The position numbers were made by a program, and so were the translations under genes. From Enterobacteria phage GiZh: a stretch of DNA of 64,000 nucleotides. The notes under the pieces were generated by a model, which saw only the letters and a list, made by a program, of their open reading frames with translations, was not told where the DNA came from and did no database searches. Every line of letters begins with the position of its first letter. The first letter of the stretch is position 1. Location: the sequence record NC_054903.1. The stretch is one strand, 5' to 3'. This document shows, one piece after another, positions 1-64,000 of the stretch.

Positions 1-400
1 GATTTAAATTATTCCATACATAATAAATAAAGTATGATAAAGCATCTTCACTCGCAATTATAAATTTATTTCCTTCATTTATTTTCCAGTCATATACTGA
101 ATCGTACGAATAAAAAGATAAAGGATTACCATTATATTGTTCTGCGCTAACATTAATGTATTCGGATTTAGTAAATGCTTCAATTGCTCTAAACGGACTA
201 TTTGGCACAGTTTCAATAATTCCGATCTTTTTAAGTTTTATTTCAACATCTTCTGGAACTGGCATTGAAACGAAATTTTCTACGAGATACATAGGGTTAC
301 AATAACCCTTATCAATCACTACGGCTACAGTAATTGGAACATCTTTAGCAAACGACATGCTATTACTGCTAATATACATTTCAAACAAAATCGCTTCCAT
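1..400 (-). CDS. hypothetical protein, 3' end beyond window edge
   Basis: ATG at 400-398 (minus) with GAGGAAAA RBS; 133 codons open to position 1 ([21 protein letters not shown]...); absent from ORF track because no stop in window. Confidence 0.5.
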
Positions 401-408
401 AATTTTCC

Positions 409-750
409 TCAATCACAAGATGTAGATGAACAACTAGAATCACAAGAACTTCCACATGAATCACCTGCCCATACATGAACAGGAACATTGGTGTCATATG
501 AATCAGAACTAGACTGTGTATTCTGTGCATTAGATGATGTAGTAGGTACTGACCAGCGCCAAGGATTTTTATAATATTCTTGGGCTTCTTCATAAGTCAT
601 AGTAACTGCTTCTACTGTTCCATCTCCCATATAAACATATTCAACTACAGTTAAAGGAAGATAGTCATTTGAAATAGGAACTACACCTTCTCCCGGAGTT
701 GTAGAGAAAAAATCTGTAAAGAAATTTTTAAACCAATTAAAGATAAACAT
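409..750 (-). CDS. hypothetical protein with Ser/Cys-rich C-terminal tail
   Basis: 113-aa ORF, stop abuts next gene start; C-terminus [17 protein letters not shown]. Confidence 0.5.
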
Positions 751-962
751 TACAAAAAGCCTCTTTGAAATTCGACTCTTTGAAATCCACCCCAGTCAGT
801 ATATCGCATTTCAGCATTGAACTCGACTGAACCATCTGCATGCATCATGAATGAATGCGTGACGACATCACAATCCCAGCTTTTCATACCCCATTTATCA
901 GAGATAGCTTTATCAAGAACCTTCTGAAGGTCTTCATTTGGTTTAATCCAACGATTTAACAT
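750..962 (-). CDS. hypothetical protein
   Basis: 70-aa ORF, ATGA-type junction with downstream ORF in same-strand operon. Confidence 0.45.
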   Translation of the reverse strand: MLNRWIKPNEDLQKVLDKAISDKWGMKSWDCDVVTHSFMMHADGSVEFNAEMRYTDWGGFQRVEFQRGFL

Positions 963-1060
963 AGTGTTCTCCTCTATAAGATATTTTTATTATACCACAC
1001 TCATTTTGACATGTAAACCATAAAATGAAAAAAGGAATCCCGAAGGATTCCTTAAATTAT

Positions 1061-1318
1061 TTAACCACCTACACCAGGTGTAGGTGTAACAGTCCAAAGA
1101 CCTTCATTAGCAGTGATCCATTCAGTACGCTGATTTTCTTCATATACTGTAGAATATGCTGCTTTTTCAGAAGGGAATGTCTGATAATGAGCACCAGAAA
1201 TTTTGTGAACATCAGAATAAAGAGGGAAAGCTACAGAAATTTCTTTACCCTGAATTGTACCACCATCAACTGCTTGGTCAAATGTTTTGATATTAACATA
1301 ACCGCGAGTACTAGCCAT
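1061..1318 (-). CDS. soc: small outer capsid protein Soc
   Basis: MASTRGYVNIKTF...ISVAFPLYSDVHKISGAHYQTFPSEKAAYSTVYEENQRTEW matches recalled T4 Soc; ATG verified at 1318-1316. Confidence 0.9.
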   Translation of the reverse strand: MASTRGYVNIKTFDQAVDGGTIQGKEISVAFPLYSDVHKISGAHYQTFPSEKAAYSTVYEENQRTEWITANEGLWTVTPTPGVGG

Positions 1319-1334
1319 GTAATTCTCCTTTTAT

Positions 1335-1544
1335 TTAAATTACATGATTATTTATAATAAATTCTCGCGGAACGTTAAAATACCCGATTTTAGTTAATAT
1401 AACAACATCGCCGTTAATAATTACCGGAGAATAATCTTCTGGAGCATTAAATTTCCAATGGGCTCTAATATTATATCCATCAGAACCAAATGCTCGCGTA
1501 GCTGGTCTCCCAGCTTTTTGCCATGCGTAGAAATCAAATTTCAT
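1335..1544 (-). CDS. hypothetical protein (soc.1 position)
   Basis: 69-aa ORF between soc and gene 56; this interval holds soc.1/soc.2 in T2-type phages (segF in T4). Confidence 0.5.
   Translation of the reverse strand: MKFDFYAWQKAGRPATRAFGSDGYNIRAHWKFNAPEDYSPVIINGDVVILTKIGYFNVPREFIINNHVI
1349..1356 (-). promoter_or_regulatory. T4-type late promoter (TATAAATA on minus strand) upstream of soc
   Basis: plus-strand tatttata about 30 nt upstream of soc ATG; soc is a late gene in T4. Confidence 0.55.
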
Positions 1545-1735
1545 TTTGAATGCTCTATAATTAATTTTAAAGCTTCTTCACTGACAAAAATTTCGTCAGG
1601 ACCTTCTATAACTTCAACCATACGAAGTTGATTAGTTAAGAGCTCACATACGAGCTCCTTGTTATAATCTTTAAATAGCTGGTCAATACGTTTCTTATGG
1701 GCTTTCTTGAGCTGACGCTTATTTAAACGAGCCAT
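1541..1735 (-). CDS. hypothetical protein (soc.2 position)
   Basis: 64-aa ORF, overlapping stop/start junctions with neighbours. Confidence 0.5.
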   Translation of the reverse strand: MARLNKRQLKKAHKKRIDQLFKDYNKELVCELLTNQLRMVEVIEGPDEIFVSEEALKLIIEHSK

Positions 1736-2253
1736 TAATAACCTCGGTCTTGACGAGCGAAGTTTTCAGCATTTTTCAGATAATAAAGTTTAAATATTTC
1801 TTCAGCTGACATTCCAAGAGCAATGAATTTATTCATGAAAAAGTGAAATTGATCAATCAGTTCAAATTTAATTTCAAGCTGATCTTCAGGAGATAAATCT
1901 TGAATTTTCTTGGATTGCATTTCAGAATAACGTTTCTTCCAAGGTTTCCATACAGCAGAAGCTTCTTTTTCGCCATTACTCATACCACCGAGAGAAGTAT
2001 ATAGCTCGCGAGTTTCGTCTGCGATATAATCGTCTTGGTTTCGCAACCAAGCAAGAACTTCTCCCGCAGTTTCAAGTGAATCAGGATGACGATTTGTTTC
2101 TGGTTTATCATTAGCCAAACGAATCTGTAAATGCCGCTGCATGTCAAGCATAACCTGCAGTGGGTCAATATTGTGCATAATATTCTCAGCATATGCACGA
2201 TTTGCTTTATCAACACCTTCGATCAAATGAGCACATTCATTAAAGTAAGCCAT
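1735..2253 (-). CDS. 56: dCTP pyrophosphatase (dCTPase/dUTPase) gp56
   Basis: From internal ATG at 2253-2251 (RBS AAAGGAAA): MAYFNECAHLIEGVD...KNAENFARQDRGY, 172 aa, matches recalled T4 gp56; track N-terminal extension judged artifact. Confidence 0.85.
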   Translation of the reverse strand: MAYFNECAHLIEGVDKANRAYAENIMHNIDPLQVMLDMQRHLQIRLANDKPETNRHPDSLETAGEVLAWLRNQDDYIADETRELYTSLGGMSNGEKEASAVWKPWKKRYSEMQSKKIQDLSPEDQLEIKFELIDQFHFFMNKFIALGMSAEEIFKLYYLKNAENFARQDRGY

Positions 2254-2287
2254 TATTTTTCCTTTCAATTCATGGGTTAGTAGATTA

Positions 2288-2312
2288 ATTATACAATAAA
2301 TATATAAAGCAA
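2288..2312 (-). promoter_or_regulatory. candidate MotA-dependent middle promoter for gene 56
   Basis: minus-strand TTGCTTTA (MotA box) then ~11 nt then TATAAT, about 35 nt upstream of gene 56 ATG. Confidence 0.4.
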
Positions 2313-2324
2313 TAAGGAGGACAT

Positions 2325-2525
2325 ATGGTACAAAAATTAATGGCACTTGTTAATGCCATCAAAGGTAATAAGAAACGTATAGCTTTTACTATTTCTGCTA
2401 TGGTAGGAATTTTACTCTGGAACTTTATTTTATCACCAATTGCAATTGCACATGGTGTTAATATTCCAGTAGTTACTCTTGATACATTTGTAGATTTAGC
2501 ATTTGCTTTAGTTGGGTTAATTTAA
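2325..2525 (+). CDS. hypothetical small hydrophobic protein (opposite strand)
   Basis: ATG 2325 preceded by AAGGAGG at optimal spacing; 66 aa, hydrophobic; only plus-strand ORF with a strong RBS in the early region. Confidence 0.3.
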   Translation: MVQKLMALVNAIKGNKKRIAFTISAMVGILLWNFILSPIAIAHGVNIPVVTLDTFVDLAFALVGLI

Positions 2526-3550
2526 ATCTTAGCATATTTAGATAACCGCATTTTAGCCATCAACCCCTGGGCAATATTATTTTTCATATATTCCATAATT
2601 TGTTCAGGGGTTGCACCTTCCTTTCTAATCATATCATTAACATCTTTTGATTTCCAGGGAGATTTATCCCAAAACATAACCCTTTCTCCTGCATCAACTA
2701 ATTTAGTCATTCGCTTAATAGTGTCAGGATGACGAGGTTCATTATCTAAGACCCACACACGCCTATCTTTAAATGGAACAACTTCTAGGTCTAATTGACC
2801 ACCCGTAATAGCTATACCATTTTCAATAAAAAGTGAATCTATAGGTCCTTCTAAAACATATACATCACCATCTTTAACTCGTTCGACTCCATATATTTTT
2901 GTTGCCTCAGGATAAGCTTTGATGGTGATATATTTTTGAGGAGCATCTTTCTTTAATGCACGTCCTTGAAAAGACTCAGCTTTTCCATTAGCATTATAAA
3001 TTGGAATAACAAGACGAGGCTCAGAAATTTCCTTTTTGTATGTTCCCGGTGCTATGCTATTAACTAATTTAGGCCATTCAGTTGTAAACCAAAGATATTT
3101 CCATTTATCCTTTGGAATACAACGAGCTTTTACATATTTTATAATTGCATGGTCTTCCGCCAGTTTATCTAATCGAACACATGACGGAAGAGATTTAATT
3201 ATTTTCTTCTCAGGTTGTTTAGGAAGTTCTTTAGGTTTTTCTACTGGACGACTTTTACCTTTTTCTTTTCTTATTTCAAAGATATACTCACGATATAAAT
3301 CAGGTTCAAACTCCTTTAAATATATTCCGATTGGTGCATGATAGTTACAGTTATAACAATGAATATTTCCTTCATTATTATCACCATAATACCATCCACG
3401 AGCTTTATTCTGGTCGGTTTTTGAATCTCCACAAACAGGACATCTAAACCGTAATTTAAAAGTTGAACTATTATTTACTTGTGTGAATTTAGGTAAATGA
3501 GCTAATGCACGGTATGCAAACTCATTATCAATCCAAGGTATTGATGACAT
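2522..3550 (-). CDS. 61: DNA primase gp61
   Basis: 342 aa; MSSIPWIDNEFAYRALAHL..., zinc ribbon CPVCG...CYNC, TOPRIM-like VLDNEPRH; ATG verified at 3550-3548. Confidence 0.9.
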   Translation of the reverse strand: MSSIPWIDNEFAYRALAHLPKFTQVNNSSTFKLRFRCPVCGDSKTDQNKARGWYYGDNNEGNIHCYNCNYHAPIGIYLKEFEPDLYREYIFEIRKEKGKSRPVEKPKELPKQPEKKIIKSLPSCVRLDKLAEDHAIIKYVKARCIPKDKWKYLWFTTEWPKLVNSIAPGTYKKEISEPRLVIPIYNANGKAESFQGRALKKDAPQKYITIKAYPEATKIYGVERVKDGDVYVLEGPIDSLFIENGIAITGGQLDLEVVPFKDRRVWVLDNEPRHPDTIKRMTKLVDAGERVMFWDKSPWKSKDVNDMIRKEGATPEQIMEYMKNNIAQGLMAKMRLSKYAKI

Positions 3551-3713
3551 TTTTACTCTTCTTTTTCTTTAGATTCCTCTTTTTTTTAGGAATCTGTTCA
3601 GGACCTTTATTTACTACAGCGCCTGATGTTGTTCCAGTAGAGATATTTTCAGGATTACCACCTGAATCTCCAGCTACCATATCTTCTTTAATAAATTCTT
3701 TATATGTTTTCAT
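3528..3713 (-). CDS. small basic protein with capsid-targeting-like N-terminus
   Basis: ATG 3713-3711 with AGAGGT RBS; N-terminus MKTYKEFIKE; C-terminal KKKRNLKKKKSKN; 23-nt out-of-frame overlap with gene 61 start. Confidence 0.5.
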   Translation of the reverse strand: MKTYKEFIKEDMVAGDSGGNPENISTGTTSGAVVNKGPEQIPKKKRNLKKKKSKNVINTLD

Positions 3714-3714
3714 A

Positions 3715-4071
3715 TTAACCTCTATTCATAAAAGCATTAAAAATTTGGTCATCAATAGATGGAATAGCAACCTTTTCGGCATCATTTAGCAAATCATTAA
3801 TTTCATCAGATAGCATAACACATGTGCCTTTATTTCCTGTAATTGTTACTGCGCAATTACGAACGTTTTCTTTATCAAATTTTAGGTTAATATTTTCGTA
3901 GTGAAAATCCTTTAATGCCGAATATATCTTTAAAATGAAATTGTCTTTTACTACAATAAACCCAACCTCACTATTAAAACGCGGTTCATGGAAACTGTAA
4001 TAAACCTTTTCATCTATAAAATCGTATGAAATTTTTTCCATTTTTAAATATGAAAATTCAGAACTATACAT
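3715..4071 (-). CDS. hypothetical protein (61.1 position)
   Basis: 118 aa; ATG verified; C-terminus SIDDQIFNAFMNRG shared with next gene. Confidence 0.55.
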   Translation of the reverse strand: MYSSEFSYLKMEKISYDFIDEKVYYSFHEPRFNSEVGFIVVKDNFILKIYSALKDFHYENINLKFDKENVRNCAVTITGNKGTCVMLSDEINDLLNDAEKVAIPSIDDQIFNAFMNRG

Positions 4072-4072
4072 A

Positions 4073-4705
4073 TTAACCTTTATTCATAAAAGCATTAAAA
4101 ATTTGATCGTCAATAGAAACTTTTACTTTAGGCTGTTCTTCAAACGGTAATTCATATCCACATATTACAATTTTGTGATCGATACCAAAATACACAGAAG
4201 CAATATTATTAATATTATTTTCAGTGAAATCTAAATCAACATCAATATCTTTTTGACTAACGCTCAAAGGATAATTAATACGAATAATTCGATTATCTTT
4301 AACAAAGATTCCACCGACATACTCTGTGCTGCGTTTAAAGTTTACACGTTTCCTAAATGAAAAATATTCAGGTTCTTTATGCGCTCGACTCATAGGGCTT
4401 AAAGTGTATTCCGAATATGAAATATCAAATCCTACACCTTCAATATGAGCCAAAGTGTCATGATTAAACCAATTATAATCGTATGCCAAATCCATTAAAT
4501 TGTAATATGTGAAAGGCACCGGATTAACATCATATGTTGTACCTTTAAAATCTGCCCAGGCAACGATTTCGTTATCTTTAACAATTACAAAAATTGTGCC
4601 AATAAGATATCCACGGTTATTTTCATCAGGTGTTATATTATAACATTGTGCATCAGGAAATTTACCGTATTTAAACGGTGGATTTTTGTGCATATAATAA
4701 ATCAT
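4073..4705 (-). CDS. hypothetical protein (61.2 position), two internal repeats of a VKDN module
   Basis: 210 aa; ATG verified; GTIFVIVKDNEIV and GGIFVKDNRIIRI modules; C-terminus SIDDQIFNAFMNKG. Confidence 0.55.
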   Translation of the reverse strand: MIYYMHKNPPFKYGKFPDAQCYNITPDENNRGYLIGTIFVIVKDNEIVAWADFKGTTYDVNPVPFTYYNLMDLAYDYNWFNHDTLAHIEGVGFDISYSEYTLSPMSRAHKEPEYFSFRKRVNFKRSTEYVGGIFVKDNRIIRINYPLSVSQKDIDVDLDFTENNINNIASVYFGIDHKIVICGYELPFEEQPKVKVSIDDQIFNAFMNKG

Positions 4706-4706
4706 A

Positions 4707-5000
4707 TTATTCGCCTGTGATTTCGGTTACGATATTTTTGTTATTAAAGTTTTTATCGCAATACAGAACATAATTATACTGCATTACACCACCAGACTTA
4801 AGCTGTTTTTGTACTTCAGCTTTCATTTCAGGACGATCGCGCTCAACGATATTCATAATATCCGCTTCAATTTGAGTTTCAACTTCAGTCTGATCTGCAG
4901 TCATAGACCATTCACACAAATCTTTATCATAGCCTGCCATAGCAGGCTGAGCAGCACAAGAAGCCAAAGTAAAAATTGTAGCAAAAATAAATTTTTTCAT
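4707..5000 (-). CDS. sp: Spackle-like periplasmic protein
   Basis: 97 aa with signal peptide MKKFIFATIFTLASCAAQPAMA; size and position between 61 and dmd as in T4. Confidence 0.75.
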   Translation of the reverse strand: MKKFIFATIFTLASCAAQPAMAGYDKDLCEWSMTADQTEVETQIEADIMNIVERDRPEMKAEVQKQLKSGGVMQYNYVLYCDKNFNNKNIVTEITGE

Positions 5001-5060
5001 GATAATCTCCTCAGTAGTTTATGTTTATATAGTATCTCAATTTCCAACAAAAGTAAACAG

Positions 5061-5318
5061 CTATTTTAAAACTTCTGCGTAATCACATGTTACAAACTGT
5101 TTCTCTAGCTTAACGATTTTACGAAAATGCCTTTTACACTGACGAATCTGCCTCTTCGTAGGACGTACAACAAACTTAATAAATTCCACTCGACCAAATG
5201 GAGGACTTTCTTCTGCTGGAATATCTAACACCAATTCCCATGTATCCGCAATAAGCGCTTTGAATTGCGTATTTTTCCTGACGTTATACGGAGTAGGTTT
5301 AAATAAAACAATATGCAT
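5061..5318 (-). CDS. hypothetical protein (61.4 position)
   Basis: 85-aa ORF, ATG verified, 2-nt gap to dmd. Confidence 0.5.
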   Translation of the reverse strand: MHIVLFKPTPYNVRKNTQFKALIADTWELVLDIPAEESPPFGRVEFIKFVVRPTKRQIRQCKRHFRKIVKLEKQFVTCDYAEVLK

Positions 5319-5319
5319 A

Positions 5320-5502
5320 TTATCCTCGGCAATCTACTTCACATACTTTCTTGTCATCAATGAAAGCTTTAACTAATGCTTTATTAACTTCAGCATATTG
5401 AGTAGTAGCCCATTGAACGTCATCTTTCATCATTGTGATTTCTTTAGTAAACATGCTTTCATTCTTAAACCACCCCATAAAAACTACCTTTACCAATTCC
5501 AT
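5320..5502 (-). CDS. dmd: Dmd antitoxin-type protein (discrimination of mRNA degradation)
   Basis: 60 aa MELVKVVFMGWFKNESMFTKEITMMKDDVQWATTQYAEVNKALVKAFIDDKKVCEVDCRG; size and position match T4 Dmd. Confidence 0.8.
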   Translation of the reverse strand: MELVKVVFMGWFKNESMFTKEITMMKDDVQWATTQYAEVNKALVKAFIDDKKVCEVDCRG

Positions 5503-5531
5503 AACAATCTCCTCATTTAACCAACAAGACT

Positions 5532-5561
5532 ACTATACCATAGTCTTGTCAGCTTGTAAAC
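5532..5561 (-). promoter_or_regulatory. T4-type early promoter upstream of dmd
   Basis: minus strand: AT-rich UP, GTTTACA, 17-nt spacer, TATAGT. Confidence 0.5.
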
Positions 5562-6988
5562 TAAAATTTTAATTCATTTGCCAAAGCATCTAACTGAGCT
5601 CGAGCGGATTCGTTTCTTTGATAGCGATTCTGTTCAGCCTGAATCTGCTGTGAACCTGCTACTTCGTTCACTTCAGTTGGAGTAGAATCTTGTTCAATTT
5701 CTACCCATTTTTGATTTCCTTTTTGAACACCCATCAAAAACTTATTCCACTTATTCTTATCACCATATCGTGATTTGATTTGCTTAATAAGTTGTTGTTC
5801 AGCAGCTGCCAACTCCTCGGTTTCAATGACCGCAAGCATAAAATCGGCTGTCGCTGGAAGACCAGCAGATTCTGCGATATCACTCATGTTAACATCAGAA
5901 GAATCCCAAGCTTGTTTACCAACCTGTGCTGCAGTCCAAAGAACAGTTTCGGTTTCAACAGCAAGAGCACGCAATTCCTCTGCAATAGCTTTAACAGTTG
6001 TGTAACTATTTTCTGAATAAACTCTAATGCGGCAAGATTTACAAATACCTAGATAGTCGACAATAATGATTGTTGGAACAAAATTCTTTTTGAGCTTCAA
6101 TTCATTCAAGAGAGACCTGAATGTGTTAGCATCTGCTCCACCAGTAGGGTACTGTTTAACGATTAAACGACCAAGAGTAGATTTCTCACGCCATTTTTCC
6201 ATTTTTCCTTTATACTCAGCGTAAGAAATATGTCCATCATCAATATCGTCAAGAGAAACATCGAGCATGTTAGCATCAATACGTTTAGCACAGACTTCTT
6301 CTGCCATTTCCATGGAAATGTAAAGAACATTATGTCCGAGCTGTAAATAATCTGCTGCCAATGAACACAATCCTAATGACTTACCAACGTTAACGCCAGC
6401 CATTAAAACGTTCAGCGTTCCAGTTTCAGCTCCGCCTTTCGTAATTTTGTTTAGAATTCTGAGTTTAAATGGAACCTTACGAGCTTTATTCATATAAGAT
6501 AGCCAACGTGCTTCGTAGTCATCCATCCAATCATGACCAACGTAGCTATCAAATGAAATTGATAATGCTTGACGCATGATGTCAGGAATAGCACCAACAT
6601 CCGGCATTTTCTTATTTCGTTTTTCCGGAGGAAGCTCAGCATTAGTTTGAATTTCGATTATTTTAGACGTAGCATTAAACATCGCCCTTTGCTGAACATA
6701 TTTTTCTGTTTCTTTTACTAACCAGCTGTGGTCTTCTGGAGAATCGGCTAGTTTTGAAATAAGTGTTTTTACACCAGAATATTCCGTTTCAGTAAATGAA
6801 CTATTTTCTAATGCAACATTTAACGCATTAATAGATGGAACGCTATGATACTCATTAACATGAGATTTAATTAATTTGAATGTATTTTTAGCTGGACCAC
6901 TTTCAAAATATTCTGAATCCATATATGGCCAAACTTTTGAAAAATAAGCTTGATCAAATATGAGATGAGAAAGAATAATTTCTACCAC
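5561..6988 (-). CDS. 41: replicative DNA helicase gp41 (DnaB-like)
   Basis: 475 aa; Walker A GVNVGKS; MVEIILSHLIFDQAYF...; apparent GTG start. Confidence 0.95.
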   Translation of the reverse strand: MVEIILSHLIFDQAYFSKVWPYMDSEYFESGPAKNTFKLIKSHVNEYHSVPSINALNVALENSSFTETEYSGVKTLISKLADSPEDHSWLVKETEKYVQQRAMFNATSKIIEIQTNAELPPEKRNKKMPDVGAIPDIMRQALSISFDSYVGHDWMDDYEARWLSYMNKARKVPFKLRILNKITKGGAETGTLNVLMAGVNVGKSLGLCSLAADYLQLGHNVLYISMEMAEEVCAKRIDANMLDVSLDDIDDGHISYAEYKGKMEKWREKSTLGRLIVKQYPTGGADANTFRSLLNELKLKKNFVPTIIIVDYLGICKSCRIRVYSENSYTTVKAIAEELRALAVETETVLWTAAQVGKQAWDSSDVNMSDIAESAGLPATADFMLAVIETEELAAAEQQLIKQIKSRYGDKNKWNKFLMGVQKGNQKWVEIEQDSTPTEVNEVAGSQQIQAEQNRYQRNESARAQLDALANELKF

Positions 6989-6997
6989 ACTTACTCC

Positions 6998-7360
6998 TTA
7001 AAAGAATTTAAATTTTTTCTTTGACCTTTTATTAAATGCATCTTGTAGTTGCATTGTAATACATTTTTCTACATGAGGAGCTAACTCAGCTTTTCTTTCT
7101 TGGTCAAGAACAGCAAAGTCCATTACGACTTTTCCATCAACCCAATCTAATTTTGTCACATACACAATGTGTGTAGAACCGTCTTCTAGTTTAATGACAA
7201 TCTCCTGGATAACATTTTCCATGGCAGATTTAATTATCTTAAGAGATTCATTAAAAAGACGTTCTTTTCTTTCTTCTTCCCCCTCCGAAGAGGGGGATTC
7301 ATCGATAATTTCTAGATCTAAATCTAAATCATCTTTATTCATTAAATTCTTCCATATCAC
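6998..7360 (-). CDS. 40: gp40-like head vertex assembly chaperone
   Basis: 120-aa ORF between uvsX and 41 as in T4; acidic N-terminus DLDLDLEIIDESPSSEGEEE. Confidence 0.6.
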   Translation of the reverse strand: MIWKNLMNKDDLDLDLEIIDESPSSEGEEERKERLFNESLKIIKSAMENVIQEIVIKLEDGSTHIVYVTKLDWVDGKVVMDFAVLDQERKAELAPHVEKCITMQLQDAFNKRSKKKFKFF

Positions 7361-8516
7361 TTAACTGCTCGAGGTCAGTTTCTAAATCAGCAGCTGATTT
7401 ACTTTTACTTTCTGGAGATTTAAATTTTTCAACCTTTGAGTTAATCAATTCATCAACTTCAGCTTCAACAATTTCATTACTATCAATAGCACCTAACTGA
7501 TAAGCACGTTTAATAGCATCTCGGAATGGTTGATGCTTAAATAAAGGACCCCAGAATGTGGTGCAGTTGGTATCTTTTGCACGCCAAGATTTTTCTTCGC
7601 GAATCATCTCACCGGTTTCTTCATCAAGAAATTCACGAGCATACCAACCATTTTTAGGTTTTACCACGAATCCTAATTCTAGAGCCATATCTAACAATCC
7701 AGAATAAGGATCGATACCGCCGTCAAATTTAACATCAATAAAGAATTTACTTTTTTCTTTAACGGTACGAGATTTTTCTACATTTAGAACAAATTGATAC
7801 CCCTGAAGATCAGAACCATCTTTAATCTGGCGTTTACCGATAATGAATACAGTATCAGCCGAATACATTACGCCTGTACCACCTGTCATCACGGTTTTAC
7901 TAAACATTTCAATTGTTTCAATTGTATGGTTAACCGCAACACATGGAATATTTTTAATGCTAAAATAAGGAGTAACAATACGGAATAATGACTTCAGTGA
8001 TTTAGCACGAGTCATATCTGCCACAGATTTTTCATTCAAGGCATCTTCCGTTTCTTTCTTAGAAGCCATATTACCGATTGAGTCGATGAATACAATAACC
8101 TTTTCACCACGCTCAATAGCTTCAAGCTGATTCACCATATCAATTTTCAGCTGTTCAACTGACTGGATTGGCGTATGAATTACTCGTTCCGGGTCAACTC
8201 CCATGGATCGCAAATAAGCTGGAGTAATACCAAATTCGCTATCATAGAATAGACAAACCGCGTCAGGATATTTGTTCAAATACGCCGCAACCATAGTCAA
8301 AGACATATTTGATTTAAAGTGTTTAGAAGGACCTGCAAAAATAGTTAAACCAGACTGCATGCCGCCATCAATCGCACCAGAAATAGCAATATTAAGCATT
8401 GGAATTTTTGTACGAATTACATCCTTTTCATTAAAGAATTTAGATGTAGTCAGTTCAGCAGTCATTTTAGAAGTGGAAGCTTTAATCAAACGGGATTTTA
8501 AATCTGCAATAGACAT
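7335..8516 (-). CDS. uvsX: recombinase UvsX (RecA/Rad51 family)
   Basis: 393 aa; ATG verified; Walker A GPSKHFKS; near-identical to recalled T4 UvsX over most of its length. Confidence 0.95.
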   Translation of the reverse strand: MSIADLKSRLIKASTSKMTAELTTSKFFNEKDVIRTKIPMLNIAISGAIDGGMQSGLTIFAGPSKHFKSNMSLTMVAAYLNKYPDAVCLFYDSEFGITPAYLRSMGVDPERVIHTPIQSVEQLKIDMVNQLEAIERGEKVIVFIDSIGNMASKKETEDALNEKSVADMTRAKSLKSLFRIVTPYFSIKNIPCVAVNHTIETIEMFSKTVMTGGTGVMYSADTVFIIGKRQIKDGSDLQGYQFVLNVEKSRTVKEKSKFFIDVKFDGGIDPYSGLLDMALELGFVVKPKNGWYAREFLDEETGEMIREEKSWRAKDTNCTTFWGPLFKHQPFRDAIKRAYQLGAIDSNEIVEAEVDELINSKVEKFKSPESKSKSAADLETDLEQLSDMEEFNE

Positions 8517-8593
8517 TCATTTTTTCCATAGGCATCATTATATTTTCCTCACTGGTTAAAGATAGAGTAATTATAACACAATAAATTTAGGCA

Positions 8594-9436
8594 TTAATCA
8601 ACTGCTATTGGATGAATAGCATTAAACTTATGAAATGCTTCTGATTTTTCTTTACGCGAAACACACATGCGAAGAACCTTTAGTGGTTCATCTTCTTCAC
8701 CCAACGATTTTCGTTTTTCAATATTAGAAGTTTTCCAACGAGCTTGCTCTGGAAACTCTCTATTGATTTGCTCAAGCGCTCTATTATGTTTAGAATTACT
8801 GCGAATTGAACTGCACCCGCCAGGAGCTTGTGCTTTTCCAGATACAACCAGATATTTGAACAAGGCCAAATGCGGATAACCTTGATTAATTAAATTGAGA
8901 AATGCATACATATCTTCGCACAAATCAATTTTTCCATACCCAATTTGTTCTGTCGTAAGTTTTCCAAGGTCATACCATGTATTCGTGAATCCATATGAAT
9001 TTTCACGATAATTACCCCAAGATGAAGTAATTTTAAAAATAGGTAGACGAGCATGGCCATGATAATACCCACAATCCATGGCATCCTCAACATATTGAAT
9101 CAATTCATAGAACTGTTCACGAGTCAATTGATTGACTTTATCCACACAACGACGATCATCTCTTTTTCGCATTGAACTCATACGAATAGTAGTATCATCG
9201 TCAATCATCCAGATTCGTTGACCTGCATACATATCAGTAATTGCTTTACGAGTGCCGGCAATTCCGTTTACATCATCAGGAATAGTTACAATTTTAGCTC
9301 TAGACCCGTAAGCGTCATAATAAGCTTTTTCTTCGTGTTCACGCACTACAATATGGGGTTCATAATCAGTCGGAAACATATCAAGGGCAGAAACTGCCCC
9401 TACACGTTGATAGCTCGGAATTACGAATTGAATCAT
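8594..9436 (-). CDS. putative glycosyltransferase (occupies the T4 segA/beta-gt position)
   Basis: 280 aa from verified ATG 9436-9434 (ATGA overlap with gene 42 stop); DxD-like IDDDTT motif; does not resemble recalled T4 beta-gt. Confidence 0.45.
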   Translation of the reverse strand: MIQFVIPSYQRVGAVSALDMFPTDYEPHIVVREHEEKAYYDAYGSRAKIVTIPDDVNGIAGTRKAITDMYAGQRIWMIDDDTTIRMSSMRKRDDRRCVDKVNQLTREQFYELIQYVEDAMDCGYYHGHARLPIFKITSSWGNYRENSYGFTNTWYDLGKLTTEQIGYGKIDLCEDMYAFLNLINQGYPHLALFKYLVVSGKAQAPGGCSSIRSNSKHNRALEQINREFPEQARWKTSNIEKRKSLGEEDEPLKVLRMCVSRKEKSEAFHKFNAIHPIAVD

Positions 9437-10173
9437 TTCCACTCACCGTTATAATCTTTTTTCACAATATGAGTTTCGCCAGTATTCCACCAATGATCAA
9501 CCAAGTAAAAATGACGAGAATATACATGAAGACTTCCAACATTCCATATAATAGAACCTGCTTTATACTGACGAGTTGAATCGCCTGCATTCAAATCAGA
9601 TACTAATTTATCTAATACGTATTTTTGCCATGCATAATCATTACGGAATCCGAAGACCACGTCATTTGAGCGCATGCTTACTACTGCATTGACTTTCTTA
9701 TCACGAATCAGGTACTGTACTGTATTAGTACACATGAAATCTGACATACCATCTTTATTGTAGTCAAATTGCATGGATGGACGAGTATAAATCATGATAC
9801 CACGTCGAGAATCAGGATTTTGACCAAGTTCAGCTAAACACATATCATACTGGGCATAGTTATCTTCTGACCAAATAGCCCAACCATAATTCGAGTTAAT
9901 TTCGCCTTTAGAAGATGCTACCTGCTGCCAAATCTTTGGTGTTTCACCTGGAATATCTTTAACAAACAAGCTCTTAGATTTATACCATTCAAGTTCACGC
10001 TGAATGTATTCATCATTAAGAGCGCCAAAAATAAACGGTTCATCTGCTACAAATGATGCGCCAATAATTTCAATAGTTTTAACACCAGTTTTATCAACTA
10101 CGAAATCTTTTTCCTTTAATGCAAGCCCCAAATGAAGACGGATTTCTTCAACTGTCATAGAGTCACTAATCAT
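9433..10173 (-). CDS. 42: dCMP hydroxymethylase gp42
   Basis: 246 aa; MISDSMTVEEIRLHLGLALKEKDFVVDKTG...; ATG verified. Confidence 0.9.
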   Translation of the reverse strand: MISDSMTVEEIRLHLGLALKEKDFVVDKTGVKTIEIIGASFVADEPFIFGALNDEYIQRELEWYKSKSLFVKDIPGETPKIWQQVASSKGEINSNYGWAIWSEDNYAQYDMCLAELGQNPDSRRGIMIYTRPSMQFDYNKDGMSDFMCTNTVQYLIRDKKVNAVVSMRSNDVVFGFRNDYAWQKYVLDKLVSDLNAGDSTRQYKAGSIIWNVGSLHVYSRHFYLVDHWWNTGETHIVKKDYNGEWK

Positions 10174-10326
10174 TTAAACCTCAATTGATGCATTCATATT
10201 TAAATTGTAACAGTAATAAACCCCACCCTATGATAAGAGTTGGAATCATAGCAGGAACTGTTACGCTATAGTATATACTTATTATAACCATCAAGATTAA
10301 AAGCAACACTGTTATAATTTTGCTTT

Positions 10327-10578
10327 TCATTCTTTCTCTCTGATGATAATTACCTGATTTGGCTGTGCAGACTTTTTAGTTTCACTAGCAATTGACCAAA
10401 TAAATGTAATAAACCAACCAATAATTGACCAGTTAAACAGTAAAGACGTGAAAAAGATTCCTACTGTCGATTTTGACCCACGCATCAAGGCGATAAACCA
10501 TGGAAGCATGTATATAATAATAGCCAACACACCTGAAACTAAAACCATAAAAATTGAACCTGCTACTAAAGTTTCCAT
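10327..10578 (-). CDS. imm: Imm superinfection immunity membrane protein
   Basis: 83 aa, two hydrophobic helices (METLVAGSIFMVLVSGVLAIIIYMLPWFIALM...); ATG verified. Confidence 0.8.
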   Translation of the reverse strand: METLVAGSIFMVLVSGVLAIIIYMLPWFIALMRGSKSTVGIFFTSLLFNWSIIGWFITFIWSIASETKKSAQPNQVIIIREKE

Positions 10579-10593
10579 GTTTTCCTCACTTAG

Positions 10594-10968
10594 TCAATTT
10601 TTTTTTACACATGAATTATAAGAATTCACTACATACTCCATCGGAGCATTTTTACCAGTACGCCATTGGTAATTATTAGCCCAATTAGCCCAAATTTCGG
10701 CGCAGTAGTTTTCAATTTTTTCTTCGCGTGTAATTACATCAGAATTACGATATGCTTGAGCAGATTCATCTGGACGAATAGCTTCGTCAAAATTCGCCTG
10801 CATTTGTTCTACTGTTTGCTTTGGAGCTTCTTTATAACACTTGACATTAGGATTATAAAATTTGCTTGAACAGTTTACAATTTTTCCTACACCAGACTGA
10901 TTTACTACCGGTCCTTGAGCTACACAACCAGTAAGACCTAATGCAATAACCAAAATAGCGATTTTCAT
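10594..10968 (-). CDS. predicted lipoprotein
   Basis: 124 aa; signal peptide with lipobox MKIAILVIALGLTGC; ATG verified. Confidence 0.6.
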   Translation of the reverse strand: MKIAILVIALGLTGCVAQGPVVNQSGVGKIVNCSSKFYNPNVKCYKEAPKQTVEQMQANFDEAIRPDESAQAYRNSDVITREEKIENYCAEIWANWANNYQWRTGKNAPMEYVVNSYNSCVKKN

Positions 10969-10978
10969 AATAATTTCC

Positions 10979-11215
10979 TCAAATGCAAGTAGTAATTACT
11001 CCAGTAGTGCTTATGCAGGTATTACCCATTTGCACACCTAAAGATCCATTTGTATTCACATGAAGATTATCATCAATTTTAACTGATATTTTACCATTAG
11101 TGTGAATAACGGTGCTAGATTCAATCACAGGTTGAGTATCATTTTCAACACTAACAAATGGAACTGCTGCTAATGCAACTAAACAAACTGCTAAGCATCC
11201 CATAACAATTTTCAT
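10979..11215 (-). CDS. small secreted protein
   Basis: ATG 11215-11213 with GGAG RBS gives MKIVMGCLAVCLVALAAV... signal peptide; track start 11227 is TTG inside the promoter leader. Confidence 0.5.
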   Translation of the reverse strand: MKIVMGCLAVCLVALAAVPFVSVENDTQPVIESSTVIHTNGKISVKIDDNLHVNTNGSLGVQMGNTCISTTGVITTCI

Positions 11216-11252
11216 TTTATTCTCCAAATCTGTATCAGTAGTTGATAGTTGT

Positions 11253-11282
11253 ATAGTACCATGGAAGAACAGTCTTGTAAAC
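11253..11282 (-). promoter_or_regulatory. T4-type early promoter
   Basis: minus strand GTTTACA, 17 nt, TACTAT plus AT-rich UP; part of a 34-nt block identical to 54261-54294. Confidence 0.55.
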
Positions 11283-11369
11283 AGTTTTGTGAAAATTTTT
11301 TAGGGAATTCTAAAGGTCCAGAATCATCTGTTTTTCATAAGTATAGATTTATATTACTTGTATGAAAAA

Positions 11370-11385
11370 GGGACCCGGAGGTCCC
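11370..11385 (-). terminator. intrinsic terminator downstream of gene 43
   Basis: GGGACC-tccg-GGTCCC hairpin followed by U-run on minus strand. Confidence 0.6.
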
Positions 11386-11398
11386 TAGATTTATTCTA

Positions 11399-14095
11399 TC
11401 AGCCAAACAGGAAGTCTAACGAAGCTTTTTCTTCATAGTCCATACCAGCCGATTCACACATGCCTGCAAGCGGTTTAACAAACGATTTTTGGAACAAAGT
11501 TGAGTAGTCAATCCAAGACAATACGTCAGAACGAATTTCTTTTGGAAGTTCTGTGCCCGACGGCCAAGCAATGCACTTGTCACCAAATGGATTTCCTTCA
11601 CGCAATGGAAGAACCATTACTTTATTTCCATCCAAAATTGGAGCTACACCTAAACCGTTAACAGCTCGACGATAAGTTAGCACACCACGAATATGGAACG
11701 GGCATTTAAATCCTGGCCAACCTTTATCATCATATTTCGCTATATCGTTCGCAGTTTTTACTTCAGCGATAACTTTATAGTCAAGTTGACGATATTCTTT
11801 CTCGAAGTTCTTGTAGTATTCTTGAACAGACTCTTCACCTTCCTGAAGAATACGACGAATACTTTCTTCGAGTGCTTCTTGCACTGCTTTTGGTGTTGAA
11901 CTCTGCTGAGTTTCCATACCCATGATTTTTAGATGCGGTTCAGCAAATCGCTTATCTTCCATATCATAAACGTTCAGAGCATAACGCTTTTTCGCTTTCC
12001 AAAATCCGCCAACGCCCTTTGAACCAAGTGGAGGGCAAGAAATAGCTTCACGGTCCATATGCATCAGATGCTCGCGGTTATTCATATAATCACATAACTC
12101 ACGATATGCAACATCAATCATAGGTTCCATCTTTTTCTTACCGAATTGATTCATGAATTCAACTAAATCGTTCTGCTCTTTGAATCGGTCAAGACCAACT
12201 TTTTCAATAACTTTATCTACACAAACATATACCGAATCAGTATCACCTGCTGCGATGAAATCTTCGCCATTAGTTCCACATACTTTATTCAGATACTCAT
12301 TAATTTTACGAGCAATCCACTGAATACCAACTTGACCAAAAATTGTGATAGCAGTAGCATTTCGCAAATCATAGTAACGGAAATGAATGTTACCAAGAGC
12401 ACCATAAAGACTATTAATAAGAATTTTACGGTTCAGCTGATTTGTGTTAGCAAGTGTAGCTGCTTTTTCACATTCTTCAATCAAACTATTGAGAACAGAT
12501 TCAGTATAATTCGATAGTTCATTTAAGAAATCATCACTGAACTTAACATATCGTTCAACTTCAGGTTTAGTTGAACAAGACCCTGCGCCTTTCATAATAA
12601 TCTTTTTAATAGCTTCGGCATTCATTTCTTCAGCGAACATTTTCTTTTTCCAATCTTTACGCTGGAAAAATACTTTAGCGATTTCCTTTGGAATGATACC
12701 TTCTTGATGCTTATCGTACATCCATCCATTCGGAGAACAAGAATATTCATCACTCGGTTTAGGAGCTGTTCCTGCGATATATTCATGAATTGGATGAACT
12801 TTAAACTGCCCACGAATAGTCTCAGGACTAATGTTAACCTGACGAATAATGCTCGGATACAGAGACGTCAAGTCAAAACTCATAATATATCGACGAGCAA
12901 TTGGTTTAGGTTCAAACACAAATGCACCCGGAAAACTCTGTTTAACATGCGAACCTTGTTGAGGAATAACCTTATGTTCACCTTTCAATGAGTTAAAAAT
13001 AATAGCATCCCAGGTTTTAATAGGACTCATTACACCAGAAAAAGGCATTTTAGCGTAATAAGACATACTTAAAACTAGATCGATAAACCCGCGGATTTTA
13101 TCAATTGCTTGAACTGATTCTACGTCAATGATGTTATAACTAATGTATCGTTGATGATTAGTCTCACGAAGTTTATTAATAGGACCGTCGTATGGTAATT
13201 TACCTTTTTTGGTTTCATGCTGAGCAACTGATTCCAAAGAGAATGACGGCAAATTAGTAAATGCGAATTTCTTATACAAATCTAAATAATCAAGAATAGA
13301 TACGCCATCAATAGAATAAATTTCTTTGCTACCGTACATATTTTGGATAAGTTTAGATTTTACTCGACCGATTGGAGAGAAGCGTTTCATACTACGTTCA
13401 CCGAGAACCATTTTAACGCGATTCATGATATACGGAACGTCAAATCCCTCAATATTCCAACCAGTAAAAATAGCAGGTCGTTTCTGTTCCCAAAGATTGA
13501 TATATTCCATGAGCATATCACGCTCGTTATCGAATGGCATATAAATTACTCGGTCAAGAATTTCTTGAGGAACTTCATCACCACCTTCACAGTCAAGCTT
13601 AGCAGCTAACTTTGCATCCCATTTTGATACTGAACCGTACATTGAATTCAAAAGGTCGAAAACATAAAAACGGTCATCAATTGAATCGTAATGAGTGATA
13701 GCATCAATTTCATATTCTGCTTTCATTGGGTCAGGAAATTTATCACCAGTAACCTCAATGTCACAGTTAGCTACACGAACAAATTTTCGGTCATAAACAA
13801 TTTCTGAACCATATGTATCACTGATATAAGCGAGTTTAAAATCGTTCATACCGAGAGCTTCGAGACCGATGTCTTCCATTCGCTTCATCCAGTCTCGAGC
13901 ATCTTTCATTGATGGAAATTTTTGAGGAGCGCAATTTTTACCATAGATGTCTTTGTATTTTGACTCTTCCTTACAATGTCTAAACATAGTTGGAAGATAT
14001 TCTACTTCACGAGTACGTTCCTTTCCGTTTTCATCAATATAACGTTCAACAATGTTATTTCCGACTGTTTCAATAGAGATATAAAATTCTTTCAT
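11399..14095 (-). CDS. 43: DNA polymerase gp43 (family B, with 3'-5' exonuclease)
   Basis: 898 aa; MKEFYISIETVGNNIVERYID...; exo and polymerase motifs (DIE, YGDTDS); ATG verified. Confidence 0.97.
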   Translation of the reverse strand: MKEFYISIETVGNNIVERYIDENGKERTREVEYLPTMFRHCKEESKYKDIYGKNCAPQKFPSMKDARDWMKRMEDIGLEALGMNDFKLAYISDTYGSEIVYDRKFVRVANCDIEVTGDKFPDPMKAEYEIDAITHYDSIDDRFYVFDLLNSMYGSVSKWDAKLAAKLDCEGGDEVPQEILDRVIYMPFDNERDMLMEYINLWEQKRPAIFTGWNIEGFDVPYIMNRVKMVLGERSMKRFSPIGRVKSKLIQNMYGSKEIYSIDGVSILDYLDLYKKFAFTNLPSFSLESVAQHETKKGKLPYDGPINKLRETNHQRYISYNIIDVESVQAIDKIRGFIDLVLSMSYYAKMPFSGVMSPIKTWDAIIFNSLKGEHKVIPQQGSHVKQSFPGAFVFEPKPIARRYIMSFDLTSLYPSIIRQVNISPETIRGQFKVHPIHEYIAGTAPKPSDEYSCSPNGWMYDKHQEGIIPKEIAKVFFQRKDWKKKMFAEEMNAEAIKKIIMKGAGSCSTKPEVERYVKFSDDFLNELSNYTESVLNSLIEECEKAATLANTNQLNRKILINSLYGALGNIHFRYYDLRNATAITIFGQVGIQWIARKINEYLNKVCGTNGEDFIAAGDTDSVYVCVDKVIEKVGLDRFKEQNDLVEFMNQFGKKKMEPMIDVAYRELCDYMNNREHLMHMDREAISCPPLGSKGVGGFWKAKKRYALNVYDMEDKRFAEPHLKIMGMETQQSSTPKAVQEALEESIRRILQEGEESVQEYYKNFEKEYRQLDYKVIAEVKTANDIAKYDDKGWPGFKCPFHIRGVLTYRRAVNGLGVAPILDGNKVMVLPLREGNPFGDKCIAWPSGTELPKEIRSDVLSWIDYSTLFQKSFVKPLAGMCESAGMDYEEKASLDFLFG

Positions 14096-14155
14096 AGATA
14101 TTCCTTAGTTTATAGCCCGAGTTATTAGGCTCTTGATATATTATACTCCAAATAA

Positions 14156-14169
14156 GGGGCCGAAGCCCC
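14156..14169 (-). terminator. UUCG-tetraloop hairpin / terminator upstream of gene 43
   Basis: minus strand GGGGC-UUCG-GCCCC followed by U-rich tract. Confidence 0.55.
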
Positions 14170-14173
14170 TTGC

Positions 14174-14437
14174 TTAAATTAGTACTATTTGTCGGTGAAA
14201 AATTGTCATTCCATCTGCATTAATTGACTTAACGACTGCAGTAAAGTGTTTTTGTTCTGGGTGAATTAATTTTTGAAATTCTACCTGAAATTTTAGTTGA
14301 AGGTTTTCTGGTAAATCGAAAAGTGTTTCTGTTGCAGAAAGATTATATTTTTCTTTAAGAGACGCCATGTATTCTTGTGGAGTTATAGCAGTCATATTAA
14401 TTACCAATCGTATATTTAGGAACGAGTTTCCATTCAT
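14174..14437 (-). CDS. hypothetical protein between regA and 43
   Basis: 87-aa ORF; alternative ATGs at 14395 and 14368; start uncertain; overlaps regA 3' end. Confidence 0.4.
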   Translation of the reverse strand: MNGNSFLNIRLVINMTAITPQEYMASLKEKYNLSATETLFDLPENLQLKFQVEFQKLIHPEQKHFTAVVKSINADGMTIFHRQIVLI

Positions 14438-14765
14438 GTTTTTGTTTAAAAGAAATAACTCGGAAGTTATTAGTTAAATCTTTCATAAAAGTTCTTTGAC
14501 CAGGAACGATTTCAATCAGCCCCCAATCTTCTAACAACCATGCAATCGAATCACGACGAACTTCATCTTCTTCTGTCATTTCAACTTGACGACCATCCAT
14601 ACGAAGCATTTCTTTAAAATGAACGATATAGTATAGTCCTTTTTTCTGAAGAATATGACAGGACTGATACAGAACTTTATCTTTATTATTAGCAATTCCC
14701 ATACGAGTCAAAGTTTCTTTTACTTTCAGAAAATCTTCAGGTTTTTTAAGAGTAATTTCAATCAT
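14397..14765 (-). CDS. regA: translational repressor RegA
   Basis: 122 aa, size and position as T4 RegA; ATG verified. Confidence 0.85.
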   Translation of the reverse strand: MIEITLKKPEDFLKVKETLTRMGIANNKDKVLYQSCHILQKKGLYYIVHFKEMLRMDGRQVEMTEEDEVRRDSIAWLLEDWGLIEIVPGQRTFMKDLTNNFRVISFKQKHEWKLVPKYTIGN

Positions 14766-14766
14766 T

Positions 14767-15330
14767 TTACCATTCCAATGCTAGTTTTTTGAGTTGTTTC
14801 TGTTCTTTTACGTTCTTAGTCACTTCTTTCAAAAAATCATCCGTGACTAAACCTTTTAGTTCTTTTAATACTAAAGGAAGTTTTCCATTTTTAGTAAGAA
14901 TTGATTTATAGTTAATTGCATCATTTGTATTAACTTGATACCGCTTAGCAATTAACTTAATAATCAATACTTCGGTGGAATCTTCAACTAGTTTTGCCCA
15001 TTTACCATATCTTTTACCACGAGGAACTGCAGCCATTAGATAATTAAAATGAGCTTCATCACTTAAGCCTGATCCAATTAAATTCATAGCATATACAGCT
15101 GGCATGCACTCTGGAAATTGTGATAATGCATTTTCAACCATGAATTTTGAATAATCTTTTTGAGCAATAGAGCATTTAGTTTTATTATTAATAGCTCCAA
15201 TTATTTCAAAAAACTCATTTTCAGCTTTTTCTTTAAAAGAATCAGCAGCGGATTGGACAGCTGTCCAATCTTTTGAATACCAAGCAACTTGATGCTCGTT
15301 TAATTGAATATCATCTTCAAATAAGCTCAT
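14767..15330 (-). CDS. 62: clamp loader small subunit gp62
   Basis: 187 aa; [22 protein letters not shown]...; between regA and 44. Confidence 0.9.
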
Positions 15331-15331
15331 A

Positions 15332-16291
15332 TCACTTCCACTGCATTTCGCATGCTAATTGAATGAAAAGATATGCTAAATGTAATTCCGTATTAGCCGC
15401 AATTCCATGATACTGGTTATTTTCACCAACAATTTCATACATACGAATAATACTTTGCGGAGTTACGCGTGTATAGATTTCTTCGGCAAGTTTACCAACG
15501 AACCACGAATAATCAGCCGCATATTTTGGTGCTAAAGCTCTGAGTTGTTTAACATCTTTATTTTTGAGAGACTCAAGAACATCATCAATAGCACCACGAT
15601 CGTTAGTAACCAGTGATAAAATACCAGCATCCAAAACACCTTTAGACGAATAACTATCGAGCTCGCCAATAGTTTTACGAAAATCAGGAAAATTCTTTTT
15701 AACCAAAGCTGCTACAACTTTCATATCAGCTATAGCAATTCCTTCATGCTTACAGATTTCAGTCAATCGACGAATCATCTGCTTCATCATTTCAATTTTA
15801 TCTTCATCGGTTGGTTGACCGAACGTAATAACTCGGCAGCGTGACTGAAGTGGTTTAATAATACCATCAATATTGTTAGCAGTAATAATAATACTACAGT
15901 TTGAACTATAAGCTTCCATAAAGGAACGAAGATGTCGCTGAGACTCTGCTAACCCTGAACGGTCAAATTCATCAATAACGATTACTTTTTGACGACCATC
16001 AAATGAAGCTGCACTAGCAAAATTAGTTAAAGGACCACGAACGAAATCAATTTTACAATCTGACCCATTCACAAACATCATATCAGCATTTACATCATGA
16101 CACAATGCTTTTGCTACAGTTGTTTTACCTGTTCCTGGAGAAGGAGAATGAAGAATAATATGTGGAATCTTACCTTTACTTGTAATAGATTTAAAGGTTT
16201 CTTTATCAAAGGCGGGAAGAATACATTCATCGATAGTAGATGGACGATATTTCTGTTCAAGAATGTGTTCTTTTTCATTTACAGTAATCAT
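15332..16291 (-). CDS. 44: clamp loader ATPase gp44 (AAA+)
   Basis: From ATG 16291-16289 (RBS GAGGAAA): [18 protein letters not shown]..., Walker [11 protein letters not shown]; track start 16306 is TTG. Confidence 0.95.
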
Positions 16292-16325
16292 AATTTCCTC
16301 ATTCAAGTTTTAGTGTAAATTATAA

Positions 16326-16339
16326 AGGGCCGAAGCCCT
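16326..16339 (-). terminator. UUCG-tetraloop hairpin between genes 45 and 44
   Basis: minus strand AGGGC-UUCG-GCCCT; could attenuate or structure the 45-44 transcript. Confidence 0.5.
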
Positions 16340-16342
16340 CTA

Positions 16343-17029
16343 TTAAAAATCGTGGGTAGAATCAGCTTCAAGAGCTACTACATAATTCGCATGTTCACCT
16401 TCAAATTTAGCAGCACCTTGTTTACCTTTTGCCCAGAGCAGAAGTTTATAATTTCCTGGTTGCATTTTCATATTTGCCATATTGATAATGAAATTAAATG
16501 TATTTTCACCATCATAATCACCAAGAGTCAAAGAATATTTAACACGAGTCAAAGCAGAATCTTCTACTTTATTAAAACCGTTAATTACGATTTTACCTTC
16601 TTTTACCGTGATAGCAATTGTATCAATTTGCAGACCACGAGATACACGCAACAGTTGTTGAAGGTCTTCAGCTTTAATTTCAGTAACAACAGATGCTACC
16701 GGGAATGGAATTGGTTTATTAGGAGCAACTACTGTACTCGGATCGGCTGCTGGCCAAAAAATTGTTGAACGAGCATCAGCAATTTTAATATTTCCATCTT
16801 CTGACTGGGAAATTTCTGCATCATCATTAACTAGAGACAGAATACCAAGAAAACCGTTCAAATCGTAAATCGCTACATCAAAATCAATAGTGTCAGAAAT
16901 ATTTGCTTCTGCATAAGTTGTACCATTAACTGCGCGAGTCATAATAAATTGACCTGATTTAAGCATAATGCCAGAGTTAATAGTAGCGAAATTTTTCAAA
17001 ATATTCAGTGTGTCTTTAGATAATTTCAT
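16343..17029 (-). CDS. 45: sliding clamp gp45
   Basis: 228 aa; MKLSKDTLNILKNFATINSGIMLKSGQFIMTRAVNGTTYAEANISD...; ATG verified. Confidence 0.95.
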   Translation of the reverse strand: MKLSKDTLNILKNFATINSGIMLKSGQFIMTRAVNGTTYAEANISDTIDFDVAIYDLNGFLGILSLVNDDAEISQSEDGNIKIADARSTIFWPAADPSTVVAPNKPIPFPVASVVTEIKAEDLQQLLRVSRGLQIDTIAITVKEGKIVINGFNKVEDSALTRVKYSLTLGDYDGENTFNFIINMANMKMQPGNYKLLLWAKGKQGAAKFEGEHANYVVALEADSTHDF

Positions 17030-17913
17030 TTCAATTTCCTATTTACATAATAGTTAGACCAGGACCGTACAGCACCCTGATAAGATTCGTCGTTAAACCC
17101 ATTAGCTACTGCAATTTTACGAAATTTATTATAACTTGGTTTTCCGTAAGCATGCCATAAAGATTTTAATTCATCTTCATGTTCAATCCAAGTTCCTCTA
17201 GCTTTAGATTTTCTAAATTTTGATTTGAATTCCGGTAAATTATTTCTAACAGTTGCTTGAATTGAAGCTCTCTGTCTTCTTTCAGCATTATTCCATAATT
17301 CTTTTTGAGATTTAGAAATTTTTGATCTTACACTTTCTGAATTCATTATATCACTAAACTTTTTAGCATAACTACAATCAAGATATTTCAATTTCATCTT
17401 ATTTGAGAGTTTAAGCTTTTTCTCATCGGTCCAGTGATTCTTCATTGAATTAGATATTTTGTATTTTACTTCAGAACTATGTTTGTAACCTTTACGAATA
17501 CCGACATACTCAGGCGTAATTTCAGATTGCGAAAGCTTTACAATTTTTCCAGTTAAAACATTTTTATATGTTCCATATCCTTTAGCACCAATTAAAGTAT
17601 TTTCATCTGCGTATGCTTTATTAAAATATTTTATATTACTCTTTGCTTTAACTTTTAATTGAAAAAATCTCTCCAATTTTCTTGGATCTAATATAGTTTC
17701 AGCTAAAATTTTGACGGTATATTTAGTGGTTTTAATAAGTTCAAAATATTCATCGCTATAACTCGATGACACGCTTCCAGTATAAATCTTTCCAGCTGAA
17801 TCAATTATATTTGTTCCATCGAAAATTGCGTTAATTTTTGAACCTATATAATAACACGGAAAAATATTTTTAGCTTCCCGCTCTGGAAAGCTAATAAGAT
17901 ATACTAAATTCAT
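17026..17913 (-). mobile_element. freestanding GIY-YIG-like homing endonuclease gene (between rpbA and 45)
   Basis: 295 aa; N-terminal VYLISFP-(10)-YYIGSK (GIY-(X10)-YIG pattern); Lys-rich C-terminal half with NUMOD-like repeats; no gene sits here in recalled T4 order. Confidence 0.55.
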
Positions 17914-18299
17914 TTATTAAACTCGGCCACAATTGTTTCCGCAACAATTTGTGCAGCAACAATCAGACGTTCATCTGCATTACCGCAATAATCATCTTCA
18001 AGGCGTTCACCACATGAAGTCATAATAAATTTAGCACCGGCGTTTAGGGATTCTGTAGTATGTTTGCGCATTAGTTCAATCCATTTATTACTTACTTCAC
18101 GATCGATAGCTTCATAATACGCATGACGAGCAGGTGCAGATTTAATTTTGTTCTGAATAACTTCCATTGCGTTATCAGAAAGAGACAAAACCCATGCGCG
18201 ACGAATTTTATTTTGGTTTTGTGGATTTGATTCAGAACGCACGTGTTTTGGCTGAATATCTTTTACATCAACAGTATAATTCACAGTAATTTTAGTCAT
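17910..18299 (-). CDS. rpbA: RNA polymerase-binding protein RpbA
   Basis: 129 aa, position between 46 and 45 as in T4; ATG verified. Confidence 0.75.
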
Positions 18300-18308
18300 A
18301 ATACACCT

Positions 18309-18497
18309 TTAGTCATAATAATCAGTAACAGTCCAAGCTTCATTTCTATTGGACATTATTTTTGTATATTCTGCTTTAAATGCATTCCTAAGCATAGATT
18401 CAGTAACTATATGCTCTTCATTAGAAAAATTATTTCTCAGAATATATCGTTTTATTTCAGGAAAAGTTAATAAATGCTGTCCAGTTGAATATTCCAT
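18309..18497 (-). CDS. hypothetical protein (45.2 position)
   Basis: 62-aa ORF between gene 46 and rpbA. Confidence 0.5.
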   Translation of the reverse strand: MEYSTGQHLLTFPEIKRYILRNNFSNEEHIVTESMLRNAFKAEYTKIMSNRNEAWTVTDYYD

Positions 18498-18552
18498 GTT
18501 TTTCCTCCATAGAGATTATACTCTAATAAATTAAAGCATAATCTCTTATAAA

Positions 18553-20235
18553 TTAAACCATTACAGTAAATCGACCAACTTTCTTCATTTGAAGATGCTG
18601 ACCATATTCTTGCGGGTCATGGTCTTTATGCGAAATTATAAAAACATTAGTGTTTTTCATTGAATTTATAATATTAGCTACACCTTTAATACCTTCGGCA
18701 TCAAATGACCCATCAAACACTTCATCGAGTATTAACGTACTAATACTAACACCAGATACAATAGAAGCAATATCACGCCAAGTAAATAAAAGAGCAATAT
18801 CAATTCGTGCTTTTTCACCTTCACTAAATGAAGCATAACTAAAATCTTCACGACCACGGGATTTAATTGTCTCATTAAATTCTTCATCTAATGTAAACAC
18901 ATAATCCGCTTCCATTATTTTAAGATAATGGTTAATCTGCTTATTAAATAATGGAATGTACTTTTTAATAATAGCACCTTTAATACCAGAATCTTTGAGC
19001 ATATCAGTCAAAATTCCTCGGTGGTATTTTTCCATTACTAAATTAGTTTTTGTCTTAACAATTTTATCAAGTTCTTCTTGAAGCAGTGCTATTTCATCAG
19101 CATGGTCAATAAACTCAGAAGATGCTTTTTCTATAGCTGCTTTAACTTTTTTAGCTTTATCTACCGTCGTGATTAGAGATTGCTTTTTATTGCGAATATC
19201 ATTTGCCAACGACTGCTGGGTTTTAATATTATCTCGGTATTCATCAACAAGAACTTTTAAATTATCACGGTGCGTTGAAAGCTGTTCAAACGAATGCGTA
19301 CATTCAGAAACTTTATCTTTAATTTTAGAAACAACTTTATCGCCGGAACTTAATTGTGACAAACAGGTTGGACATAATCCACCTTCGTGATACATATTAA
19401 TGACTTTATTATACGAGTCAATTTTTGATTTAATTAAAACTGCTTCTTGACCGATTTTATTAAATGCATCAGTCGGGTCTTCATCTAAAACAATATTAAC
19501 TAATCTTTCGTTAGCTTCTTCTATTTCCGATTTTAACGTTCTAGCTTCTTTTGCCAAATCATCATACATATTTTGCAGACGAGTAAGGTTGTCACCAGAC
19601 AATTTTTTCTGGCGTTCAACATTATCATTATATATTTTAATTTGTTGGATAATACTATCTTTTTTAACATCAAGCACTTGGTTTTGTGAATTTAATTCAC
19701 GTATTAGTGCTTTATTAAGCTTATCCATTTCAGCTAATGTTCCTACCTCAAGCAGGTCTTCCACAAGCTTTCTTCGTGCAGGGGTCGACAAACCCATGAA
19801 AGGGGTATACCCTGCTGTACCAAGGACAACAATCTGCTTGAAACTGGCATATGACATTCCGATAAGCTGTTCAAATTCTGCTTGGAAATCTTTACTGCTG
19901 GCAGATTCATTAAGACGTGTACCGTTAACGGTGATTTCGAAAACGTTCGGTTTTTGTCCTCTTTTGATATAGTACTTTTTCTCATCATATTCCATCCACA
20001 ATTCAACTAAAAGTTCTTTCTTATTTGTGCTGTTTATTAATTGACCTTTCTTTACATCACGAAATGGCTTGCCAAAAAGCCCAAATGTGATGGCTTCTAA
20101 CATAGTAGACTTACCACCGCCATTTCGTCCAGTAATAAGAGTTTTTTGAACCTTATCTAATTGAATGTCAATAGGATTTCCACCTACTGACATTATATTT
20201 TGATACCTAACTCGGTTTAGTTTAAAATTCTTCAC
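18553..20235 (-). CDS. 46: recombination endonuclease subunit gp46 (Rad50/SbcC-like ATPase)
   Basis: 560 aa; Walker A GRNGGGKST, coiled-coil middle with CPTC zinc hook, signature and Walker B near C-terminus; apparent GTG start. Confidence 0.95.
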   Translation of the reverse strand: MKNFKLNRVRYQNIMSVGGNPIDIQLDKVQKTLITGRNGGGKSTMLEAITFGLFGKPFRDVKKGQLINSTNKKELLVELWMEYDEKKYYIKRGQKPNVFEITVNGTRLNESASSKDFQAEFEQLIGMSYASFKQIVVLGTAGYTPFMGLSTPARRKLVEDLLEVGTLAEMDKLNKALIRELNSQNQVLDVKKDSIIQQIKIYNDNVERQKKLSGDNLTRLQNMYDDLAKEARTLKSEIEEANERLVNIVLDEDPTDAFNKIGQEAVLIKSKIDSYNKVINMYHEGGLCPTCLSQLSSGDKVVSKIKDKVSECTHSFEQLSTHRDNLKVLVDEYRDNIKTQQSLANDIRNKKQSLITTVDKAKKVKAAIEKASSEFIDHADEIALLQEELDKIVKTKTNLVMEKYHRGILTDMLKDSGIKGAIIKKYIPLFNKQINHYLKIMEADYVFTLDEEFNETIKSRGREDFSYASFSEGEKARIDIALLFTWRDIASIVSGVSISTLILDEVFDGSFDAEGIKGVANIINSMKNTNVFIISHKDHDPQEYGQHLQMKKVGRFTVMV

Positions 20236-20495
20236 AAAAGATTCCTTTTAATGTATCTTTTAGACCATTCTATCATATCATCATAATCTAAAAAGTATTC
20301 ATCAAATTCAGCCATGCAAACAACACCTTGTGCTGTTTTTGATGTAATATAAATTATTCCAACATATCTAGAATCTTCTTCGGTATAATCAATATTTGCT
20401 ATGAATTCATCATTAATGTCAAATGTCGAAAACTTCACAGTATGCATCCTTAATACAAGATACAGCCATATCTCGTAATGATTTAGGTGTGTCAT
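20232..20495 (-). CDS. hypothetical protein (46.1/46.2 position)
   Basis: 87-aa ORF; alternative ATG at 20447; overlaps upstream ORF. Confidence 0.45.
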   Translation of the reverse strand: MTHLNHYEIWLYLVLRMHTVKFSTFDINDEFIANIDYTEEDSRYVGIIYITSKTAQGVVCMAEFDEYFLDYDDMIEWSKRYIKRNLL

Positions 20496-20682
20496 TATCT
20501 AAAATGTTGAAGTTAAAAGATACAGCCCAGTCAGTGCAGACTGTAACCTTTTTAATACAATTATCTTCAACCTCTAGCGGTTCAAACCAATATTCAATAA
20601 TTTCTTTATGTCCAATATCATCTTTTACTTCGCATTCAAAATGCTGACTCATCATAACATTTTTAAATTCATCAAAAGTCAT
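20419..20682 (-). CDS. hypothetical protein (46.1/46.2 position)
   Basis: 87-aa ORF, ATG verified, ATGA-type overlap with gene 47 stop. Confidence 0.5.
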   Translation of the reverse strand: MTFDEFKNVMMSQHFECEVKDDIGHKEIIEYWFEPLEVEDNCIKKVTVCTDWAVSFNFNILDNDTPKSLRDMAVSCIKDAYCEVFDI

Positions 20683-21698
20683 TGTGTTGCCTCTACATAT
20701 AGCTGATTTGCATATTGAATAAGTGCTTCGCGATCAGAATCAGTGATGTCTGGAATTGCATTAATGTATTCTTCCATCAATGTCTGAAGAGATTGAACTT
20801 CAACTTCTTCACTGTCATCTGACTCAACAGAGTTATCAATCTTTGACACAACTCGTAATGAATGCACAACTTTTTCTAGTTCAGATTCGAACTTCGTTAG
20901 ATTTTTGTCTACTTCAGTTACTATAACACGTACTGATAGATTTGTAAAATCTTTATAGTCAATTTTTCCTTTAAATGGATAATGAATTCTACGATGCCAT
21001 GTAGTATTGTTTGGAATAAATTCCATTCGTTCTGTTTCTGTATCAAACATCCAGAACCCGCGAGGGTCATTCTCGTCACCTGCAGTTAGTGTCCATGGTG
21101 TCCCAATATATCTGACGTTAGCAGCCTCAGAAATAGTATGGAAGTGACCAGACCACACTTCCTTATAAGTCTTAAGGAAATCAGGTTCAAGACCGTGAGA
21201 TTTCATTCCTTTATAAAAATAAAATCCGTTCAGTTCCCAGTGACCAACACAAAAAGAAGCAGAAGAAGTTTTTATGTGCTCGAGAATTTCACCAGTATTT
21301 TCTTCACACATCCAAGGAATTAAATCAATTAAACATCCGTCAAAATCTACTGTAGTAGGCTTATCATATACTTTAACATTAGGATATTTAGCCAAAAGCT
21401 CAGTAGAGGCATTTGGATGCATTACATTTTTGTAGTGGAGATCGTGATTTCCTACAATAGTATGTAATGTGATTCCAGCATCATCAAGCATTTGAACTAT
21501 TTCACGAGCAAACTCCATAGTTTTATGCGTGATTGCTTTTCGCACATCAAAAATATCACCGTATTGAATCCAGGTAGTAATTCCATTTTTCTTAGAATAT
21601 TCTATCGCTTGTTTAATTCCATCAATTTGAATACCGCGAATCCACTCATCATCAGCTTTAACGCCTAAATGCCAATCACCCAAGTTTAGTATTTTCAT
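20679..21698 (-). CDS. 47: recombination endonuclease subunit gp47 (Mre11/SbcD-like)
   Basis: 339 aa; phosphoesterase motifs GDWHLG, GDIFD, GNHD; ATG verified. Confidence 0.95.
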   Translation of the reverse strand: MKILNLGDWHLGVKADDEWIRGIQIDGIKQAIEYSKKNGITTWIQYGDIFDVRKAITHKTMEFAREIVQMLDDAGITLHTIVGNHDLHYKNVMHPNASTELLAKYPNVKVYDKPTTVDFDGCLIDLIPWMCEENTGEILEHIKTSSASFCVGHWELNGFYFYKGMKSHGLEPDFLKTYKEVWSGHFHTISEAANVRYIGTPWTLTAGDENDPRGFWMFDTETERMEFIPNNTTWHRRIHYPFKGKIDYKDFTNLSVRVIVTEVDKNLTKFESELEKVVHSLRVVSKIDNSVESDDSEEVEVQSLQTLMEEYINAIPDITDSDREALIQYANQLYVEATQ

Positions 21699-22299
21699 GG
21701 TGTCTTTTCCATCCTAATTTAGCTGCTTTTGAAACCAGTTCTTTAATTTTTCCTTTTGTCCATTCAGGACCAGGAGGTTCATGACATAACATTTGCTTAA
21801 CTCCGTTATTATACCATTTTTTACCTTTATTATGTGATGAAGCTTTAAATTTATTTGACCTTCCTTTTACATAACCTTCTGGAATATAAGGTAAAAATGC
21901 AGATTTTCCTGTTAATGGATCATGTGAATGTATATTTCCTTTACAATTATGAGAACCATATAATGGATGATTTTTTCCTTTAATATCTCTTCCAAATGAA
22001 CCTTTTGGAGCAGCATATGACATATTAAAGAATAATGGATTTTTAACTGCATCATGCAATCGTTGATAATATAACTCGCATTTAATAGCTTCTTCACGCG
22101 TATCAAATTCAGCTAAAATGCATGAATCAAATAAGTGAGGATTATCTGAAAGCTCTTTATTATAAATTTTCTTATACTTTTTAGATAAAACTGAACCATG
22201 ATATCCAGCTAAATGCCTATCTAAAGACGTAGATCCAATATAAAAAGGAGGAAGTTTATCTCCACTATATATTGTTAAATAAGTTATATATTTTTTCAT
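21676..22299 (-). mobile_element. freestanding GIY-YIG-like homing endonuclease gene (between 47 and a-gt)
   Basis: 207 aa; YLTIYSGDKLPPFYIGSTS, then R/H (DRHLAGYHG), E (REEAIKCE), N (KNPLFFN); basic Gly/Lys-rich C-terminus; ATG verified. Confidence 0.55.
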
Positions 22300-22460
22300 A
22301 TATCAAGAACCGTCATTGAAATGCAAAATAAAATTATTGAAATAAATCCATCTGGCGTGCTAAAGAACCCAATCCAACATGCTCTAGCAAATAGATAAAA
22401 TGCAAGAAAAAGTATCACATATCCAAGAAATATCATTATATCAAACTCCGTATAAAGCTA

Positions 22461-22477
22461 AAGGGCCGAAGCCCTTT
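22461..22477 (-). terminator. UUCG-tetraloop terminator at the end of a-gt
   Basis: minus strand AAAGGGC-UUCG-GCCCUUU followed by U/A-rich tract. Confidence 0.55.
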
Positions 22478-23678
22478 ATTTTGTAATAATGTCAAACTGT
22501 TCTTTAAAGCAGAAGCTTGAATCTTGGTGCTGATACAAAAATTCATATGCTTTTTCTCGCTCACGGTCATAAAGAGCTCGGTCAGATGACAGTTCTTTAA
22601 TACGTTCAAATGTTGATTCCATATCATTTTCATCAAACCAAATGATACCGCTATCATGCGAGGTCAAAGGAGTATTATCAACACGGAATTTTAAATTTTC
22701 GCCAGTAGATTTCCAAAATACCGGAATTGTTCCACATGCACCAAGCTCGAGATGAGTATATTCTAAAGAGCGCTGTAGATATTTTTTATCCAACTTACTC
22801 AACTGATAACCAAAACCGGATTTACTCATACGTTCAAGCATTTCGCTATTTACATAACGGTCAAGAATTTGCGTTGGCAAATTAGGAGCAATTTTAATTT
22901 GGTCTACTTGATGAAGACGATAATACTCGTATGGAATTCCTTTTTCTTTAATAGGAATGAACGCTGGAGAACGTTCCAGACCTTCCATAATAGTACTTAG
23001 TCCTGCAGGTTTAAGATGTTTTTCATGAAAATCAAACATCTGATAAAAACCTTTCCATGTAGTCGTACGACCAATCCAACGGTTGATATTCATGTTAATT
23101 TCAGAAACATCTTTCCAGTAGGTTGATCGAACCTTCGCAATATCCATAGGAGGCTGAAAGTTATATACTGTCGGTGCTTCTTCAATATCATCAAACAGAG
23201 AAACAGTTTCTGGATACCACTCTTTCATCAGAACTTTATTAAAATCACCATTATCAGAATGGCTAAAAATAACATCAGCTCGACGAACAGTTTCTTCTAA
23301 TCCCAAATTTCGACGCAAAGAAAGAGAAGAATGGTCATGCTGATAAACTACAACACGAACAGAAGGTTTAATGTTATCAATAATTTTTTTATAGTTATTA
23401 ATAGTGTCTTCTTCAACCGAAGTAGCAGGAACTGAATTGATAATTAGAATATCACAATCATTTACCAGCTTAAGTGTTTTATCGTATTCTTTTGCCAATA
23501 AAACCGGAATTGAAAATGATTTATAATCATGCGCGCAATTACGAGTAAATGATTTATCTTTAGCATAAACCAAAGTTACTTCATGACCATTTTTAATAAA
23601 CCAATCACGTTGCTCGAGTGAGAATTTTGTTACACCACAACCTTCAAGACCTCGAGCCATAAAAATACATACTTTCAT
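22476..23678 (-). CDS. agt: DNA alpha-glucosyltransferase
   Basis: 400 aa; MKVCIFMARGLEGCGVTKFSLEQRDWFIKNGHEVTLVYAKDKSF... matches recalled T4 a-gt; ATG verified. Confidence 0.9.
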   Translation of the reverse strand: MKVCIFMARGLEGCGVTKFSLEQRDWFIKNGHEVTLVYAKDKSFTRNCAHDYKSFSIPVLLAKEYDKTLKLVNDCDILIINSVPATSVEEDTINNYKKIIDNIKPSVRVVVYQHDHSSLSLRRNLGLEETVRRADVIFSHSDNGDFNKVLMKEWYPETVSLFDDIEEAPTVYNFQPPMDIAKVRSTYWKDVSEINMNINRWIGRTTTWKGFYQMFDFHEKHLKPAGLSTIMEGLERSPAFIPIKEKGIPYEYYRLHQVDQIKIAPNLPTQILDRYVNSEMLERMSKSGFGYQLSKLDKKYLQRSLEYTHLELGACGTIPVFWKSTGENLKFRVDNTPLTSHDSGIIWFDENDMESTFERIKELSSDRALYDREREKAYEFLYQHQDSSFCFKEQFDIITK

Positions 23679-23702
23679 TTAATATCCTCATTGTTTTGGT
23701 TT

Positions 23703-23727
23703 ATTTTACCAAAAATTTATAAAGCAA
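23703..23727 (-). promoter_or_regulatory. candidate MotA-dependent middle promoter for a-gt
   Basis: minus strand TTGCTTTA box, ~11 nt, TAAAAT, about 25 nt upstream of a-gt ATG. Confidence 0.4.
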
Positions 23728-23729
23728 TA

Positions 23730-23747
23730 TAGGAGCCGAAGCTCCTA
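23730..23747 (-). terminator. UUCG-tetraloop hairpin
   Basis: minus strand UAGGAGC-UUCG-GCUCCUA. Confidence 0.45.
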
Positions 23748-23921
23748 TCCGCATAATACACCGTATAGAGGCTCATTAGAGCTTCTAAATTTTATACGCT
23801 TATATGTTATAGTTCCTTCTGCTTTAGCTTTATCATGAGACTCTTTAAAGCGTCTCATCATTTCCTCTTTAGAGGAACGAATTTTATTATAATCTATTTC
23901 AGAAGTCTGGGTGTTCATCTT

Positions 23922-24128
23922 TCATAGTTGCCACCATTTTTTGACTTGATAGGAATCAACCCACACTTTCATATTAGGGTCTGCTCTTACAATAGGAGGA
24001 TTAACTTCTTTAATTGAACTATCATGGTATTCTTTTTCAGAAATTTTCACACAAAGATGACCATTCAAAGATTCAGTAAATCCTGCATTAATTTTAAGAC
24101 GCTTGAATTTTACGTGTGTAAGCATCAA
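23922..24128 (-). CDS. hypothetical protein
   Basis: 68-aa ORF in same-strand operon between 55 and a-gt. Confidence 0.4.
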   Translation of the reverse strand: MMLTHVKFKRLKINAGFTESLNGHLCVKISEKEYHDSSIKEVNPPIVRADPNMKVWVDSYQVKKWWQL

Positions 24129-24411
24129 TCATATCCTCAATTTGCGATCTAGTAGTCTTCCAAAGAATACTGATGAGTTCATCGTTATATGGCTGTTTTA
24201 GAATATCCCGACTTTTCTTGATAGCATATTCGTATTGAGCAAAATTATTATTTTCAGCTGCGATCTGAGCGTGCTTATAAAGACGATTCAGTTCACGTTT
24301 GTTTTTAGACAATAACTTATTTGCTTTTCTTTCTGCTTCAAGACGGTTCTTTTCTTCAATAGAAGAAATAAGCTTTTCCACTTCATCATTAATTTCGGGT
24401 TTATCAGTCAT
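24094..24411 (-). CDS. hypothetical protein
   Basis: 105-aa ORF, charged/helical; overlaps neighbours. Confidence 0.45.
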   Translation of the reverse strand: MTDKPEINDEVEKLISSIEEKNRLEAERKANKLLSKNKRELNRLYKHAQIAAENNNFAQYEYAIKKSRDILKQPYNDELISILWKTTRSQIEDMIDAYTRKIQAS

Positions 24412-24412
24412 A

Positions 24413-24631
24413 TTATTTCTCTAATATAAAATAAAAATCATCATCTGTTAAATGATACCTGTAATTTAATTCTACACCATTAGATTTAAAAGCGGTATCA
24501 TACGGATTTTCTGGATCAATATCAATGTCAAGAGCTAAAACTTCCCTGAGATACATTTTAAGCAAATAGGGAATAGCTTCAACTTCAGGTATTTCTTCCA
24601 AGAATCCGGAGAGGTTAATCGTTAGCCTCAT
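24413..24631 (-). CDS. hypothetical protein
   Basis: 72-aa ORF immediately downstream of gene 55. Confidence 0.45.
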
Positions 24632-25172
24632 ATAAAAAATCCAAACTAGGAGAATCGTCTACAACACTTTTCTTTTCAGCCCCCGGTGTTCTATAGGTTG
24701 ATTCTTCGTAATGCGTCATTTTATCGTAGATGTCTTGAATAAAAGTTTCATCTACTAACGCAACCATATCGTCGTCACGACTGTCATAGACATTGTGAAC
24801 GAAGTAACTATATTTCTTTGCAACTTCCTTACGTTCTTTTTTAATACGCTGGACGAATGCATTAAAACAAGCTTGAGTTATATACGCATGTGGGTTTTTA
24901 TATTTCGTTTCATCAAAATTATGAAGCCCCTTAATAGAAGCTTCTATACCATCTGCAATCATTTCTTGTTTCCAAGACTGGGTGTATCCTGAAAAGTTGA
25001 AACGTTTAGATAAGCCTTCTGCAATAAGCATAATGGCTAATCCGATAGTATCATTCTGACGAACTACTTTATTTGGGTCTTTATTATTTGCTAATTCTGT
25101 TTTCCAATCAATAATAGCTTGTAAAAGCTCTTTATTGTTTACGTAATTATATTTAGGCTTAGTTTCTGACAT
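24615..25172 (-). CDS. 55: late-transcription sigma factor gp55
   Basis: From ATG 25172-25170: [54 protein letters not shown]..., 185 aa. Confidence 0.9.
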
Positions 25173-25250
25173 TTTCACCTCTTAGCTCAATTCATAGATC
25201 TATTATATCATAATATTTGAAGATCTATCTTAAAGCATAGAGGATATCAG

Positions 25251-25520
25251 TTATCTAAGTAAACAGTATGCTTGGAATACTTTCTCCATCATCTTTTTAA
25301 ATTCATGAATATCTATATAATGACTAGTTAGATCAGCATGATATAAAAAGTCTAAAAACTTTTCATGTGTACTAACATATTCACTTTCATTTAATTCAGA
25401 AACATGGCTTTCCCAATATCCAACACCAGTCTTATTTGGGAAAAATGAAATTTTCATGTATTGGTCAACATAGAAAATGCCATAATTTTCAATAGTAATA
25501 GAAATATTAATAAATTTCAT
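25251..25520 (-). CDS. hypothetical protein
   Basis: 89-aa ORF upstream of 55 in same operon direction. Confidence 0.45.
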   Translation of the reverse strand: MKFINISITIENYGIFYVDQYMKISFFPNKTGVGYWESHVSELNESEYVSTHEKFLDFLYHADLTSHYIDIHEFKKMMEKVFQAYCLLR

Positions 25521-25732
25521 ACATTCATCAACTTAGCCGCTCCAAGAGCTGCATCTAGTGAATCAAATTGGTCAACATATTCAATCAATTCGCCGTAATT
25601 GGCATATAACCACCATTGGCTAAATTCATACTCAAGGATGAATCCATTTCCTTCAATTTGAGTTAAACCATTGCCGTTTGTATTTACTTCATATCCGGCA
25701 AGACGCAAATCGTTAATAAGAGCTTCGTTCAT
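25517..25732 (-). CDS. hypothetical protein
   Basis: 71-aa ORF, ATGA-type overlap. Confidence 0.45.
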   Translation of the reverse strand: MNEALINDLRLAGYEVNTNGNGLTQIEGNGFILEYEFSQWWLYANYGELIEYVDQFDSLDAALGAAKLMNV

Positions 25733-25734
25733 AA

Positions 25735-26061
25735 TTATACCTTAGTAATTTTCAGGTCTGCAAATTTTTTCTTGCGTTGATTTTTCATGCGACGAATAGT
25801 TTTATCGGAAATTTCATGCTTTTGATAAGCTTTAGATTCTACACCAAAAGCTTTAACATCAAATTCTGACAAGATATATTGAACCAACAATTCACGGACA
25901 GTATTGCGTCCAATCTTCTGATCATTCTGTTTCATCATTTGATGAAGCTCTTTTTCCCATTTATCCAAAATTTGAGGAGTTACAATATCGCCTTTTTCTA
26001 GCAAAGAAACTACTTTATCATATGCGTAAGAATTGATGGCGTTTTTAATTTGAATAGTCAT
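25735..26061 (-). CDS. hypothetical protein
   Basis: 108-aa ORF, basic C-terminus. Confidence 0.45.
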   Translation of the reverse strand: MTIQIKNAINSYAYDKVVSLLEKGDIVTPQILDKWEKELHQMMKQNDQKIGRNTVRELLVQYILSEFDVKAFGVESKAYQKHEISDKTIRRMKNQRKKKFADLKITKV

Positions 26062-26099
26062 ACATTATCCTCAATTGCATTAAAATTTTATTATCCAAA

Positions 26100-26115
26100 A
26101 AGGGCCGAAGCCCTT
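26100..26115 (-). terminator. UUCG-tetraloop hairpin / terminator
   Basis: minus strand AAGGGC-UUCG-GCCCUU directly after stop of 26114-26314 ORF. Confidence 0.5.
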
Positions 26116-26314
26116 AGCTAAACTTTTTGGCACCCTTCCAGCCTTCGTACATCATTGCGGCTGATATTAATATTGCTCCTGAGCAACTTGAATATTTGTG
26201 ATTCCAAAACCAGTTTAGAAAAACTTCATCATCAATACCTTGGGCTATCATATTTTCAAAGAACTGACGACGAGATTCGGCAATTCGTTGTGATAATTTA
26301 GATTCAGGATTCAT
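26114..26314 (-). CDS. hypothetical protein
   Basis: 66-aa ORF. Confidence 0.45.
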   Translation of the reverse strand: MNPESKLSQRIAESRRQFFENMIAQGIDDEVFLNWFWNHKYSSCSGAILISAAMMYEGWKGAKKFS

Positions 26315-26530
26315 TTAAATTTTCCAGTTACCATTTTCATCAATAAATTTAATCCAGTCATTTACTGACCACTTAGTTGTATCGCCTTTTGGAGTAACAT
26401 TTAAAGTATATAGCCCTTGCTTAAAAAGCATTCGTTTGATATTCATATTTTCCTCAGCTGTAACGATAACACTCGTTTGATTTACGTTTAGCAACTCGTT
26501 GAGAAGTATTATAATCAAAATCATCGTCAA
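26315..26530 (-). CDS. hypothetical protein
   Basis: 71-aa ORF; start probably the internal ATG near 26446 because of overlap. Confidence 0.35.
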   Translation of the reverse strand: MTMILIIILLNELLNVNQTSVIVTAEENMNIKRMLFKQGLYTLNVTPKGDTTKWSVNDWIKFIDENGNWKI

Positions 26531-26792
26531 TGTAAACTGATTTTTTCAACTTTCTTACTTCACCACGTAATTGGCGATTTAGCTCATCTTTAACTTCTGA
26601 ATCAATACCTTTCATTCTACGCCATTTATCTGAGCGAAAAATGTTTTCAACCATATCTTTATGACTTACCCCATCAGGAGCTTTACGCTTTCCGAAATAG
26701 TCATAATCACGAACTTTCAAGTCTTTACGACGATACGTTTTACCCATGGAGTTTAATTTCCTTAGCAACTGAACTAAATACAGCACGATCAC
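26454..26792 (-). CDS. hypothetical protein
   Basis: 112-aa ORF, basic. Confidence 0.45.
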   Translation of the reverse strand: MIVLYLVQLLRKLNSMGKTYRRKDLKVRDYDYFGKRKAPDGVSHKDMVENIFRSDKWRRMKGIDSEVKDELNRQLRGEVRKLKKSVYIDDDFDYNTSQRVAKRKSNECYRYS

Positions 26793-26922
26793 AAATCATG
26801 TGTTTATGTAACTTGAGTATAATATAGCAAACTTCAAAACTATTTACATGAGTAACACGAACAGCATTACCATTAATGAGATAATACTGTCCCTTTTTAA
26901 TTTCTTTATCAACCACAACCAT
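26740..26922 (-). CDS. hypothetical protein
   Basis: 60-aa ORF just downstream of an early promoter. Confidence 0.4.
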   Translation of the reverse strand: MVVVDKEIKKGQYYLINGNAVRVTHVNSFEVCYIILKLHKHMICDRAVFSSVAKEIKLHG

Positions 26923-26946
26923 ATCAATTCCTCAAAGGTAATTCAT

Positions 26947-26977
26947 GTGTTAATAATACCACAGTTTGAGCTCGTTG
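26947..26977 (-). promoter_or_regulatory. T4-type early promoter
   Basis: minus strand UP, GTTTACA, 17 nt, TATTAT. Confidence 0.5.
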
Positions 26978-27063
26978 TAAACAACTTTGTGAAAATTATT
27001 TTAGGGAATGATAAGAAGGGAACGATAGCTTAGAATGGTAATATACAGAATGTAAGAAAGAAA

Positions 27064-27076
27064 GGCCCAGAGGGCC
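27064..27076 (-). terminator. intrinsic terminator downstream of nrdH
   Basis: GGCCC-ucu-GGGCC hairpin then UUUCUUUCUU on minus strand. Confidence 0.55.
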
Positions 27077-27080
27077 CGTC

Positions 27081-27389
27081 TTAGTCTTCTATGATATCTC
27101 TATCATATCCAAGTGAAATGAGAGTTTCTTTGAAGTGTTTAATGTTCTTTTGTCTAGAATCATTAATGAAAATGACTGGATAACGAATGTTAAGAGATGT
27201 GAATCCAGCGCGTTTAGCAAGAGATACAATCAGCGGACGATCATACTCAATCTTACCATTATTTGTAAGAACTTTATAGAAAGTAAAAGGAGCATTGAGC
27301 TCCTTTAGAAGTTTTGTAACTGATTGACATCCAGGACAACGACCTACTTCATCTGGAATTCCATAAACTTCAATCTTATTTTGTTTCAC
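27081..27389 (-). CDS. nrdH: glutaredoxin-like protein NrdH
   Basis: 102 aa; redox motif CPGCQS; adjacent to nrdG/nrdD; apparent GTG start. Confidence 0.75.
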   Translation of the reverse strand: MKQNKIEVYGIPDEVGRCPGCQSVTKLLKELNAPFTFYKVLTNNGKIEYDRPLIVSLAKRAGFTSLNIRYPVIFINDSRQKNIKHFKETLISLGYDRDIIED

Positions 27390-27391
27390 AA

Positions 27392-27604
27392 CTATTCCTT
27401 ACTAAGAGCAGCATTCAGCTTGTTAGTAATTTTATCCAGACGCTTATTGAACTCACTAGAAGATAAGCCCTTTTCTGGAGAAATTAAACTAATAACGAAA
27501 AATACAACAATAAAAGGAATAAGGAAAATAGCTCCAACTGCCATGAACAAAAAGAATGTTACAGTTGTAAGAAAATCAGCTAAACCTTTACGAAATTTAT
27601 ACAT
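27392..27604 (-). CDS. small membrane protein
   Basis: 70 aa, two predicted TM helices. Confidence 0.45.
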   Translation of the reverse strand: MYKFRKGLADFLTTVTFFLFMAVGAIFLIPFIVVFFVISLISPEKGLSSSEFNKRLDKITNKLNAALSKE

Positions 27605-27719
27605 ATTTTACCCTTAATTGATTAACCAAGCATTGATAAGCACTAAACTATACTGTGAATAAAATTCTGGACCAAAATGAAAAATCATATCATTTATAGT
27701 ATCCATAATATAATTCAAT

Positions 27720-28190
27720 TTAATCATGTTTCCACACCCCATCGGTATTTGACCAAAGTCGCTGATTATCTGATCCTCGCCACAGCTTTTTGGTCGGAAG
27801 ATTTTTCTCATACTTCCCATCAATAATAACATCAACATATTTAAGCATTTCTAGTTGTTTAATATCTTCAAACTTATATCCTGTCCACAACCAAATGCTT
27901 TTACTGGGATAAAGATTTTTTACTGTTTGAACGATGCAATGAATAACATCTCGGTTATCAGGATAGAGAGGGTCTCCTCCAGTTATAGTTAATCCTTCTA
28001 TATAATCATTATTCAAACATTCAATTAATTGCTCTAGTGTTTCACCAGTGAATGGAATACCATTTCTAGCATTCCATGTTGATTTATTATAACACCCTTC
28101 ACATTTATGCAAACAACCTGTAACGAAAAGAACGACCCTGCAACCAGGGCCATTCACAAAATCACAGGGATAAAATCTATCGTAATTCAT
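27720..28190 (-). CDS. nrdG: anaerobic ribonucleotide reductase activating protein NrdG (radical SAM)
   Basis: 156 aa; N-terminal Cys cluster CDFVNGPGCRVVLFVTGCLHKCEGCYN; overlaps nrdD stop. Confidence 0.9.
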   Translation of the reverse strand: MNYDRFYPCDFVNGPGCRVVLFVTGCLHKCEGCYNKSTWNARNGIPFTGETLEQLIECLNNDYIEGLTITGGDPLYPDNRDVIHCIVQTVKNLYPSKSIWLWTGYKFEDIKQLEMLKYVDVIIDGKYEKNLPTKKLWRGSDNQRLWSNTDGVWKHD

Positions 28191-30004
28191 TGGTGTTTAA
28201 CCCTATGCATGATTTCTTTATTTTTACCGAGATTAAATCCGCGCTCGTTCGGATTTCCCAAATAACCACATGTTCTTCTTATGGTATTCATCTTTTTAGG
28301 ATCAGTTTCTCCACAAATAGAACAAACAAATCCGTTTTCAGTAGGAGTCATTTCATGGGTACTTCCACATGTAAAACATTTATCTACTGGCATATTAACA
28401 CCAAAATAATCTAAATGTTGTGCAGCATAATCCCATACGGCCTCAAGACCTTTTAAGTTATTTTTCATATCAGGAAGTTCAACATAAGAAATGTGACCAC
28501 CTGTCGCAATGAAATGATATGGCGCTTCACGAGAAATCTTTTCAAACGGAGTAATATTTTCTTCTACTGAAACATGGAAACTGTTAGTGTACCAGCCTTT
28601 ATCAGTAACATCTTTTACACTTCCATATTTTTCTGTATCAAGTTTACAGAAGCGATAACAAAGGTTTTCAGCAGGAGTCGAATATAAACTAAAAGCAAAT
28701 CCAGTTCTTTCAGTCCACTGTTTAAGATGAGCATTCATTTTAGTTAAAATTTCTCGTCCAATATCACGACCGACAAGAATATTCAATTCGTGAATACCAA
28801 TGTATCCTAAAGACACTGAACTTCTACCGTTTTTAAATAACTCAATTATGTCGTCATCAGGTTTAAGACGAACCCCGAATGCACCTTCTTGGTAAAGAAT
28901 AGGAGCAACAGTAGCTTTAACTCCTTTTAAGGAACTAATTCTACACATCAAAGCTTCAAAACACAGATCCATTCGTTCATTGAATAATTCAACAAATTTC
29001 TGTTCATTGAACTGTGTTCCAATATAAGAATCTAACGCGATGCGAGGAAGATTCAGTGTTACAACACCAAGATTATTACGTCCATCAAGAATTTCATTAC
29101 CAGTCGAATCTTTCCATACGCTCAAGAAACTACGGCAGCCCATTGGAGAAACCGGAACTGAAGAACCAGTAATAGCTTTATTATTCTTAGCTGAAATAAT
29201 ATCAGGATACATTCTTTTGCTTGCACATTCTAGAGCAAGCTGTTTAATATCATAGTTCGGATCGTCTTTATAAAGATTAACACCTTCTTCAACGAACATA
29301 ACAAGCTTAGGGAAAATAGGAGTTATCCCATCACGACCGAGACCTTTAATACGATTTTTCAGAATTGCTTTCTGAATCATTCGTTCAGTCCAGTCAGTTC
29401 CTGTACCAAATGTAATTGTTACAAAAGGTGTTTGTCCGTTTGAACTAAAGAGAGTATTTACTTCATATTCATAAGCTTGGAATGCATCGTATACGTCTTT
29501 TTCTGTTTTAGATTGAGCATAATTCAACGCATCAGCGATTTGCCATTTTTCTGCATCCTCAATATGTTTTGCATAGGTGCGTTTAACATAAGGAGAAAGT
29601 ACTTTATCTACATTCGCAAAAGTCGTTCCGCCATATTGATGGGAAGCAACTTGCGCAGTAATTTGTGCCATAATTGCAGTAGCAACGCCAATTGATTTAG
29701 GAGTTTCAATCTGTGCATTACCAAGCTTAAATCCGTTCTCAAGCATTCCTTTTAAATCTACTAAACAGCAATTAGTAAATGGAAGAGCAGGGGAATAATC
29801 AATATCATGGAAATGAATAATTCCGCTTTCATGCGCTTTCATAATAAAAGACGGGACCATATTTTTGGCAATGTGTTTAGACACAATACCAGCCATAAGG
29901 TCCCGTTGAGTTGGAAAAACACGAGAATCTTTATTAGCATTCTCGTTTAAAAGGTCTTTATTAGTTTTATGAATCAATCCTTCAATTTCTTTTTCAATTG
30001 TCAT
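28187..30004 (-). CDS. nrdD: anaerobic ribonucleoside-triphosphate reductase NrdD (glycyl radical enzyme)
   Basis: 605 aa uninterrupted; C-terminal glycyl radical motif RTCGYLGNP and Zn-ribbon CFTCGSTHE...CSICG. Confidence 0.95.
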   Translation of the reverse strand: MTIEKEIEGLIHKTNKDLLNENANKDSRVFPTQRDLMAGIVSKHIAKNMVPSFIMKAHESGIIHFHDIDYSPALPFTNCCLVDLKGMLENGFKLGNAQIETPKSIGVATAIMAQITAQVASHQYGGTTFANVDKVLSPYVKRTYAKHIEDAEKWQIADALNYAQSKTEKDVYDAFQAYEYEVNTLFSSNGQTPFVTITFGTGTDWTERMIQKAILKNRIKGLGRDGITPIFPKLVMFVEEGVNLYKDDPNYDIKQLALECASKRMYPDIISAKNNKAITGSSVPVSPMGCRSFLSVWKDSTGNEILDGRNNLGVVTLNLPRIALDSYIGTQFNEQKFVELFNERMDLCFEALMCRISSLKGVKATVAPILYQEGAFGVRLKPDDDIIELFKNGRSSVSLGYIGIHELNILVGRDIGREILTKMNAHLKQWTERTGFAFSLYSTPAENLCYRFCKLDTEKYGSVKDVTDKGWYTNSFHVSVEENITPFEKISREAPYHFIATGGHISYVELPDMKNNLKGLEAVWDYAAQHLDYFGVNMPVDKCFTCGSTHEMTPTENGFVCSICGETDPKKMNTIRRTCGYLGNPNERGFNLGKNKEIMHRVKHQ

Positions 30005-30474
30005 TTTAAACTCTTTCTAAGCTGCTTCTTAAATGAAGCTATTAATTGTGTTTTAGTGTCAGATTCATTATATTCAAATCCTCTTTGAAGCATCTCAGCC
30101 ATCATTTCCTCTTTTCCTAAACGAGAAAATTCCTTTGATTTATCTCCAACGAAGTTAGGGTGAATATTATTTTGGGTGTAATCGGATTTTAAATAAGTAA
30201 GTAAATTTTCTAGCCATTCAAGATAATCAACGCCTTGTCCCTTTAAGCCAGAACGATTAAATTTATGCTTCATTTGACCTTCCGCAGCATTGCAGAGATT
30301 ACAGAGCAATCCACGTACCTTTCCTGCTTTTGGTCCATTTAATTCATGGTCATGGTCAAGGTGATTAGCTTGAACATCAGGATTTAGTTCTCGTTGGCAA
30401 ATTAAGCATTTACCGTTTTGTGCATTATAAAATTTTTGTTTTTCTTCTTTATATAATTTGCCAGTCAATAACAT
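30001..30474 (-). CDS. 49: endonuclease VII (Holliday junction resolvase) gp49
   Basis: 157 aa; MLLTGKLYKEEKQKFYNAQNGKCLICQ...HLDHDHELNG matches recalled T4 gp49. Confidence 0.95.
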   Translation of the reverse strand: MLLTGKLYKEEKQKFYNAQNGKCLICQRELNPDVQANHLDHDHELNGPKAGKVRGLLCNLCNAAEGQMKHKFNRSGLKGQGVDYLEWLENLLTYLKSDYTQNNIHPNFVGDKSKEFSRLGKEEMMAEMLQRGFEYNESDTKTQLIASFKKQLRKSLK

Positions 30475-30523
30475 AATAAAACCCTTACCTTAAATAGATA
30501 AGGGTATTTATTATTTTCAAGTA

Positions 30524-30988
30524 TTAAAACGCTCGGTCAGAAAAAGAAATTTGAGTTTCAAGCCATTCAATATATTCTGCCGCGGCTTGCATTAAATTTC
30601 CTTCATAATCATCAATATCTTTTTTCAACGCCGATTTAGATAATGCATATGAAATTCGTTCACCCTGAAATCCAGCTTTAGGTTTATGAAGAACTTGATC
30701 AATTCGTTCTACAACTTCTTCAATTTCGCCATTTTCTGCGGATTCAGTATTCCACAAGCACCAATACGTAATTGGCTTATCATAGATGTTAATAATCTTT
30801 CCATCAGAAAGTTCAATTTCAATAATTCCAGTATCAGGTTCTATATCATCTTCGCATTCTTTTGCAAGTTCACGAACTTTAAAGACAGTACCTGCACTAA
30901 GTTCCGGCCAGTAATTACACAGCCCTTTATCAGCACGATTAATTCTAAACCACTTATCTACTGCAATCATGTCCCATCTCCATATCAA
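30524..30988 (-). CDS. hypothetical protein (possible pin position)
   Basis: 154-aa ORF immediately downstream of gene 49; synteny only. Confidence 0.45.
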   Translation of the reverse strand: MIWRWDMIAVDKWFRINRADKGLCNYWPELSAGTVFKVRELAKECEDDIEPDTGIIEIELSDGKIINIYDKPITYWCLWNTESAENGEIEEVVERIDQVLHKPKAGFQGERISYALSKSALKKDIDDYEGNLMQAAAEYIEWLETQISFSDRAF

Positions 30989-31093
30989 TTAAGTCATTTA
31001 TTGTTGGTTCATTATATACTGTTTCTTCATCAGTGTAAACCGGTTCTTCCGGCTCTGGCTCTACAGTTTCCCATCTAGCCGCCCACCAAGGTT

Positions 31094-31414
31094 TTATAGC
31101 GTAATCCATTCTCGTACTGTCTGAGTTACTACACGTTCATGGGGCTCGACTAGTTCAACAGTCGGAACTGCATAATACCAGTCAGAATGATAAGAACCTG
31201 ACCGAGATTCATTTACAGCCACATGTACATTATGTTTTGGACTAAAGTAAACACACTGACGATATTGACATTTACCATCTTGCACCCAGTCTTCTATTTC
31301 GACAGGTTTAAGATAATCGGAAAAATCGAAATCATAGTTTTCCGAAAATGCATCATGGTCTTCAATGATTTCGCTCAGAACTGCATCAACATCTAATTTA
31401 TTTTCAATAGTCAT
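31094..31414 (-). CDS. hypothetical protein
   Basis: 106-aa acidic ORF. Confidence 0.45.
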   Translation of the reverse strand: MTIENKLDVDAVLSEIIEDHDAFSENYDFDFSDYLKPVEIEDWVQDGKCQYRQCVYFSPKHNVHVAVNESRSGSYHSDWYYAVPTVELVEPHERVVTQTVREWITL

Positions 31415-31597
31415 TTTTCACCAATTAATTTCGCAATTTATTAAGTTCTTCATCATCAATCCAGGATTCTAGTCCTGATGGCAGGGCACATTCAATTTCC
31501 CAAAGAAGTTCTTCAATTTTCTGAAGACGTTCTAGTTCTTCGGCTGGAATAGCAACCATTGACGGAGCTCGTGATACATTAATATCGTAAATCATAT

Positions 31598-31813
31598 TTA
31601 CCCCAATTTAACCATACAATCGCCGTATTTCCACTTAGAAATAGACTTTTCACCATTAGAATAATAAACTTCGAGTTTAGCACGATTATTTTTAATTTGA
31701 ATAACCTTTGCTGTCATCAAAGTTCCATACCCATAATAAACTGCAACTTCATCACCTACATATACCGCGCTTCCACGATAATCATGGATATAATCAGTTC
31801 CTTCGAGCATCAT
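31598..31813 (-). CDS. hypothetical protein
   Basis: 71-aa ORF, ATGA overlap with nrdC stop. Confidence 0.45.
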   Translation of the reverse strand: MMLEGTDYIHDYRGSAVYVGDEVAVYYGYGTLMTAKVIQIKNNRAKLEVYYSNGEKSISKWKYGDCMVKLG

Positions 31814-32073
31814 TTAAAGTATTCTCGCAGTTGGTCAAATCCACCAATATGACTTCCATCAGGAGCAAATACCTGAGGCATTGTCAAGCCGATTTGAGTA
31901 TCACGACCTAGTTTAGTCAGAAGCTCAGCGATTTTCTCATCATCAAAAACACCTTTTTCCGGCATAATGTTGATAAATTCAAACGGCTGTTTCTTCACAG
32001 TCAAAAGACGTTTTGCATTATCGCAATACACGCATTTATGAATGTTGCTATCATAACCATATACTTTAAACAT
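31810..32073 (-). CDS. nrdC: thioredoxin/glutaredoxin NrdC
   Basis: 87 aa MFKVYGYDSNIHKCVYCDNAKRLL... with CVYC redox motif. Confidence 0.9.
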   Translation of the reverse strand: MFKVYGYDSNIHKCVYCDNAKRLLTVKKQPFEFINIMPEKGVFDDEKIAELLTKLGRDTQIGLTMPQVFAPDGSHIGGFDQLREYFK

Positions 32074-32074
32074 A

Positions 32075-32317
32075 TTATTCCTTAATTCCTAGTACTTGTT
32101 TAAAAGTCTCGTCGTAATCAAGACTTTGGCCCGTTTGTTCTTTATGTTTGTATATAATATCACTTACTTCTGATAGCATATTTTTATATGAACGAGTTAA
32201 AGCAGATTTAAGCACGCTGTATCTATCAGGAAATTTACCATGTTCATTATAATAAGCTATTGCTAATTCACGGACTGCCTTTTCAGCAGTCTCCATATAT
32301 TCTTTACGCTTGGTCAT
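32075..32317 (-). CDS. hypothetical protein
   Basis: ATG verified at 32317-32315 ([18 protein letters not shown]...); track extension overlaps upstream gene. Confidence 0.45.
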
Positions 32318-32621
32318 TTTCTTCTCGGTCAAATCGGTGTTTACAATGGCGACATTTATAACGAAGATTATTAGTCTGCCAATGGACCAATTGCACCTGT
32401 TCAGTTCCACATTCAGGGCAATTAGGAACGTTTTTAGAAGCCCTTTCGCGACGTTCAACCATAGCCATAATAGCATCCCATGCTGGAGGTTTAAAGTCTA
32501 AATCATCACAACCATGAATCTTTCCACGCATTTCCAGATCGTCTTCTTCACCAGCCATAATAATTTTAATTAGACTGGAATTACTTGAAGCTGCAATATC
32601 TTCTAATAGACGCTTTTTCAT
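32304..32621 (-). CDS. zinc-ribbon protein
   Basis: 105 aa; CPECG...CRHCKH four-Cys motif. Confidence 0.5.
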
Positions 32622-33547
32622 TTCAATACCTCAATAGCATTACGTAAACCATTTGCTTTTGCATTAAGAGCTTTTAACAATTTGGTGTGTTCGGCAATCT
32701 GGGCTTCAACTTCAATCAAACGGGCATTGAGATATTCACGTTCTTCACTCAGATTATCAACCTTTTCTACTTTAGGTTCTTTTACAACTGTCTTATATGT
32801 ATTAGGGTTCTTCAGTTTAATTAGAATGCGTGAACTGTATAACATTGAACCATTATCTTCGGTTTCGTCATACATTTCCACTACGTCCATAATTTTTAAC
32901 ATCATGCGGAGTTTATAAGACAACGAACGAATAGTTTTGTTGTGCTTATTAATTTCTTTAGCTGTCATGGTGCCAAGATTACGTGAGTAATAATAAGGAA
33001 CCTGGATATTAATTAATACTGATGAACCACCTGGCTTGTGTGTTACTTCATCAGCAATAACCCAGTCCTTAACATGAACTGTATTTGTACGGTCATCGCC
33101 CGCGGTAAATAGTTTGCGAGCATGCTTAAAAAGCATATTCACTTGGTCATTGAATTGACAAGCAAATTTATCAGCAAATTTAGTTTCAGGAATGGTAGAT
33201 AACCAATCAGCCAAATGAGTCTTTTTAACATCGTTAACAATAGTAAATTCAACCAAATCGGTTATAGATGTCTCAGATTTAATAAAGCTCGGCTTCATAA
33301 AGTTTTTAATGTTATCGTGAGCTACAGTAGAAGATAACATACGAGAACGTTTAAACCATTCAAGCAAATTACCTAACGAATGAGAATAAGCGTTTTGAGT
33401 ATCTTTACAGATATGATTTTCCTGGCCAACATATTGAAGGAAATCACGAAGAATATTATTGATTACTGCTCTGTGTCCGATCTGATAATTACGATGTTTA
33501 GTAATAAGACTGTCAAAATAATCAATGTAATGTTTACGAGTTTTCAT
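32618..33547 (-). CDS. hypothetical protein with C-terminal coiled coil
   Basis: 309 aa; N-terminus MKTRKHY; C-terminal heptad-like helix [37 protein letters not shown]. Confidence 0.55.
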   Translation of the reverse strand: MKTRKHYIDYFDSLITKHRNYQIGHRAVINNILRDFLQYVGQENHICKDTQNAYSHSLGNLLEWFKRSRMLSSTVAHDNIKNFMKPSFIKSETSITDLVEFTIVNDVKKTHLADWLSTIPETKFADKFACQFNDQVNMLFKHARKLFTAGDDRTNTVHVKDWVIADEVTHKPGGSSVLINIQVPYYYSRNLGTMTAKEINKHNKTIRSLSYKLRMMLKIMDVVEMYDETEDNGSMLYSSRILIKLKNPNTYKTVVKEPKVEKVDNLSEEREYLNARLIEVEAQIAEHTKLLKALNAKANGLRNAIEVLK

Positions 33548-33599
33548 GTTCTTCTCACTTGGTTAATGATTTATGCTCCGAGCCATCCTTGGCTTTAAA

Positions 33600-34601
33600 T
33601 TACTTAATTAACTGTAAAGCTTGTTCAAGACGATCCAAGCGATTGACAGATTCTTCCCAAATCTTTTTAGCCTGCTCATATTCTTTCTGCGCTTTATTAG
33701 AAATTTCTAGAACTTCTTTATAAGCTTTTTCTAATGCAATAACTTCTGGACGAATTTCTGCCGGTTCAGGCGAATCATCAAGATTATCCATTAGTTCCTC
33801 AAGGGTAGTTTCTTCTTTAGGAGTATTCACAATTTCCTCACATTTTTGTTGATAAATTTCTTTATCAGTAGGTGAATAAGCACATTTCACTTCACGAAGA
33901 CTAATTACAATTTTATATCCTTCCCATCCGCATATATTCTTAAAAGGATATGTATGAATATTTTCTACTGTTTCCATACAAAGTAATGCAGTCTCTAACT
34001 GACGAGTTATAGTGCTAGCAATTGAGAAAAATTTATTAATATTCTTTTGGTTAGCGTTTGGTGTAAAAAATCCATAATTCACAAAAATAGCTACTTTATT
34101 TTCATCAAGCTCATATTCTTTTACGATAATCATATCAGAAGCCAAAGGATGAATTTGACGATAATCGCCATAACATAATTTAGAAGCTGATTTTAGAATT
34201 TGTCCTTTGAAAAGTCTGAAATTACTAATCCAACGACGAGTAAAAATATTCTCAGGGTCTTCTTTATTATTAAGATGATAAGAATTAACATCACCGAACC
34301 AATTATATCCTACTACATCTTTGGTTCGTTTAATTTCTTTCCCAAAATTACCAAGAATATCCCGATTAACCAAATATGAAAGAAGACGAGACTCTTTAAA
34401 AGTTTTCTTGATAACATCTTTATCTACACGGCTAGAAATTTTACGAATTTCATGAATAAATTTAGTAGAAGAAACAATACTTGCATCAACACTATTGAGC
34501 CATTGATTGATAATAGAAAGAACGATATTTTGACCAAACATCGGTATAGCTTTATCATCAATAACGCTATTGAATGATTTGATATATTCGTTACGAGTCA
34601 T
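33600..34601 (-). CDS. hypothetical protein with C-terminal coiled coil
   Basis: ATG 34601-34599 with GAGGAGA RBS (MTRNEYIKSF...); track N-terminal extension covers the early promoter; C-terminal amphipathic helix. Confidence 0.55.
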   Translation of the reverse strand: MTRNEYIKSFNSVIDDKAIPMFGQNIVLSIINQWLNSVDASIVSSTKFIHEIRKISSRVDKDVIKKTFKESRLLSYLVNRDILGNFGKEIKRTKDVVGYNWFGDVNSYHLNNKEDPENIFTRRWISNFRLFKGQILKSASKLCYGDYRQIHPLASDMIIVKEYELDENKVAIFVNYGFFTPNANQKNINKFFSIASTITRQLETALLCMETVENIHTYPFKNICGWEGYKIVISLREVKCAYSPTDKEIYQQKCEEIVNTPKEETTLEELMDNLDDSPEPAEIRPEVIALEKAYKEVLEISNKAQKEYEQAKKIWEESVNRLDRLEQALQLIK

Positions 34602-34629
34602 ATTAATCTCCTCAGTAGAAAGTAAGAAC

Positions 34630-34659
34630 ATTATACCACATCCTTGTGGCAAAGTAAAC
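34630..34659 (-). promoter_or_regulatory. T4-type early promoter
   Basis: minus strand GTTTACT, 17 nt, TATAAT. Confidence 0.5.
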
Positions 34660-35663
34660 TAGTTCAGTGCATTTAGTGCATTGTTCAGTTTAGAACGTTG
34701 CTTCGTGAGATTTTTGACTTTTTCTTGTGCTTTTTCTAGCATCTTTTCAGCTTCTAACACTTCATTGGTCGCTTTAACGAGTTCATCATCTACTGCCTTG
34801 ATGGACTTCTCAATCGCATCCGCGTGCCATTTTTCAACAGGTTTAAGACTCGGATTTTCAACAGGAAGAAAATTCACTTTATTAAATTTCCATGCATCTT
34901 TATTACCTGAACTATACATCCAAAATTTAGGATCGTTTGATGAGTAATTAGTTTGGGGTTCAGGTTTTTTCTCTTGTGTAACTTCGTCCTTTCTCAAAAA
35001 ATCATATTTAAATGAAACGATCATATCAAGTTCATATGTTGTCGTATCTAATTTAAATCGTTCGAAATGCTGCGAAATCTTAGATTGAACAGCAGCAACA
35101 ACATCCATATACTTAAATGCTTCTGTCAGCTGTGATTTAAGACATTCACAAATTGAAAGAGAATTTTTTGTATTAGGTTTAAAGCTAATTCGTGCAGTTC
35201 TATTATTTTCTTTAGATGGTCTTACTTCCATTTGAAGAGTATAACCATCAAATTTCAGATTCTTTAAGTTAATATCAGAACCTTTTAATCGACTAGCAGT
35301 AGACAAAATTTGCTTTAATTGTTTACGGAATAGAGCAATAAATCTCCATTCAAGACGATAATGATTTGGATTGAAAAATCCAGATGATAAATCGACCTTA
35401 CTCTGACCGACGCCTTGAACAAATAGAGGATTTTTATAATCAATAGTTTTACAGAAATCGGTGAGCTGCTCACGAGCAGTCATTTGTGTAATATATCCCG
35501 CTTTACTAAAATGACGTAACCATTCACTGCTATTCATATATTTAAAGTGAATATCACGATTAACTTTATCAGGGTCTAAATTATTTTGGCACAAAAATGT
35601 CATAACATTACGGGTATAGCTGGCATTACGAACCATATCTTCAATTTGAGAACGAGTTTTCAT
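34659..35663 (-). CDS. hypothetical protein with C-terminal coiled coil
   Basis: 334 aa; N-terminus MKTRSQI; C-terminus KMLEKAQEKVKNLTKQRSKLNNALNALN. Confidence 0.55.
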   Translation of the reverse strand: MKTRSQIEDMVRNASYTRNVMTFLCQNNLDPDKVNRDIHFKYMNSSEWLRHFSKAGYITQMTAREQLTDFCKTIDYKNPLFVQGVGQSKVDLSSGFFNPNHYRLEWRFIALFRKQLKQILSTASRLKGSDINLKNLKFDGYTLQMEVRPSKENNRTARISFKPNTKNSLSICECLKSQLTEAFKYMDVVAAVQSKISQHFERFKLDTTTYELDMIVSFKYDFLRKDEVTQEKKPEPQTNYSSNDPKFWMYSSGNKDAWKFNKVNFLPVENPSLKPVEKWHADAIEKSIKAVDDELVKATNEVLEAEKMLEKAQEKVKNLTKQRSKLNNALNALN

Positions 35664-35671
35664 AGTGTTCC

Positions 35672-36580
35672 TTAAGATTTAAGTAAATCAACAATTTTAA
35701 TTAATTTTTCACGCTCAGATTTAGCTTTACTACTCAATCCAGATAGTCTGAAAATTTCATCGTCATACTGTTGAATAGAAATATTCAGCTCTTCAATTTG
35801 CTTATTAAAATAATCAATTTGTTCAGAATGTTTTTCGTTACTACGAACTGGTACAGGTTTTGTAGGCAATTTAGTTGAACTGGATTCATCCGGGCGATAA
35901 ATTAAAATACAACTTGAACCAATTGGACATTTTGCACCAGATGAATATTCTAACGTTCCAGCTTCTTTTAAAACTTCAAAAGCTAAACAGAGATGATGCC
36001 CCATATTAACATAATCTGTAGAGCGAGCTCTGACGTAATAATCATCGCCGCGAATACTAAATTTAAAGCATTTAAGGTCTTCTGTATTATTGGTCTTAAA
36101 AATCATTTGTTTATCTAGACCTTTAGCTAATCGAGCGCCTAATGCTAATAATCGTCGTTGATTTTCCCACAAATCTGCGATCATTTGGTCAAATGATAAT
36201 TTCGGCATTAGTCGACCATAAAGGTCATATCCTTTATTATAATTACGAAGAATTTCACTCGCGTTAATACGAGACAATGCTCCAATTTTATTAAGGGCTT
36301 TCATAATGCGATTAGATAAACCCATTCCAGACCCGTTTGTTCGCTGTAAATGTTTTTCTAATCCAAATCCAATATCAACTTTAAACTTATCTAAAATTTC
36401 TGCATGAACATCTCTGTCAATAACATTCAAATCCAAAGTTGGGTTAAATCTATGAAAAAATTTATCTGGCTCTCCACGACGAAGTATAGTCCATTCATTC
36501 AATTTTTTATTAACTAAAGATTTAATTACTGCATTGACATTATTAATTACTACTGACATATTTTCCTCACTCAATTTCAA
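35672..36580 (-). CDS. hypothetical protein with C-terminal coiled coil
   Basis: 302 aa; C-terminus QIEELNISIQQYDDEIFRLSGLSSKAKSEREKLIKIVDLLKS. Confidence 0.55.
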   Translation of the reverse strand: MKLSEENMSVVINNVNAVIKSLVNKKLNEWTILRRGEPDKFFHRFNPTLDLNVIDRDVHAEILDKFKVDIGFGLEKHLQRTNGSGMGLSNRIMKALNKIGALSRINASEILRNYNKGYDLYGRLMPKLSFDQMIADLWENQRRLLALGARLAKGLDKQMIFKTNNTEDLKCFKFSIRGDDYYVRARSTDYVNMGHHLCLAFEVLKEAGTLEYSSGAKCPIGSSCILIYRPDESSSTKLPTKPVPVRSNEKHSEQIDYFNKQIEELNISIQQYDDEIFRLSGLSSKAKSEREKLIKIVDLLKS

Positions 36581-36974
36581 TTTTACTAAATATACAGAAT
36601 ATGATGGAAAAGACTATATAAGCACCACACACAGATTGAACTAATACCATTCCAAAGAACCAAACAATATTATCAAACAATGTCTGTTTTACGTCGAAAG
36701 GACGTAAACTTACAGTAATATTATCACCTTTTTCTATTGAAGAATACATCTCCGGTGAAATATATTCGCTAAATCTATAACCGTCTTTAAGTTCATATAC
36801 GGCAATAAACGATAAACTAGACCCCTTTCCTTGAGTTCCTGTAAGGGTATTAACTACAGTAACATCATAATCTTTATAATGCATATAATCATTAATAGCA
36901 TAATAACCATATGCAATTACTATACATAAACAACATATCAATAAATTCAATCTTTTAATTATCAACTGTTTCAT
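36567..36974 (-). CDS. membrane protein
   Basis: 135 aa with N- and C-terminal hydrophobic helices. Confidence 0.5.
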   Translation of the reverse strand: MKQLIIKRLNLLICCLCIVIAYGYYAINDYMHYKDYDVTVVNTLTGTQGKGSSLSFIAVYELKDGYRFSEYISPEMYSSIEKGDNITVSLRPFDVKQTLFDNIVWFFGMVLVQSVCGAYIVFSIIFCIFSKIEIE

Positions 36975-37029
36975 AATAATCTCAGTTAAAAGGGCTTAGA
37001 ACCATTATACCATCCTTGGTATAAAGCGG

Positions 37030-37557
37030 TTATGCGAGTACCGTCTTTAACCGTTCTTCAAACTTCCGAAGAGTATTCTGGCGTTCAGCTCTTTGCTTTT
37101 TGTAAGTTTCAATACGCTCTGAAATGAGAGTGTATCGTTCATTTACTGATTCTTTCATAAAATCAGGAATTTCACGAGAAGCTTTAATCTCGTCAAATTT
37201 ATCAATAACTGCTTGCTCTTCAGCAATTAAGTTATCATACATCAAAATATCTTTCTTGATGAACTCAATATCTTCTTGAGTTACACGAGATAATTTAGAT
37301 GCTTTATCCTTTTTGTACTGTTCGTTAGTATCACGAGACCAGTGTAATGTACGATTTTTATTCGTATTCTTGTAAATTTCTACAATACCAATCTCATCGA
37401 TAATAATGATCCAATTCCAACGGGATTTGTAAATTTGTCCTCCATCAACCGTGATTTCACCTCCAATTGAGATGTCATTAAAGAACTTGCTTTGTGCTTC
37501 AGATTTAAATTTACCATCGTTGTAATTTACCAAGTTAAAAATATCTTTAGCATTCAT
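37030..37557 (-). CDS. hypothetical protein with C-terminal coiled coil
   Basis: 175-aa ORF just downstream of an early promoter; helical charged C-terminal half. Confidence 0.5.
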   Translation of the reverse strand: MNAKDIFNLVNYNDGKFKSEAQSKFFNDISIGGEITVDGGQIYKSRWNWIIIIDEIGIVEIYKNTNKNRTLHWSRDTNEQYKKDKASKLSRVTQEDIEFIKKDILMYDNLIAEEQAVIDKFDEIKASREIPDFMKESVNERYTLISERIETYKKQRAERQNTLRKFEERLKTVLA

Positions 37558-37584
37558 TTTTGTTCCTCCGTAGTTGATAGTTGT

Positions 37585-37615
37585 ATAGTACCACAGAGGA
37601 ACGGTCTTGTAAACA
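37585..37615 (-). promoter_or_regulatory. T4-type early promoter
   Basis: minus strand GTTTACA, 17 nt, TACTAT; contains the conserved agttgatagttgtatagtacca block. Confidence 0.55.
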
Positions 37616-37616
37616 A

Positions 37617-37931
37617 CTAAAAGAAACTTCTTTCACAATTTTTTCCACTGAACCATGCGCTCACTGCTTTCTTAGTCTCAGGAGCGGTGTTATCCATAAA
37701 CCATTCAAATGCAGCCTTTTTATGATTCTGGAGGGCTTCTCGGGCTTTAATCTGCTCACGGTCTATTAACACTAACATATGAGCCTTTCTTGTCACCAAG
37801 GGCTTCTTATGATTTTTTGAATATTCCCAATCATTTGTCCAACGCATTGTCGTTGCGAACTGAAATACTGCTTCTTTAATTTTAGTTTCGTAAATTTCAC
37901 GAGCCTTTGAGTATAACATCACTACCTCCAT
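37617..37931 (-). CDS. hypothetical protein
   Basis: 104-aa ORF. Confidence 0.45.
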   Translation of the reverse strand: MEVVMLYSKAREIYETKIKEAVFQFATTMRWTNDWEYSKNHKKPLVTRKAHMLVLIDREQIKAREALQNHKKAAFEWFMDNTAPETKKAVSAWFSGKNCERSFF

Positions 37932-38020
37932 TTACCAGTTTAATTCTAGTCATCTTTTTGATGGCAGTCCATATAATCTATTTCTGAACTGCCTTTTTGT
38001 CTTAGAAGTCCTCTTATGAA

Positions 38021-39001
38021 TTATTTCAGAAGAGTAACCTCAGCAATTTCTTCCCAACCATTTTTGTCGGTCATAATAAAGTCAGCAAGATAAAGAGCAG
38101 TACGCAGTGAAACATTGCGTAAACGATTAACATTGACTTTCATCCATGATAATGCTTTATAAGTTTCTTCATCAGAAAGACCACGCTTTTGCATCATGTC
38201 GGTTGAAAGAATAACATCTTCAACCCTGACCATAATTTCTTCATTAGTGTGAACACCCAAATCTAAATAAACTGAGCGGGACACTAATGCTTGTAAGTGT
38301 GGAGCAAGTTTAGTACCACGGTCTAATTCGCGGTCAATGTCAACGTTTGTGATAAAAACAATCGTTCCTTTAAATTCAAACTCACGGTCAATGCCTTTTT
38401 CTTCTAAGTAAGAAGACGCAGTGCTCCAGCAGACTTTACGGGTCTCTCCAGTGTCCAGAGCAGCTTTTAGAAGATTAAGAATGTCCATATCAGAGAAAAC
38501 ATCCACATCATCAATCAAAAGGACAGAATTCTCTTCACGATTATTCCAAAGCTGCTCATAAAGACCAATACCAGAGATTTTACCATTAATGCTTTTATAT
38601 TCAATGTATCCAATATCATTTGCTTTATTTAAAGCTTTATCTAAAGAATACGTTTTACCAATACCTGCTGCGCCGGAGATAATTAATGAACGAATATTTC
38701 CATTAATAATACCATTCGTCATCATTCCCATAACATTAAATCTTTTATTAATGCGGGTTTTCATATCTTCATATGATTCTTTAACTTCTTCAACTTTTAC
38801 ACCATCATATGAAATATCTGATTTGTAAACCCAAACACCGCGACGTTTACCGTCAATTTCAACAAAAACTTTACCATCTCCTTGTGCATCTACCGGAGCA
38901 TTATCTGGGAACCATTCGCCTAAGAGCTCAAAAGTTCCAGAGATTTCTTTACCGAAGTAGATACCCTTATTGATAGTTACAGTTTTCATTTTATTCTCCA
39001 A
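38021..39001 (-). CDS. P-loop NTPase (AAA-like)
   Basis: 326 aa; Walker A GAAGIGKT, Walker B VLLIDDVD. Confidence 0.6.
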   Translation of the reverse strand: MENKMKTVTINKGIYFGKEISGTFELLGEWFPDNAPVDAQGDGKVFVEIDGKRRGVWVYKSDISYDGVKVEEVKESYEDMKTRINKRFNVMGMMTNGIINGNIRSLIISGAAGIGKTYSLDKALNKANDIGYIEYKSINGKISGIGLYEQLWNNREENSVLLIDDVDVFSDMDILNLLKAALDTGETRKVCWSTASSYLEEKGIDREFEFKGTIVFITNVDIDRELDRGTKLAPHLQALVSRSVYLDLGVHTNEEIMVRVEDVILSTDMMQKRGLSDEETYKALSWMKVNVNRLRNVSLRTALYLADFIMTDKNGWEEIAEVTLLK

Positions 39002-39023
39002 ATCCGTATCAGTTGATAGTTGT

Positions 39024-39054
39024 ATAGTACCATAAAGCTTTATGCTTGTAAACC
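39024..39054 (-). promoter_or_regulatory. T4-type early promoter
   Basis: minus strand GTTTACA, 17 nt, TACTAT, AT-rich UP; conserved block copy. Confidence 0.55.
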
Positions 39055-39086
39055 GTTTTGTGAAAAATTTTTGAAATAAAAAAAAA

Positions 39087-39104
39087 GGGAGCCCGAAGGC
39101 TCCC
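39087..39104 (-). terminator. intrinsic terminator
   Basis: minus strand GGGAGCC-UUCG-GGCUCCC followed by nine U. Confidence 0.7.
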
Positions 39105-39106
39105 TA

Positions 39107-40120
39107 TCATTTATAATAACTTCGGTGGTTTTCAAGATAGACCTTCTCAAGGAAGTCATCCCAGAAACTCATGTCTACTGTTTTAGGCATACCGTTCTTA
39201 GAAGCTTCAGTAGATGCTGCTTCTACTTGATCGACCACATCTTCCAAAAACTCTTGAACTGTTTTAAATGGATGTTTACCCAACTTCACGTCGAGAATAA
39301 ATGGAGCATCTTGAAGTGGATAGACTAAGTCACCAGTTTTGTAAATTTCCAATAGTTGGAGTCCACCACGACAAGCATGACTCAAAGCTTTCCAGTCAAT
39401 ACCTTCATTGGCTTCGGCCTTACGAGCACGTTCACCATATTCAGCATCTAATTTGTTCAGTGACTGCTTAAGCTCAATAAGAGAAAGCGTTGTCTGATAT
39501 TTACGACCCAACACAGTGTAGAACGTTTGTGGGCCTGTTTTCTCATGATTATGGAACACCCATTCACAGAATTCGTTTTCTGGAAGACGATGCTTAATAT
39601 CTTCAACTTTAGTGCGACGCTGCTTAATAGAACCATCTTCTTGGTAATCAATCCACTGCTCAGGGATTTGATTAACTACTTTCAATACATCACGTAATGC
39701 AGCCAAACGAGAACCTTTGACACCGTATTTAGAAGCTTGCTTGCGGACATATCCTAAATATGATTTCATGTTAGTCGTATAAAAACGAGAACGGTTGTCT
39801 TGAATAAACTTCCACACATCAGGCAAATCAGATTTAACCACTAGTTCAGGTGGAGTGTGAAGCATATCTAATGCTACGGTTTCACCATCTGCTGCTAATT
39901 TAAAGAAATATTTAAGACTGTATAGTTCATGGTCAATATCATCTTTAGTGTTTTTAGATGATGTGTTGTTAGTGTTTTTACTCATATGCTCTTTAACATT
40001 TCCGATAAGAATATCGCGAGCAGGAGGAACAAAGATTTCTTTAAAATCTACATCAGATTCTGGAGTAGAAGTTCCATAAAGATGACTACCAAAATAGCTT
40101 TTCATTACTGTTTTCATCAT
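39107..40120 (-). CDS. hypothetical protein
   Basis: 337-aa ORF; stop directly followed by strong terminator. Confidence 0.55.
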   Translation of the reverse strand: MMKTVMKSYFGSHLYGTSTPESDVDFKEIFVPPARDILIGNVKEHMSKNTNNTSSKNTKDDIDHELYSLKYFFKLAADGETVALDMLHTPPELVVKSDLPDVWKFIQDNRSRFYTTNMKSYLGYVRKQASKYGVKGSRLAALRDVLKVVNQIPEQWIDYQEDGSIKQRRTKVEDIKHRLPENEFCEWVFHNHEKTGPQTFYTVLGRKYQTTLSLIELKQSLNKLDAEYGERARKAEANEGIDWKALSHACRGGLQLLEIYKTGDLVYPLQDAPFILDVKLGKHPFKTVQEFLEDVVDQVEAASTEASKNGMPKTVDMSFWDDFLEKVYLENHRSYYK

Positions 40121-40578
40121 TCAGCCTTATATTCAATAACAGGACATACTTTAGCTTTACGCGCTTTTAAAAATTCGACGATAACCGATTTCTTGGGTTG
40201 AATAGGAGGTAAACCTTTATACGCCCTATCAATATTTTCTACGTGTAAAGCATAATCCTTTTTCCATTTATAATCTTTATATTTTTCACGCAAATGTGCA
40301 GGAATAACAAATGAACCGATAATAAGTAAAACAACCAAAAGCGCAAGTATAAATGCCGATGGAAGAAGAGTCCATAAACTACCGAAAATAAGCCAACGTT
40401 GTAGGCTTTCTGCACAAATAATTGTTAGCCCTACGAGTATAGCACATCCAAAAATAGAAACGAAAAATGTAGGAATGGCAATAGACCAAAAATATGCGCA
40501 TAGTGTCTTAGGTCGTTGCCATTCATCGTTAAACAATTTGAATAATTTATAATGCCAAGAGTTTTCATTAATAATCAT
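40117..40578 (-). CDS. membrane protein
   Basis: 153 aa, two or three predicted TM helices. Confidence 0.5.
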   Translation of the reverse strand: MIINENSWHYKLFKLFNDEWQRPKTLCAYFWSIAIPTFFVSIFGCAILVGLTIICAESLQRWLIFGSLWTLLPSAFILALLVVLLIIGSFVIPAHLREKYKDYKWKKDYALHVENIDRAYKGLPPIQPKKSVIVEFLKARKAKVCPVIEYKAE

Positions 40579-40580
40579 AA

Positions 40581-41102
40581 TTATCCTTTCATTGAAGGTG
40601 TAACAGTTGTTAAATACTTAATCATAGCCTCAGCTTCTGATTTTGATAGTGAAATTTCTTCACCGTTTTGGCGAATAGAAACAAAATCTGGATGACGATC
40701 ACCACCAGCTTTTAAAACACACATATAAGTATCAGCTTCGCCTTCAATATTTGAAATGATTGAAGCAGTTCCACACGAATGTGGTTTTTGATAAATCAAT
40801 ACAGCTTTTCTTCCACCATTTGACTGTTCATAGGCTTTTAATACATCAAACAAATCAGTTCTTTTATCAATAGCTAAAATGTTATTTTCATCTTCAATGT
40901 TAAATCCTTCGGATACTTCATAAAGCGTTACCCATAAATCACCAATGTCAATAACAGCATTTACTTTTCCACGGCTTTCAAGAGTATGACAAATTTTCTT
41001 GATTTCGTCATAACTCATTTTAATAATATCATCTCCTTGAATAAGAAAGATGTCATTTTTAAATTCAACACGAATTAAACCACTTTCACTTGAAATAAAC
41101 AT
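40581..41102 (-). CDS. hypothetical protein (paralog of 41109-41480)
   Basis: 173 aa; C-terminus KSEAEAMIKYLTTVTPSMKG parallels the neighbour's KDEAIALKTYLDSVIPTMISK. Confidence 0.5.
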   Translation of the reverse strand: MFISSESGLIRVEFKNDIFLIQGDDIIKMSYDEIKKICHTLESRGKVNAVIDIGDLWVTLYEVSEGFNIEDENNILAIDKRTDLFDVLKAYEQSNGGRKAVLIYQKPHSCGTASIISNIEGEADTYMCVLKAGGDRHPDFVSIRQNGEEISLSKSEAEAMIKYLTTVTPSMKG

Positions 41103-41108
41103 ATTTCC

Positions 41109-41480
41109 TCACTTTGAAATCATAGTTGGAATGACAGAATCAAGATAAGTCTTTAGTGCAATAGCTTCGTCTTTGGTAAATGTGACAATATGTGCTCGAG
41201 AATCATCATTTTGGCGAACAAGTACGACATCGCCATCTTCATAAGAAGTCTTGACATCCAAAGTCGTAGTATAGTTTGCAGCTACTGGATTAATAATGTT
41301 AGCACCGCGATCTTTAGCCCATTGAAGTTTAGCCTTTTCGGGTGTTTCGGCTGTTTCAGATTCTAAGAATTCTTTCACCTTGGCAACGAATGTTGCCCAA
41401 TTGTTGATAGAAAGACACATAAATTCAGTTTCAAATATTACCGCCGTAAAGGCCACGATAAAAACGAACTTGGAGGTCAC
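41109..41480 (-). CDS. hypothetical protein (paralog of 40581-41102)
   Basis: 123 aa; shared C-terminal motif with neighbour. Confidence 0.5.
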   Translation of the reverse strand: MTSKFVFIVAFTAVIFETEFMCLSINNWATFVAKVKEFLESETAETPEKAKLQWAKDRGANIINPVAANYTTTLDVKTSYEDGDVVLVRQNDDSRAHIVTFTKDEAIALKTYLDSVIPTMISK

Positions 41481-41664
41481 CTGTAATATTAGTTACACCG
41501 GTAACTCCTGAGGGAGCATAAGATAAAATCGCAGCCAGTTCCATAGGAAGAATAGTAATACTATCGTCTTCCTGCGTCAGAACGTATACATTACCGCGTT
41601 TTTCGATAACTAGGTCACCGAACAAATCAGTTGTTTCAATTACAGCTTTCATATTATTTACCAA
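41431..41664 (-). CDS. hypothetical protein
   Basis: 77-aa ORF overlapping neighbours; start uncertain. Confidence 0.4.
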   Translation of the reverse strand: MVNNMKAVIETTDLFGDLVIEKRGNVYVLTQEDDSITILPMELAAILSYAPSGVTGVTNITGDLQVRFYRGLYGGNI

Positions 41665-41839
41665 TTAAAGTTTCAATATAAGAATCAAGATTTACTTTAG
41701 CTTCTTCCATAAGAGTTTTGTATTTAATCTTGTTAGCATGTCCGGAGAAAGCTGATTCATCAATAATTGTTGATGTATGAACAGCTTTACTATACGTCTC
41801 AATTAATTCTCTTAATTTAAAAGCCTGCTCACTTGTCAT
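41654..41839 (-). CDS. hypothetical protein
   Basis: 61-aa ORF, first gene downstream of early promoter at 41972-42002. Confidence 0.45.
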   Translation of the reverse strand: MTSEQAFKLRELIETYSKAVHTSTIIDESAFSGHANKIKYKTLMEEAKVNLDSYIETLIGK

Positions 41840-41971
41840 TACATACTCCTCTGAATCATATCAATAATGTTGTTTACCAAATTATAAGTAAACATTGGGT
41901 AATTATATTGAATCATCACATACACAACAAACAAAACTTTCATTCTCTTCTCCTTGGCAGTTGACAAGATT

Positions 41972-42002
41972 ACTATACCATAACCTTGCCAACTTGTAAA
42001 CC
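41972..42002 (-). promoter_or_regulatory. T4-type early promoter
   Basis: minus strand GTTTACA, 17 nt, TATAGT. Confidence 0.5.
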
Positions 42003-42003
42003 A

Positions 42004-42177
42004 TTAAATGACGTTTTCAATAAAATTCTGAAGCTTTGTGTGAGCATCAACCATGATTTTCATTTCTTCTTTGGCGAAAGCTGTACCTCTTTCCCGAGCA
42101 GAATACTCATAGTCAGAAACTGCATTAGCATATTCTTCAATTAGCTTCATTAAAAACATCTGCTTTTCAGTTTTCAT
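42004..42177 (-). CDS. small hypothetical protein (57 aa, below ORF-track cutoff)
   Basis: ATG 42177-42175, MKTEKQMFLMKLIEEYANAVSDYEYSARERG..., stop at 42004; ATGA-type junction with upstream ORF. Confidence 0.4.
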   Translation of the reverse strand: MKTEKQMFLMKLIEEYANAVSDYEYSARERGTAFAKEEMKIMVDAHTKLQNFIENVI

Positions 42178-42361
42178 TATTCCACCTAATCATTTCAAGA
42201 TATTGAACTAATTTAGCTTTAGATTTGTCCAAATCCTTTTTAGCTGCTTCTATACCGTCGTATGAATATCCTTCACAATGCTCAACTGCTAATTGGTATG
42301 AATCTATTTCAATATCATGCGCTAATTTAATGATTTTTTCAAACTGTTCGCGTGTTAGCAT
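42167..42361 (-). CDS. hypothetical protein
   Basis: 64-aa ORF. Confidence 0.45.
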   Translation of the reverse strand: MLTREQFEKIIKLAHDIEIDSYQLAVEHCEGYSYDGIEAAKKDLDKSKAKLVQYLEMIRWNNEN

Positions 42362-42363
42362 AA

Positions 42364-42603
42364 TTAAACTCTCGTATTATGATCGATAATTTCATCAAGA
42401 AACATATCTAACGCTTCTAAAGCATTATCAACTTTAGCTTCAAGTTCATCAATACCTTTATTTGCAATGCCTGACGAAAACCAAGCAAAGTCACTAAGTT
42501 CCTCGTCTGCTTTACGAATTAAAGCTACCAATTCTTTAATCTTATCCGCTTGCTCTATACTAATCATTATTCCACCACATATGACAGAGAGAATATTGCA
42601 CAC
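42364..42603 (-). CDS. hypothetical protein
   Basis: 79-aa acidic helical ORF. Confidence 0.45.
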
Positions 42604-42800
42604 GCCATGTGAGTTGCAACTTCATCACACATATTATAACGTTTCTTAAGAAATTCTACAAGTTCTTCACTAGTAACTTCATCCATGTCGACGAAAAAAT
42701 CACCATTAATGATGACGTAGATATTTCCTTCTTGATTGAGTGCTTCAATTTTCATGATGTTCTCCTCTTTATCCGATAGTTGTATAGTATCACAGCTCAA
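42567..42800 (-). CDS. hypothetical protein
   Basis: 77-aa ORF downstream of early promoter. Confidence 0.4.
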
Positions 42801-42814
42801 ACGGAAAGTAAACC
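42784..42814 (-). promoter_or_regulatory. T4-type early promoter
   Basis: minus strand GTTTACT, 17 nt, TACTAT. Confidence 0.5.
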
Positions 42815-42829
42815 GGTAAAATGAAAAAA

Positions 42830-42845
42830 GTCTCCCGAAGGAGAC
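42830..42845 (-). terminator. intrinsic terminator
   Basis: minus strand GUCUCC-UUCG-GGAGAC followed by UUUUUU. Confidence 0.65.
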
Positions 42846-42850
42846 TAATG

Positions 42851-43237
42851 TTATTCGAGGGAAAGAAGATACTTACTCTGGTAAAACATTCCAGTAATAT
42901 CATCTATCGTGCTTTGGATGGCTGGAGGCATTTCTTTATAAATGCTGTTAGATTGGTCTAGTATGTGATCAATCATTTTAATTGTGTCGGTAGGAAGTTT
43001 ACTGGCATCTGGAATTGAAGGCGTGTATTTTCTACCAGAATACCCCAAATATTGCTCACCAAATTTATCAATCAAATCTGGCAACTCGGAGAAAATAAAA
43101 TCGTATGCTTTGTGTCTAGCATAACTTTTAGTTTCAAAATGTGCAGAATGAAAATAAGCTTGTGCAGCCATTAATAAACCTAAGTATTCATCTGCCTTTG
43201 AAGGTTTTCCACTTTGTGAAAAGTCGCTGAATTTCAT
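42851..43237 (-). CDS. hypothetical protein
   Basis: 128-aa ORF, stop just upstream of terminator. Confidence 0.5.
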
Positions 43238-43527
43238 TCAGTCTCCAATTTAATGTTCATAATTCTAGCGTATGATTGTGCCATCTCCGCGCCTCGTTCT
43301 ATACATTCAAAATCAGAAGAGCACGGGTCATTTTTATAGGTCGTTCTCATAAAACTATAGAATTGTTCAGACGATTCTACGCTTTTATTTTCAAAAAGTG
43401 TATAAACGTGCCTAATACCAGATTCCATAAATTTATCAAAATGAGGATCGACATTCGCTTCAATCGATGGAGATAAAACAAATGACAATCCTAGCATGGC
43501 AAAAAGTGCCGTTGCTTTTAAGGCCAT
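43234..43527 (-). CDS. secreted protein
   Basis: 97 aa with signal peptide MALKATALFAMLGLSFVLSPSIEA. Confidence 0.5.
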   Translation of the reverse strand: MALKATALFAMLGLSFVLSPSIEANVDPHFDKFMESGIRHVYTLFENKSVESSEQFYSFMRTTYKNDPCSSDFECIERGAEMAQSYARIMNIKLETE

Positions 43528-43539
43528 AAAGGCCTCCTA

Positions 43540-43752
43540 TCATTTTTGTCCTGTATTTACTTTATGCCGATGCACGGCCTTAACTTTATCAAGGTATTTT
43601 TCAAAATTTCGCAATCTAGTATAGTCTGCCGGAGATTGGTTGAGTGATACTTCTCGACGCAAAGCTGAAATGATATTTCCAACTTCCCTACGAATTTCAT
43701 CTAATTGAAGAACAGTAAGATTGCGAAGTTGCTTTTCAGTTAATTGTAGCAT
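43540..43752 (-). CDS. hypothetical protein
   Basis: 70-aa basic ORF. Confidence 0.45.
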
Positions 43753-43794
43753 ATATACCCCTTTAGTTAGATAAACCTATTTATAACTTTTGCA

Positions 43795-44376
43795 CTAACC
43801 GAGCTTTTTAGTTAATTCATTCCAATGTTTTCTGCACAAAGAAACATAAATTTCATCACCAATACAGATTTGATTACCTTCTTTAACTGGTGTTCCATCT
43901 TCCATTAATCGAGCTGTCATAATCGCTTTTTTGCCGCAATGACAAACTGCCTTTAGTTCAATAAGTTTATCTGCAATCGCTAAAAGTTCTTTAGAACCTT
44001 CAAACAATTTTCCAGCGAAATCAGTCCTTAATCCATAAGCCATAACAGGAACATTATATGTATCAACAATTCGGCTCAATTGATGCACCTGTTCAGTTTT
44101 TAAAAACTGAGCTTCATCTACAAATACGCAATGAATATCTTTTTGTGCTTCAGCCCATTTATAGAACTCGAAAATATCCATATCATCTGTAATAATATTC
44201 GCTTCCTGTTTAATTCCAATGCGAGAAACAACTTCACAGACAGAATCGCGAGTATCAATAGCAGGCTTAAGAACTAATACACTCATTCCACGTTCTTTAT
44301 AATTATGTGCAGCAGTCAAAAGAGAAGCAGATTTTCCAGCATTCATTGCTGCATAAGTAAAAATTAAACTCGCCAT
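43795..44376 (-). CDS. tk: thymidine kinase
   Basis: 193 aa; Walker A AAMNAGKS; C-terminal Zn motif CHCGKK...C; ATG verified. Confidence 0.9.
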   Translation of the reverse strand: MASLIFTYAAMNAGKSASLLTAAHNYKERGMSVLVLKPAIDTRDSVCEVVSRIGIKQEANIITDDMDIFEFYKWAEAQKDIHCVFVDEAQFLKTEQVHQLSRIVDTYNVPVMAYGLRTDFAGKLFEGSKELLAIADKLIELKAVCHCGKKAIMTARLMEDGTPVKEGNQICIGDEIYVSLCRKHWNELTKKLG

Positions 44377-44385
44377 ATCACCTTC

Positions 44386-44571
44386 TTAAAGCGTATTCAC
44401 ATAAGCTATTAATTCATTTTCTTTCTTATCAAACCGATCAGCAAATTCTTCCTGCTGTTCTGGAGATAGCGGGCCGTATTCATCATAAAAGGTGTTTGCT
44501 TCTATATGCTCATCTAGAAGTTCATGGATAAGCTCAAACAATTTATCTTTTTGTTCTTTGCTTAGACTCAC
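44386..44571 (-). CDS. hypothetical protein
   Basis: 61-aa acidic ORF upstream of tk. Confidence 0.45.
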   Translation of the reverse strand: MSLSKEQKDKLFELIHELLDEHIEANTFYDEYGPLSPEQQEEFADRFDKKENELIAYVNTL

Positions 44572-44740
44572 AGTATGTCAATCCCCAAAAGTTTTAAAAT
44601 GACTCGTTTCTGATTCATAACCGCTACGATTGAATGACCGTTGGGGTCTTTTTGACCTGATCCAATTATAAATCCTTTTTGCGCAGAAAGTTCAATCAAA
44701 ACATCAAGTTCACGTAATAATTGATATTTTAAATCATCAT

Positions 44741-44968
44741 TCATTTTGGTTTACCTTCTTTAACGAAATCAGGATAAGGATAAAATCCTGAATAAAATCC
44801 TTCACCTTTATGATTGATGCATCCTTTATTAGAACAATAGCACCAATAATCGAAATCACAAGCCATTTCATCGTTGCATAAAGCAAAAACAACCGGCCAC
44901 TTACACTTTTCACAGTGGGCATTTTTAAGAATACTAGTTTGGCTCATAACCATGTAACCTTTAAGCAA
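44741..44968 (-). CDS. Cys-rich small protein (putative zinc-binding)
   Basis: 75 aa with CEKC...C..C and C..C.C...C..H patterns; competing overlapping frame 44737-44922 not preferred. Confidence 0.4.
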   Translation of the reverse strand: MLKGYMVMSQTSILKNAHCEKCKWPVVFALCNDEMACDFDYWCYCSNKGCINHKGEGFYSGFYPYPDFVKEGKPK

Positions 44969-45156
44969 TATTCTTCTACATGTTGTTTACGACCTTTCTT
45001 ATCAATAAAGGTATATTCAACGAATGTTCCAATGTAGTCTTTATCTACATCATGTGGACTATTAATTGGACATTTAGTACGGCAAATGCGTTCCCATTGA
45101 CGAATAATTACTGCTTTGTTTTTAGGATCAAACGGATGCGGGTAATGTACTTTCAT
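44944..45156 (-). CDS. hypothetical protein
   Basis: 70-aa ORF. Confidence 0.4.
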   Translation of the reverse strand: MKVHYPHPFDPKNKAVIIRQWERICRTKCPINSPHDVDKDYIGTFVEYTFIDKKGRKQHVEEYCLKVTWL

Positions 45157-45607
45157 AATCCACCACTATTAAATCAATATCAGGAGTAAACATGTCGATT
45201 AATTTAGAAACCTTATCCCAATCGCCGCCAGCAATACCACAACCTATGCGTGGAATGTAAATTACCGGTTTAAACAAAAGGGTTTCTGCCTGTAGATTTA
45301 ATTCTATCATGCAGTTTACTAAAGCACCATAATCAAGATTAGGACCTGGTTCGTATTGCGTATACAAGTTATAACATATGCCAAAACCATTAGGTTTATG
45401 TTTAAAAACAATAGACATATCGCCTAATTTATCACGAGAACCGTACTCAGTAGTGGTTTTATCTATTTCTAAAATTTTGGGATAGGCTCTTGCTAATTGA
45501 CCCGCTACACCTGAACCCATAGTATGAAAACAATTGCACCCGTGCGCAATAATATTACCTTGAAGAAATAGGGCGACAATATCGCCCTTGATATATTTTG
45601 CAATCAT
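45128..45607 (-). CDS. macro domain protein (ADP-ribose binding/processing)
   Basis: 159 aa; Gly-rich motifs NCFHTMGSGVAGQL and IGCGIAGGDW typical of macro domains. Confidence 0.6.
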   Translation of the reverse strand: MIAKYIKGDIVALFLQGNIIAHGCNCFHTMGSGVAGQLARAYPKILEIDKTTTEYGSRDKLGDMSIVFKHKPNGFGICYNLYTQYEPGPNLDYGALVNCMIELNLQAETLLFKPVIYIPRIGCGIAGGDWDKVSKLIDMFTPDIDLIVVDYESTLPASV

Positions 45608-45945
45608 CTAGTACTCAATCCTCGATTATAAGAATCTACCAAACGGTCAACCATTGAATGACAAGCGGCTTTATCTTTCTCCTCCGCAACTGAACATTCT
45701 AAGGTATTCCACTTTTTAGCATATCGTTTTAATAATGTATCGTTTTTGTATCTACTTGATTTATCTCTTTCTCCGTCTTTATATGCATATATTAATTTCT
45801 GCGCAAATTCAGCTTGGCATGCTTTATTTTTCCCGCAATAATCCGCTGCAGTACGGTTTACATACTCTCTAATTTCAGTATATGATGTATCTGCTAACGC
45901 AGAAAATGAAATTAATCCTATACATAAAACCAAAATTTTAGTCAT
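45604..45945 (-). CDS. secreted Cys-containing protein
   Basis: 113 aa; signal peptide MTKILVLCIGLISFSALA. Confidence 0.5.
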   Translation of the reverse strand: MTKILVLCIGLISFSALADTSYTEIREYVNRTAADYCGKNKACQAEFAQKLIYAYKDGERDKSSRYKNDTLLKRYAKKWNTLECSVAEEKDKAACHSMVDRLVDSYNRGLSTR

Positions 45946-46483
45946 TTACTATTTCCAAAAGTTTATTATTTTTAAGGTAATTAGCCTTTTCTAGGACTTC
46001 AGAAGCATATTTAGAACCTGCTTTAACATTCCATCCCGAATTATAAGAGGATATTGCTTTTCTTATATCGCCCTTATGTATATTTAACCAATAAGAAAGT
46101 TCAATGTACGCCCAGGAAGCTGAATTGGATCGTTTATTCAACATTCTTTTTATTTCAGCATCGGTCATATTATAACCAAGTTCCTTAACTCTTGCTCGCA
46201 TAGTAGGCAAATAATTTTGGAACATTCCATAAGCGTGATGCTTTGGTTTAGATTTTAAATTAACTCCGCCAGAGCTTTCTTGCCATAAAATAGCAGCCAT
46301 TATATGACCTAATCCGCTCTTGTGGATATTTTTGTGTGTTTTATATTTTCCATCCTTAGAAAACTGTTCCCCGAATTGATACGCGTAACGCATGTTATCG
46401 AGTTGGACATTACTGAAAGTATGCTCGGAGCTATGTGCCATCATTGAAATGGCCAATAGACCAGCGAGTAGTGCTTTTCTCAT
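45938..46483 (-). CDS. putative secreted lytic transglycosylase (SLT-like)
   Basis: 181 aa; signal peptide MRKALLAGLLAISMMAHS; catalytic-type ILWQESSGG and downstream YGMFQ. Confidence 0.5.
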   Translation of the reverse strand: MRKALLAGLLAISMMAHSSEHTFSNVQLDNMRYAYQFGEQFSKDGKYKTHKNIHKSGLGHIMAAILWQESSGGVNLKSKPKHHAYGMFQNYLPTMRARVKELGYNMTDAEIKRMLNKRSNSASWAYIELSYWLNIHKGDIRKAISSYNSGWNVKAGSKYASEVLEKANYLKNNKLLEIVND

Positions 46484-46490
46484 GCTTACC

Positions 46491-46952
46491 TCATTGAGTT
46501 TTAATTACTGCTTTAGAAGCCTTTCCTGGTAAACGACGACTGTTGATAATTGCCATCCTGCATTGAAGTGACGGGTTTTTGAACTTCTCATTAGGCTTAC
46601 AAACCGTAAATCCAAGCCAAAGATTTCCATCTGTGATTTCTAAACGTCCAGGACGATATTCAACCCCATCAATAAAATCCTCGTCAATGTCAGGACGCGG
46701 AGGCATACTCAGGAATTCATTAACTTCTAAAACATGGTCTTTTATTTTATGGAATAATTCAAAAACATATGTCTCATCAATCTCCCGTTGAATTGCACGA
46801 TCAAGAAGATGCTGAGAATATTTTAGATGAAACGATGAGACCCCTGCTGCTTTTGATGCCTCACGAATCTCATTGTTAATTTGACGAAACTCCGACTCAA
46901 AATGACGACGAAGCTTATTTCGACGGATAAAAACTTCTGTGTTGATAGTCAT
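46491..46952 (-). CDS. regB: endoribonuclease RegB
   Basis: 153 aa, size and position as T4 regB; early promoter immediately upstream; ATG verified. Confidence 0.7.
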   Translation of the reverse strand: MTINTEVFIRRNKLRRHFESEFRQINNEIREASKAAGVSSFHLKYSQHLLDRAIQREIDETYVFELFHKIKDHVLEVNEFLSMPPRPDIDEDFIDGVEYRPGRLEITDGNLWLGFTVCKPNEKFKNPSLQCRMAIINSRRLPGKASKAVIKTQ

Positions 46953-46979
46953 GTTATTCTCCTCTTAACTGATAGAAAA

Positions 46980-47010
46980 ATTATACCACAGTCAAGAGGA
47001 AAAGTAAACA
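46980..47010 (-). promoter_or_regulatory. T4-type early promoter upstream of regB
   Basis: minus strand GTTTACT, 17 nt, TATAAT. Confidence 0.55.
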
Positions 47011-47011
47011 G

Positions 47012-47332
47012 TTATTCTTTAAATCTAATCAATTTATTCATAGACTTTGAAACTTCTGCACGAACCTCACGTAAGTTTTTAAGCTGTTCAAGACGCTGCT
47101 CATAGTAAGCAATTTCATCTTCTTCGAGACAGTCCTGTGAATCTTCTTTAAGATAACGTGCATAGTCCTGAAAAGCTTTACGGACTACTTCCTGAAAGTC
47201 ATCAAGACTTTGAATTTTCTTAGGAGCGGCAGATACACGACGAGGTGCAGTATAATACTCATAACCAAACCCTGCACTTAATTGAGCCATTAGTATTTTT
47301 CCTCTGGTTGGAACACTGCACGACAAGCCCAC
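47012..47332 (-). CDS. hypothetical protein (vs.3 position)
   Basis: 106-aa ORF. Confidence 0.45.
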
Positions 47333-47592
47333 ATACTGGCTTCTTTGAGTTTCGTTTTAGCAATAGTTAACTGATCGAGGCTTTCAGCGTAATTCTTCGC
47401 GAGTTCATCATCTTCACAGCTATCAAATGCTTCCCAAAATTCATCGTATAAAGCATCAAAGATAAGTCCTAAACGAACTTCAGCGTCTTTAATAGCATTT
47501 ACTTTACCGATTTTTTCGTCGGTATGCGGCTTATAACCTTTAATATCTTCAATCATATTTGACTTCCTCACCAGTGCATAAATCATATTCAA
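47290..47592 (-). CDS. hypothetical protein (vs.4 position; possible Acb2-type cyclic-nucleotide sponge)
   Basis: 100-aa ORF; call by synteny with T4 vs.4 only. Confidence 0.35.
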
Positions 47593-47770
47593 CTAAACGA
47601 ATAGGTTCATGAATGCCATATCCTTGAACAGAAATTTCTGTCGTAGGATAAATTCCATCAATATCACCCATATTCCAGGCTTCATTAAATTGCTGTTCGC
47701 CTGAATTACTAAACCACTCGGCGAAAGCATTTAGCACATCTTTAGAACCTTCAATAATTATCTTTGCCAT
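47549..47770 (-). CDS. hypothetical protein
   Basis: 73-aa ORF. Confidence 0.45.
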   Translation of the reverse strand: MAKIIIEGSKDVLNAFAEWFSNSGEQQFNEAWNMGDIDGIYPTTEISVQGYGIHEPIRLVEYDLCTGEEVKYD

Positions 47771-48132
47771 TACAAACTCTCGGTGAAGGTACGAGCGATA
47801 ACGTCGCGCTGCTGTTCCGGAGTCAGAGAATTAAAGCGAACTGCATAACCTGATACACGGATGGTCAGCTGCGGATATTTTTCCGGATGCTTAACTGCAT
47901 CTTCCAGAGTTTCACGACGCAGAACGTTAACGTTCAGGTGTTGACCACCTTCAATTTTAACTGTAGGCTGTGGTTCAATTTCAATTTCACGGGCATGCAA
48001 ACCGTAGAAAATTTCTGGGTCTACAAAAGAGTCCTCTTTAAAGGTTTTAGAGACAATAATTCGTGCTTGAATACCATCTTCAAAATAAATAGTACCTTTA
48101 TGTGTGCCTTCAAGAATTTGATATGCTTTCAT
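47770..48132 (-). CDS. autonomous glycyl radical cofactor (GrcA/YfiD-like)
   Basis: 120 aa; C-terminal glycyl radical motif [25 protein letters not shown]. Confidence 0.75.
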
Positions 48133-48138
48133 ATAACC

Positions 48139-48519
48139 TCAATTAGAAAATAAATTTATCCAAGATTGTTCTTTAATTAAAAATGGCTCAGAATCATATG
48201 CCATTAAACTTTGGGTAATTAGTCCTTTAAAAGGCCCATCAATAAATTCCATGGTAAAATATGGAATTTTATTCATTAATCTTGCATTAGGAGCAGTGCA
48301 CAAAACTCTGCATCCTTTGAATACGCCTTTTTGTAATTTGTATTGCTTGGGATAAAATTCGCTTAAAATGTTATTATTTGCCAAAATTTCAAAATGATTT
48401 ACCAATTTATTTTTAATAGTTTTTGGCGAAAAATAGAGATATTCGAAAAGCTGTGTGTCTGTCATCATTGCATTCCGATTACGAAAAACTGTGGACGAGT
48501 AATACCACCAATGCAACAT
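48139..48519 (-). CDS. hypothetical protein
   Basis: 126-aa ORF; overlaps upstream ORF by 55 nt. Confidence 0.4.
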   Translation of the reverse strand: MLHWWYYSSTVFRNRNAMMTDTQLFEYLYFSPKTIKNKLVNHFEILANNNILSEFYPKQYKLQKGVFKGCRVLCTAPNARLMNKIPYFTMEFIDGPFKGLITQSLMAYDSEPFLIKEQSWINLFSN

Positions 48520-49052
48520 TTACTATTACAGCAGTAGTGTACAGTGTCAATATGGACGCTATAAATCTTATCCATATCAGGAGATTTGACAGGCTCATCA
48601 ATTATATACAAAATTCGCGAAAGCGATAAACCTCTGAACTTGCTTCCTTTATTACCGATAAAACTACGGACAGAATCGGTAAATAAACGGAATCGAATAT
48701 CATCGCTAGAATAACGAGAAAATTCTTTTTTAATGTGGCCTGCAGAAATTTTAGCGTAAGCTGAAGTATTAGAAAGAACAATAACTGTTCCACCATCATA
48801 CAGCCAATTAGCGGCAAAGTTAGTTACTGCAGTTGATTTACCGGATTGACGTCCACCATCTATACGAAGTGTGCAGTACTGTTTAAGTAATTCTTCAAAT
48901 GGTGGGATATAATCGTTTTTACAAATTTCTTCTACTCTAGCATCAGAATGGTGTGTAAAAGCATTCATCAGGGATAGATAAGGACCAGTTAAAAATGTTC
49001 TCATTTTATTCTCTCTAAATTTGGGCCATTCCGTGGCGCATGAATTGTCCAT
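48465..49052 (-). CDS. P-loop NTPase
   Basis: 195 aa; Walker A GGRQSGKST, Walker B-like LYIIDEP; start may be internal Met. Confidence 0.5.
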   Translation of the reverse strand: MDNSCATEWPKFRENKMRTFLTGPYLSLMNAFTHHSDARVEEICKNDYIPPFEELLKQYCTLRIDGGRQSGKSTAVTNFAANWLYDGGTVIVLSNTSAYAKISAGHIKKEFSRYSSDDIRFRLFTDSVRSFIGNKGSKFRGLSLSRILYIIDEPVKSPDMDKIYSVHIDTVHYCCNSKCCIGGITRPQFFVIGMQ

Positions 49053-49145
49053 TTCTGTATTTACCCATTACCGCACTCAGGCTCGACCTTATCACAGGTT
49101 GGCGGGAATCCCTCACAGAATCATGAGGTCCAGCTTGTTCCCATA

Positions 49146-49619
49146 TTATTTGAACGATTTAACGTACTGAATAGAACCTTTACTATTCACAAAGGCAATT
49201 TTACCATTTTTATTATACATGGTAGCAGTACGTTGATAACCATAAGTTTGTTTACCAGATTGATAACCAACTAATGCGAAATTATCTTCGCCCATTTTAT
49301 TCTGTTTAGCGCGAATGCGTTCATGACCATGTGCCATAAGAACCTTAGCATCACCAGTTGCAATGGATCGACGAGTTTTTTCATCTTCAACTGTATTAAC
49401 AAAGTCGTCAAATGAATCAAATTTAGCATGAGATTTATTATACAATTTTCCATCTACTGCATAATTATATCCCTGTACATCCATCTCAACTTCTGTACCA
49501 TCATCCAATACAGCAGTGATTTTTTGACCTTTTTTAAATTTCAAAAGATCAGTAAAAGATTCAGCAATAATTTGAGAATTAATAGCTGCTTCAGTGATAA
49601 ATTCTTGATATGTTTTCAT
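49146..49619 (-). CDS. internal protein candidate (capsid-targeting-like N-terminus)
   Basis: 157 aa; N-terminus MKTYQEFITEA matches the recalled CTS of T4 internal proteins. Confidence 0.6.
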   Translation of the reverse strand: MKTYQEFITEAAINSQIIAESFTDLLKFKKGQKITAVLDDGTEVEMDVQGYNYAVDGKLYNKSHAKFDSFDDFVNTVEDEKTRRSIATGDAKVLMAHGHERIRAKQNKMGEDNFALVGYQSGKQTYGYQRTATMYNKNGKIAFVNSKGSIQYVKSFK

Positions 49620-49628
49620 ATGTTTCCT

Positions 49629-50045
49629 TTAAATGTAAATATTTTTACCGTAATACTTATACCAATGTGGTTTCATTAAAATTTTTTCATCAAGTCGTTG
49701 TTGACTCAATTTAATAGCTGATTTGCATGGATTATAATCATTTTTCCATTCTACTGGAATATCGCTGATGTCAGGAACTTCAGTATCTTTTATACTGAAC
49801 CCGCGTTTTAAGCATTCCGTTATAATGTCTAATTGACTCTTTCGCAAAAATTCTAACTTATCGTAAAAGAACGTAACATGACCAGAACCTAAAATAAACT
49901 CGGAAGATATTTTAAAATCTTTAACGCGCTTACCGTTTGCCACATGCTTACGAACTATACCAAAAACACGCGGCAATTCACGGTATTCTGCGATTAAATG
50001 TTGATCAGCAAGTTCAGATACTAAAGTCAAATTAATACGAGTCAT
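49629..50045 (-). CDS. denV: endonuclease V (pyrimidine dimer glycosylase) DenV
   Basis: 138 aa; [29 protein letters not shown]... matches recalled T4 endo V. Confidence 0.95.
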
Positions 50046-50070
50046 TTTATCCCTCCAATTAACTGTGAAT

Positions 50071-50101
50071 ATACTATCACAATTCTAGGAGAAAGTAAAC
50101 A
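50071..50101 (-). promoter_or_regulatory. T4-type early promoter upstream of denV
   Basis: minus strand GTTTACT, 17 nt, TAGTAT. Confidence 0.5.
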
Positions 50102-50104
50102 ACT

Positions 50105-50635
<531 letters not shown>

Positions 50636-51091
50636 TTAAAAGAGGCTGTTCATTATTCGGTAAAGTGAAGGACCCATCACATATTGCCACTGAGTACGAG
50701 GAATAAGAGCAAAAGCATCCATCTCTGGAATCATAACACCATCTTTATTTTCAAAATAAGACTCGCAATGGCAATTTCTAAACATCTCATGCTCTACTGG
50801 AATCGTATAATAAAACAGCTGTAAGTCTTTATTACTAGAATATTTAAATACACCTAGGTCTTCTAGAAGGTCTGGATTATAATTGCTAAAACCGGTCTCT
50901 TCTAAGCATTCTCTTCGTGCTGCATCTAGTGCGCTCAAATCAGAATTTTCTACACGGCCTTTTGGAATATCCCAACGATGTGCCATCATTCCAGGCTTAC
51001 GAGAACCAGTAACCCGTCCCATGAATAAATCTTTATCTTCTGTCATAAAGATAATACCAGCTGATAATGTTTTCATTTTAATTTCCTGCAT
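50636..51091 (-). CDS. nudE: Nudix hydrolase NudE
   Basis: 151 aa; Nudix box GRVENSDLSALDAARRECLEETG. Confidence 0.85.
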   Translation of the reverse strand: MQEIKMKTLSAGIIFMTEDKDLFMGRVTGSRKPGMMAHRWDIPKGRVENSDLSALDAARRECLEETGFSNYNPDLLEDLGVFKYSSNKDLQLFYYTIPVEHEMFRNCHCESYFENKDGVMIPEMDAFALIPRTQWQYVMGPSLYRIMNSLF

Positions 51092-51561
51092 TCGGTGATA
51101 AAATTATTTAAATTTTGAGTGTATTTCTTTTCATCAAAAATCTTTTGCTGCCTACGTAAACGCCATGGCATTTCAATGAACACGCACCATATTCCTGATA
51201 GTACTGCTGCTGTAAAAATATTAACAAGTATAATTAAAAGAATCCAATCTTCCGTTCTGCCTACTGGACTTTCTCCAAAGAAGCAAAATACAAATGATGT
51301 CACAGGAAAACTAATAATATACCACAGAATAACCTTCTTATCTGTGAACCAATCAGCGTTCGTTAACTTAGCACGACCATTTTGAATACACACGAATTTA
51401 TCATCTGTTACAGTAGATGGCTTAACTGCTTGATATCCCATTCTAAACTCCCTAATTAATCGTTTCTTTGTATCTTCAGAACAGCCGCTCCAGTCAACTC
51501 TATCGACTGAAATGCCATCGTCCCCATCATCTAAATCATACCAGCGAGTTTTTAAAATCAT
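51073..51561 (-). CDS. membrane protein
   Basis: 162 aa, several hydrophobic helices. Confidence 0.5.
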   Translation of the reverse strand: MILKTRWYDLDDGDDGISVDRVDWSGCSEDTKKRLIREFRMGYQAVKPSTVTDDKFVCIQNGRAKLTNADWFTDKKVILWYIISFPVTSFVFCFFGESPVGRTEDWILLIILVNIFTAAVLSGIWCVFIEMPWRLRRQQKIFDEKKYTQNLNNFITECRKLK

Positions 51562-51932
51562 TTGATTTTCCTACAATCATTCACGAATTCTTTCATTGAT
51601 TCATTTTCAATATAAGACATGTAGTTATTATATTCTTTTAATTGTATTTTGTAATCCTTTTTTCTTTGCCAATTTATTTTAAAATTATCATAATGAAAAT
51701 ATAAAATAATACCAAAGAATGAAAATAATGAAATCGCTATAGTATAATGAAGTTCACTCCAAACTTCTATTATATCTACTATACCGCTGACATTACTGCG
51801 GATGTTTAAAATAATACAGTCAATCATTAATCCAATAAGACTACCAGCAAGAGCTGCAGCCAACGCCACAGCAAAAATTAAAAATGACTCAGAAAAAGAA
51901 TATTTGTCTTTATTTAGTTTTGGCTTTTGCAT
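51558..51932 (-). CDS. membrane protein
   Basis: 124 aa, hydrophobic helices. Confidence 0.5.
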   Translation of the reverse strand: MQKPKLNKDKYSFSESFLIFAVALAAALAGSLIGLMIDCIILNIRSNVSGIVDIIEVWSELHYTIAISLFSFFGIILYFHYDNFKINWQRKKDYKIQLKEYNNYMSYIENESMKEFVNDCRKIK

Positions 51933-52306
51933 CGTGATTCCTTAACAAATTTCATAATTTCGTTAAATTCATGCATATCTAATTTAAGCTGGTGTTCCTT
52001 TTTAATCTTTTTACACTGAGCTTTCCATTCACGTACACGTTTACGATAATGCCTTCCTTGATACCAATATCCTACCCAATTTACAGGTACCAATAAAAAT
52101 GGAACTACTAATGGAAGAATTAGTGTTGCTCCAAATATTGCACCAGATTCAATATCAGTCATAACGTCTATAACTATTCCAGCAATCAACAGAATCACAA
52201 ATGATACGGCTACCACAGGACCTATTAACACATCAGTAGAAATTATCTGACGCTTTAATTCATACTTTAAGGGTTTACTTGGAAGATACATTGATGGCTT
52301 TGACAT
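51914..52306 (-). CDS. membrane protein
   Basis: 130 aa, two TM helices. Confidence 0.5.
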   Translation of the reverse strand: MSKPSMYLPSKPLKYELKRQIISTDVLIGPVVAVSFVILLIAGIVIDVMTDIESGAIFGATLILPLVVPFLLVPVNWVGYWYQGRHYRKRVREWKAQCKKIKKEHQLKLDMHEFNEIMKFVKESRCKSQN

Positions 52307-52880
52307 ATTCTCTGCATTCCTTCACAAATTTTTCTAATAATAAATCGCTTTCAAAATTGGGATTTTCTACGAATTTATCAAAAAGATTATCGACAATAGT
52401 TAAGATATTCTTTTTACTAAGAATACGTTTATTTTCATGCTTCGTTTCAGAATCAACTATAAGAGTAAAGAAATATTTCTTGCCCTGAAATTTTACAGTA
52501 GTATCAATATAGAATAAATTTGACTTTTGTAAATTACGTTTAAACCATGCATCACTTAAACTATAAACGCCAAGATAATCATAATCGTCGTTTAAATAAC
52601 AGACCGTCCATTCAGGAGAAACAAAATCAGTAAATTCAACGTCAAAATCGCATGTTAATAAATGAATTGATTCAATACTGTTAATAAGTATTCCAGGACG
52701 TATTAAAGACTTTTTACCTTTATAAAATCCAGAAAGACTTTCATCAGTTTCATATGAAGAACCCCAATAATAATTACGTCCTTCTGCCATACGTTTAAGA
52801 GCATTTAATAATTGGTCTGGAACATCAACCTGTCTTTGGAACTCTTCAAACATTGAATTGAAATCACTTTGCATTTTCAT
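52275..52880 (-). CDS. hypothetical protein
   Basis: 201-aa ORF. Confidence 0.5.
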   Translation of the reverse strand: MKMQSDFNSMFEEFQRQVDVPDQLLNALKRMAEGRNYYWGSSYETDESLSGFYKGKKSLIRPGILINSIESIHLLTCDFDVEFTDFVSPEWTVCYLNDDYDYLGVYSLSDAWFKRNLQKSNLFYIDTTVKFQGKKYFFTLIVDSETKHENKRILSKKNILTIVDNLFDKFVENPNFESDLLLEKFVKECREYVKAINVSSK

Positions 52881-52900
52881 TCCTACTTACTCCAAGTAAT

Positions 52901-52916
52901 AGGGGCCGAAGCCCCT
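52901..52916 (-). terminator. UUCG-tetraloop terminator
   Basis: minus strand AGGGGC-UUCG-GCCCCU then U-rich. Confidence 0.55.
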
Positions 52917-52921
52917 TATCA

Positions 52922-53515
52922 TTATTTCAGAGAATTAATGTATTCCTGAACATCGGCAGAGGTAGTTTCAACCCCAGAAATATTGCCATTAAAGGTTTCA
53001 ACTCGAGCAAGAGTATCTTCAATATCAACCTTAGTCAGTGCTGCAATTTCAACTACATCATCAGCAGTACTAATTCCGAGGGCATTCGCGGCGCGAGTTT
53101 CACGGATATATTCCAATTTAACTGCAAGTTCTTGGCGAGCATCATCTAACTCAACTACTTTCTTGGCAATTTCAATTCGCATTTCAGCATAACCATCAGC
53201 TTTAGTAGTCAACTGCTCAGCTGTTCGACGATATAGTAAACCGAGTTTAGCATGCATTGTTACATCTTGACCTTCAGAAAGAAGCTTGCGAATTTCACGC
53301 TCTTTTGATTCGGCCTGCTTATTCTTTTCGACAATAAGTTCACGAATACGCTTTTCTTCATTAATAGATTTAACAGAAGCAGTTTTTAGATCTTTAATCT
53401 TATCAAGTAGTTTTGCTGCCGCAGCAGTATACTGTTCTTCAACAGATAGATTTTTAGCCATAGCAGAACCAAGTTTAGTGCGAATAAACTCAACAATTTT
53501 CTTCAGCATGTTCAT
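52922..53515 (-). CDS. coiled-coil protein (PspA/IM30-like architecture)
   Basis: 197 aa, long heptad-rich helices; first gene after early promoter at 53560-53590. Confidence 0.45.
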
Positions 53516-53559
53516 AGCATTTCCTTTAGTTAATTAAGGGTTTTATAATCCGTGGGAGT

Positions 53560-53590
53560 ATTATACTCTACTCCCAAGAGTTTGTAAACT
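53560..53590 (-). promoter_or_regulatory. T4-type early promoter
   Basis: minus strand GTTTACA, 17 nt, TATAAT. Confidence 0.5.
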
Positions 53591-53919
53591 TATTCTTCGT
53601 CCAATTCATCAATAAATTTATCGATACTACTATTAATAGACTCATCGATGATTAACAAAGCATCATCTATAATATTAATATTTTCTAAAGCATCAATATA
53701 AGCTTGATTGACTATAGACCATGCCCTTTGAAAATATGGGGCTTCATCATCAGGACTGAACCAACGTACACCTTCAAAGATACGTTTAGCATAATCCAAC
53801 ACCCATTGTACAGGCATGTTTTGAGAGCGTTCATTAAACTCTTCAAAGTCCTTAGATTCAAAAAGCTCTTCAGGATAATAATTTCTATTACAAAAAGCTT
53901 TACTAAAGTTACGTTTCAT
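53590..53919 (-). CDS. hypothetical protein
   Basis: 109-aa acidic ORF. Confidence 0.45.
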   Translation of the reverse strand: MKRNFSKAFCNRNYYPEELFESKDFEEFNERSQNMPVQWVLDYAKRIFEGVRWFSPDDEAPYFQRAWSIVNQAYIDALENINIIDDALLIIDESINSSIDKFIDELDEE

Positions 53920-53975
53920 AATGTTCTCCTCAAAGTTATAGGCTCATAATATCTCAATCATGAGCCTGTGTAAAC

Positions 53976-54239
53976 TTATTTCATATTATTGAAATATTCT
54001 TCAGCAATTTCATCATTATCATGATAAACTTTAGAAGACAGTTTAACATAACTTTCAGCAGTGAACATGTTAATCACAACCTTTACAGTATACCACTGAC
54101 CATCTTCATTACCCATTACTGCGTAAGTTTCAAACAACGGATGATCAGGACCGATAACTTTAATATCATTCACTGTACGACCGAAATCTTCTGAAACACA
54201 TTTCATAAAGAAGTTGAACAGCTCACCGTAATTATCCAT
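53976..54239 (-). CDS. hypothetical protein
   Basis: ATG 54239-54237 with GGAGAA RBS (MDNYGELFNFF...); track start 54302 lies upstream of the promoter -10. Confidence 0.5.
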   Translation of the reverse strand: MDNYGELFNFFMKCVSEDFGRTVNDIKVIGPDHPLFETYAVMGNEDGQWYTVKVVINMFTAESYVKLSSKVYHDNDEIAEEYFNNMK

Positions 54240-54282
54240 TTCATTCTCCAAGTTATTTTCTGTATCAGTAGTTGATAGTTGT

Positions 54283-54313
54283 ATAGTACCATGGAAGGAC
54301 AAGGATGTAAACC
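54283..54313 (-). promoter_or_regulatory. T4-type early promoter
   Basis: minus strand GTTTACA, 17 nt, TACTAT; 34-nt block 54261-54294 identical to 11231-11264. Confidence 0.55.
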
Positions 54314-54445
54314 GTTTTGTGAAAAAATTTTTAAAAAGTTTTGGGGAATTCTAGGGCAGGGAGGGGAAATCAAAGGATAGGATAATATATTATAAAGGGT
54401 AGAAACTAAATGATGTCTAGAGAGGCCTGGAAAGGCCTAGATACC

Positions 54446-54475
54446 AAAAAGCCCCAACCTTTCGGCTAGGGCTAA
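54446..54475 (-). terminator. intrinsic terminator downstream of internal-protein gene
   Basis: GC-rich hairpin with GAAA loop and UUUUU on minus strand; near-duplicate of 55001-55027. Confidence 0.6.
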
Positions 54476-54480
54476 GAATG

Positions 54481-54954
54481 TTATTTGATTTGTTTAGCAG
54501 ACCAAATGCGGTCTTTAATAATTTTTTGGATGTCTTCAACATATTCAAGAGAGTGAACATGTGGGTTATCTTTGAAACTATAAGCACGAGCTAGCTTTTG
54601 GCCTTCAGTTTTAATTACTAAAAGCTCTTTAAGGATAGCTTCATATTTGGAGATAATTCCTTTAACAATATTTTTCTCTTGTGCGACTTTAGGATCTGCT
54701 TTAGGAGCAGGTTTACCTGAAGCCTTTGCAAAAGCAGCTCCAGTAGCAACTAAACTTTTCCAGGCCATACTAACTGCATTTCCCGTAAATCCTTCCGCTT
54801 TCATATCGCGAGCAAATTGGAATCGTGACTCATCGGAAGCATCTTTATAGGAATATTTACCCGCGGCAATGGCAGCTTTTGCAACAGCTTGAATTTCAGT
54901 GCTAGATGCTTCATTTAACACCGCTTCATTTAAAAATTGAGCATATGATTTCAT
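54481..54954 (-). CDS. internal protein candidate (capsid-targeting-like N-terminus)
   Basis: 157 aa; N-terminus MKSYAQFLNEA; Ala/Lys-rich; own late promoter and terminators on both sides. Confidence 0.55.
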   Translation of the reverse strand: MKSYAQFLNEAVLNEASSTEIQAVAKAAIAAGKYSYKDASDESRFQFARDMKAEGFTGNAVSMAWKSLVATGAAFAKASGKPAPKADPKVAQEKNIVKGIISKYEAILKELLVIKTEGQKLARAYSFKDNPHVHSLEYVEDIQKIIKDRIWSAKQIK

Positions 54955-54990
54955 CTTATTTCCTGTTTTAATTTGTAGATTTAATATACT

Positions 54991-54998
54991 TATTTATA
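54991..54998 (-). promoter_or_regulatory. late promoter (TATAAATA)
   Basis: plus tatttata about 40 nt upstream of ATG at 54954. Confidence 0.5.
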
Positions 54999-55000
54999 CT

Positions 55001-55027
55001 AAAAAGCCCCAACCTTTCGGTCGGGGC
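55001..55027 (-). terminator. intrinsic terminator at the end of the tRNA/stable-RNA transcript
   Basis: GCCCCGACC-gaaa-GGUUGGGGC plus UUUUU on minus strand. Confidence 0.65.
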
Positions 55028-55030
55028 TAA

Positions 55031-55344
55031 GCCTTGCGGCAACCTTGTCGGGGTTCCACCTGCTAAGGCAAGTGTTTGTACGAAACGCCGGGATTCGAAC
55101 CCGGTTATTAAGTAGTTGACGCTACTCAATATTTTTAAAAGGCCATATCTCGACCATATCCGAACGTTCCGTCAAAAACGCTACTCGGCTTACGGCAAAG
55201 ATATTTCCTCGAATCGATAATTCGGTGCGCCGTTTCTGCTGTGATGTAAGGGGGCATTAACCGATCGTAAAGATTTGTTAATGCCAGTCCTTACCCAGGG
55301 AACATCAGTCCGACGACTTACCGGTAGCGACCCGGTTTCTTGTT
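55031..55344 (-). ncRNA. candidate small stable RNA region (T4 rnaC/rnaD-like) with tRNA-like 3' domain
   Basis: no credible ORF on either strand; minus-strand T-arm-like CCGGGTTCGAATCCCGG at 55088-55103 followed by acceptor-like strand; a complete cloverleaf could not be closed. Confidence 0.35.
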
Positions 55345-55420
55345 TGGTCGAGGCAGTAGGGATCGAACCTACGACCTAGGACTTAGAAGGTCCTTGCTCT
55401 TCCTTCTGAGCTATGCCTCG
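55345..55420 (-). tRNA. tRNA-Arg (anticodon UCU)
   Basis: cloverleaf folded by hand: acceptor CGAGGCA/TGCCTCG, anticodon loop CTTCTAA, T-arm GGTTCGATCC, 3' ACCA. Confidence 0.85.
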
Positions 55421-55424
55421 GATT

Positions 55425-55499
55425 TGGCGGACGTGATAGGATTCGAACCTATAACCAATCGCTTAACAGGCGATCGCTCTGCCATTGAGCTACACATCC
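55425..55499 (-). tRNA. tRNA-Asn (anticodon GUU)
   Basis: acceptor GGATGTG/CACGTCC, anticodon loop CTGTTAA, T-arm GGTTCGAATCC, 3' GCCA. Confidence 0.85.
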
Positions 55500-55503
55500 A
55501 AAT

Positions 55504-55590
55504 TGGTGGGGAGTGATGGAGTCGAACCACCCGAGTCGCAATGACAATGGATTTACAGTCCACACCGCTACCTCTACGGGATAACTCCCC
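55504..55590 (-). tRNA. tRNA-Tyr (anticodon GUA)
   Basis: acceptor GGGGAGT/ACTCCCC, anticodon loop CTGTAAA, long variable arm, T-arm GGTTCGACTCC, 3' ACCA. Confidence 0.85.
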
Positions 55591-55602
55591 TAATTCATAA
55601 TT

Positions 55603-55677
55603 TGGTGGCCCTGGGTGGAATTGAACCACCATCTGGCGATTATGAGTCGCTTGCTTGAACCTTCCAGCTACAGGGCC
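55603..55677 (-). tRNA. tRNA with anticodon CAU (Ile2 lysidine-type or Met)
   Basis: acceptor GGCCCTG/CAGGGCC, anticodon loop CTCATAA, T-arm GGTTCAATTCC, 3' ACCA. Confidence 0.8.
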
Positions 55678-55678
55678 T

Positions 55679-55754
55679 TGGTGCTGATTGACGGAATCGA
55701 ACCGCCGACCTTCTCATTACAAGTGAGTTGCTCTACCTACTGAGCTAAATCAGC
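55679..55754 (-). tRNA. tRNA-Thr (anticodon UGU)
   Basis: acceptor GCTGATT/AATCAGC, anticodon loop CTTGTAA, T-arm GGTTCGATTCC, 3' ACCA. Confidence 0.85.
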
Positions 55755-55759
55755 AAAAC

Positions 55760-55849
55760 TGGCGGAGGCGATAGGATTTGAACCTATGAGTCGCCGGAGC
55801 GACTGCCGGTTTTCAAGACCGGTGCATTAAACCACTCTGCCACGCCTCC
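55760..55849 (-). tRNA. tRNA-Ser (anticodon UGA)
   Basis: acceptor GGAGGCG/CGCCTCC, anticodon loop CTTGAAA, long variable arm, T-arm GGTTCAAATCC, 3' GCCA. Confidence 0.85.
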
Positions 55850-55851
55850 AG

Positions 55852-55925
55852 TCTCCATACAAGGATTTGAACCTTGGACCTCCTGATCCCAAATCAGGCG
55901 CTCTACCAAACTGAGCTACACGGAG
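55852..55925 (-). tRNA. tRNA-Pro (anticodon UGG)
   Basis: anticodon loop TTTGGGA, T-arm GGTTCAAATCC; CCA not encoded. Confidence 0.8.
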
Positions 55926-55935
55926 TAAATTAAAT

Positions 55936-56009
<74 letters not shown>

Positions 56010-56013
56010 AAAT

Positions 56014-56101
56014 TTGGTGCGAGAAGTGGGACTCGAACCCACAAGGAAATCATTCCGCAGCATTTTAAGTGCTGTACCTTTACCAATTTGACCATTCTCG
56101 C
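56014..56101 (-). tRNA. tRNA-Leu (anticodon UAA)
   Basis: acceptor GCGAGAA/TTCTCGC, anticodon loop CTTAAAA, long variable arm, T-arm GGTTCGAGTCC, 3' ACCA. Confidence 0.85.
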
Positions 56102-56102
56102 G

Positions 56103-56175
56103 CTGGGAATAAAGGACTCGAACCTTTGCATCCTGGAATCAAAATCCAGTGCCTTACCAACTTGGCTAATTCCCA
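56103..56175 (-). tRNA. tRNA-Gln (anticodon UUG)
   Basis: acceptor TGGGAAT/ATTCCCA, anticodon loop TTTTGAT, T-arm GGTTCGAGTCC; CCA not encoded. Confidence 0.85.
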
Positions 56176-56272
56176 ATTATTAACAAAGGCTCTTAAGCAA
56201 GAACCCTTGATGATAGAGGGTATTAATCAGTGCGATATGAGTTAATAATAACAAATAATTCTTAAAGCATAT

Positions 56273-56566
56273 TTACCATTTATGATAATACATATTTACG
56301 ATGCATTCAAGACCCAAAGGATTCTTGAAAATATCATATTCAAGAGGACCTTTTTCTGTTTCAATAAAGAAATCAAAATTTACTGTATTAAATTTACGGT
56401 CTTCCTTTACTAATTTAACTTGTGAAGATGAACGGTCAATGTAAACCTTTTCAACTTCAAAATATGTTAAAATGCCATAATCATCAATCAAGGCTTTAGC
56501 CGCGTCTTGATCATATTTATATCCATTTTCAATGGACGATACTTTCGCATAAAGAATCATTATCAA
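56273..56566 (-). CDS. hypothetical protein
   Basis: 97-aa ORF just upstream of the tRNA cluster. Confidence 0.45.
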   Translation of the reverse strand: MIMILYAKVSSIENGYKYDQDAAKALIDDYGILTYFEVEKVYIDRSSSQVKLVKEDRKFNTVNFDFFIETEKGPLEYDIFKNPLGLECIVNMYYHKW

Positions 56567-56943
56567 CCTTCATCAACAATAGTATGCGTATTGGCATTTA
56601 CAATTTGCCACCAATCAAAGCGATTGGAACCATAATCTGGTTTGTTTTCATTTTCTTTGATAATGTCACGGAGTTCATCTTCAGTGGCGGCTTTCGCGAT
56701 TAAATCAGCATATCCACCACGAGGATAATAATTATCACCTGCAAAAAGTAAAAAGTTTGGTTTAATGTTATTGAACTCTTCAAGAGTAATAACCTTTCCT
56801 GACGGTTGAACAATCTCTACATATTTATATCCCAATTTTTGAGCAGCATCTACTGCTTCAAGCAAAGTATCATGAGCCCATCCAATTTGACAACCTGGCT
56901 TTTCAGATGGATTAGCCTGATAATCCGCATACACTTTGTACAT
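56563..56943 (-). CDS. hypothetical protein
   Basis: ATG verified at 56943-56941 (MYKVYADYQANPSEKPG...); track extension overlaps upstream ORF. Confidence 0.5.
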   Translation of the reverse strand: MYKVYADYQANPSEKPGCQIGWAHDTLLEAVDAAQKLGYKYVEIVQPSGKVITLEEFNNIKPNFLLFAGDNYYPRGGYADLIAKAATEDELRDIIKENENKPDYGSNRFDWWQIVNANTHTIVDEG

Positions 56944-56944
56944 T

Positions 56945-57130
56945 CTATTCACCTTTAGAAATTTTATCCATAACGATAGCAATTAAACCAATTAAAAATG
57001 CTACTACAAGTGAAAACACATTTTCTGCTGTAGTCAATAATCCGCATATAAATCCAACAAACATTGAAAAACTAAAAGCAGAAGCAGAAATTGCAATAGC
57101 AACATTTCGAATTAATTCACAACGTTTCAT
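56945..57130 (-). CDS. small membrane protein
   Basis: 61 aa; ATG 57130-57128 with GAGGAGAA RBS; two hydrophobic segments; directly after early promoter. Confidence 0.5.
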   Translation of the reverse strand: MKRCELIRNVAIAISASAFSFSMFVGFICGLLTTAENVFSLVVAFLIGLIAIVMDKISKGE

Positions 57131-57158
57131 TTTATTCTCCTCGGTAGTTGATAGGGTA

Positions 57159-57189
57159 ATAGTATCACTACCCTATCTAAAAGTAAACT
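57159..57189 (-). promoter_or_regulatory. T4-type early promoter
   Basis: minus strand GTTTACT, 17 nt, TACTAT. Confidence 0.5.
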
Positions 57190-57422
57190 TATTTTTTACG
57201 AAAAATTGATTTATTTTCTGCTGCCCATTTTTCAATAACTGCAGCAGGACCAGTAACAACAATTTTATCACCGTAATCTTCTGCGGCGAGTTGACCGAAA
57301 TTATCTAATGCATCACGAAGAACTCCATGAGGCATTTCACCCATTTTATCTTTCTTGCCGGTGTAAATAAACTCAACTTTTACATCAGAAGATTCAGCGA
57401 TAAACTCTTTGAAAGTTTTCAT
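57189..57422 (-). CDS. internal protein I-like (capsid-targeting N-terminus)
   Basis: ATG 57422-57420 gives MKTFKEFIAESSDVKVEF... (77 aa); track start 57488 is TTG inside the promoter -35; position upstream of 57B/57A as T4 ipI. Confidence 0.6.
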   Translation of the reverse strand: MKTFKEFIAESSDVKVEFIYTGKKDKMGEMPHGVLRDALDNFGQLAAEDYGDKIVVTGPAAVIEKWAAENKSIFRKK

Positions 57423-57456
57423 TTTGATTTCCATTTGGTTTTGTTTTGATAGAGTA

Positions 57457-57487
57457 ATAGTATCACTACTAAAACCCTGTGTAAACA
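57457..57487 (-). promoter_or_regulatory. T4-type early promoter
   Basis: minus strand GTTTACA, about 18 nt, TACTAT. Confidence 0.5.
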
Positions 57488-57498
57488 ACTTTGTGAAA

Positions 57499-57756
57499 TT
57501 ATTTTAAATCTTCTAATCGTTTCTTCATCTTAGAACCATTTTTAGCAATTTCTCCTGCATCTGAGCATAATGCTAAAAGCGCTTTAACTTTAGTTTGGTC
57601 TCCTTTAAAAGATGAAGGATCGACTGCAGCAGCAAGTTCTTTAATACGAGAGAAAAGACGCTCAGCTTCAGCTAAAGCCATTCCAAGCTTTACTTCCATA
57701 CCGTGGGAAGATTCGGTGATAGTAGTTTTTGTAGCAAACTCTTTGAAAGTTTTCAT
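57499..57756 (-). CDS. internal protein candidate (capsid-targeting-like N-terminus)
   Basis: 85 aa; N-terminus MKTFKEFATKT; ATG verified; own early promoter. Confidence 0.55.
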   Translation of the reverse strand: MKTFKEFATKTTITESSHGMEVKLGMALAEAERLFSRIKELAAAVDPSSFKGDQTKVKALLALCSDAGEIAKNGSKMKKRLEDLK

Positions 57757-57786
57757 TTTATTTTCCTAATTAATTTTGATGAGATA

Positions 57787-57817
57787 ATAGTATCACTACC
57801 TCATCAACGTGTAAACA
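57787..57817 (-). promoter_or_regulatory. T4-type early promoter
   Basis: minus strand GTTTACA, 17 nt, TACTAT. Confidence 0.5.
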
Positions 57818-57828
57818 ACTTTGTGAAA

Positions 57829-58525
<697 letters not shown>

Positions 58526-58526
<1 letters not shown>

Positions 58527-59239
58527 TATAGTACCTTTAGTGTATTTTTAATTTTAGAAAAAAGTTCTTCAAGAGAACCATCGTTTGTAATTACTAAATC
58601 GCCATCACGAATTGGCAATCCAGCTTCTGTAATATGAGTATCATTGGATTTTTGACCAGGACGAACTACATGAATTACTGTAGCACCCATCTCCCTAGCC
58701 GCATCCATTTCATGATCTTGACGAGTATCAGGAACGATATAATAATCATAACCTGAGTTAAATTTATCAAGATAATCTAAAGCAAATAATTTTACCCAAT
58801 ACATGCGGTCGAAGTTATTAACAATCAAATCCGTACCTAGGGCTTGCATCAGACGACGGACTGACCATTGATCTTCAATATTATTTATAACGTCAGCAAT
58901 CTTATTAAATGCTACGAAATTAACTGCGTCATCAAAAACAAACACACCTTTAATTGGGCTTTTACTATTAAGATAGCAAAATGCTTGTTCCATAATCGTA
59001 ATTACTTCTAATTTAGTCAGATTTAAATTAGTCTCACGATCATAGTCAATTCCTTCAAACTCTTTACGAGTTAAGCAAGGATAGTCAGTGTTTTCTGCAA
59101 ATACGCCCCATGCATAAGCTAATGCATCTTTAATAGGACCAGCAAGTTGATATTTAACTGCAGAATAATTATTCATGATAAAATCTGCAGTAGTATCTTT
59201 TCCACTACGCTTTACACCGCTTAAAAAGATTAGTTTCAT
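58526..59239 (-). CDS. 1: deoxynucleoside monophosphate kinase gp1
   Basis: ATG 59239-59237 with GAGGAGAAACAC RBS: MKLIFLSGVKRSGKDTTADFI... (P-loop); track N-terminal extension rejected. Confidence 0.9.
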
Positions 59240-59288
59240 GTGTTTCTCCTCAAATTTAATTAAGATTATAACACACAAAACTGAAGCA

Positions 59289-59819
59289 TTAAACTTCTGC
59301 TATAATTTTACCATCTTTTTCTACTTGAAAATAGGTGTAAGGAATCGTTGCAGTACATACTAAAGCCGGGTCTGAATCTTCTGTGTAGCTAAATTCTACT
59401 TCAGACAGGTCAGAAACCCAAGGCTTATAAAAATTTATTGACATCACGATTTCAGTTTTGCTATTATCTAAGATGTAAAGCGTAATGTATTCAGGACCTG
59501 TTTTTTGAGCAGTATTTTCACCTGTAAGATAGTTGCTAGTTCCTAGCATCCATTCATACATTCCTATCCACGACTTAAGTTCTTCATCAACTATAAATCT
59601 CACAATGAGTGGATCATACTCGAATGTAACACCTGGACGTTGTGCTCGGCCCAGTCCAAACGGCCCAGTCACGGTATCAGTAACAGGTATTCTAATTCCT
59701 GGAATAGGAACTGACTGAGCATTTAAAGTAAAAGCAGATGTAGTATTACTATGTGGTATTGATACTACAAAGTTAGTTGTATTTGCTTGGTTAAAAATTT
59801 GTTGCAGAGCTTGCGACAT
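59289..59819 (-). CDS. 3: tail completion / sheath stabilizer gp3
   Basis: ATG verified at 59819-59817 (MSQALQQIFNQANTTNF..., 176 aa). Confidence 0.8.
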   Translation of the reverse strand: MSQALQQIFNQANTTNFVVSIPHSNTTSAFTLNAQSVPIPGIRIPVTDTVTGPFGLGRAQRPGVTFEYDPLIVRFIVDEELKSWIGMYEWMLGTSNYLTGENTAQKTGPEYITLYILDNSKTEIVMSINFYKPWVSDLSEVEFSYTEDSDPALVCTATIPYTYFQVEKDGKIIAEV

Positions 59820-59925
59820 ATATTCCTCATAATGCTTTATAACTGTTGGTGGTATAATGGGTCTAAGTCCCTTCCATTCAATTCCATTTAGAACAAACAA
59901 CAGAAAAGAATGGAAGATAATAGAA

Positions 59926-60750
59926 TTAGATATTTGACCAGACTTTGTTTGCAGAGAAACGTTTTCCTTTTGAAACGAACTGCTGAAGTGGCATCAACAC
60001 AACGTTCGCCCAATCTTTCGGGGCGATTTCAACAAGGCTACCCATAATATTACCAGGTATATATGCCTTAATCATTTGGTCTGCACCCCTAAATCCTTTC
60101 ACTTGACTCCAATCAATTTTTAATTTCGTTTTATTAGTAATAGTAGGTGTATTTGAATATTGCTTTAAAAGCTCTTCTAGAAATTGCTGACGAGCTTTAG
60201 GTGGAATATAGTGCAAGTTTAATCCGTACATTAAATTATGCTTACCTAAACCAAGGTAAATTATCAAAGGAAATTTATCCCAGTAAGGAAGAGTTTCCTT
60301 GTGTTTAGCATCATAAGCAAAAGCATATATTCGTCCCGGCTGCGGGCGAACAACTTTATGTCCTTTTACTTGCTTAATAGTTTCAGCAAACCACTTTCTG
60401 GTTTTATTATTAATTGCTGCGCCTTCATTACGAATTTTATCACGCAATGTTTGCCTGAATGAATTTATCATAAGCAGTTGTCTTTCTTGCTTATTGAGTT
60501 TATTCATTGGTTTTGATTCAAGCTTTTGAATCTTTTCAGCCGTTTTAATTCCTGAAGCATATTTTGACATTGCCGAAGTAAACGTAGAGTATTTGATTCC
60601 TCTTTCTTCAGCAAATTGTTTTCCTGTCATTCCTTTTGCTTTGGCCTTTTTATATTCAAGACCTATTTGAATCCATTTCTTTTCGTTTAATGATTGCTTA
60701 ACCTTTGGAACTTGGGGAGTGCTTTCATTAATTATTTGAAAAATAGCCAT
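59926..60750 (-). CDS. 2: DNA end protector protein gp2
   Basis: 274 aa basic protein; size and position as T4 gp2; ATG verified. Confidence 0.8.
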
Positions 60751-61202
60751 TATGCCCCCTTAAAGCCAAGAGCTCGTAATCCATCTTCTGTTAGAATTCT
60801 AAATTTTATTCCACGCTTTTCAGCTAAAGACTGTGCTGCTTTCCATTTGTCAGTATTAACAGAATATGTATAAATTTCATTCATAAATCTTTTCTTCGCT
60901 GCGGTTGTTAGATGTGCTGGTTTAACTGGTGGTTGTGTTTCTTTTTTAGGTTTTATTTCAATAAAAAATTCTTGTCCAGAAGAATCTTTCATCCAAATAT
61001 CCATGAAGTATCTACGTTTTTTCCCTTCTGCATTACAAAAATAAGGAATTACTGCTGTTTCACTACCCCATGCAATAATTTCTGGATTTTTATCTAACCA
61101 TTCAAAAAAGAATTTTTCCCAATTTGATCTATACGTAATTTTTTTAGGGTCACCTCTATACTTTGATATATTTTTAGGAACCCATTTTCCAGAATATGCC
61201 AT
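60750..61202 (-). CDS. 4: head completion protein gp4
   Basis: 150 aa; size and position as T4 gp4; ATG verified. Confidence 0.8.
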
Positions 61203-61213
61203 TGGATTCTCCT

Positions 61214-61221
61214 TATAAATA
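61214..61221 (+). promoter_or_regulatory. late promoter (TATAAATA) for gene 53
   Basis: tataaata about 30 nt upstream of gene 53 ATG. Confidence 0.6.
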
Positions 61222-61230
61222 GATAATATA

Positions 61231-61238
61231 TTTATAAA
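61231..61238 (-). promoter_or_regulatory. divergent late promoter (TATAAATA on minus strand) for gene 4
   Basis: plus tatttata about 30 nt upstream of gene 4 ATG. Confidence 0.55.
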
Positions 61239-61249
61239 CAGGAGGGCCC

Positions 61250-61840
61250 ATGCTCTTTACATTTTTTGATCCGATTGAATATGCGGCCAAAACGGTGAAT
61301 AAAAACGCGCCGACTATTCCTATGACAGATATTTTTAGAAACTATAAAGACTATTTTAAACGCGCTCTTGCGGGATACCGCTTACGTACTTATTATATTA
61401 AAGGTTCACCACGCCCGGAAGAATTAGCAAATGCTATATATGGAAATCCACAGCTGTATTGGGTTTTATTGATGTGTAATGATAATTATGATCCGTATTA
61501 TGGATGGATTACTTCGCAAGAAGCTGCTTATCAAGCATCTATACAAAAATACAAAAACGTAGGTGGAGACCAAATAGTATATCATGTGAATGAAAACGGT
61601 GAAAAATTTTATAATTTAGTATCATATGATGATAATCCATATGTTTGGTATGATAAAGGCGATAAAGCTAAAAAATATCCTCAATATGAAGGAGCGCTTG
61701 CTGCGGTCGATACGTATGAAGCTGCTGTTCTTGAAAATGAAAAACTTCGTCAAATAAAAATAATAGCAAAATCAGACATCAATTCATTTATGAACGACCT
61801 TATACGTATAATGGAGAAATCTTATGGAAATGATAAGTAA
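61250..61840 (+). CDS. 53: baseplate wedge protein gp53
   Basis: 196 aa; ATG 61250 with AGGAGGG RBS; MLFTFFDPIEYAAKTVNKNAPTIPMTDIF... Confidence 0.9.
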   Translation: MLFTFFDPIEYAAKTVNKNAPTIPMTDIFRNYKDYFKRALAGYRLRTYYIKGSPRPEELANAIYGNPQLYWVLLMCNDNYDPYYGWITSQEAAYQASIQKYKNVGGDQIVYHVNENGEKFYNLVSYDDNPYVWYDKGDKAKKYPQYEGALAAVDTYEAAVLENEKLRQIKIIAKSDINSFMNDLIRIMEKSYGNDK

Positions 61841-63551
61841 TAACCTCAATTGGTTTGTTGGTGTTGTTGAAGATAGAATGGACCCATTAAAATTAGGTCG
61901 TGTTCGTGTTCGTGTTGTTGGTCTGCATCCACCTCAAAGAGCACAAGGTGATGTAATGGGTATTCCAACTGAAAAATTACCATGGATGTCAGTTATTCAA
62001 CCTATAACTTCTGCAGCAATGTCAGGAATTGGAGGCTCCGTTACTGGTCCGGTAGAAGGAACTAGAGTTTATGGTCATTTTTTAGACAAATGGAAAACTA
62101 ACGGAATTGTCCTTGGCACGTATGGTGGAATAGTTCGCGAAAAACCGAATAGACTTGAAGGATTTTCTGACCCAACTGGGCAGTATCCTAGACGTTTAGG
62201 AAATGATACGAACGTATTAAACCAAGGCGGAGAAGTAGGATATGATTCGTCTTCTAATATTATCCAAGATAGCAATCTAGATACTGCGATAAATCCCGAT
62301 GATAGACCGCTATCAGAAATTCCAACTGATGATAATCCAAATATGTCAATGGCTGAAATGCTTCGCCGTGATGAAGGATTAAGACTAAAAGTTTATTGGG
62401 ATACTGAAGGATATCCGACAATTGGTATTGGTCATCTTATCATGAAGCAGCCAGTTCGTGATATGACTCAAATTAATAAAGTTTTATCAAAACAAGTTGG
62501 TCGTGAAATTACCGGAAATCCAGGTTCTATTACAATGGAAGAAGCGGTAGCTTTATTTGAACGTGATTTGGCTGATATGCAACGTGACATTAAATCACAT
62601 TCTAAAGTTGGCCCAGTTTGGCAAGCAGTTAATCGTTCTCGTCAAATGGCATTAGAAAATATGGCATTTCAGATGGGTGTTGGCGGTGTAGCTAAATTTA
62701 ACACAATGTTAACTGCTATGTTAGCCGGAGATTGGGAAAAGGCATATAAAGCTGGTCGTGATTCATTGTGGTATCAACAAACAAAAGGCCGTGCATCCCG
62801 TGTTACCATGATTATTCTTACGGGAAATTTAGAATCATATGGCGTTGAAGTGAAAACCCCAGCTAGGTCTCTATCAGCAATGGCTGCTACTGTAGCTAAA
62901 TCTTCTGACCCTGCTGACCCTCCTATTCCAAATGACTCGAGAATTTTATTCAAAGAACCAGTTTCTTCATATAAAGGTGAATATCCTTATGTGCATACAA
63001 TGGAAACTGAAAGTGGACATATTCAGGAATTTGATGATACCCCTGGGCAAGAACGATATAGATTAGTTCATCCAACTGGGACTTATGAAGAAGTATCACC
63101 GTCAGGGAGAAGAACAAGAAAAACTGTTGATAATTTGTATGATATAACCAACGCTGATGGTAATTTTTTGGTAGCTGGCGATAAAAAGACTAACGTCGGT
63201 GGGTCAGAAATTTATTACAACATGGATAATCGTCTCCACCAAATAGATGGAAGCAATACAATATTTGTGCGTGGCGATGAAACTAAGACGGTTGAAGGTA
63301 ATGGAACTATCCTAGTTAAAGGTAATGTTACTATTGTAGTTGAAGGTAATGCTGACATTACAGTTAAAGGAGATGCTACCACTTTAGTTGAAGGAAATCA
63401 GACTAATACAGTAAATGGAAATCTTTCTTGGAAAGTTGCTGGGACAGTTGATTGGGACGTTGGTGGTGATTGGACAGAAAAAATGGCATCTATGAGTTCT
63501 ATTTCATCTGGTCAATACACAATTGATGGATCGAGGATTGACATTGGCTAA
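61824..63551 (+). CDS. 5: baseplate hub / tail lysozyme gp5
   Basis: 575 aa; MEMISNNLNWFVGVVEDRMDPLKLGRVRVRVVGLHPP, central lysozyme domain, C-terminal beta-helix VEGN repeats. Confidence 0.97.
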   Translation: MEMISNNLNWFVGVVEDRMDPLKLGRVRVRVVGLHPPQRAQGDVMGIPTEKLPWMSVIQPITSAAMSGIGGSVTGPVEGTRVYGHFLDKWKTNGIVLGTYGGIVREKPNRLEGFSDPTGQYPRRLGNDTNVLNQGGEVGYDSSSNIIQDSNLDTAINPDDRPLSEIPTDDNPNMSMAEMLRRDEGLRLKVYWDTEGYPTIGIGHLIMKQPVRDMTQINKVLSKQVGREITGNPGSITMEEAVALFERDLADMQRDIKSHSKVGPVWQAVNRSRQMALENMAFQMGVGGVAKFNTMLTAMLAGDWEKAYKAGRDSLWYQQTKGRASRVTMIILTGNLESYGVEVKTPARSLSAMAATVAKSSDPADPPIPNDSRILFKEPVSSYKGEYPYVHTMETESGHIQEFDDTPGQERYRLVHPTGTYEEVSPSGRRTRKTVDNLYDITNADGNFLVAGDKKTNVGGSEIYYNMDNRLHQIDGSNTIFVRGDETKTVEGNGTILVKGNVTIVVEGNADITVKGDATTLVEGNQTNTVNGNLSWKVAGTVDWDVGGDWTEKMASMSSISSGQYTIDGSRIDIG

Positions 63552-63561
63552 TATACTTCCA

Positions 63562-64000
63562 ATGAGCGCTGATTTAGGAGAATCCATGGAAGGTTCTTCT
63601 ATCGACGTCACCTTTACCGCTCAATTAGAAACAGGTGAAACGTTAGTATCTATAAATATAACTAGTTACGAAGAAACTCCTGGGGTTTTAGTAGAAGAAA
63701 ATCGCTTATACGGAACGTATGAATCTGTATTTGGTTTTGGAAATGACGCGTTGAAATATCGTTTAGGTGATGAATTTAAAACTGCTGCTTCATGGGAAGA
63801 ACTTCCTACTGATTCTGACACTCAGTTGTATTTGTGGAAAGCTCCTCAAAATCTCCAGAAGACATTCACTTACGAAGTAACATTAATATATGACTACCAA
63901 GAACAAAGTGAATCTGGAGGTTCTGGCAGTAATTCTAGGTCATCTTCTGATACTACTGAACCGACGGATCCTCCTGCTCCAGTAAGAAAAACTCTAGTTA
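63562..64000 (+). CDS. hypothetical protein (5.1 position), 3' end beyond window edge
   Basis: ATG 63562 (MSADLGESMEGSSIDVTFTAQLETG...) open to end of window; Ser/Gly/Pro-rich segment near 63900. Confidence 0.5.
   Translation, partial: MSADLGESMEGSSIDVTFTAQLETGETLVSINITSYEETPGVLVEENRLYGTYESVFGFGNDALKYRLGDEFKTAASWEELPTDSDTQLYLWKAPQNLQKTFTYEVTLIYDYQEQSESGGSGSNSRSSSDTTEPTDPPAPVRKTLV

Follow-up and report, generated by a model that had tools for sequence, protein, structure and literature searches.

Superinfection exclusion in bacteriophage T4 is a classic question, and its molecular basis has recently been traced to two interactions, that of Imm with the tape-measure protein and that of Spackle with the gp5 lysozyme. 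Spackle (gp61.3) is a soluble, periplasmic protein that inhibits the gp5 lysozyme. In a 2026 preprint, Imm was reported to bind the tape-measure protein gp29, and plasmid-borne Imm alone lowered T4 plating (10.64898/2026.03.06.709160). In that study, Imm worked and could be purified without Imm.1, higher induction of Imm impaired growth, which the authors attributed to probable toxicity, and neither imm.1 nor any lipoprotein was mentioned (10.64898/2026.03.06.709160). Imm activity therefore does not require Imm.1, as T4 is excluded and the tape-measure protein bound when Imm is expressed by itself from a plasmid. For T4 Imm.1, time-resolved omics assigned the class "early-RNA_early-Protein" (PMC9697503, supplementary files 4 and 6), and a CRISPRi-ART survey gave the function of imm.1 as "Unknown" and scored its knock-down at -0.77, rated "Not Fit" (PMC11879866, supplementary files 8 and 15). 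Under laboratory conditions, imm.1 is dispensable and its knock-down has no fitness effect (PMC11879866). No discussion of the function of imm.1 was found in the literature that we searched.

Two other groups of phage envelope proteins invite comparison. The Llp protein of phage T5 and the Cor proteins of phages phi80 and N15 are small, phage-encoded, early outer-membrane lipoproteins acting from the periplasmic side, as is predicted for Imm.1. However, Llp and Cor block one specific receptor (FhuA), whereas Imm.1 is conserved whatever the receptor and is linked to a gene for exclusion after adsorption, and neither Llp nor Cor is homologous to Imm.1. Two-component spanins are encoded by adjacent genes, one for an i-spanin in the inner membrane and the other for an o-spanin, a lipoprotein of the outer membrane, and the architecture of Imm and Imm.1 is alike. 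In contrast to spanins, which are late proteins encoded in a lysis cassette, Imm.1 and Imm are early, and Imm lacks a long periplasmic coiled coil; neither late expression nor a lysis-cassette context was found for Imm.1. Furthermore, the spanins of T4 are already accounted for by pseT.3 and pseT.2.

Here we report a computational analysis of the imm region of Enterobacteria phage GiZh (sequence record NC_054903.1). The window is the whole stretch of DNA that was analyzed, 64,000 nucleotides in length. Its source is a T4-like phage of the genus Tequatrovirus: over bases 10100-11450 it shares 99.7% identity with Shigella phage SHBML-50-1, and 517 records, mostly from Tequatrovirus, match this segment. 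A preliminary description of the window had placed two small open reading frames, here called ORF1 and ORF2, between imm and gene 43, and both are indeed present there on the minus strand (Table 1).

Table 1. Features of the imm region in the GiZh window, in the order of transcription
Feature	Coordinates	Strand	Remarks
Gene 43 (DNA polymerase)	11399-14095	minus	
Intrinsic terminator hairpin of gene 43	11369..11386	minus	AGGGACC-TCCG-GGTCCCT, then a T run
Early promoter, T4-type	11253..11281	minus	-35 TTTACA, 17-nt spacer, TG-extended -10 TACTAT
Shine-Dalgarno GGAG	11222..11225	minus	6 nt 5' of the ORF2 ATG; read directly
ORF2, 78 aa	10979..11215	minus	phrog_4189; optional cassette
Shine-Dalgarno GAGG of imm.1	10977..10980	minus	overlaps the ORF2 TGA stop; read directly
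ORF1, orthologue of T4 imm.1, 124 aa	10594..10968	minus	DUF5481; lipobox LTGC
imm, 83 aa	10327..10578	minus	superinfection immunity inner-membrane protein; PF14373
orf49, 49 aa	10181..10330	minus	two hydrophobic segments; phrog_3610 at 2.4e-26
Gene 42	9433-10173	minus	

The region was shown to lie at the promoter-proximal end of an early operon of the T4 type, in which an early promoter is followed by ORF2, imm.1, imm, orf49 and gene 42, in a context of replication and nucleotide-metabolism genes. The terminator of gene 43 has a 7-bp stem with five GC pairs and is conserved in T4; three terminator-like sites were found compared to 0.4 expected. An A/T-rich tract lies upstream of the early promoter. 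The imm gene of the window was identified by its match to Pfam PF14373 (7.7e-16) and by tblastn, in which its product is 97.6% identical to T4 Imm. The start of orf49 overlaps the imm stop, and orf49 is conserved beside imm in several genera; its product appears to be a facultative third small membrane protein of the imm operon. T4 Imm and Spackle are early, small and envelope-located, as the products of ORF1 and ORF2 are expected to be, and imm is co-transcribed with both ORFs, but neither Imm nor Spackle shows sequence similarity to ORF1 or ORF2. No match of ORF1 or ORF2 to the Imm_superinfect domain PF14373 was found at E values up to 1, and no PADLOC-DB family was matched by ORF1, ORF2 or orf49 over the same range. 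BLASTP comparison with the Sp protein of the window (about 4707-5000, minus strand) gave signal-peptide-level matches only (E 0.068 and 1.2).

ORF1 was shown to be the orthologue of T4 Imm.1. Its protein matches Pfam DUF5481 (PF17578) at 2.4e-69 with 230.7 bits over profile positions 1-102 of 103, the gathering cut-off of this family being 27 bits, and it matches phrog_1754 at 3e-43. It is 96% identical to T4 Imm.1 (UniProt P18057, NP_049661), and the gene is colinear with T4 imm.1 (26636-27013 in NC_000866; alignment over 26.2-27.3 kb). ORF1 also occupies the orthologous position, directly upstream of imm and downstream of gene 43, its terminator and the early promoter, and it shares with T4 Imm.1 the promoter and the leader in addition to the location between imm and gene 43. 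The two differ in the lipobox, which is LAGC in T4 and LTGC in ORF1, and in the last residues, where a change in the length of an A run gives ...CVKKN in ORF1 instead of ...CVKNLT. The RefSeq name "iduronate sulfatase" for T4 imm.1 was rejected, as no sulfatase domain is present.

Sequence rules support the export of both proteins, and they do so strongly for ORF1. The rule used for lipoproteins asks for a positively charged n-region, an uncharged h-region and the motif [LVI][ASTVI][GAS]C with the Cys at positions 15 to 35. The N-terminus of ORF1, MKIAILVIALGLTGC, has a Lys in the n-region, an uncharged h-region and the lipobox L-T-G-C at nt 10924-10935, which ends on Cys15 and agrees with the PROSITE PS51257-type rule. 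This motif is kept in relatives, and the earlier reading of ORF1 as a lipoprotein with an LTGC lipobox is borne out by these rules. Every relative carries either a lipobox or a signal-peptidase-I signal. The lipobox persists in relatives down to 20-35% identity and is found in five of the six divergent clusters of the family, which argues that it is not a chance motif; the sixth cluster has a signal-peptidase-I type signal (AHA/S), and P0018 is a relative without the lipid-anchor Cys. The residue at position +2 is Val in ORF1, and Asp occurs at +2 in no relative examined. Val at +2 predicts sorting to the outer membrane. By this prediction, Imm.1 would be lipid-anchored in the outer membrane, in contrast to Imm, which is an integral inner-membrane protein, and to the soluble Spackle.

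The family of Imm.1 is small and self-contained in the databases that we searched. When 1.84 billion representative proteins were searched exhaustively with HMMER, six clusters were matched, all of them from the family of Imm.1 itself, and searches for remote homology by PDB sequence, NCBIfam and PADLOC returned nothing meaningful. Tyr38, Cys89 and Cys120 are invariant in the family. The AlphaFold2 model of Imm.1 has an overall pLDDT of 61.5, with about 88 for a C-terminal helical hairpin that contains Cys89 and Cys120 and values below 50 for the N-terminal part of the mature protein. Foldseek found no structural analogue in the PDB at E <= 0.001, and BFVD gave the protein's own family only. 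Pairwise dN/dS is 0.02-0.25 for imm.1 and, for imm, about 0-0.07, and 497 of 500 Tequatrovirus records have Imm.1 at 95% identity or more.

The preliminary description had given ORF2 an early promoter of its own. This was a misreading, as the promoter is that of the whole imm.1-imm-42 operon and is identical in T4, where it stands directly before imm.1; in GiZh, ORF2 is interposed. Because no promoter was found in the 10-nt gap between ORF2 and ORF1 and the stop of ORF2 overlaps the Shine-Dalgarno sequence of imm.1, the promoter is not ORF2's own, and the overlap makes translational coupling of the two genes probable. Furthermore, the metagenomic loci L011 and L013 and Mosigvirus PhAPEC2 likewise have the GTTTACAAG...TACTAT promoter 5' of imm.1, PhAPEC2 and the metagenomic locus L014 share the CTATCAACTAC leader, and the GGAG that serves as the Shine-Dalgarno sequence of ORF2 serves imm.1 itself in T4. 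By these comparisons, the promoter and the 5' untranslated region are ancestrally those of imm.1 and move together with it.

Comparison among related phages likewise showed ORF2, as judged from sequence, to be a lineage-restricted orphan cassette, seen in Tequatrovirus only and placed between the Shine-Dalgarno sequence of the operon and the ATG of imm.1. ORF2 occurs in 324 phage records, always in this one slot, and in about two thirds of the Tequatrovirus records; no homologue was found in the other loci fetched or elsewhere in the window. In T4 it is missing as a clean indel of 247 bp with ATGAAAAT at its borders, the eight bases with which both ORFs begin. T2-type phages have in its place an unrelated ORF of 83 aa that lacks a signal peptide (31 close records), and the outgroups are without it. 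The empty slot in T4, the unrelated ORF in T2 and the absence from outgroups argue for an inserted cassette. ORF2 is a real coding gene under purifying selection, since it is kept in those 324 records with pairwise dN/dS of 0.18-0.57. It matches phrog_4189 at E 4e-30 and is 77-99% identical to the database proteins found, with no match in Pfam, NCBIfam or PADLOC.

The ORF2 protein begins with Lys at position 2, followed by a 21-residue hydrophobic stretch (I3-V23, nt 11147-11209) that includes an A-L-A/A site (ALA/AV, positions 14-17). This hydrophobic N-terminus is invariant except for 7-aa duplications, which lengthen the stretch in several alleles, up to about 28 residues. The C-terminal part, of about 55 residues, is acidic and beta-rich, contains two Cys and carries an invariant GVITTCI motif; AlphaFold2 predicted about six short strands with low confidence (pLDDT 52.8). 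These features predict insertion with the N-terminus inside and the C-terminus outside, by way of either a cleaved signal peptide or a signal anchor. Of the earlier claim that ORF2 is secreted, the presence of an N-terminal signal stands; the protein may be either released or retained in the membrane, as the long h-region fits an uncleaved anchor just as well.

Several other identities for ORF2 were considered and rejected. Members of phrog_4189 (e.g., HY01_0043) carry the UniRef name "Lipoprotein", which derives from alleles in which the 7-aa duplication creates an LAAC motif. The allele in the window has no canonical lipobox, with Val at -1 before Cys11, and it falls outside the PS51257 rule because Cys7 and Cys11 lie too early in the sequence. 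A resemblance to the beta-helix of the gp5 spike was raised by a weak PDB match (9f4a_BB, E 3.1), an 8-residue hydrophobic periodicity and a BLASTP match to the gp5 of the window (E 0.033). As a gp5 mimic, ORF2 was dismissed: 91 of 500 shuffles scored as well as its mature sequence, and gp5 was not among its top BLASTP matches over the 158 ORFs of the window. Among the remaining matches, the strongest, to a basic protein of 97 aa, is a local match due to chance.

The main result of this work concerns the company that imm keeps. In Tequatrovirus and in the metagenomic loci L011 and L013, imm.1 and imm follow gene 43. In Mosigvirus PhAPEC2 the pair lies outside the interval between genes 43 and 42, between dmd and sp, in the order imm.1-imm-sp, and in the metagenomic locus L014 it follows frd.3 rather than gene 43. 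Metagenomic relatives of Imm.1, at 32-52% identity, are encoded directly upstream of a PF14373 gene. In genera without a tblastn match to Imm.1, a lipoprotein of 146-167 aa with an LTGC or LSGC lipobox adjoins imm, upstream of it in Moonvirus and Jiaodavirus and downstream in Dhakavirus and Gaprivervirus.

The short and long forms of the lipoprotein were compared after removal of the signal peptides. The longer-form profile scored 23 bits against the intermediates P0019 and P0021, a value reached by none of 1000 shuffles, and 9-11 bits against Imm.1 of the window and of T4, which was reached by one of 1000 shuffles. In global mode, hhalign gave a probability of 90.7% between the short and long forms, and the invariance of Tyr38, Cys89 and Cys120 likewise speaks for their homology. 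By these tests, the longer lipoproteins are probably remote homologues of Imm.1.

A scan of IMG/VR anchored on Imm yielded 80 loci, which were classed as T4-type when imm had gp43, gp42, uvsX, or dmd and sp as neighbors. An adjacent lipobox ORF on the same strand was found in all 26 T4-type loci. Of the remaining 54 imm loci, only two have a lipobox ORF next to imm, and both of these ORFs scored at background against the lipoprotein profiles and are unrelated; in the IMG/VR loci, Imm homologues outside T4-like phages do without such a lipoprotein. Seven representatives of lineages lying outside the reference profiles, among them the L028-type locus, the PS2-like L044, L045, L030 and L042, gave scores between 189.8 and 17.3 bits with the longer-form profile. 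In GenBank phages, 655, 132, 148 and 60 lipoprotein records, which overlap in part, stand against 1019 Imm records, a ratio close to 1:1. Collectively, these comparisons showed that one lipoprotein superfamily, present in several genera of the Tevenvirinae, is the immediate neighbor of imm in all T4-type loci sampled. Because these phages are related to one another, the 26 of 26 correspond to perhaps four to six independent rearrangements, and the independent evidence for the pairing is the few relocations and the inversion of gene order rather than the number of loci. Inherited synteny, or an early regulation common to envelope proteins, could account for part of the adjacency. We found no mention of the pairing in the literature searched.

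The persistent pairing of Imm.1 with imm is the sole functional clue to the lipoprotein, and it points toward a role in the same post-adsorption exclusion process. On this linkage, an exclusion role for Imm.1 is plausible. Position had been offered in the preliminary description as a clue to exclusion for both proteins; for Imm.1, a lipoprotein that stays beside imm despite moves and inversion, the idea is backed, if indirectly, but not for ORF2, whose slot varies. With nothing in that slot in T4 and an unrelated, signal-less protein there in T2, position is a weak argument for ORF2, and an exclusion role for that protein is unsupported. Furthermore, since Imm alone is sufficient and the knock-down of imm.1 is neutral, Imm.1 would be at most an enhancer of exclusion or a parallel layer.

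A mechanism consistent with these observations can be outlined. Following export by Sec, Imm.1 would receive its lipid at Cys15 and be cut by signal peptidase II. Its helical domain would face the periplasm, probably with a disulphide between Cys89 and Cys120, carried on the N-terminal part that AlphaFold2 models poorly. Imm.1 would then act in post-adsorption exclusion together with Imm, which is the least certain step. In such an arrangement, Imm.1 would form an outer-membrane-tethered periplasmic layer, Spackle would act at the peptidoglycan, and Imm would act at the inner membrane by binding the tape-measure protein. Imm.1 most likely would meet the incoming tail-tube tip or the tape-measure protein, or would support Imm, with no masking of receptors. 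ORF2 would be inserted by Sec with its N-terminus inside and its C-terminus outside, either cleaved after Ala16 or retained as a signal anchor, would place a small beta-rich domain in the periplasm, and would serve as an optional envelope accessory. We give an even chance to the account as a whole, that is, a T4-type early operon with the Imm.1 lipoprotein taking part in the exclusion process of Imm and ORF2 as an optional cassette. A more elaborate version, which we regard as tentative and somewhat doubtful, is a conserved exclusion module of two, sometimes three or four, genes, in which an outer-membrane lipoprotein of the Imm.1 family partners Imm in the periplasm and either passes the incoming tail-tube tip or tape-measure protein on to Imm or blocks it beforehand, while ORF2 and orf49 tune which competitors are excluded.

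A serious rival, which we judge possible but on the unlikely side, is that Imm.1 is an early envelope protein unrelated to exclusion, serving for example in takeover of the host envelope, in resisting a host defence based in the envelope, or in lysis inhibition or timing, and that it sits beside imm through co-transcription. No exclusion phenotype is on record for Imm.1, no homology to known exclusion proteins was found in Pfam or PADLOC, and both the sufficiency of Imm and the neutral knock-down of imm.1 in the laboratory agree with such a role; the operon also carries the small membrane ORFs ORF2 and orf49 and may simply gather envelope genes. However, the adjacency to imm outlasts a reversal of gene order and moves of the pair into two or more other genomic contexts, while the other small ORFs of the operon come and go, and in Mosigvirus the pair adjoins sp, the other known exclusion gene. 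It is improbable, in our estimate, that Imm.1 only helps Imm, by stabilizing, localizing or detoxifying it, without contacting the incoming phage. The strict pairing of the genes, the impairment of growth at higher Imm induction and the combination of an inner-membrane protein with an outer-membrane lipoprotein would suit a helper of this kind, but Imm works and purifies without Imm.1, and the Imm homologues of other phages have no such partner.

Receptor masking is a far less likely role. Imm.1 resembles T5 Llp in being small and early, in its predicted nature as an outer-membrane lipoprotein and in coming from a virulent phage, and by analogy with Llp and phi80 Cor it might bind the periplasmic face of a receptor and block adsorption or triggering. 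However, Imm.1 is nearly invariant among Tequatroviruses, and it shows no similarity in sequence or fold to other lipoprotein families in Pfam, NCBIfam, PADLOC, PDB or BFVD. Tequatroviruses, including T4 and T2, use different receptors (OmpC, FadL/OmpF and Tsx), and T4-infected cells still adsorb secondary phage, exclusion and lysis inhibition both acting after adsorption. The near-invariance of Imm.1 despite these differing receptors, together with the post-adsorption nature of T4 exclusion, makes masking unlikely. For ORF2, we consider it rather unlikely that the protein is no exported effector at all, being instead a small inner-membrane anchor peptide that does nothing in the periplasm, or a selfish or neutral cassette kept for its translational coupling into imm.1. 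In other phages its slot is empty or carries unrelated genes, its h-region of at least 21 and up to about 28 residues fits an uncleaved anchor, and its AlphaFold2 model is poor. Against this, purifying selection extends across the periplasmic part at the dN/dS values given above, the gene is kept in about two thirds of Tequatrovirus records, and the C-terminal GVITTCI is invariant.

Both genes were already known, one as T4 imm.1 and the other as an annotated hypothetical. What is new is the pairing of the lipoprotein with imm, the recognition of ORF1 as imm.1, the reassignment of the promoter and the demonstration, from sequence comparison, that ORF2 is a cassette. If a test of Imm.1 for exclusion were negative, imm.1 would be an ordinary accessory early gene. 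The pairing with imm makes Imm.1 a concrete candidate, testable at low cost, for a third layer in T4 superinfection exclusion, which would lie at the outer membrane or in the periplasm.

In Mosigvirus PhAPEC2, imm.1 lies side by side with imm and sp (spackle), and thus the lipoprotein gene and the two known exclusion genes form one block beside dmd. According to a 2018 comparative study (PMC5885020), the RB69 group lacks Imm.1. Contrary to that report, the group does have an Imm.1 homologue, with 32-34% identity. The features discussed here are collected in the table.

Features in and around the imm region of the window and of compared loci
Feature	Location	Strand	Remarks
imm.1 + imm + sp, contiguous	L003 (Mosigvirus PhAPEC2) 3495-4530		adjoining dmd
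imm.1	L002 (T4, NC_000866.4) 4637-5014 = record 26636-27013		RefSeq name 'iduronate sulfatase'
imm.1 3' end	window 10594-10610	-	C-terminus differs from T4
sigma-70-like match	window 10852-10880	-	TTGTAA-17-TATAAT, 10/12, within imm.1 coding sequence
Scrambled cassette slot	L009 (Shigella phage CT01) 609-1446		partial imm.1 5' end, ORF2 fragment, second leader copy, full imm.1
7-aa tandem duplications, in-frame	ORF2 alleles P0008, P0014, P0015, L008; window 11147-11209		within hydrophobic N-terminus
134-aa ORF	L044 (Serratia phage PS2-like) 1395-1799		clear Sec signal, sequence-predicted (…PTAFA|ST)
49-aa ORF	window 10181-10330	-	phrog_3610; two hydrophobic segments

Besides the RefSeq name of the T4 gene, several GenBank records label imm.1 as 'immunity protein' or 'discriminator of mRNA degradation'. 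We regard all three names as annotation artefacts, since no domain, sulfatase or other, was found in imm.1 to back any of them. The window protein ends in CVKKN, compared to CVKNLT(K) in T4 and most relatives, because a run of A differs in length just past the last conserved cysteine; this difference reflects natural variation or else an artefact of sequencing through the homopolymer. The Imm.1 of SHBML-50-1 is 100% identical to that of the window across residues 1-123 of 124. The sigma-70-like match inside the gene is probably due to chance, as the regional count of such matches (6) equals that expected from shuffles (6.3).

The slot occupied by ORF2, the optional cassette upstream of imm.1, is scrambled in phage CT01, where the full imm.1 comes after the second leader copy and the region is annotated as two odd fusion ORFs, an arrangement that suggests recombination at the cassette site. 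The unit duplicated in the ORF2 alleles is CLVALAA/AVCLVAL. One of these duplications gives rise to LAAC, a lipobox-like motif, and this is probably why UniRef lists HY01_0043 as 'Lipoprotein'.

In the distant T4-like, PS2-like phage of L044, another small protein predicted to be exported is found in the neighbourhood of the imm-linked lipoprotein, its 134-aa ORF lying two genes upstream of the lipoprotein gene.

In the window, on the other side of imm, the start of the 49-aa ORF runs into the imm stop in an ATGA overlap. The reading frame is intact in T4, where NC_000866.4 carries no annotation for it. Homologues lie immediately 3' of imm in Tequatrovirus, Gaprivervirus, two T4-type loci from the IMG/VR scan (L030 and L042) and the metagenomic loci L011 and L014; Mosigvirus, JS98-type Dhakavirus, Moonvirus and Jiaodavirus have none directly behind imm. 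One possibility is that the imm module includes the 49-aa ORF as a third, facultative component.

Follow-up and report, generated by a model that had tools for sequence, protein, structure and literature searches.

The homing endonuclease SegG of phage T4 is listed as an active, free-standing GIY-YIG enzyme which cuts the downstream gene 32 (PMC2988022). Promoters of gene 32 are embedded in segG, and it has been put forward that embedded promoters favour the retention of endonuclease genes (PMC2988022). I-TevI, the endonuclease of the T4 td intron, represents the structural prototype of GIY-YIG enzymes. Between rpbA and gene 45, T4 possesses no gene, as had been stated in the original prediction on which this analysis is based, and the junction consists of a 55-bp spacer only (32604-32658), which is also the situation in most relatives. 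This spacer harbours the mapped middle promoter P45 (start at 32626) and contains TTGCTTTA followed by TATAAA.

The window analysed here comprises 64,000 nucleotides of Enterobacteria phage GiZh (NC_054903.1) and is, in the region concerned, 100% identical to Escherichia phage vB_Eco_CP (Tequatrovirus). The features to which we refer are the following:

18515..18541, minus strand: canonical middle promoter upstream of 45.2 (TGCTTTA-N11-TATAAT), homologue of T4 P45.2
17026..17913, minus strand: predicted free-standing homing endonuclease ORF, SegG-like GIY-YIG type, assigned by the ORF listing, PHROG 655, homologues and dN/dS
17910..17916, minus strand: left junction, breakpoint between 17916 and 17915 after rpbA codon 128, from 9 occupied versus 7 empty genomes
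17870..17894, minus strand: 10-bp stem-loop UUAGCUUUCC-AGAGC-GGGAAGCUAA followed by the U-rich AAAUAUUUUU, from a scan for terminator-like structures
17599..17913, minus strand: N-terminal catalytic domain (aa 1 to about 105) of predicted divergent GIY-YIG fold
17491..17577, minus strand: conserved beta-rich linker (aa 113-141), from model strands and family identity
17345..17369, minus strand: embedded middle-promoter-like element consisting of ATGCTAAA (degenerate MotA box), 11 nt and TATAAT, from a motif search and the comparison of alleles
17209..17490, minus strand: region of helical Lys-rich repeats (aa 142-235), modelled as six successive helices, predicted degenerate NUMOD3-like DNA-binding motifs
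17029..17208, minus strand: C-terminal helical domain (aa 236-295)
17026..17040, minus strand: right junction with the gene 45 Shine-Dalgarno sequence AGGAAA (17035-17040) in the last codons of the ORF, from the sequence and other genera
17012..17023, minus strand: insert-linked substitutions in nt 7-18 of gene 45, TTATCTAAAGAC in the window versus CTGTCTAAAGAT in empty genomes, candidate recognition or cleavage site

The ORF starts with ATG and encodes 295 aa plus stop, in agreement with the predicted size; the strand, which had not been given, is the minus strand. On this strand the gene order is 46, 45.2, rpbA (17910..18299), the ORF, gene 45 (16343..17029), 44, 62 and regA. The start codon of the ORF shares an ATGA (17910-17913) with the rpbA stop, which corroborates the predicted overlap with the neighbouring gene, and a further ATGA (17026-17029) joins its TGA to the ATG of gene 45. 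An exhaustive HMMER search yielded 265 homologous cluster representatives, the SegG-like clade comprising at least 265 clusters at 50% identity, and dN/dS values of 0.06-0.17 among 8 intact alleles indicate purifying selection. Judged by these sequence comparisons, the ORF is a real gene and not a chance reading frame. Its product matches PHROG 655 "homing endonuclease" (E 4e-33), and its residues 1-102 are 40% identical to SegG (BLASTP pairwise E 1e-16; E 3e-9 by tblastn against the phage collection), while the PADLOC defence library gave no match. Along with a modelled fold and a patchy distribution, this agrees with the prediction of a free-standing homing endonuclease between rpbA and gene 45. 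We consider it likely that the ORF encodes such an enzyme of the SegG-like GIY-YIG branch, which acts by homing as outlined below. GenBank and RefSeq label the gene inconsistently, either as "(putative) homing endonuclease" or as "hypothetical protein", and our literature searches found no paper naming or characterising a homing endonuclease between rpbA and 45. With this uncharacterised gene, a well-known kind of phage endonuclease gains a SegG-type member at the new site rpbA/45.

The flanks of the insert are matched by 642 records. At an identity of at least 95% (Tequatrovirus), 23 out of about 503 contain the insert, and so do 10 out of about 154 close Mosigvirus records. By tblastn we obtained 36 full-length copies, 13 of which are diverged (54-61%), and all diverged alleles examined (AV114, JM17 and G2285 from Mosigvirus, VR26 from Gaprivervirus) occupy the same site. 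Other family members are located elsewhere, including 59/32 (SegG itself) and a position beside gene 49. Hence, the junction is empty in most relatives and the gene is not universal; sporadic occupancy of one precise site among close relatives is a trait expected of a homing endonuclease gene. No occupied junctions were found in IMG/VR. Anchor-based extraction of the junctions from 9 occupied and 7 empty Tequatrovirus genomes reveals that at the left breakpoint TTTAAT is followed by AAATGA in the former and by CGTTAA in the latter, meaning that the insert contributes the final codon of rpbA (R to K) as well as its stop. At the opposite end, similarity to the empty allele restarts at the gene 45 Shine-Dalgarno sequence. 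All 9 occupied genomes examined share exactly the same breakpoints. Frameshifted copies exist, that of JM17 near aa 158 and that of ESh24 by a +1 nt insertion (the ESh24 record is flagged UNVERIFIED).

The insert removes the P45-bearing spacer. The right-junction arrangement AATAGGAAAnnnAAATGAAA is also present in the Mosigvirus and Gaprivervirus alleles, and the gene 45 Shine-Dalgarno sequence is encoded by the ORF in all three genera. The embedded element of the window allele lies some 320 nt before gene 45. It reads TATGCTAAA-N11-TATAAT, and its TGCTAAA, considering the MotA-box consensus and the known tolerance of MotA towards deviations (PMC2988021), represents a weakened box. At the same position the diverged alleles contain the canonical versions TTTGCTTTA-N11-TATAAT (AV114) and TATGCTTTA-N11-TATAAT (VR26); in this region the encoded proteins are only about 40% identical between alleles. 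A sigma-70 promoter scan of the coding strand detected no promoter-like site within the ORF. Of the canonical promoters upstream, the nearest one from which 45.2, rpbA, the ORF and gene 45 can be transcribed is the homologue of P45.2, which for T4 is listed in Table 1 of PMC2988021. The stem-loop, which starts 20 nt after the ATG of the ORF and is part of the MFE fold (z-score of the region -1.94), is invariant in 9 Tequatrovirus alleles and missing from AV114 and VR26. It is possibly an attenuator of endonuclease transcription or translation; were it to terminate efficiently, gene 45 would rely on the weak internal promoter. We would also like to mention the empty Mosigvirus site of Shf125875 (L021), whose 42-bp spacer (718-759) contains a TATAAA -10-like element and, unlike that of T4, no canonical MotA box. 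Since this empty spacer is devoid of a canonical MotA box while the occupied allele shows a perfect one, the Mosigvirus insert may add rather than replace a middle promoter.

The loss of the P45 spacer together with the presence of a Shine-Dalgarno sequence and a promoter-like element inside the ORF could also be explained by an endonuclease which is retained but no longer mobile, being kept for gene 45 expression (Shine-Dalgarno sequence, promoter, read-through) or for phage-phage competition by marker exclusion. The strong purifying selection would fit this explanation, and the alleles differ between genera (54-62% aa) to a degree which is in the range of rpbA/gp45 (40-79%) and compatible with long residence. 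We nevertheless deem it unlikely, as occupancy is patchy within species-level groups and flanking polymorphisms are common to occupied and empty genomes, which requires recurrent gain or loss. In addition, the persistence of frameshifted copies implies that the intact protein is not required for viability, and selection on regulatory DNA alone leaves the low dN/dS of the whole protein unexplained.

The assignment to the GIY-YIG superfamily is supported by AlphaFold models, which reach a pLDDT of 90.2 for the whole protein and of 90.7, with a pTM of 0.84, for the domain formed by aa 1-112. The catalytic domain is composed of beta 2-8, beta 21-26, a 27-aa insertion, alpha 54-62, beta 66-73, alpha 78-87 and N98. 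A GIY-YIG fold, the absence of which would speak against the prediction, is thus recognisable in the model as the beta-beta-alpha-beta-alpha core of the superfamily. The motif itself consists of V-Y-L (aa 4-6), 15 residues and Y-I-G (aa 22-24), so that of the predicted GIY-(X10)-YIG N-terminus the GIY-YIG type holds but the X10 spacing does not. In an alignment of 126 sequences Y5, Y22, G24, Y44, S47 and N98 are shared by every sequence, and K26 and E81 by 125 of them. The ORF retains all eight residues and with them the Tyr of "GIY", the Tyr-x-Gly of "YIG", the catalytic Glu and the Asn of GIY-YIG enzymes, which indicates a conserved active site. A counterpart of I-TevI R27 is neither found at the expected distance in the ORF nor evident from the alignment; that no Arg is present at this distance is accounted for by the insertion (aa 27-53), which follows the YIG strand. 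The place of R27 may be taken by K26 (125/126 family members) or R12 (104/126).

Sequence profiles recognise this domain poorly. Neither PF01541 (GIY-YIG) nor PF19835 (SegE_GIY-YIG) from Pfam matches the ORF above threshold, and an NCBIfam scan of the ORF gave no match. As T4 SegG, used as a control, does not give any Pfam match either, the negative Pfam scan of the ORF is uninformative. PF19835 weakly matches 7 of 127 family members. Searches of the PDB sequences with phmmer and profile hmmsearch returned no GIY-YIG chain for the catalytic domain, and hhalign assigned a probability of 1.4% to the alignment of the N-domain profile with I-TevI. Pfam, NCBIfam and whole-protein Foldseek all miss the SegG-like branch of GIY-YIG enzymes, which is labelled inconsistently in public records. 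The window contains a second free-standing endonuclease-like ORF of 207 aa (21676-22299, minus strand) between gene 47 and alpha-gt, which overlaps the start of gene 47 by 23 nt. It is sporadic (66 phage records at an identity of at least 95%) and in several RefSeq records is labelled "HNH endonuclease", which looks like a misannotation. It matches both the SegG-like N-domain profile (E 2.5e-11) and, just under the cut-off of 22.6 bits, PF01541 (E 3e-4, 21.4 bits), and thereby provides a sequence bridge from the SegG-like family to canonical GIY-YIG enzymes.

That no residue obviously aligns with I-TevI R27 and that sequence-profile methods do not recognise the GIY-YIG domain might suggest a protein which binds DNA but, missing the canonical Arg, is catalytically dead, and acts as a regulator or is a decaying remnant. 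This is very improbable given that T4 SegG, which is built alike and is missed by Pfam too, is listed as active (PMC2988022), that Y5, Y22, G24, E81, N98, K26, Y44 and S47 are kept in 125-126 of 126 sequences, and that dN/dS amounts to 0.06-0.17.

In the putative endonuclease the catalytic domain is succeeded by the linker, which forms strands 113-118, 124-128 and 136-138 in the model. It shows the highest mean identity of any region across the family (37%), and position 126 is basic in 123 of 126 members. The Lys-rich repeats that had been predicted are borne out by a Lys content of 14.2%, compared to 7-10.7% in gp45, gp44, gp46 and RpbA, and by three internal copies starting at aa 149, 166 and 195 (VKYKISNSMKNHWT, KLKLSNKMKLKYLD and VRSKISKSQKELWN). 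Their ungapped BLOSUM62 score of 34 compares to a shuffle maximum of 22.2+/-3.7 and was reached in 4 of 500 shuffles. Among NUMOD domains only a weak match to NUMOD3 (PF07460) is obtained at aa 142-158 (E 0.11; 12.9 bits, below the cut-off of 20.4). Of the 127 family members 88 match this domain, the best with an E of 1.7e-17, and the family profile aligns the repeat region to the DNA-binding region of I-TevI (1i3j, E 1.4e-4; hhalign 70%). The C-terminal 60 aa probably constitute a site-specific DNA-binding module which is particular to the rpbA/45 insertion site.

The sequence GTTATAAA...TTGAATTG...AAGGAAAT is common to the empty spacer of Tequatrovirus (55 bp) and that of Mosigvirus (42 bp). 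As the empty spacers of two genera are recognisably orthologous, the empty state is ancestral. That the gene was instead ancestral at the locus and deleted in most lineages is scarcely credible in spite of the same site being occupied in three genera, since an orthologous functional spacer, which in Tequatrovirus holds a mapped promoter, would not arise anew from independent deletions, and since occupancy is restricted to 4-7% of sites, scattered among species, and relatives sit at other sites.

Two further observations concern the neighbourhood. Phages F13076 (L012) and N2 (L013), both occupied, possess an extra HNH endonuclease gene (locus 3753-4469), which lies between 45.2 and gene 46 in opposite orientation and is missing from the window; several mobile endonuclease genes, independent of one another, have thus gathered in this short region. 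At the 3' end of gene 44 (window 15350-15497) there are 16 mismatches within about 150 bp compared to DalCa and T4, the background being 1-2 per 100 bp. This cluster suggests a recombination patch unrelated to the insert.

A conspicuous difference between occupied and empty genomes is located at the start of gene 45. All 14 empty genomes (among them 7 Tequatrovirus including T4, 1 Mosigvirus and 5 IMG/VR contigs) show CTGTCTAAAGAT, gene 45 beginning with ATGAAA CTG TCT AAA GAT. In 12 of 12 occupied genomes nt 7-18 are altered, namely to TTA TCT AAA GAC in window-type genes, where the changes are silent, to CTT AGC CGT GAA in AV114 and to TTT AGT CGT GAC in VR26. In the Mosigvirus pair AV114/Shf125875, 13 of the 22 mismatches across the 687-nt gene 45 fall within nt 9-26. 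Because of this correlation with the insert and by analogy to SegG, which cuts the downstream gene 32, the start of gene 45 suggests itself as the target: nt 7-18 are likely the recognition or cleavage region, recoded and thus immune in carriers. Alternatively, the changes could represent only a co-converted donor flank.

We envisage the homing endonuclease to act as follows. An N-terminal catalytic domain would be connected via flexible NUMOD3-like basic repeats to a C-terminal helical specificity module. With no canonical promoter of its own, the gene would probably be co-transcribed with 45.2 and rpbA from the middle promoter P45.2, and its translation, coupled to the rpbA stop (ATGA), would probably be weak. 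If a carrier and a T4-like phage without the gene infected the same cell, the enzyme would cleave the unoccupied rpbA-45 region of the latter, the most likely position being within or close to the initial codons of gene 45 (CTGTCTAAAGAT), and recombinational repair off the carrier genome would copy the endonuclease gene along with a very short flank into the recipient. We propose that the recoded start of its gene 45 renders the carrier itself immune. Having replaced the P45 spacer, the insert now supplies the gene 45 Shine-Dalgarno sequence and, in the diverged alleles, also a canonical middle promoter, so that its deletion would be detrimental to the expression of an essential gene.

When T4-like phages infect the same cell, free-standing homing endonucleases cause localised gene conversion and marker exclusion between them. 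The present site adjoins a gene essential for replication and late transcription (gene 45), the first codons of which are the candidate target. The ORF would provide a clean natural example of a selfish gene which displaces a mapped promoter, P45, and embeds replacement signals, thereby discouraging its own loss. A more far-reaching idea, which we put forward tentatively and consider rather doubtful, is that the SegG-like clade is a structurally distinct GIY-YIG variant with an altered catalytic arrangement, where the 27-aa insertion with the invariant K26, Y44 and S47 replaces the Arg helix, and that the element at rpbA/45 took over regulation of the essential sliding-clamp gene, having eliminated the mapped P45 promoter and furnished the Shine-Dalgarno sequence, and combining in the window's lineage a weakened internal promoter with a 5' hairpin. 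If this were true, clamp expression would hinge on read-through and on translation of a selfish gene.

Compared with its closest relatives at the same site, i.e. the Mosigvirus and Gaprivervirus alleles, the protein shows 54-60% identity overall and 73-77% in the C-terminal domain. The ATGA overlap with the gene 45 start is common to all, whereas the overlap with the rpbA stop is a GTGA in VR26 and replaced by a 5-nt gap in AV114. Unlike the window allele with its TGCTAAA, those of AV114 and VR26 have a canonical MotA box and no 5' hairpin, and their gene 45 start is more heavily recoded, including amino-acid changes. In VR26 (L006, vB_EcoM_VR26; locus 1501-2388) the reading frame extends over the complete 295 aa, starting from a GTG which overlaps the rpbA stop. 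The RefSeq CDS, however, begins at an internal start (1756-2388, 210 aa), and the annotated protein consequently begins only after roughly 85 of the ~105 residues of the GIY-YIG domain and is missing the greater part of it.

With I-TevI the protein shares the layout of a catalytic and a DNA-binding domain. In contrast to the intron-encoded I-TevI it is free-standing, and the catalytic domains do not match at the sequence level. The spacing from GIY to YIG is 15 residues as compared to 10-11 in I-TevI, and the YIG strand is followed by the 27-aa insertion where I-TevI has the R27 helix. A Pfam scan found neither the zinc finger nor the I-TevI_DNA-bd domains of I-TevI in the ORF protein.

The closest resemblance is to T4 SegG (formerly 32.1, between 59 and 32), which at 40% identity displays the same N-terminal pattern VY...YYIGSK...Y-x-[GS]-S...E...YFN and also has no Arg at the distance expected from I-TevI. 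SegG is likewise free-standing; it directly follows the stop codon of its upstream neighbour and immediately precedes a gene essential for replication, a promoter of which is likewise embedded in the endonuclease ORF (PMC2988022). The two differ in locus (rpbA/45 instead of 59/32) and size (295 aa versus 210 aa). Past aa ~100 no similarity is detectable, the protein described here having extra NUMOD3-like repeats and a distinct C-terminal domain, and its target is presumably gene 45 rather than gene 32.

Follow-up and report, generated by a model that had tools for sequence, protein, structure and literature searches.

Our analysis of a 64,000-nucleotide stretch of the Enterobacteria phage GiZh genome (NC_054903.1; hereafter the window) points to a 207-aa ORF upstream of gene 47 as a free-standing GIY-YIG homing endonuclease gene of the T4 "Seg" type (hereafter seg), which forms a 601-bp selfish insertion between genes 47.1 and 47 and whose product would cut the seg-less allele and spread the gene by homing. 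We give this reading, taken as a whole, a probability of about 0.8. Directly supported are the fold and family of the protein, the precise and optional nature of the insertion, purifying selection on the gene, and its consistent placement at the gene 47 site in different phage genera. The genes and repeats at this locus, together with one further ORF in the window, are as follows:

17026-17913, minus strand: SegG-like ORF of 295 aa, between rpbA and gene 45
20679-21698, minus strand: gene 47, Mre11/SbcD-like recombination nuclease (Pfam Metallophos, T4 annotation)
21676-22299, minus strand: Seg-like free-standing homing endonuclease gene, 207 aa (ORF, PHROG match, homologues, dN/dS)
21692-21698, minus strand: right copy of the 7-nt direct repeat ATGAAAA, at the gene 47 start (T4 alignment)
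22293-22299, minus strand: left copy of the same repeat, in the start codon region of seg (T4 alignment, sequence)
22296-22436, minus strand: gene 47.1, 46 aa, by annotation a predicted membrane protein, upstream neighbour of seg (phrog_6693, T4 annotation, alignment)
22476-23678, minus strand: a-gt

With 170 homologues and a dN/dS of ~0.07, the ORF is more than a chance reading frame, and it matches PHROG 10820 (E 2.6e-94) as well as phrog_314, which is labelled "homing endonuclease". The initial annotation had given its exact coordinates and left the strand, which is minus, unstated; its placement between gene 47 and a-gt was correct and can be narrowed to the interval between gene 47 and gene 47.1. 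The initial annotation was also justified in describing the ORF as a "second" endonuclease, as the window holds the other Seg-like ORF at 17026-17913. It also had the start of the ORF overlapping the 3' end of gene 47, however, which reverses the arrangement. On the minus (coding) strand seg lies upstream of gene 47, the last 23 nt of the seg ORF (21676-21698) run into the 5' start of gene 47 in another reading frame, and the ATG start codon of seg overlaps the stop codon of 47.1 (ATATGA, a 4-nt overlap).

Alignment with T4 delimits, between 47.1 and gene 47, a 601-bp insert (1401 against 800 bases) with a copy of the 7-nt ATGAAAA repeat at either end. In T4, 47.1 abuts gene 47 and its stop codon overlaps the gene 47 start, whereas in GiZh the same stop overlaps the seg start; seg takes over the translation start used by gene 47 in T4. 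Population counts were drawn from the GenBank phage collection, which holds ~500 Tequatrovirus records. Of 526 matching phage records, 67 carry the insert (counts vary between 65 and 67, or ~13% of Tequatrovirus records), and the other 459 have an 800-bp empty site, which is precise in T4, T2, RB51 and ime09. These counts show that seg is not a universally conserved T-even gene, and the earlier interpretation of the ORF as an inserted homing endonuclease gene of the GIY-YIG kind is supported, solely the direction of its overlap with gene 47 having been wrong. As in other genes of the Seg type, seg is free-standing, outside any intron or intein, lies between conserved genes and is optional among close relatives. 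A scan of IMG/VR with gp47 returned 28 loci, none of which had the Tequatrovirus insert. The flanks of seg are mosaic, which is expected from ordinary T-even recombination and is no proof of homing; together with the ~13% frequency, they are compatible with homing, not diagnostic of it.

The encoded protein is predicted to consist of a catalytic N-terminal domain of ~105 aa, a NUMOD3-like linker and a basic C-terminal DNA-binding region, and its two main parts map to the window as follows:

21979-22299, minus strand: N-terminal GIY-YIG catalytic domain, residues 1-107 (conserved Y7, Y11, Y20-I-G-S, K/R28, Y33, K40, R68, E75, N92)
21676-21978, minus strand: basic C-terminal region, residues 108-207, presumed to bind DNA

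The motif order reported in the initial annotation is present (Y20-I-G-S-T-S25, R28/H29, E75, N92). Among 54 homologues, E75 and N92 are invariant, while Y20/I21/G22/S23 and likewise T-I-Y11 occur in 53. Position 28, the equivalent of the catalytic arginine of I-TevI, is R in GiZh and is basic in 45 of the 54 homologues (K in 32, R in 13) and non-basic in nine; such residue equivalences to GIY-YIG motifs come from sequence alignments, not from residue-by-residue superposition, and are indicative. Residues 1-107 alone pass the Pfam threshold for GIY-YIG (PF01541; 23.4 bits against a gathering score of 22.6), the whole 207-aa protein falls slightly under it (21.4 bits, E 3e-4), and just 15 of the 54 family members match PF01541 at E<=0.01; judged by sequence, this is a divergent GIY-YIG domain. 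The AlphaFold2 model has a pLDDT of 94-98 across residues 1-90, and Foldseek returned I-TevI as the sole match in the PDB and, when run on viral models, homing endonucleases of Seg-like or GIY-YIG type. HHalign matched the N-domain of the family to a profile of T4 SegA-E with 95.6% probability (E 1e-8). Far from rejecting GIY-YIG, these fold and profile results, together with the Pfam score of residues 1-107, uphold it, and the N-domain has the alpha/beta GIY-YIG catalytic fold at the scale of the superfamily (~90-100 aa). PDB sequence searches with the single protein and with the 54-sequence family profile returned nothing relevant, so the link to solved structures is at the fold level only. 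HHalign of the family profile directly to I-TevI was not significant (E 0.17), and a search of NCBIfam with the 207-aa protein matched zero families.

The C-terminus had been described as basic and Gly/Lys-rich, and this is borne out by the composition of residues 101-207 (21 K+R vs 7 D+E, and 13 G). The region carries a NUMOD3-like G-x-N-H-P-L-Y-G motif at ~21955-21981 (minus strand) and two beta-hairpin modules (WYNNG...P.W.KG), and it ends in a helix at residues 186-203. Foldseek against the PDB found no solved homologue of this region with its WYNNG-type hairpin modules. No zinc finger or helix-turn-helix was detected in the 207-aa protein, and one of 54 relatives matched I-TevI_ZnF weakly.

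Full-length relatives with 51-69% identity occur in other Escherichia, Klebsiella, Erwinia and Aeromonas phages, where they lie directly 5' of gene 47 and abut or overlap it in 6 of 7 loci. Gene 47 is immediately downstream of every full-length homologue examined, though the upstream neighbours differ, and according to the record annotations the copies in Salmonella phage SEA1 (80% identical) and Klebsiella phage HMGUkp2 (60%) also lie over a gene 47 homologue. Homologues that have only the catalytic domain in common, with a different C-terminus, are located 5' of gene 39 instead. Such constancy of site from one phage genus to another is what homing would lead one to expect.

From these data we infer nuclease activity, homing, immunity and a position for the cleavage site. 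When a related phage without seg infects the same cell, the enzyme would bind and cut the seg-less allele; the presumed homing target is gene 47, with a cut in or near its first codons, a stretch that takes in the sequence coding for the conserved G-D-W-H block. This break would be resected and then repaired by the recombination-dependent pathway of T4 with the seg-carrying genome as template, and repair would transfer copies of seg and of the markers next to it to the recipient, which amounts to homing or to localised marker exclusion. The product of gene 47 is itself thought to help process the breaks on which homing depends. Carrier DNA would be protected in two ways, by the splitting of the site through the insertion and by four synonymous changes in codons 3-6 of gene 47. 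The cuts made by characterised Seg enzymes are often hundreds of bp away from the gene that encodes them, so the cleavage site of seg may lie elsewhere.

As for expression, the promoter-like element nearest to seg on the coding strand is found upstream of a-gt, purely as a pattern match:

23690-23728, minus strand: match to the T4 middle-promoter pattern, with the MotA box ATTGCTTTA, an 11-nt spacer and TAAAAT (pattern search, promoter scan)

The middle-promoter consensus is the one generally known for T4. The promoter scan found neither a late promoter (TATAAATA) nor a convincing sigma-70 promoter adjoining seg, so the gene is probably transcribed within the unit that runs from a-gt to 46. 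The promoter and terminator scan yielded nothing specific to the ORF, with fewer promoter-like sites than in shuffled sequence. On this account, seg would have no promoter of its own, and it gives gene 47 a new upstream region.

The synonymous changes in gene 47 are located as follows:

21681-21690, minus strand: four synonymous substitutions in gene 47 codons 3-6 (alignment, database counts)

These codons read ATA CTA AAC TTG here vs ATT TTA AAT TTA in T4-type genomes. The changes are at most 18 nt from the insertion and are the only fixed differences between carriers and T4-type non-carriers in ~2.4 kb of flanking sequence. Variant codons are found in 65 seg-carrying records, as opposed to one with T4-type codons (an unverified record), while T4-type codons are found in 428 empty-site records and variant codons in nine, with SHFML-26 and UGKSEcP2 as examples of the latter. 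We rejected ERS-1, which combines seg with T4-type gene 47 codons, as a real recombinant, because its record is flagged "UNVERIFIED_ORG" and is full of 1-nt indels; the QL01-like phages, in which codons 3-6 are also changed, were rejected as an independent parallel for immunity, because their gene 47 is more diverged throughout. The changes may be a signature of self-immunity or co-conversion. As they lie within 18 nt of the insert, linkage alone explains their association with seg, and hitch-hiking from the original donor allele could account for all four. A more specific proposal is that seg encodes a homing endonuclease dedicated to gene 47, with recognition of the DNA of the first codons and of the G-D-W-H block (codons 7-10, in the N-terminal MKILNxGD(W/L)H block, which we take to be phosphoesterase motif I), that codons 3-6 reflect selected self-immunity, and that the nine seg-less genomes with variant codons are cleavage-resistant empty sites. 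We hold this combination tentatively, as a possibility that we would not bet on. The resistant sites would then be the product of precise loss between the 7-nt repeats, or of an ancestral resistant allele. If true, the locus would offer a natural snapshot of the cycle of invasion, fixation, decay and loss of a homing endonuclease.

Seg is under purifying selection, with a pooled dN/dS of ~0.07 at a pS of 0.094. This is near the value for neighbouring essential genes (0.02-0.03), and it would also suit a GIY-YIG nuclease that descends from a homing endonuclease but now homes little, if at all, and is maintained because it benefits the phage, for instance by cutting competitor or host DNA, by promoting local recombination or amplification, or by regulating the expression of gene 47. 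The two haplogroups of seg are deeply diverged (pS ~0.15 apart, with pN only ~0.01), which suggests long residence, and the gene lies ahead of a recombination nuclease gene, whose start it overlaps and whose upstream region it replaces. In a 2026 paper (PMC13096335), SegB is reported to promote amplification of anti-defence loci. However, purifying selection is expected of an actively homing element as well, and the cross-genus site fidelity is as homing predicts. The ~13% frequency among Tequatrovirus records and the absence from T4 and T2 mark seg as dispensable, some copies are disrupted, and a PADLOC search with the 207-aa protein matched no defence family, which leaves a defence or anti-defence assignment unsupported. 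We consider it unlikely that such a function has taken the place of homing.

The disrupted copies, namely that of GEP001 with a nonsense mutation (G183*) and that of ZCEC15 with a frameshift, bear on another alternative, in which seg is the decaying remnant of a former homing endonuclease gene, inactive and persisting only through its linkage to gene 47. The divergent GIY-YIG motifs with their borderline Pfam score would be consistent with decay, and the nine empty-site genomes with carrier-type codons would fit deletion between the 7-nt repeats. Decay is at odds, however, with the intact copy in the GiZh window, with a dN/dS of ~0.07 sustained over a pS of up to 0.15, with the invariance of E75 and N92, and with the conservation of the gene in 66 of 67 high-identity records, in which >=95% identity extends over most of the protein; we regard this alternative as very improbable. 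An HNH-family endonuclease, which is how phrog_10820, RefSeq and several GenBank records name the product, is refuted by the domain and fold results, as the protein and all 54 homologues have zero HNH Pfam matches, the protein shows no similarity to T4 MobB-E (E >= 0.18), and fold searches return GIY-YIG nucleases and no HNH structure. In UniRef this cluster goes by the name "GIY-YIG domain-containing protein", and HNH appears to be a label carried over in annotation from generic "homing endonuclease" families.

The homing endonuclease reading places seg beside the SegA-SegG proteins of T4. Like these, the GiZh protein is ~200-220 aa long with a basic C-terminal region that carries NUMOD3-like elements, and its gene is a compact, optional intergenic insertion that overlaps its neighbours and is polymorphic in presence and absence among T-even phages. 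The T4 Seg signature, YIG...GY.GS...F...E...(F/Y)N...GG, is common to the 207-aa family. In contrast, sequence identity to the nearest T4 proteins is only 27-29%, with the best BLASTP matches, from a small database, being SegG (27% over 109 aa, E 1.5e-5) and SegE (29% over 193 aa, E 1.2e-4), and a tblastn search of the 207-aa protein against T4 gave no match at E<=1e-5. The GiZh gene occupies the 47.1/47 site, which is empty in T4, the family has a distinctive conserved N-terminus (Y.TYLTIY.G.KLPPFYIGSTS), the C-terminal region has WYNNG-type hairpin modules, and cleavage and homing by the GiZh protein are predicted. I-TevI, for which catalytic-domain structures are available (1LN0, 1MK0), has a similarly modular layout of catalytic domain, linker and DNA-binding domain, and its Y17, E75 and N90 align with Y20, E75 and N92 in a forced global alignment. 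Unlike seg, I-TevI is encoded within the td intron of T4, and it has the canonical arginine where the 207-aa family mostly has lysine at position 28. The 295-aa ORF in the window is also an optional Seg-type gene, missing from T4 at the rpbA/gene 45 site, with an N-terminus 40% identical to that of T4 SegG, but it occupies another site, has a longer and different C-terminus, and is not matched by the 207-aa ORF in tblastn at E<=1e-3.

The seg gene of GiZh belongs to a well-known class, of which it is an ordinary, as yet uncharacterised member, and it does not represent a new kind of system; a literature search covering few subscription journals turned up no account of a seg gene between 47.1 and 47. 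It adds an uncharacterised, site-faithful lineage to the T-even Seg family, and it corrects a widespread mis-annotation in RefSeq and PHROGs from "HNH endonuclease" to GIY-YIG. Free-standing homing endonucleases shape the survival of markers in mixed infections and the mosaic boundaries in T4-like genomes. As public genomes already contain four natural allele classes of this locus, namely carriers such as Bas39 FriedrichMiescher, empty sites with T4-type codons, empty sites with carrier-type codons and broken copies, target recognition, self-immunity and the cycle of gain and loss are directly testable.

The window comes from a T4-like (Tequatrovirus) genome. Around its 207-aa ORF (hereafter seg), a 3.1-kb segment shares 98.6% identity with Escherichia phage FriedrichMiescher and also matches several hundred T-even records. 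All genes at the locus are on the minus strand and are transcribed in the order a-gt, 47.1, seg, gene 47, 46.2, 46.1, and 46, and those closest to seg are as follows:

Genes surrounding seg in the window.
22476-23678, minus strand: a-gt (Pfam AGT, E 1.8e-237)
22296-22436, minus strand: 47.1 (phrog_6693)
21676-22299, minus strand: the 207-aa ORF, seg
20679-21698, minus strand: gene 47 (Metallophos)

The coordinates of seg and its length of 207 aa are those of the initial annotation. The arrangement described there, in which the start of the ORF overlapped the 3' end of gene 47, is reversed: seg precedes gene 47 in the direction of transcription, the final 23 nt of seg overlap the gene 47 start out of frame, and the seg ATG overlaps the 47.1 stop codon. 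A promoter scan and pattern search found no promoter of seg's own; the closest candidate on the coding strand, a MotA-box middle-promoter pattern, precedes a-gt and was recognized by pattern match only. A perfect 8-bp GC-rich hairpin (TAAAGGGCCGAAGCCCTTTA) at 22459-22478 overlaps the a-gt stop codon just upstream of 47.1; because a T-rich tail is absent on the coding strand, it looks more like an RNA-stabilising or processing hairpin than a terminator.

A GIY-YIG catalytic domain followed by a basic Gly/Lys-rich C-terminus had been proposed for this protein, and the sequence features named are present: the motif string reads Y20-I-G-S-T-S, R28/H29, E75, N92, and the C-terminal half carries 21 K+R versus 7 D+E, with 13 G in 107 residues. 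The whole protein scored 21.4 bits against Pfam PF01541 (cutoff 22.6), while residues 1-107 alone scored 23.4 bits, above the cutoff; this signal is genuine yet borderline. Searches of NCBIfam, and of PDB sequences with the protein and its family profile, matched nothing. The protein belongs to a large family (170 homologues) with a strongly conserved N-terminal domain of ~110 aa (consensus Y.TYLTIY.G.KLPPFYIGSTS..K...GY.GSV.SKKY...E...LF...I...TR.EA...E...Q...V....F.N...A.P.G.FG), in which E75 and N92 are invariant. A profile of this domain matched that of T4 SegA-E with a probability of 95.6% (E 1e-8), and the two have in common the Seg-type signature YIG...GY.GS...F...E...(F/Y)N...GG. In BLASTP comparisons, SegG (27% over 109 aa) and SegE (29% over 193 aa) came out as the closest T4 proteins, and the HNH-type Mob proteins of T4 gave no match. 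An AlphaFold2 model built with 54 homologues was very confident for residues 1-90 (pLDDT 94-98), and its only Foldseek match in the PDB was I-TevI, while the matches among viral models were Seg-like and GIY-YIG homing endonucleases; the check on the fold suggested in the initial annotation is therefore in favour of GIY-YIG. The label “HNH endonuclease”, which RefSeq and the PHROG-derived annotation give to this same protein cluster, was backed by no test we made. The equivalent of the I-TevI catalytic arginine is R in the 207-aa protein, K in most relatives, and non-basic in 9 of 54, and the family is a divergent GIY-YIG branch with putative nuclease activity. In the model, the C-terminal region contains a NUMOD3-like GKNHPLYG motif, two beta-hairpin modules, and a terminal helix; Foldseek found no solved homologue of it in the PDB, and its composition and the family architecture suggest that it binds DNA.

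In T4, the 47.1 stop overlaps the gene 47 start (ATATGA) with nothing in between. Alignment of the window to T4 revealed a precise insertion of 601 bp, with the 7-nt direct repeat ATGAAAA at each end. The left copy provides the seg start codon, so that seg takes over the translation start used by gene 47 in T4; the right copy re-creates the gene 47 start, with the 3' end of seg now supplying its upstream region. A 1.4-kb probe spanning the junction matched 526 phage records, of which 67 contain the insert and the remainder have an 800-bp empty site; T4, T2, RB51, and ime09 all lack the insert. This comparison of the 47/a-gt junction, which the initial annotation had suggested, therefore shows that seg is not a universal T-even gene.

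Other mobile genes also differ between the window and T4. A 295-aa ORF (17026-17913, minus strand) lies between rpbA (17910-18299) and gene 45 (16343-17029), where T4 has only ~50 nt, and is therefore another optional Seg-like insertion; over ~100 aa its N-terminus shares 40% identity with T4 SegG, and the ORF matched no Pfam GIY-YIG model and NUMOD3 only faintly. This is presumably the first GIY-YIG gene implied when seg was called the second. By the window-versus-T4 map, several T4 homing-endonuclease genes are missing from this genome. T4 mobB lies between a-gt and a-gt.2, and in the window a-gt.2 directly follows a-gt (23679-23744); for mobC, T4 block 42906-43538 has no counterpart between 28170 and 28190; and nrdD appears to lack an intron, as the group I intron that carries I-TevII in T4 (44814-45850) is missing at 29466-29469. 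Window blocks 8504-9451, 1356-2314, 40128-41836, and 49146-50056 do not align to T4: ~950 nt replaces the T4 segA and beta-gt region (T4 23555-25497), ~960 nt replaces the segF/56/dam region (15610-17725), and the mobD and denV-ipII-ipIII regions are also replaced. Finally, SHFML-26 and BCPEco_001 (positions 3277-3648 of extracted loci L038 and L035) have an extra ~855-nt gene directly downstream of 46.1, where other loci have gene 46. Both loci end inside this gene, which is annotated “homing endonuclease” in SHFML-26 and represents a separate optional insertion within this gene cluster.

All full-length relatives of seg whose locus we examined (51-69% identity) lie just 5' of a gene 47 homologue, which they abut or overlap in six of seven loci. 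These are a QL01-like phage (L028), Escherichia phages AV114 and OR352946, a Klebsiella phage contig, Erwinia phage FBB1, and Aeromonas phage L9-6, where the overlap is 23 nt just as it is in the window; in the seventh, a vB_EcoM_005-like phage (L031), the gene is about 200 nt upstream. Record annotation points to gene 47 likewise for the copies in Salmonella phage SEA1 (80% identity) and Klebsiella phage HMGUkp2 (60%). The upstream neighbour differs (47.1, a-gt, a DUF2654 gene, or a DUF5486 gene), and the constant neighbour is gene 47, the first codons of which encode a conserved MKILNxGD(W/L)H block. Relatives sharing only the catalytic domain have a different, NUMOD3-rich C-terminus and are located in front of gene 39. 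Such modularity, in which one catalytic domain is paired with a swapped DNA-binding module at a new site, is familiar from GIY-YIG homing endonucleases.

Seven carrier copies of seg fall into two haplogroups differing at ~15% of synonymous and ~1% of non-synonymous sites. Pooled dN/dS is 0.07 for seg; in these genomes gene 47 gives 0.03 and a-gt 0.02. The low ratio indicates that seg has been kept as a protein-coding gene throughout the existence of the local Tequatrovirus diversity. In a minority of carriers the gene is broken, by G183* in GEP001 (L040 1816-2364) and by a +1 frameshift from a 1-nt insertion in ZCEC15 (L041 1815-2306), both within the C-terminal region. Purifying selection together with a minority of broken copies is expected of a homing endonuclease gene that resides in a recombining population.

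When ~2.4 kb of flanks were compared between 7 carriers and 11 T4-type non-carriers, the sole fixed differences were at 21690, 21684, and 21681, with 21689 nearly fixed. All are synonymous and fall in gene 47 codons 3-6 (ATA CTA AAC TTG in carriers, ATT TTA AAT TTA in the T4 type), and database-wide the combinations occur as follows:

Junction and codon classes.
seg junction, variant codons: 65 records
empty site, T4-type codons: 428 records
empty site, variant codons: 9 records
seg junction, T4-type codons: 1 record (ERS-1)

The ERS-1 combination may be a sequencing or assembly artefact and not a true recombinant; its record (L036, PP337211.1) is flagged UNVERIFIED_ORG and error-ridden, with several 1-nt indels in its seg copy. 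The four silent changes cluster in 10 nt beside an otherwise identical stretch, and could be a self-immunity signature within the target site or equally a short tract that came from a more diverged donor. They are no more than 18 nt from the insert, so that their association with seg is explained by linkage alone. Outside this 18-nt stretch the flanks are mosaic (gene 47 of the window, for example, has a non-carrier as its nearest relative), which is compatible with spread by gene conversion and also with ordinary T-even recombination. Four of the nine empty sites with variant codons are in BCPEco_001 (L035), Ec_YwIITB1 (L037), SHFML-26 (L038), and UGKSEcP2 (L039), at position ~1814 of each locus; such sites may have arisen by exact deletion of seg between the 7-nt repeats, or may represent the ancestral allele that seg entered first.

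The fold and family, precise optional insertion, selection, and site fidelity are established, and by testable criteria seg groups with the free-standing, Seg-type GIY-YIG homing endonucleases found in T-even phages. During mixed infection, the C-terminal domain of the enzyme would bind the seg-less 47.1/47 region, and the enzyme would then cut nearby; the carrier genome would serve as repair template in the T4 recombination-dependent pathway, with seg and adjacent markers being copied. Cleavage, its position, and super-Mendelian inheritance are predictions of this model, and self-immunity is a possibility. Characterised Seg enzymes often cut some distance away from their own gene, so the cut would not necessarily be at codons 3-6. 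The protein is distinct from every one of SegA-G (identity ≤29%), T4 has no tblastn match to it at E≤1e-5, and it occupies a site left empty in T4. Public records name it “putative homing endonuclease” (BASEL phages), “GIY-YIG domain-containing protein” (UniRef), “HNH endonuclease”, or, in many cases, “hypothetical protein”, and we found no characterisation of it in the literature, our coverage of which was incomplete. We consider seg an uncharacterised addition to the known Seg-type enzymes. The most useful outcomes are its corrected family assignment and the four allele classes found in nature, the latter making tests of target and immunity straightforward.

Follow-up and report, generated by a model that had tools for sequence, protein, structure and literature searches.

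The nrdD gene of phage T4 (NC_000866) is annotated as a two-piece join (43535..46385) which spans 2,851 bp and has I-TevII (44836..45612) inside it. Read out at its junctions, the T4 gene is composed of a 538-nt first exon with GAGT at its end, a 1,033-nt intron closing with ATTG, and a 1,280-nt second exon that starts with ATGAAG. The interruption of T4 nrdD by a group I intron, from which the original prediction for the DNA analysed here had started, was evident both in this annotation and in an Rfam scan of the T4 locus, in which Intron_gpI was detected at 105 bits. That T-even phages differ in which of the three T4 introns they carry was already recognised in the late 1980s (cited in PMC2988022), and the co-conversion of flanking exons is also described there. 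Alleles of nrdD lacking the intron are known as well.

The counterpart of this gene was analysed in a stretch of 64,000 nucleotides from Enterobacteria phage GiZh (NC_054903.1), referred to below as the window. Positions without further indication are those of the window.

The uninterrupted nrdD gene of phage GiZh

The catalytic subunit of class III (anaerobic) ribonucleotide reductase, nrdD, was encoded on the reverse strand (28187..30004) by an uninterrupted, ATG-started open reading frame of 605 codons plus stop. The product matched the Pfam families NRDD (PF13597; E 2e-171, residues 21-604) and Gly_radical (E 1e-25), as well as the solved structure of T4 NrdD (PDB 1h78) over residues 1-605. 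The glycyl-radical motif RRTCGYLG was read at residues 576-583 (28256..28279, reverse strand), with Gly580 as the radical glycine, and the cysteines of the C-terminal zinc site were C543, C546, C561 and C564 (28313..28378, reverse strand). C79, C290 and N311 (T4 numbering) were all found; we take the numbering of the active-site cysteines and of the four-cysteine zinc site to be that of the T4 NrdD structure papers. The single frame closing on a glycyl radical motif, as originally predicted, was thus recovered in full.

The gene was tightly packed between its neighbours. Downstream, nrdG (27720..28190, reverse strand), which codes for a radical-SAM activase (Fer4_12, E 5e-48, and Radical_SAM matches), overlapped the nrdD stop with its start (ATGA, 28187-28190); upstream, the stop of gene 49 (endonuclease VII; 30001..30474, reverse strand) overlapped the nrdD start (ATGA, 30001-30004). 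NrdD is activated by the adjacent NrdG protein. The family profile, the structure match, the glycyl-radical motif, the cysteines and the adjacent activase all agreed with membership of class III.

Alignment of the window gene to the ligated T4 exons was gapless (1818 vs. 1818 nt), and the 47 substitutions (97.4% identity) alter a single amino acid (V65F); both proteins have 605 residues and the exons are collinear. In the BLAST comparison of the window with T4, the match broke at the intron, position 29469 being paired with T4 45850 and position 29466 with T4 44814. Together with the junction read-out, these breakpoints placed the empty insertion site of the T4 group I intron at 29466..29467 (reverse strand), with the last nucleotide of exon 1 (T) at 29467 and the first of exon 2 (A) at 29466. 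The precise intron-less junction expected from an alignment with the T4 exons was therefore located between these two nucleotides.

A missing segment or a cryptic intron remnant, either of which would have contradicted the original prediction, was looked for: the gapless alignment left no missing segment, frameshift or remnant at 29466/29467, and the Rfam scan of the whole 64-kb window (gathering thresholds), with the T4 locus as its control, returned ten tRNAs only and no group I intron (RF00028). When I-TevII, MobC and further T4 endonucleases were used as tblastn queries, no match was obtained in the window, whereas the a-gt control was found. The features of an intron-split T4-type nrdD, that is, an intron after nucleotide 538 of the coding sequence and the I-TevII coding sequence, were both absent. 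T4 differs from the window in this 1,033-nt intron, in a seven-site silent haplotype beside it and in the presence of mobC between nrdD and nrdG.

The same data bear on whether 28187..30004 could be a chance or degenerate frame, or hide a short cryptic intervening sequence. Nothing was found that spoke for this: the Pfam and PDB matches span the full length of the frame, its product is as long as T4 NrdD and differs from it in a single amino acid, its catalytic and radical residues are complete, and the Rfam intron scan gave no match. The probability left to this explanation is negligible, and it was considered refuted by the Pfam and PDB matches, the T4 exon alignment and the Rfam scan.

Mobile endonuclease genes and other differences from T4

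Both gene overlaps of the window correspond to places that are occupied in other phages. The overlap of nrdD and nrdG is the empty site at which T4 has mobC, and T4, PST, EC128, RPN226 and fPS-2 all have an endonuclease gene at this place; the overlap of gene 49 and nrdD is the empty site at which G8, fPS-2 and Manna have an extra endonuclease gene. These gene arrangements mark gene 49-nrdD-nrdG as a hotspot of mobile endonucleases, with three invasion sites in T-even phages (the I-TevII intron within nrdD and the boundaries of nrdD with nrdG and with gene 49), all of them empty in the window.

The extra gene at the gene 49-nrdD boundary is about 820 nt long in G8, fPS-2 and Manna (851-1672, 851-1672 and 891-1672 of our loci L003, L004 and L006, respectively). 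In these three phages the first ~190 nt of nrdD were strongly diverged (MSLEKDV... vs. MTIEKEI...), which suggests co-conversion from a distant donor. In T4 (locus L001, record positions 43518-43538 and 42896-42916), mobC opens with a copy of nrdG codons 1-7, ATGAATTATGACAGAATCTAT (MNYDRIY); the insertion of mobC thus duplicated the 5' end of nrdG and preserved the ATGA overlap with nrdD.

Across the whole window, comparison with T4 and tblastn revealed no counterpart of T4 segF, segA, mobB, mobC, I-TevII, mobD or segB. The positions of segF, mobB and mobD (1356-1772, 23669-23694 and 40121-41084, respectively) were taken by unrelated small reading frames in the case of segF and mobD (DUF7422, a y05I-like protein and a membrane protein), and by a clean join in the case of mobB. 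The interval of T4 segB was reduced to 268 nt and held extra tRNA sequence: ten contiguous tRNA genes (55348-56175, reverse strand) were present, vs. eight annotated in T4, and segB was not among them.

Two endonuclease-like reading frames missing from T4 were detected at other places. A 295-amino-acid frame (17026-17913, reverse strand), flanked by the T4 gene 45 and rpbA counterparts, matched PHROG 655 (“homing endonuclease”, E 4e-33) and is probably a free-standing homing endonuclease gene. A 207-amino-acid frame (21676-22299, reverse strand), flanked by the T4 gene 47 and a-gt counterparts, showed a weak Pfam GIY-YIG match, below the cut-off (E 3e-4), and a strong match to PHROG 10820 (E 3e-94; family label “HNH endonuclease”); it resembles a free-standing endonuclease of the seg kind.

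Further differences from T4 were related to DNA modification and to small genes. T4 segA and b-gt had no counterpart at 8504-9451 (reverse strand), where they were replaced by a 282-amino-acid frame (8594-9442) matching the beta-glucosyl-HMC-alpha-glucosyltransferase family PHROG 842 (E 1e-89), which suggests DNA glucosylation of T2/T6 style, not of T4 style. The T4 dam gene (DNA adenine methyltransferase, T4 16846-17625) was missing at 2293-2314, where its flanks were joined within ~20 nt, and tblastn of the whole window with T4 Dam gave no match. T4 gene 49.3 was replaced by two unrelated small frames of 56 and 71 amino acids (31421-31809, reverse strand).

Distribution of the intron and of the homing-site haplotype

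The 3.1-kb stretch around nrdD matched 1,037 phage records. The best match and closest sequenced genome was Shigella phage Sf22 (MF158045), with 99.0% identity over the 3.1 kb of gene 49-nrdD-nrdG (98.7% within nrdD); gene order and empty sites are shared, and only minor substitutions separate it from the window. Many Tequatrovirus genomes followed at ~97%, T2 among them. In T2 (LC348380, AY262136) nrdD is likewise uninterrupted (1,818 nt), with nrdG directly after it, no mobC, and gene 49 directly abutting. T2 and the window do not differ at any position from -10 to +20 of the insertion site, and diverge by ~2.4% of nucleotides in the rest of nrdD.

The 1,033-nt T4 intron was present in 25 records of the phage collection, compared to ~1,040 records with the same nrdD, and is limited to 2-4% of records. 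Roughly half of the 25 were T4 isolates; the others were PST, RB55, RB59, G8, RPN226, fPS-2, U5, EC128 and Manna. With so few carriers, the intron-less nrdD is the default state among T4-like relatives, and the case of GiZh is ordinary.

The counterpart of the I-TevII homing site extends from -10 to +20 at 29447..29476 (reverse strand) and is of the T2 type, with GCTTATGAAT before and ATGAAGTAAATACTCTCTTT after the insertion site. Twenty-three of its 30 positions were identical to T4. The seven differences (-2, +8, +11, +14, +15, +17 and +20) were all synonymous, the codons over the site being GAG TAT GAA GTG AAC ACG TTA TTC in T4 and GAA TAT GAA GTA AAT ACT CTC TTT in the window, and they formed the densest cluster of the gene, matched in 63 of 100,000 permutations. 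The extent of the I-TevII site and its cut position were reportedly established by Bell-Pedersen in 1990 and Loizos in 1996; we take the cut to lie at +13/+15 downstream of the insertion site, where the differences at +14 and +15 fall.

The haplotype was compared among 34 nrdD sequences: 8 intron-bearing phages, 6 intron-less GenBank phages and 20 usable loci from IMG/VR, of which one has the intron. Each of the 8 intron-bearing phages examined had G, G, C, G, T, A and C at -2, +8, +11, +14, +15, +17 and +20, respectively. Twelve close intron-less sequences were tabulated, with Salmonella phage SG1 as the exception, and had exactly A, A, T, T, C, C and T (10 of 12) or differed from this at one site (2 of 12). 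Distant relatives (78% amino-acid identity) had the window state at +11, +14 and +15, which argues for this state being the older one. An operator-like sequence upstream of the I-TevII reading frame in the intron has TATGAATA in common with the window allele (A at -2) and is uninformative for +8 to +20.

Phage records were also searched with 40-mers spanning the exon junction, built so that a match could not be seeded by one exon half only. The window-type junction was found exactly in 485 records and with up to 2 mismatches in 54 more, while the exact T4-type junction was found in no intron-less record. A near-T4-type junction without intron was restricted to SG1 (locus L011, 2511-2585) and Mosigvirus ESCO47 (locus L036, 1384-1458; A at -2). 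Like the window, these two phages have an intron-less nrdD of 1,818 nt, but with the intron-linked haplotype in exon 2 (G, C, G, T, A and C from +8 to +20). They may be the products of precise intron loss, or a lineage that kept the native, susceptible target of the intron.

Possible co-conversion, resistance or loss at the intron site

In the double-strand-break repair model of homing, donor sequence is always copied from the insertion site to the cut site, and usually slightly beyond. The seven silent differences are accordingly most readily explained as a co-conversion footprint in T4, that is, donor exon sequence brought in with the intron; since the haplotype matches the prediction of this model, the differences would belong to the T4-type, intron-linked allele and not to GiZh. 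Beyond about -17 to +29, the intron-bearing phages had differing, mosaic nrdD backgrounds: G8 resembled loci L017 and L018 in its 5' part, and fPS-2 resembled loci L014 and L016 in its 3' part. The nearest intron-less relative of the PST nrdD was T2, with a window-type site. An exact before/after pair, namely an intron-less twin of an intron-bearing nrdD, was not found among the sequences compared; the best pair was T2 vs. PST (97.2% over 600 nt), a match that is suggestive, not decisive.

The intron and its short tract occur in several nrdD backgrounds with intron-less relatives of the window-type site, which suggests that window-type alleles have been intron recipients; this could have come about by repeated homing with short conversion tracts. 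Cleavage of the T2-type site of the window by I-TevII is plausible, and GiZh would be a potential intron recipient in a mixed infection. Two considerations weigh against this: if the site were cut efficiently, the scarcity of the intron would have to come from something else, for instance infrequent co-infection or loss, and two of the seven differences lie on what we take to be the cut-site nucleotides. The original prediction that this phage would be a homing recipient was only partly supported: the exon junction is uninterrupted, and the site is of the T2 type with seven differences from T4, +14 and +15 included.

The opposite explanation is that the T2-type allele resists I-TevII through silent changes at or near the cut site, so that GiZh is no recipient and the spread of the allele accounts for the rare intron. 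The concentration of seven silent differences in 30 bp, two of them at +14 and +15, would be expected from such an allele, as would the lack of the exact T4-type junction in intron-less records (with the near-T4 type in two phages only) and the restriction of the intron to a few percent of records. The obligatory co-conversion between insertion and cut sites predicts an identical pattern, however, and several of the nrdD backgrounds with the intron have intron-less relatives of the window-type site. Moreover, GIY-YIG homing endonucleases are tolerant of many substitutions; in 2004, Sandegren and Sjoberg reportedly observed that T4 introns homed into intron-less T-even phages with variable efficiency. 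Resistance was therefore regarded as unlikely. It is correspondingly doubtful that the T2-type haplotype is a cleavage-resistant, “immune” allele which dominates natural Tequatrovirus populations and holds the nrdD intron to a few percent; if it were, the SG1 and ESCO47 alleles would be the sole truly susceptible targets.

Intron loss was also considered, GiZh nrdD having in this case once contained the intron and lost it precisely. Precise loss belongs to the accepted homing cycle, and the intron-less SG1 and ESCO47, with their intron-linked exon-2 haplotype, could be such cases. An allele arising by loss should nevertheless retain the intron-linked haplotype, whereas the window has the opposite state at all seven sites and shares its state at +11, +14 and +15 with distant relatives. 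Loss is very improbable for GiZh and was rejected, as the intron-linked haplotype is absent; SG1 and ESCO47 are better candidates for it, or for the original susceptible lineage.

The co-conversion reading was preferred over both. It is highly probable, taking all its parts jointly, that 28187..30004 is an ordinary nrdD, functional and intron-less, of a T4-like Tequatrovirus near Sf22 and T2, that it carries a T2-type allele from which T4 departs by co-conversion, and that GiZh is a potential recipient.

An intron-less nrdD alone matters little, as this is the standard state of T-even phages. The by-product of the analysis is a population view, over ~1,000 genomes, of a seven-site silent haplotype that tracks the intron, being present in 8 of 8 intron-bearing phages examined and in only two intron-less ones. 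In these sequences, the association of haplotype and intron reads as a clean natural footprint of co-conversion.

Follow-up and report, generated by a model that had tools for sequence, protein, structure and literature searches.

The window analysed here (i.e., the whole stretch of 64,000 nucleotides from Enterobacteria phage GiZh, NC_054903.1) very probably carries a tandem pair of two-domain genes of the y05I/MobD.1 family, the upstream member of which is a mobD.1 ortholog broken by a single extra base. The two genes are adjacent on the minus strand, separated by a 6-nt spacer, and homologous along their whole length. The initial annotation, which had listed a 173-aa and a 123-aa protein as neighbouring paralogs that arose by tandem duplication and then diverged in their N-terminal parts, was therefore right about the duplication. 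Its divergent N-terminal part could not be upheld, since the N-domain of the second copy sits upstream of the 123-aa ORF in another frame.

The intact paralog and the split mobD.1-type gene

The downstream gene (40581–41102, minus strand) encodes an intact 173-aa y05I-family paralog of the RB32ORF097c type. Its ATG start codon (41102–41100) is preceded by a GAGGA sequence that shares bases with the stop codon of the gene upstream. Both y05I domains are present on this one polypeptide, with Pfam placing the N-domain at approximately 40818–41099 (PF24449, profile positions 2–98, E = 4e-33, 114.4 bits vs. a gathering cut-off of 24.9) and the C-domain at approximately 40590–40799 (PF24448, E = 1.6e-23, 83.3 bits vs. 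a gathering cut-off of 27). The protein, which ends in ...SKSEAEAMIKYLTTVTPSMKG, matches phrog_1502 over its full length (2.7e-66), and this copy was found in 446 phage records, approximately 430 of them at 91–99% identity.

The 123-aa ORF (41109–41480, minus strand, GTG start) ends in ...TKDEAIALKTYLDSVIPTMISK and matches phrog_1502 as well. Its C-terminal likeness to the 173-aa protein is real, with both sequences matching PF24448 above the gathering score (residues 51–120 of the 123-aa ORF; E = 9.4e-17, 61.6 bits vs. a cut-off of 27). A pairwise alignment, proposed earlier as a check on this likeness, proved significant beyond the short terminal motif: BLASTP aligned residues 42–120 with residues 92–171 of the 173-aa protein (30% identity over 84 aa, E = 2e-5). 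As for the motif itself, the shared pattern (S/D)EAxA(M/L)xxYLxxVxPxM stood, but the lysine originally written into it did not, this residue being out of register between the two proteins (IKYL vs. KTYL).

Most of the N-domain of the second copy was recognized in a 77-aa ORF (PF24449, profile positions 2–72 of 99, 70.5 bits) that overlaps the 123-aa ORF by 50 nt in the other frame, while profile positions 72–99 were matched by residues 16–43 of the 123-aa ORF itself (25.7 bits vs. a cut-off of 24.9). Because the N-domain match is divided between two ORFs in different frames, both ORFs can be attributed to one gene cut by a frameshift. The ORF listing extends the 5′ piece of this gene to a TTG at 41664 (77 aa, 41431–41664), and relatives start the mobD.1-type gene at the ATG of the 5′ piece (MKAV...). 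Counted from this ATG, the 5′ piece (41431–41652, minus strand) consists of 73 codons (MKAV...GGNI) plus a TGA stop codon and contains N-domain positions 2–72 (PF24449, E = 2e-19). The 3′ piece (41109–41432, minus strand) corresponds to the 123-aa ORF from residue 17 on and comprises the remainder of the N-domain followed by the complete C-domain.

DNA alignment with the corresponding genes of phages Kelasse, Jbel, and Kha5h revealed exactly one gap, where the coding strand reads AATATTTGAA in the window vs. AATATTGAA in the others. The mobD.1-type gene of the window (41109–41652, minus strand) measures 544 nt vs. 543 nt (encoding 180 aa) in relatives, and the 1-nt insertion was located at 41433–41435, where the plus strand reads AAA (TTT on the coding strand) vs. 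AA in all relatives. The extra base creates the stop codon TGA at 41433–41431 on the coding strand, and its removal yields a 180-aa gene with both y05I domains on one polypeptide. All five reference copies of the mobD.1-type gene translate without a stop, and the intact relative in Jbel matches both PF24449 (E = 1.6e-31, 109.3 bits) and PF24448 (E = 2.8e-17). Moreover, the 173-aa protein of the window recurs unchanged in three contigs, all of which have an intact 180-aa gene upstream of it. In two of these, the independent metagenome contigs L013 (SRR2145391) and L015 (ERZ27274690), this upstream gene matches that of the window at 543 of 543 bases, the extra T being the sole difference.

Residues 1–16 of the 123-aa ORF (MTSKFVFIVAFTAVIF; 41433–41480, minus strand), which are read from the GTG, are a spurious leader: they share their DNA with the 77-aa ORF, in a different frame, and correspond to the codons for ...GDLQVRFYRGLYGGNI read out of frame. 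No Shine–Dalgarno sequence was seen before this GTG, and tblastn retrieved no homolog covering residues 1–16, all matches starting at residue 17 or later. Since a one-base frameshift is present and no phage record shares this leader, residues 1–16 are better explained as out-of-frame sequence than as a diverged N-terminus. The frameshift was shared by none of the 661 records with a match among 50,697 phage records (a collection from which the genome of the window is absent), the best tblastn match covering residues 17–123 only, and no called gene on record gives the 73-aa N-fragment. Exact-pattern scans of IMG/VR for the frameshifted and the intact junction returned nothing for either, and are uninformative because the allele is absent there. 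Judged from these sequence comparisons, the 123-aa ORF is the 3′ fragment of a frameshifted gene and corresponds to no natural protein.

Mutation, sequencing error, or bypass of the stop

That the window encodes two complete proteins sharing only a C-terminal module, with N-terminal parts that diverged or were replaced after tandem duplication, is extremely improbable. The C-terminal similarity is real and stand-alone C-domain proteins exist in other phages, as this reading would have it, but the missing N-domain lies immediately upstream in the other frame, the 180-aa gene is the same as in relatives once one base is removed, and residues 1–16 of the 123-aa ORF lack a homolog. Under the preferred reading, i.e., a tandem pair with a mobD.1 ortholog interrupted by one base, the extra base either arose by mutation very recently or was introduced in base calling. 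The latter sub-case, in which a homopolymer was misread or misassembled and two intact tandem paralogs are hidden by it, falls only a little short of an even chance: a single base is changed in a short A-run, the change was found in no other record, and every other copy of the allele is intact, including the two with no other base difference. However, the run is merely 2 to 3 bases long, and broken copies of the dispensable mobD.1 occur in other phage records (e.g., the truncated mobD.1 of IME537); fragmentary y05I family members are common among database proteins. Moreover, over approximately 50 kb compared with Kha5h, the indel at 41433 is the only isolated 1-nt indel in an annotated Kha5h CDS or an intact Kha5h ORF, the other indels being either isolated at positions where Kha5h has no annotated CDS, or grouped in diverged stretches, where they compensate one another. 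Since no other isolated coding frameshift was present over this distance, the GiZh sequence is not generally error-prone.

A genuine frameshift that is bypassed, either by a +1 slip at AUU-UGA or by re-initiation at the in-frame ATG (M21; 41420–41418) located 10 nt past the new stop, was considered very unlikely. The coding strand at the insertion reads GGCGGU-AAU-AUU-UGA-A, a layout loosely resembling that of the +1 frameshift site of prfB (AGGGGG-UAU-CUU-UGA-C), in that an in-frame UGA directly follows an NUU codon and a G-rich stretch (GGCGGU, one mismatch from GGAGGU) lies 3 nt upstream. Nevertheless, the site has AUU instead of CUU, and AUU-to-UUU re-pairing is poorer than CUU-to-UUU re-pairing; the Shine–Dalgarno-like element is imperfect; and the site is conserved in no relative, all of which read straight through without the extra base. 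Because it is absent from every relative, the AUU-UGA site does not qualify as an evolved recoding signal, and a programmed frameshift as an evolved feature was rejected on this ground; the likeness to prfB appears to be a chance by-product of the insertion. The re-initiation route would give a C-domain protein resembling the natural 74-aa forms, and C-domain-only homologs do exist, but the internal ATG is not preceded by a Shine–Dalgarno sequence and the N-domain would be cut mid-domain. There is a small chance that a real insertion represents a natural domain-fission variant that still yields a C-domain product (by re-initiation or by low-level prfB-like +1 slippage). If true, such a variant would mimic the stand-alone 74-aa C-domain genes and show that the C-domain works alone.

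Should the base that interrupts the mobD.1 ortholog be real, MobD.1 would be lost or reduced to fragments. The phage should be able to tolerate such a null allele, given that T4 can dispense with the block containing mobD.1 and that an intact paralog lies next door. Indeed, the T4 block from nrdC.11 to mobD.3 was lost in a viable genome-reduced phage (PMC9825161).

Relatives and history of the pair

The repaired upstream gene has the same two-domain architecture as T4 MobD.1 (Y05I_BPT4; PF24449, T4_y05I_N, and PF24448, T4_y05I_C), and lies at the same position and on the same strand, i.e., 3′ of the small mobD.2–mobD.5 genes and 5′ of nrdC.11. The T4 gene lacks the frameshift of the window, and since the two proteins are only 47% identical, the mobD.1 of the window can be regarded as a divergent allele, which approximately 72 phage records carry at an identity of at least 90%. 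T4 also differs in having mobD.1 alone, the 173-aa and 153-aa genes of the window being replaced by mobD, which encodes an HNH homing endonuclease (PMC2988022). RB32ORF097c (95% identical to the 173-aa protein) and gp124 of Kha5h ('similar to mobD.1', 'MobD.1-1'; 98.8% identical) occupy the same position as the 173-aa gene and are the same gene. Stand-alone C-domain proteins (phrog_7763; e.g., the 74-aa gp119 of Yersinia phage fHe-Yen9-01) have the same PF24448 domain and conserved helix, and gp119 is situated at the same locus, where it is followed by a membrane protein and an NrdC.11-type nucleotidyltransferase. These stand-alone genes are natural and have a start of their own, whereas the 123-aa ORF is a frameshift by-product that retains the last third of the N-domain.

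In its intact form, the product of the upstream gene can be aligned with the 173-aa protein across residues 12–177 of the former and 8–171 of the latter (29% identity, 173 columns, E = 2e-9). Because the paralogs align over their whole length, both domains must have been duplicated and both retained. The duplication is old, with a weak DNA remnant of it discernible at 543-nt spacing, and the paralogy was already known, RB32ORF097c having been annotated as 'similar to mobD.1'. MobD.1 is the more conservative of the two, as outgroup proteins (Gaprivervirus DK-13, P0018, and P0020) reach higher scores with it than with the 173-aa copy; mobD.1 was found in approximately 660 phage records vs. 446 with the 173-aa copy.

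The two copies also appear to recombine, since a natural hybrid gene replaces the pair in three Logan contigs (L010, at 3001–3540, L011, and L012), with no other y05I gene present at the locus. In the hybrid protein (P0011), 106 of the first 115 residues match T4-type MobD.1 and 48 of the last 49 residues match the 173-aa paralog, which looks like the product of an unequal recombination that collapsed the pair. Upstream of the hybrid gene lies an 88-aa 'Phage_tudor' gene, which the window lacks.

The y05I family, its locus, and its annotation

The y05I family is tiny, with 23 representatives at 50% identity among 1.84 billion proteins, and every member with a traceable source stems from a phage. 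Members are of two types, i.e., two-domain proteins or C-domain-only proteins of approximately 75 aa, and the family alignment revealed the terminal helix of PF24448 (TKxEAxALVxYLNSVIPTM) as the most conserved element. While an AF2 model based on a 5-sequence alignment was discarded (pLDDT of 43), a model based on 20 sequences reached a pLDDT of 85.4. In this latter model, the N-domain is composed of seven strands and two helices, and the C-domain of five strands followed by the conserved helix at its end. Since hhalign paired N-domain residues 10–42 (IFLIQGDDIIKMSYDEIKKICHTL) with the C-domain core (FVSIRQNGEEISLSKSEAEAMIKYL; probability of 81%, E = 1.2e-5), the C-terminal motif probably occurs twice per protein, each domain probably containing the same beta-hairpin–helix unit. 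HMMER cross-matches between the N- and C-domains were not significant alone, and the internal-repeat signal is moderate. MobD.5 (42567–42755) resembles one beta-hairpin–helix unit, and its membership of the family was unsupported by Pfam and by custom HMMs. The related Pfam family DUF7189 matched 7 of 20 members weakly.

Sequence searches of the PDB, with a single protein and with a profile, returned nothing below E = 0.49, and Foldseek of the AF2 model against the PDB returned nothing below E = 0.02, with no significant fold match to any DNA-binding domain. The LytTR (probability of 0.44), sliding-clamp (≤0.3), and cupin-like matches among the Foldseek results had low TM-scores and were not trusted. 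Against BFVD, Foldseek found family members, unannotated entries, and uncharacterised Bacillus-phage proteins, and no annotated neighbour outside the family. Going by the predicted structure, the y05I family may constitute a new fold made of a repeated beta-hairpin–helix unit, without a relative in the PDB.

Pfam names the family 'putative transcription factor', and a search of the accessible literature retrieved no functional study of MobD.1, y05I, PF24448, or RB32ORF097c. Full-length members are acidic (net charge of –3 to –22, pI of 4.1–5.8), and this acidity, the dispensable locus, and the lack of a solved structural relative fit poorly with the Pfam label. The y05I proteins would instead be acidic accessory proteins, probably early ones, that bind a host or phage protein; we tentatively consider protein binding likelier than a role as a classical DNA-binding transcription factor, although with low confidence.

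The window belongs to a T4-like coliphage (Tequatrovirus), and the 4 kb around the pair shares 99.4% identity with Enterobacteria phage Kha5h; 423 T4-like phage records contain at least 80% of this 4-kb region. Every gene of the region is on the minus strand. According to the annotation of Kha5h, RB32, and T4, the order is rI.-1, a terminator-like hairpin, mobD.5, the small mobD.2–mobD.4 genes, mobD.1, the 173-aa gene, a gene for a 153-aa membrane protein, nrdC.11 (nucleotidyltransferase), and a second terminator-like hairpin. The hairpin upstream of mobD.5 (42829–42846, minus strand) marks the start of a transcription unit, and the one after nrdC.11 (39086–39105, minus strand), whose position matches a terminator annotated in Kha5h, closes it, so that the unit contains mobD.5, four DUF7438 genes, mobD.1, its paralog, the membrane-protein gene, and nrdC.11. 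Transcription of this unit probably starts at the promoter of mobD.5, which in T4 gave rise to a transcript that was seen when RNA from early infection was analysed (PMC1702504). Neither NCBIfam nor PADLOC matched the paralog pair or its neighbours, and Rfam gave no match in the region.

The y05I pair thus lies 3′ of the small DUF7438 genes and 5′ of the genes for the membrane protein and the NrdC.11 nucleotidyltransferase, and the same locus order was found in Tegunavirus and Gaprivervirus. The succession of a y05I gene, a small membrane-protein gene, and the NrdC.11 nucleotidyltransferase gene (Pfam RlaP) is kept in Tequatrovirus, Tegunavirus, and Gaprivervirus, and this set, which had no PADLOC or NCBIfam match, may form a functional module. 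In Tequatrovirus, a gene for the AAA-type NTPase NrdC.10 (weak nSTAND and AAA matches) also follows, past the terminator; the region concerned is 38021–40578 of the window (minus strand).

Directly upstream of the y05I pair lies a second, larger tandem gene family, i.e., four paralogs of a helical protein of approximately 60 aa (Pfam DUF7438, PF24219) within 41654–42567 on the minus strand (41654–41839, 42004–42177, 42167–42361, and 42364–42567). One of these is called 'helicase loader' in RefSeq via phrog_4859. Further away, ten tRNA genes are clustered at 55348–56175 (minus strand), corresponding to the T4-type tRNA region. At the left end of the window (1–4533), identity to Kha5h falls to 89–92%, and no megablast match to Kha5h was found at 1072–1771, 14181–14396, 17041–17915, and 21699–22292; by these alignments, the GiZh genome is seen to be mosaic relative to its closest record.

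The paralog pair was already annotated in reference genomes and both domains were already in Pfam, and the biological weight of the broken gene is small. Its lesson is one of annotation, in that an indel of one base gave a two-domain gene the appearance of a short one with a novel, hydrophobic, and signal-peptide-like N-terminus. Similar fragments of y05I-family proteins have been deposited as separate proteins for T2, ECO4, and IME537. In the T2 record (NC_054931.1; L005, 1440–2981), mobD.1, its paralog, and the membrane-protein gene are each split into two or three ORFs by several frameshifts, which means either that a dispensable block has truly decayed or that this part of the record is of low quality.

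Several labels in related records also deserve attention. In Kha5h (NC_054905.1, approximately 79295–79837; L001, approximately 5110–5652), the intact mobD.1 ORF has no CDS annotated and its site carries only a 'cos site' misc_feature, which is implausible in a T4-like phage and amounts to an annotation gap. RefSeq calls the small MobD.4 and MobD.5 (42364–42755 in the window) by names such as 'molybdopterin-guanine dinucleotide biosynthesis protein MobD', apparently because two gene names coincide; Pfam gave no family above threshold for the MobD.5-type ORF, and the MobD.4-type ORF of the window matches DUF7438 alone. Doubtful labels in the annotation of T4 and Kha5h further include 'thioredoxin' on nrdC.7/nrdC.9-type genes and 'starvation-inducible transcriptional regulator' on rI.-1, the rI.-1-type ORF of the window matching DUF5856 alone.
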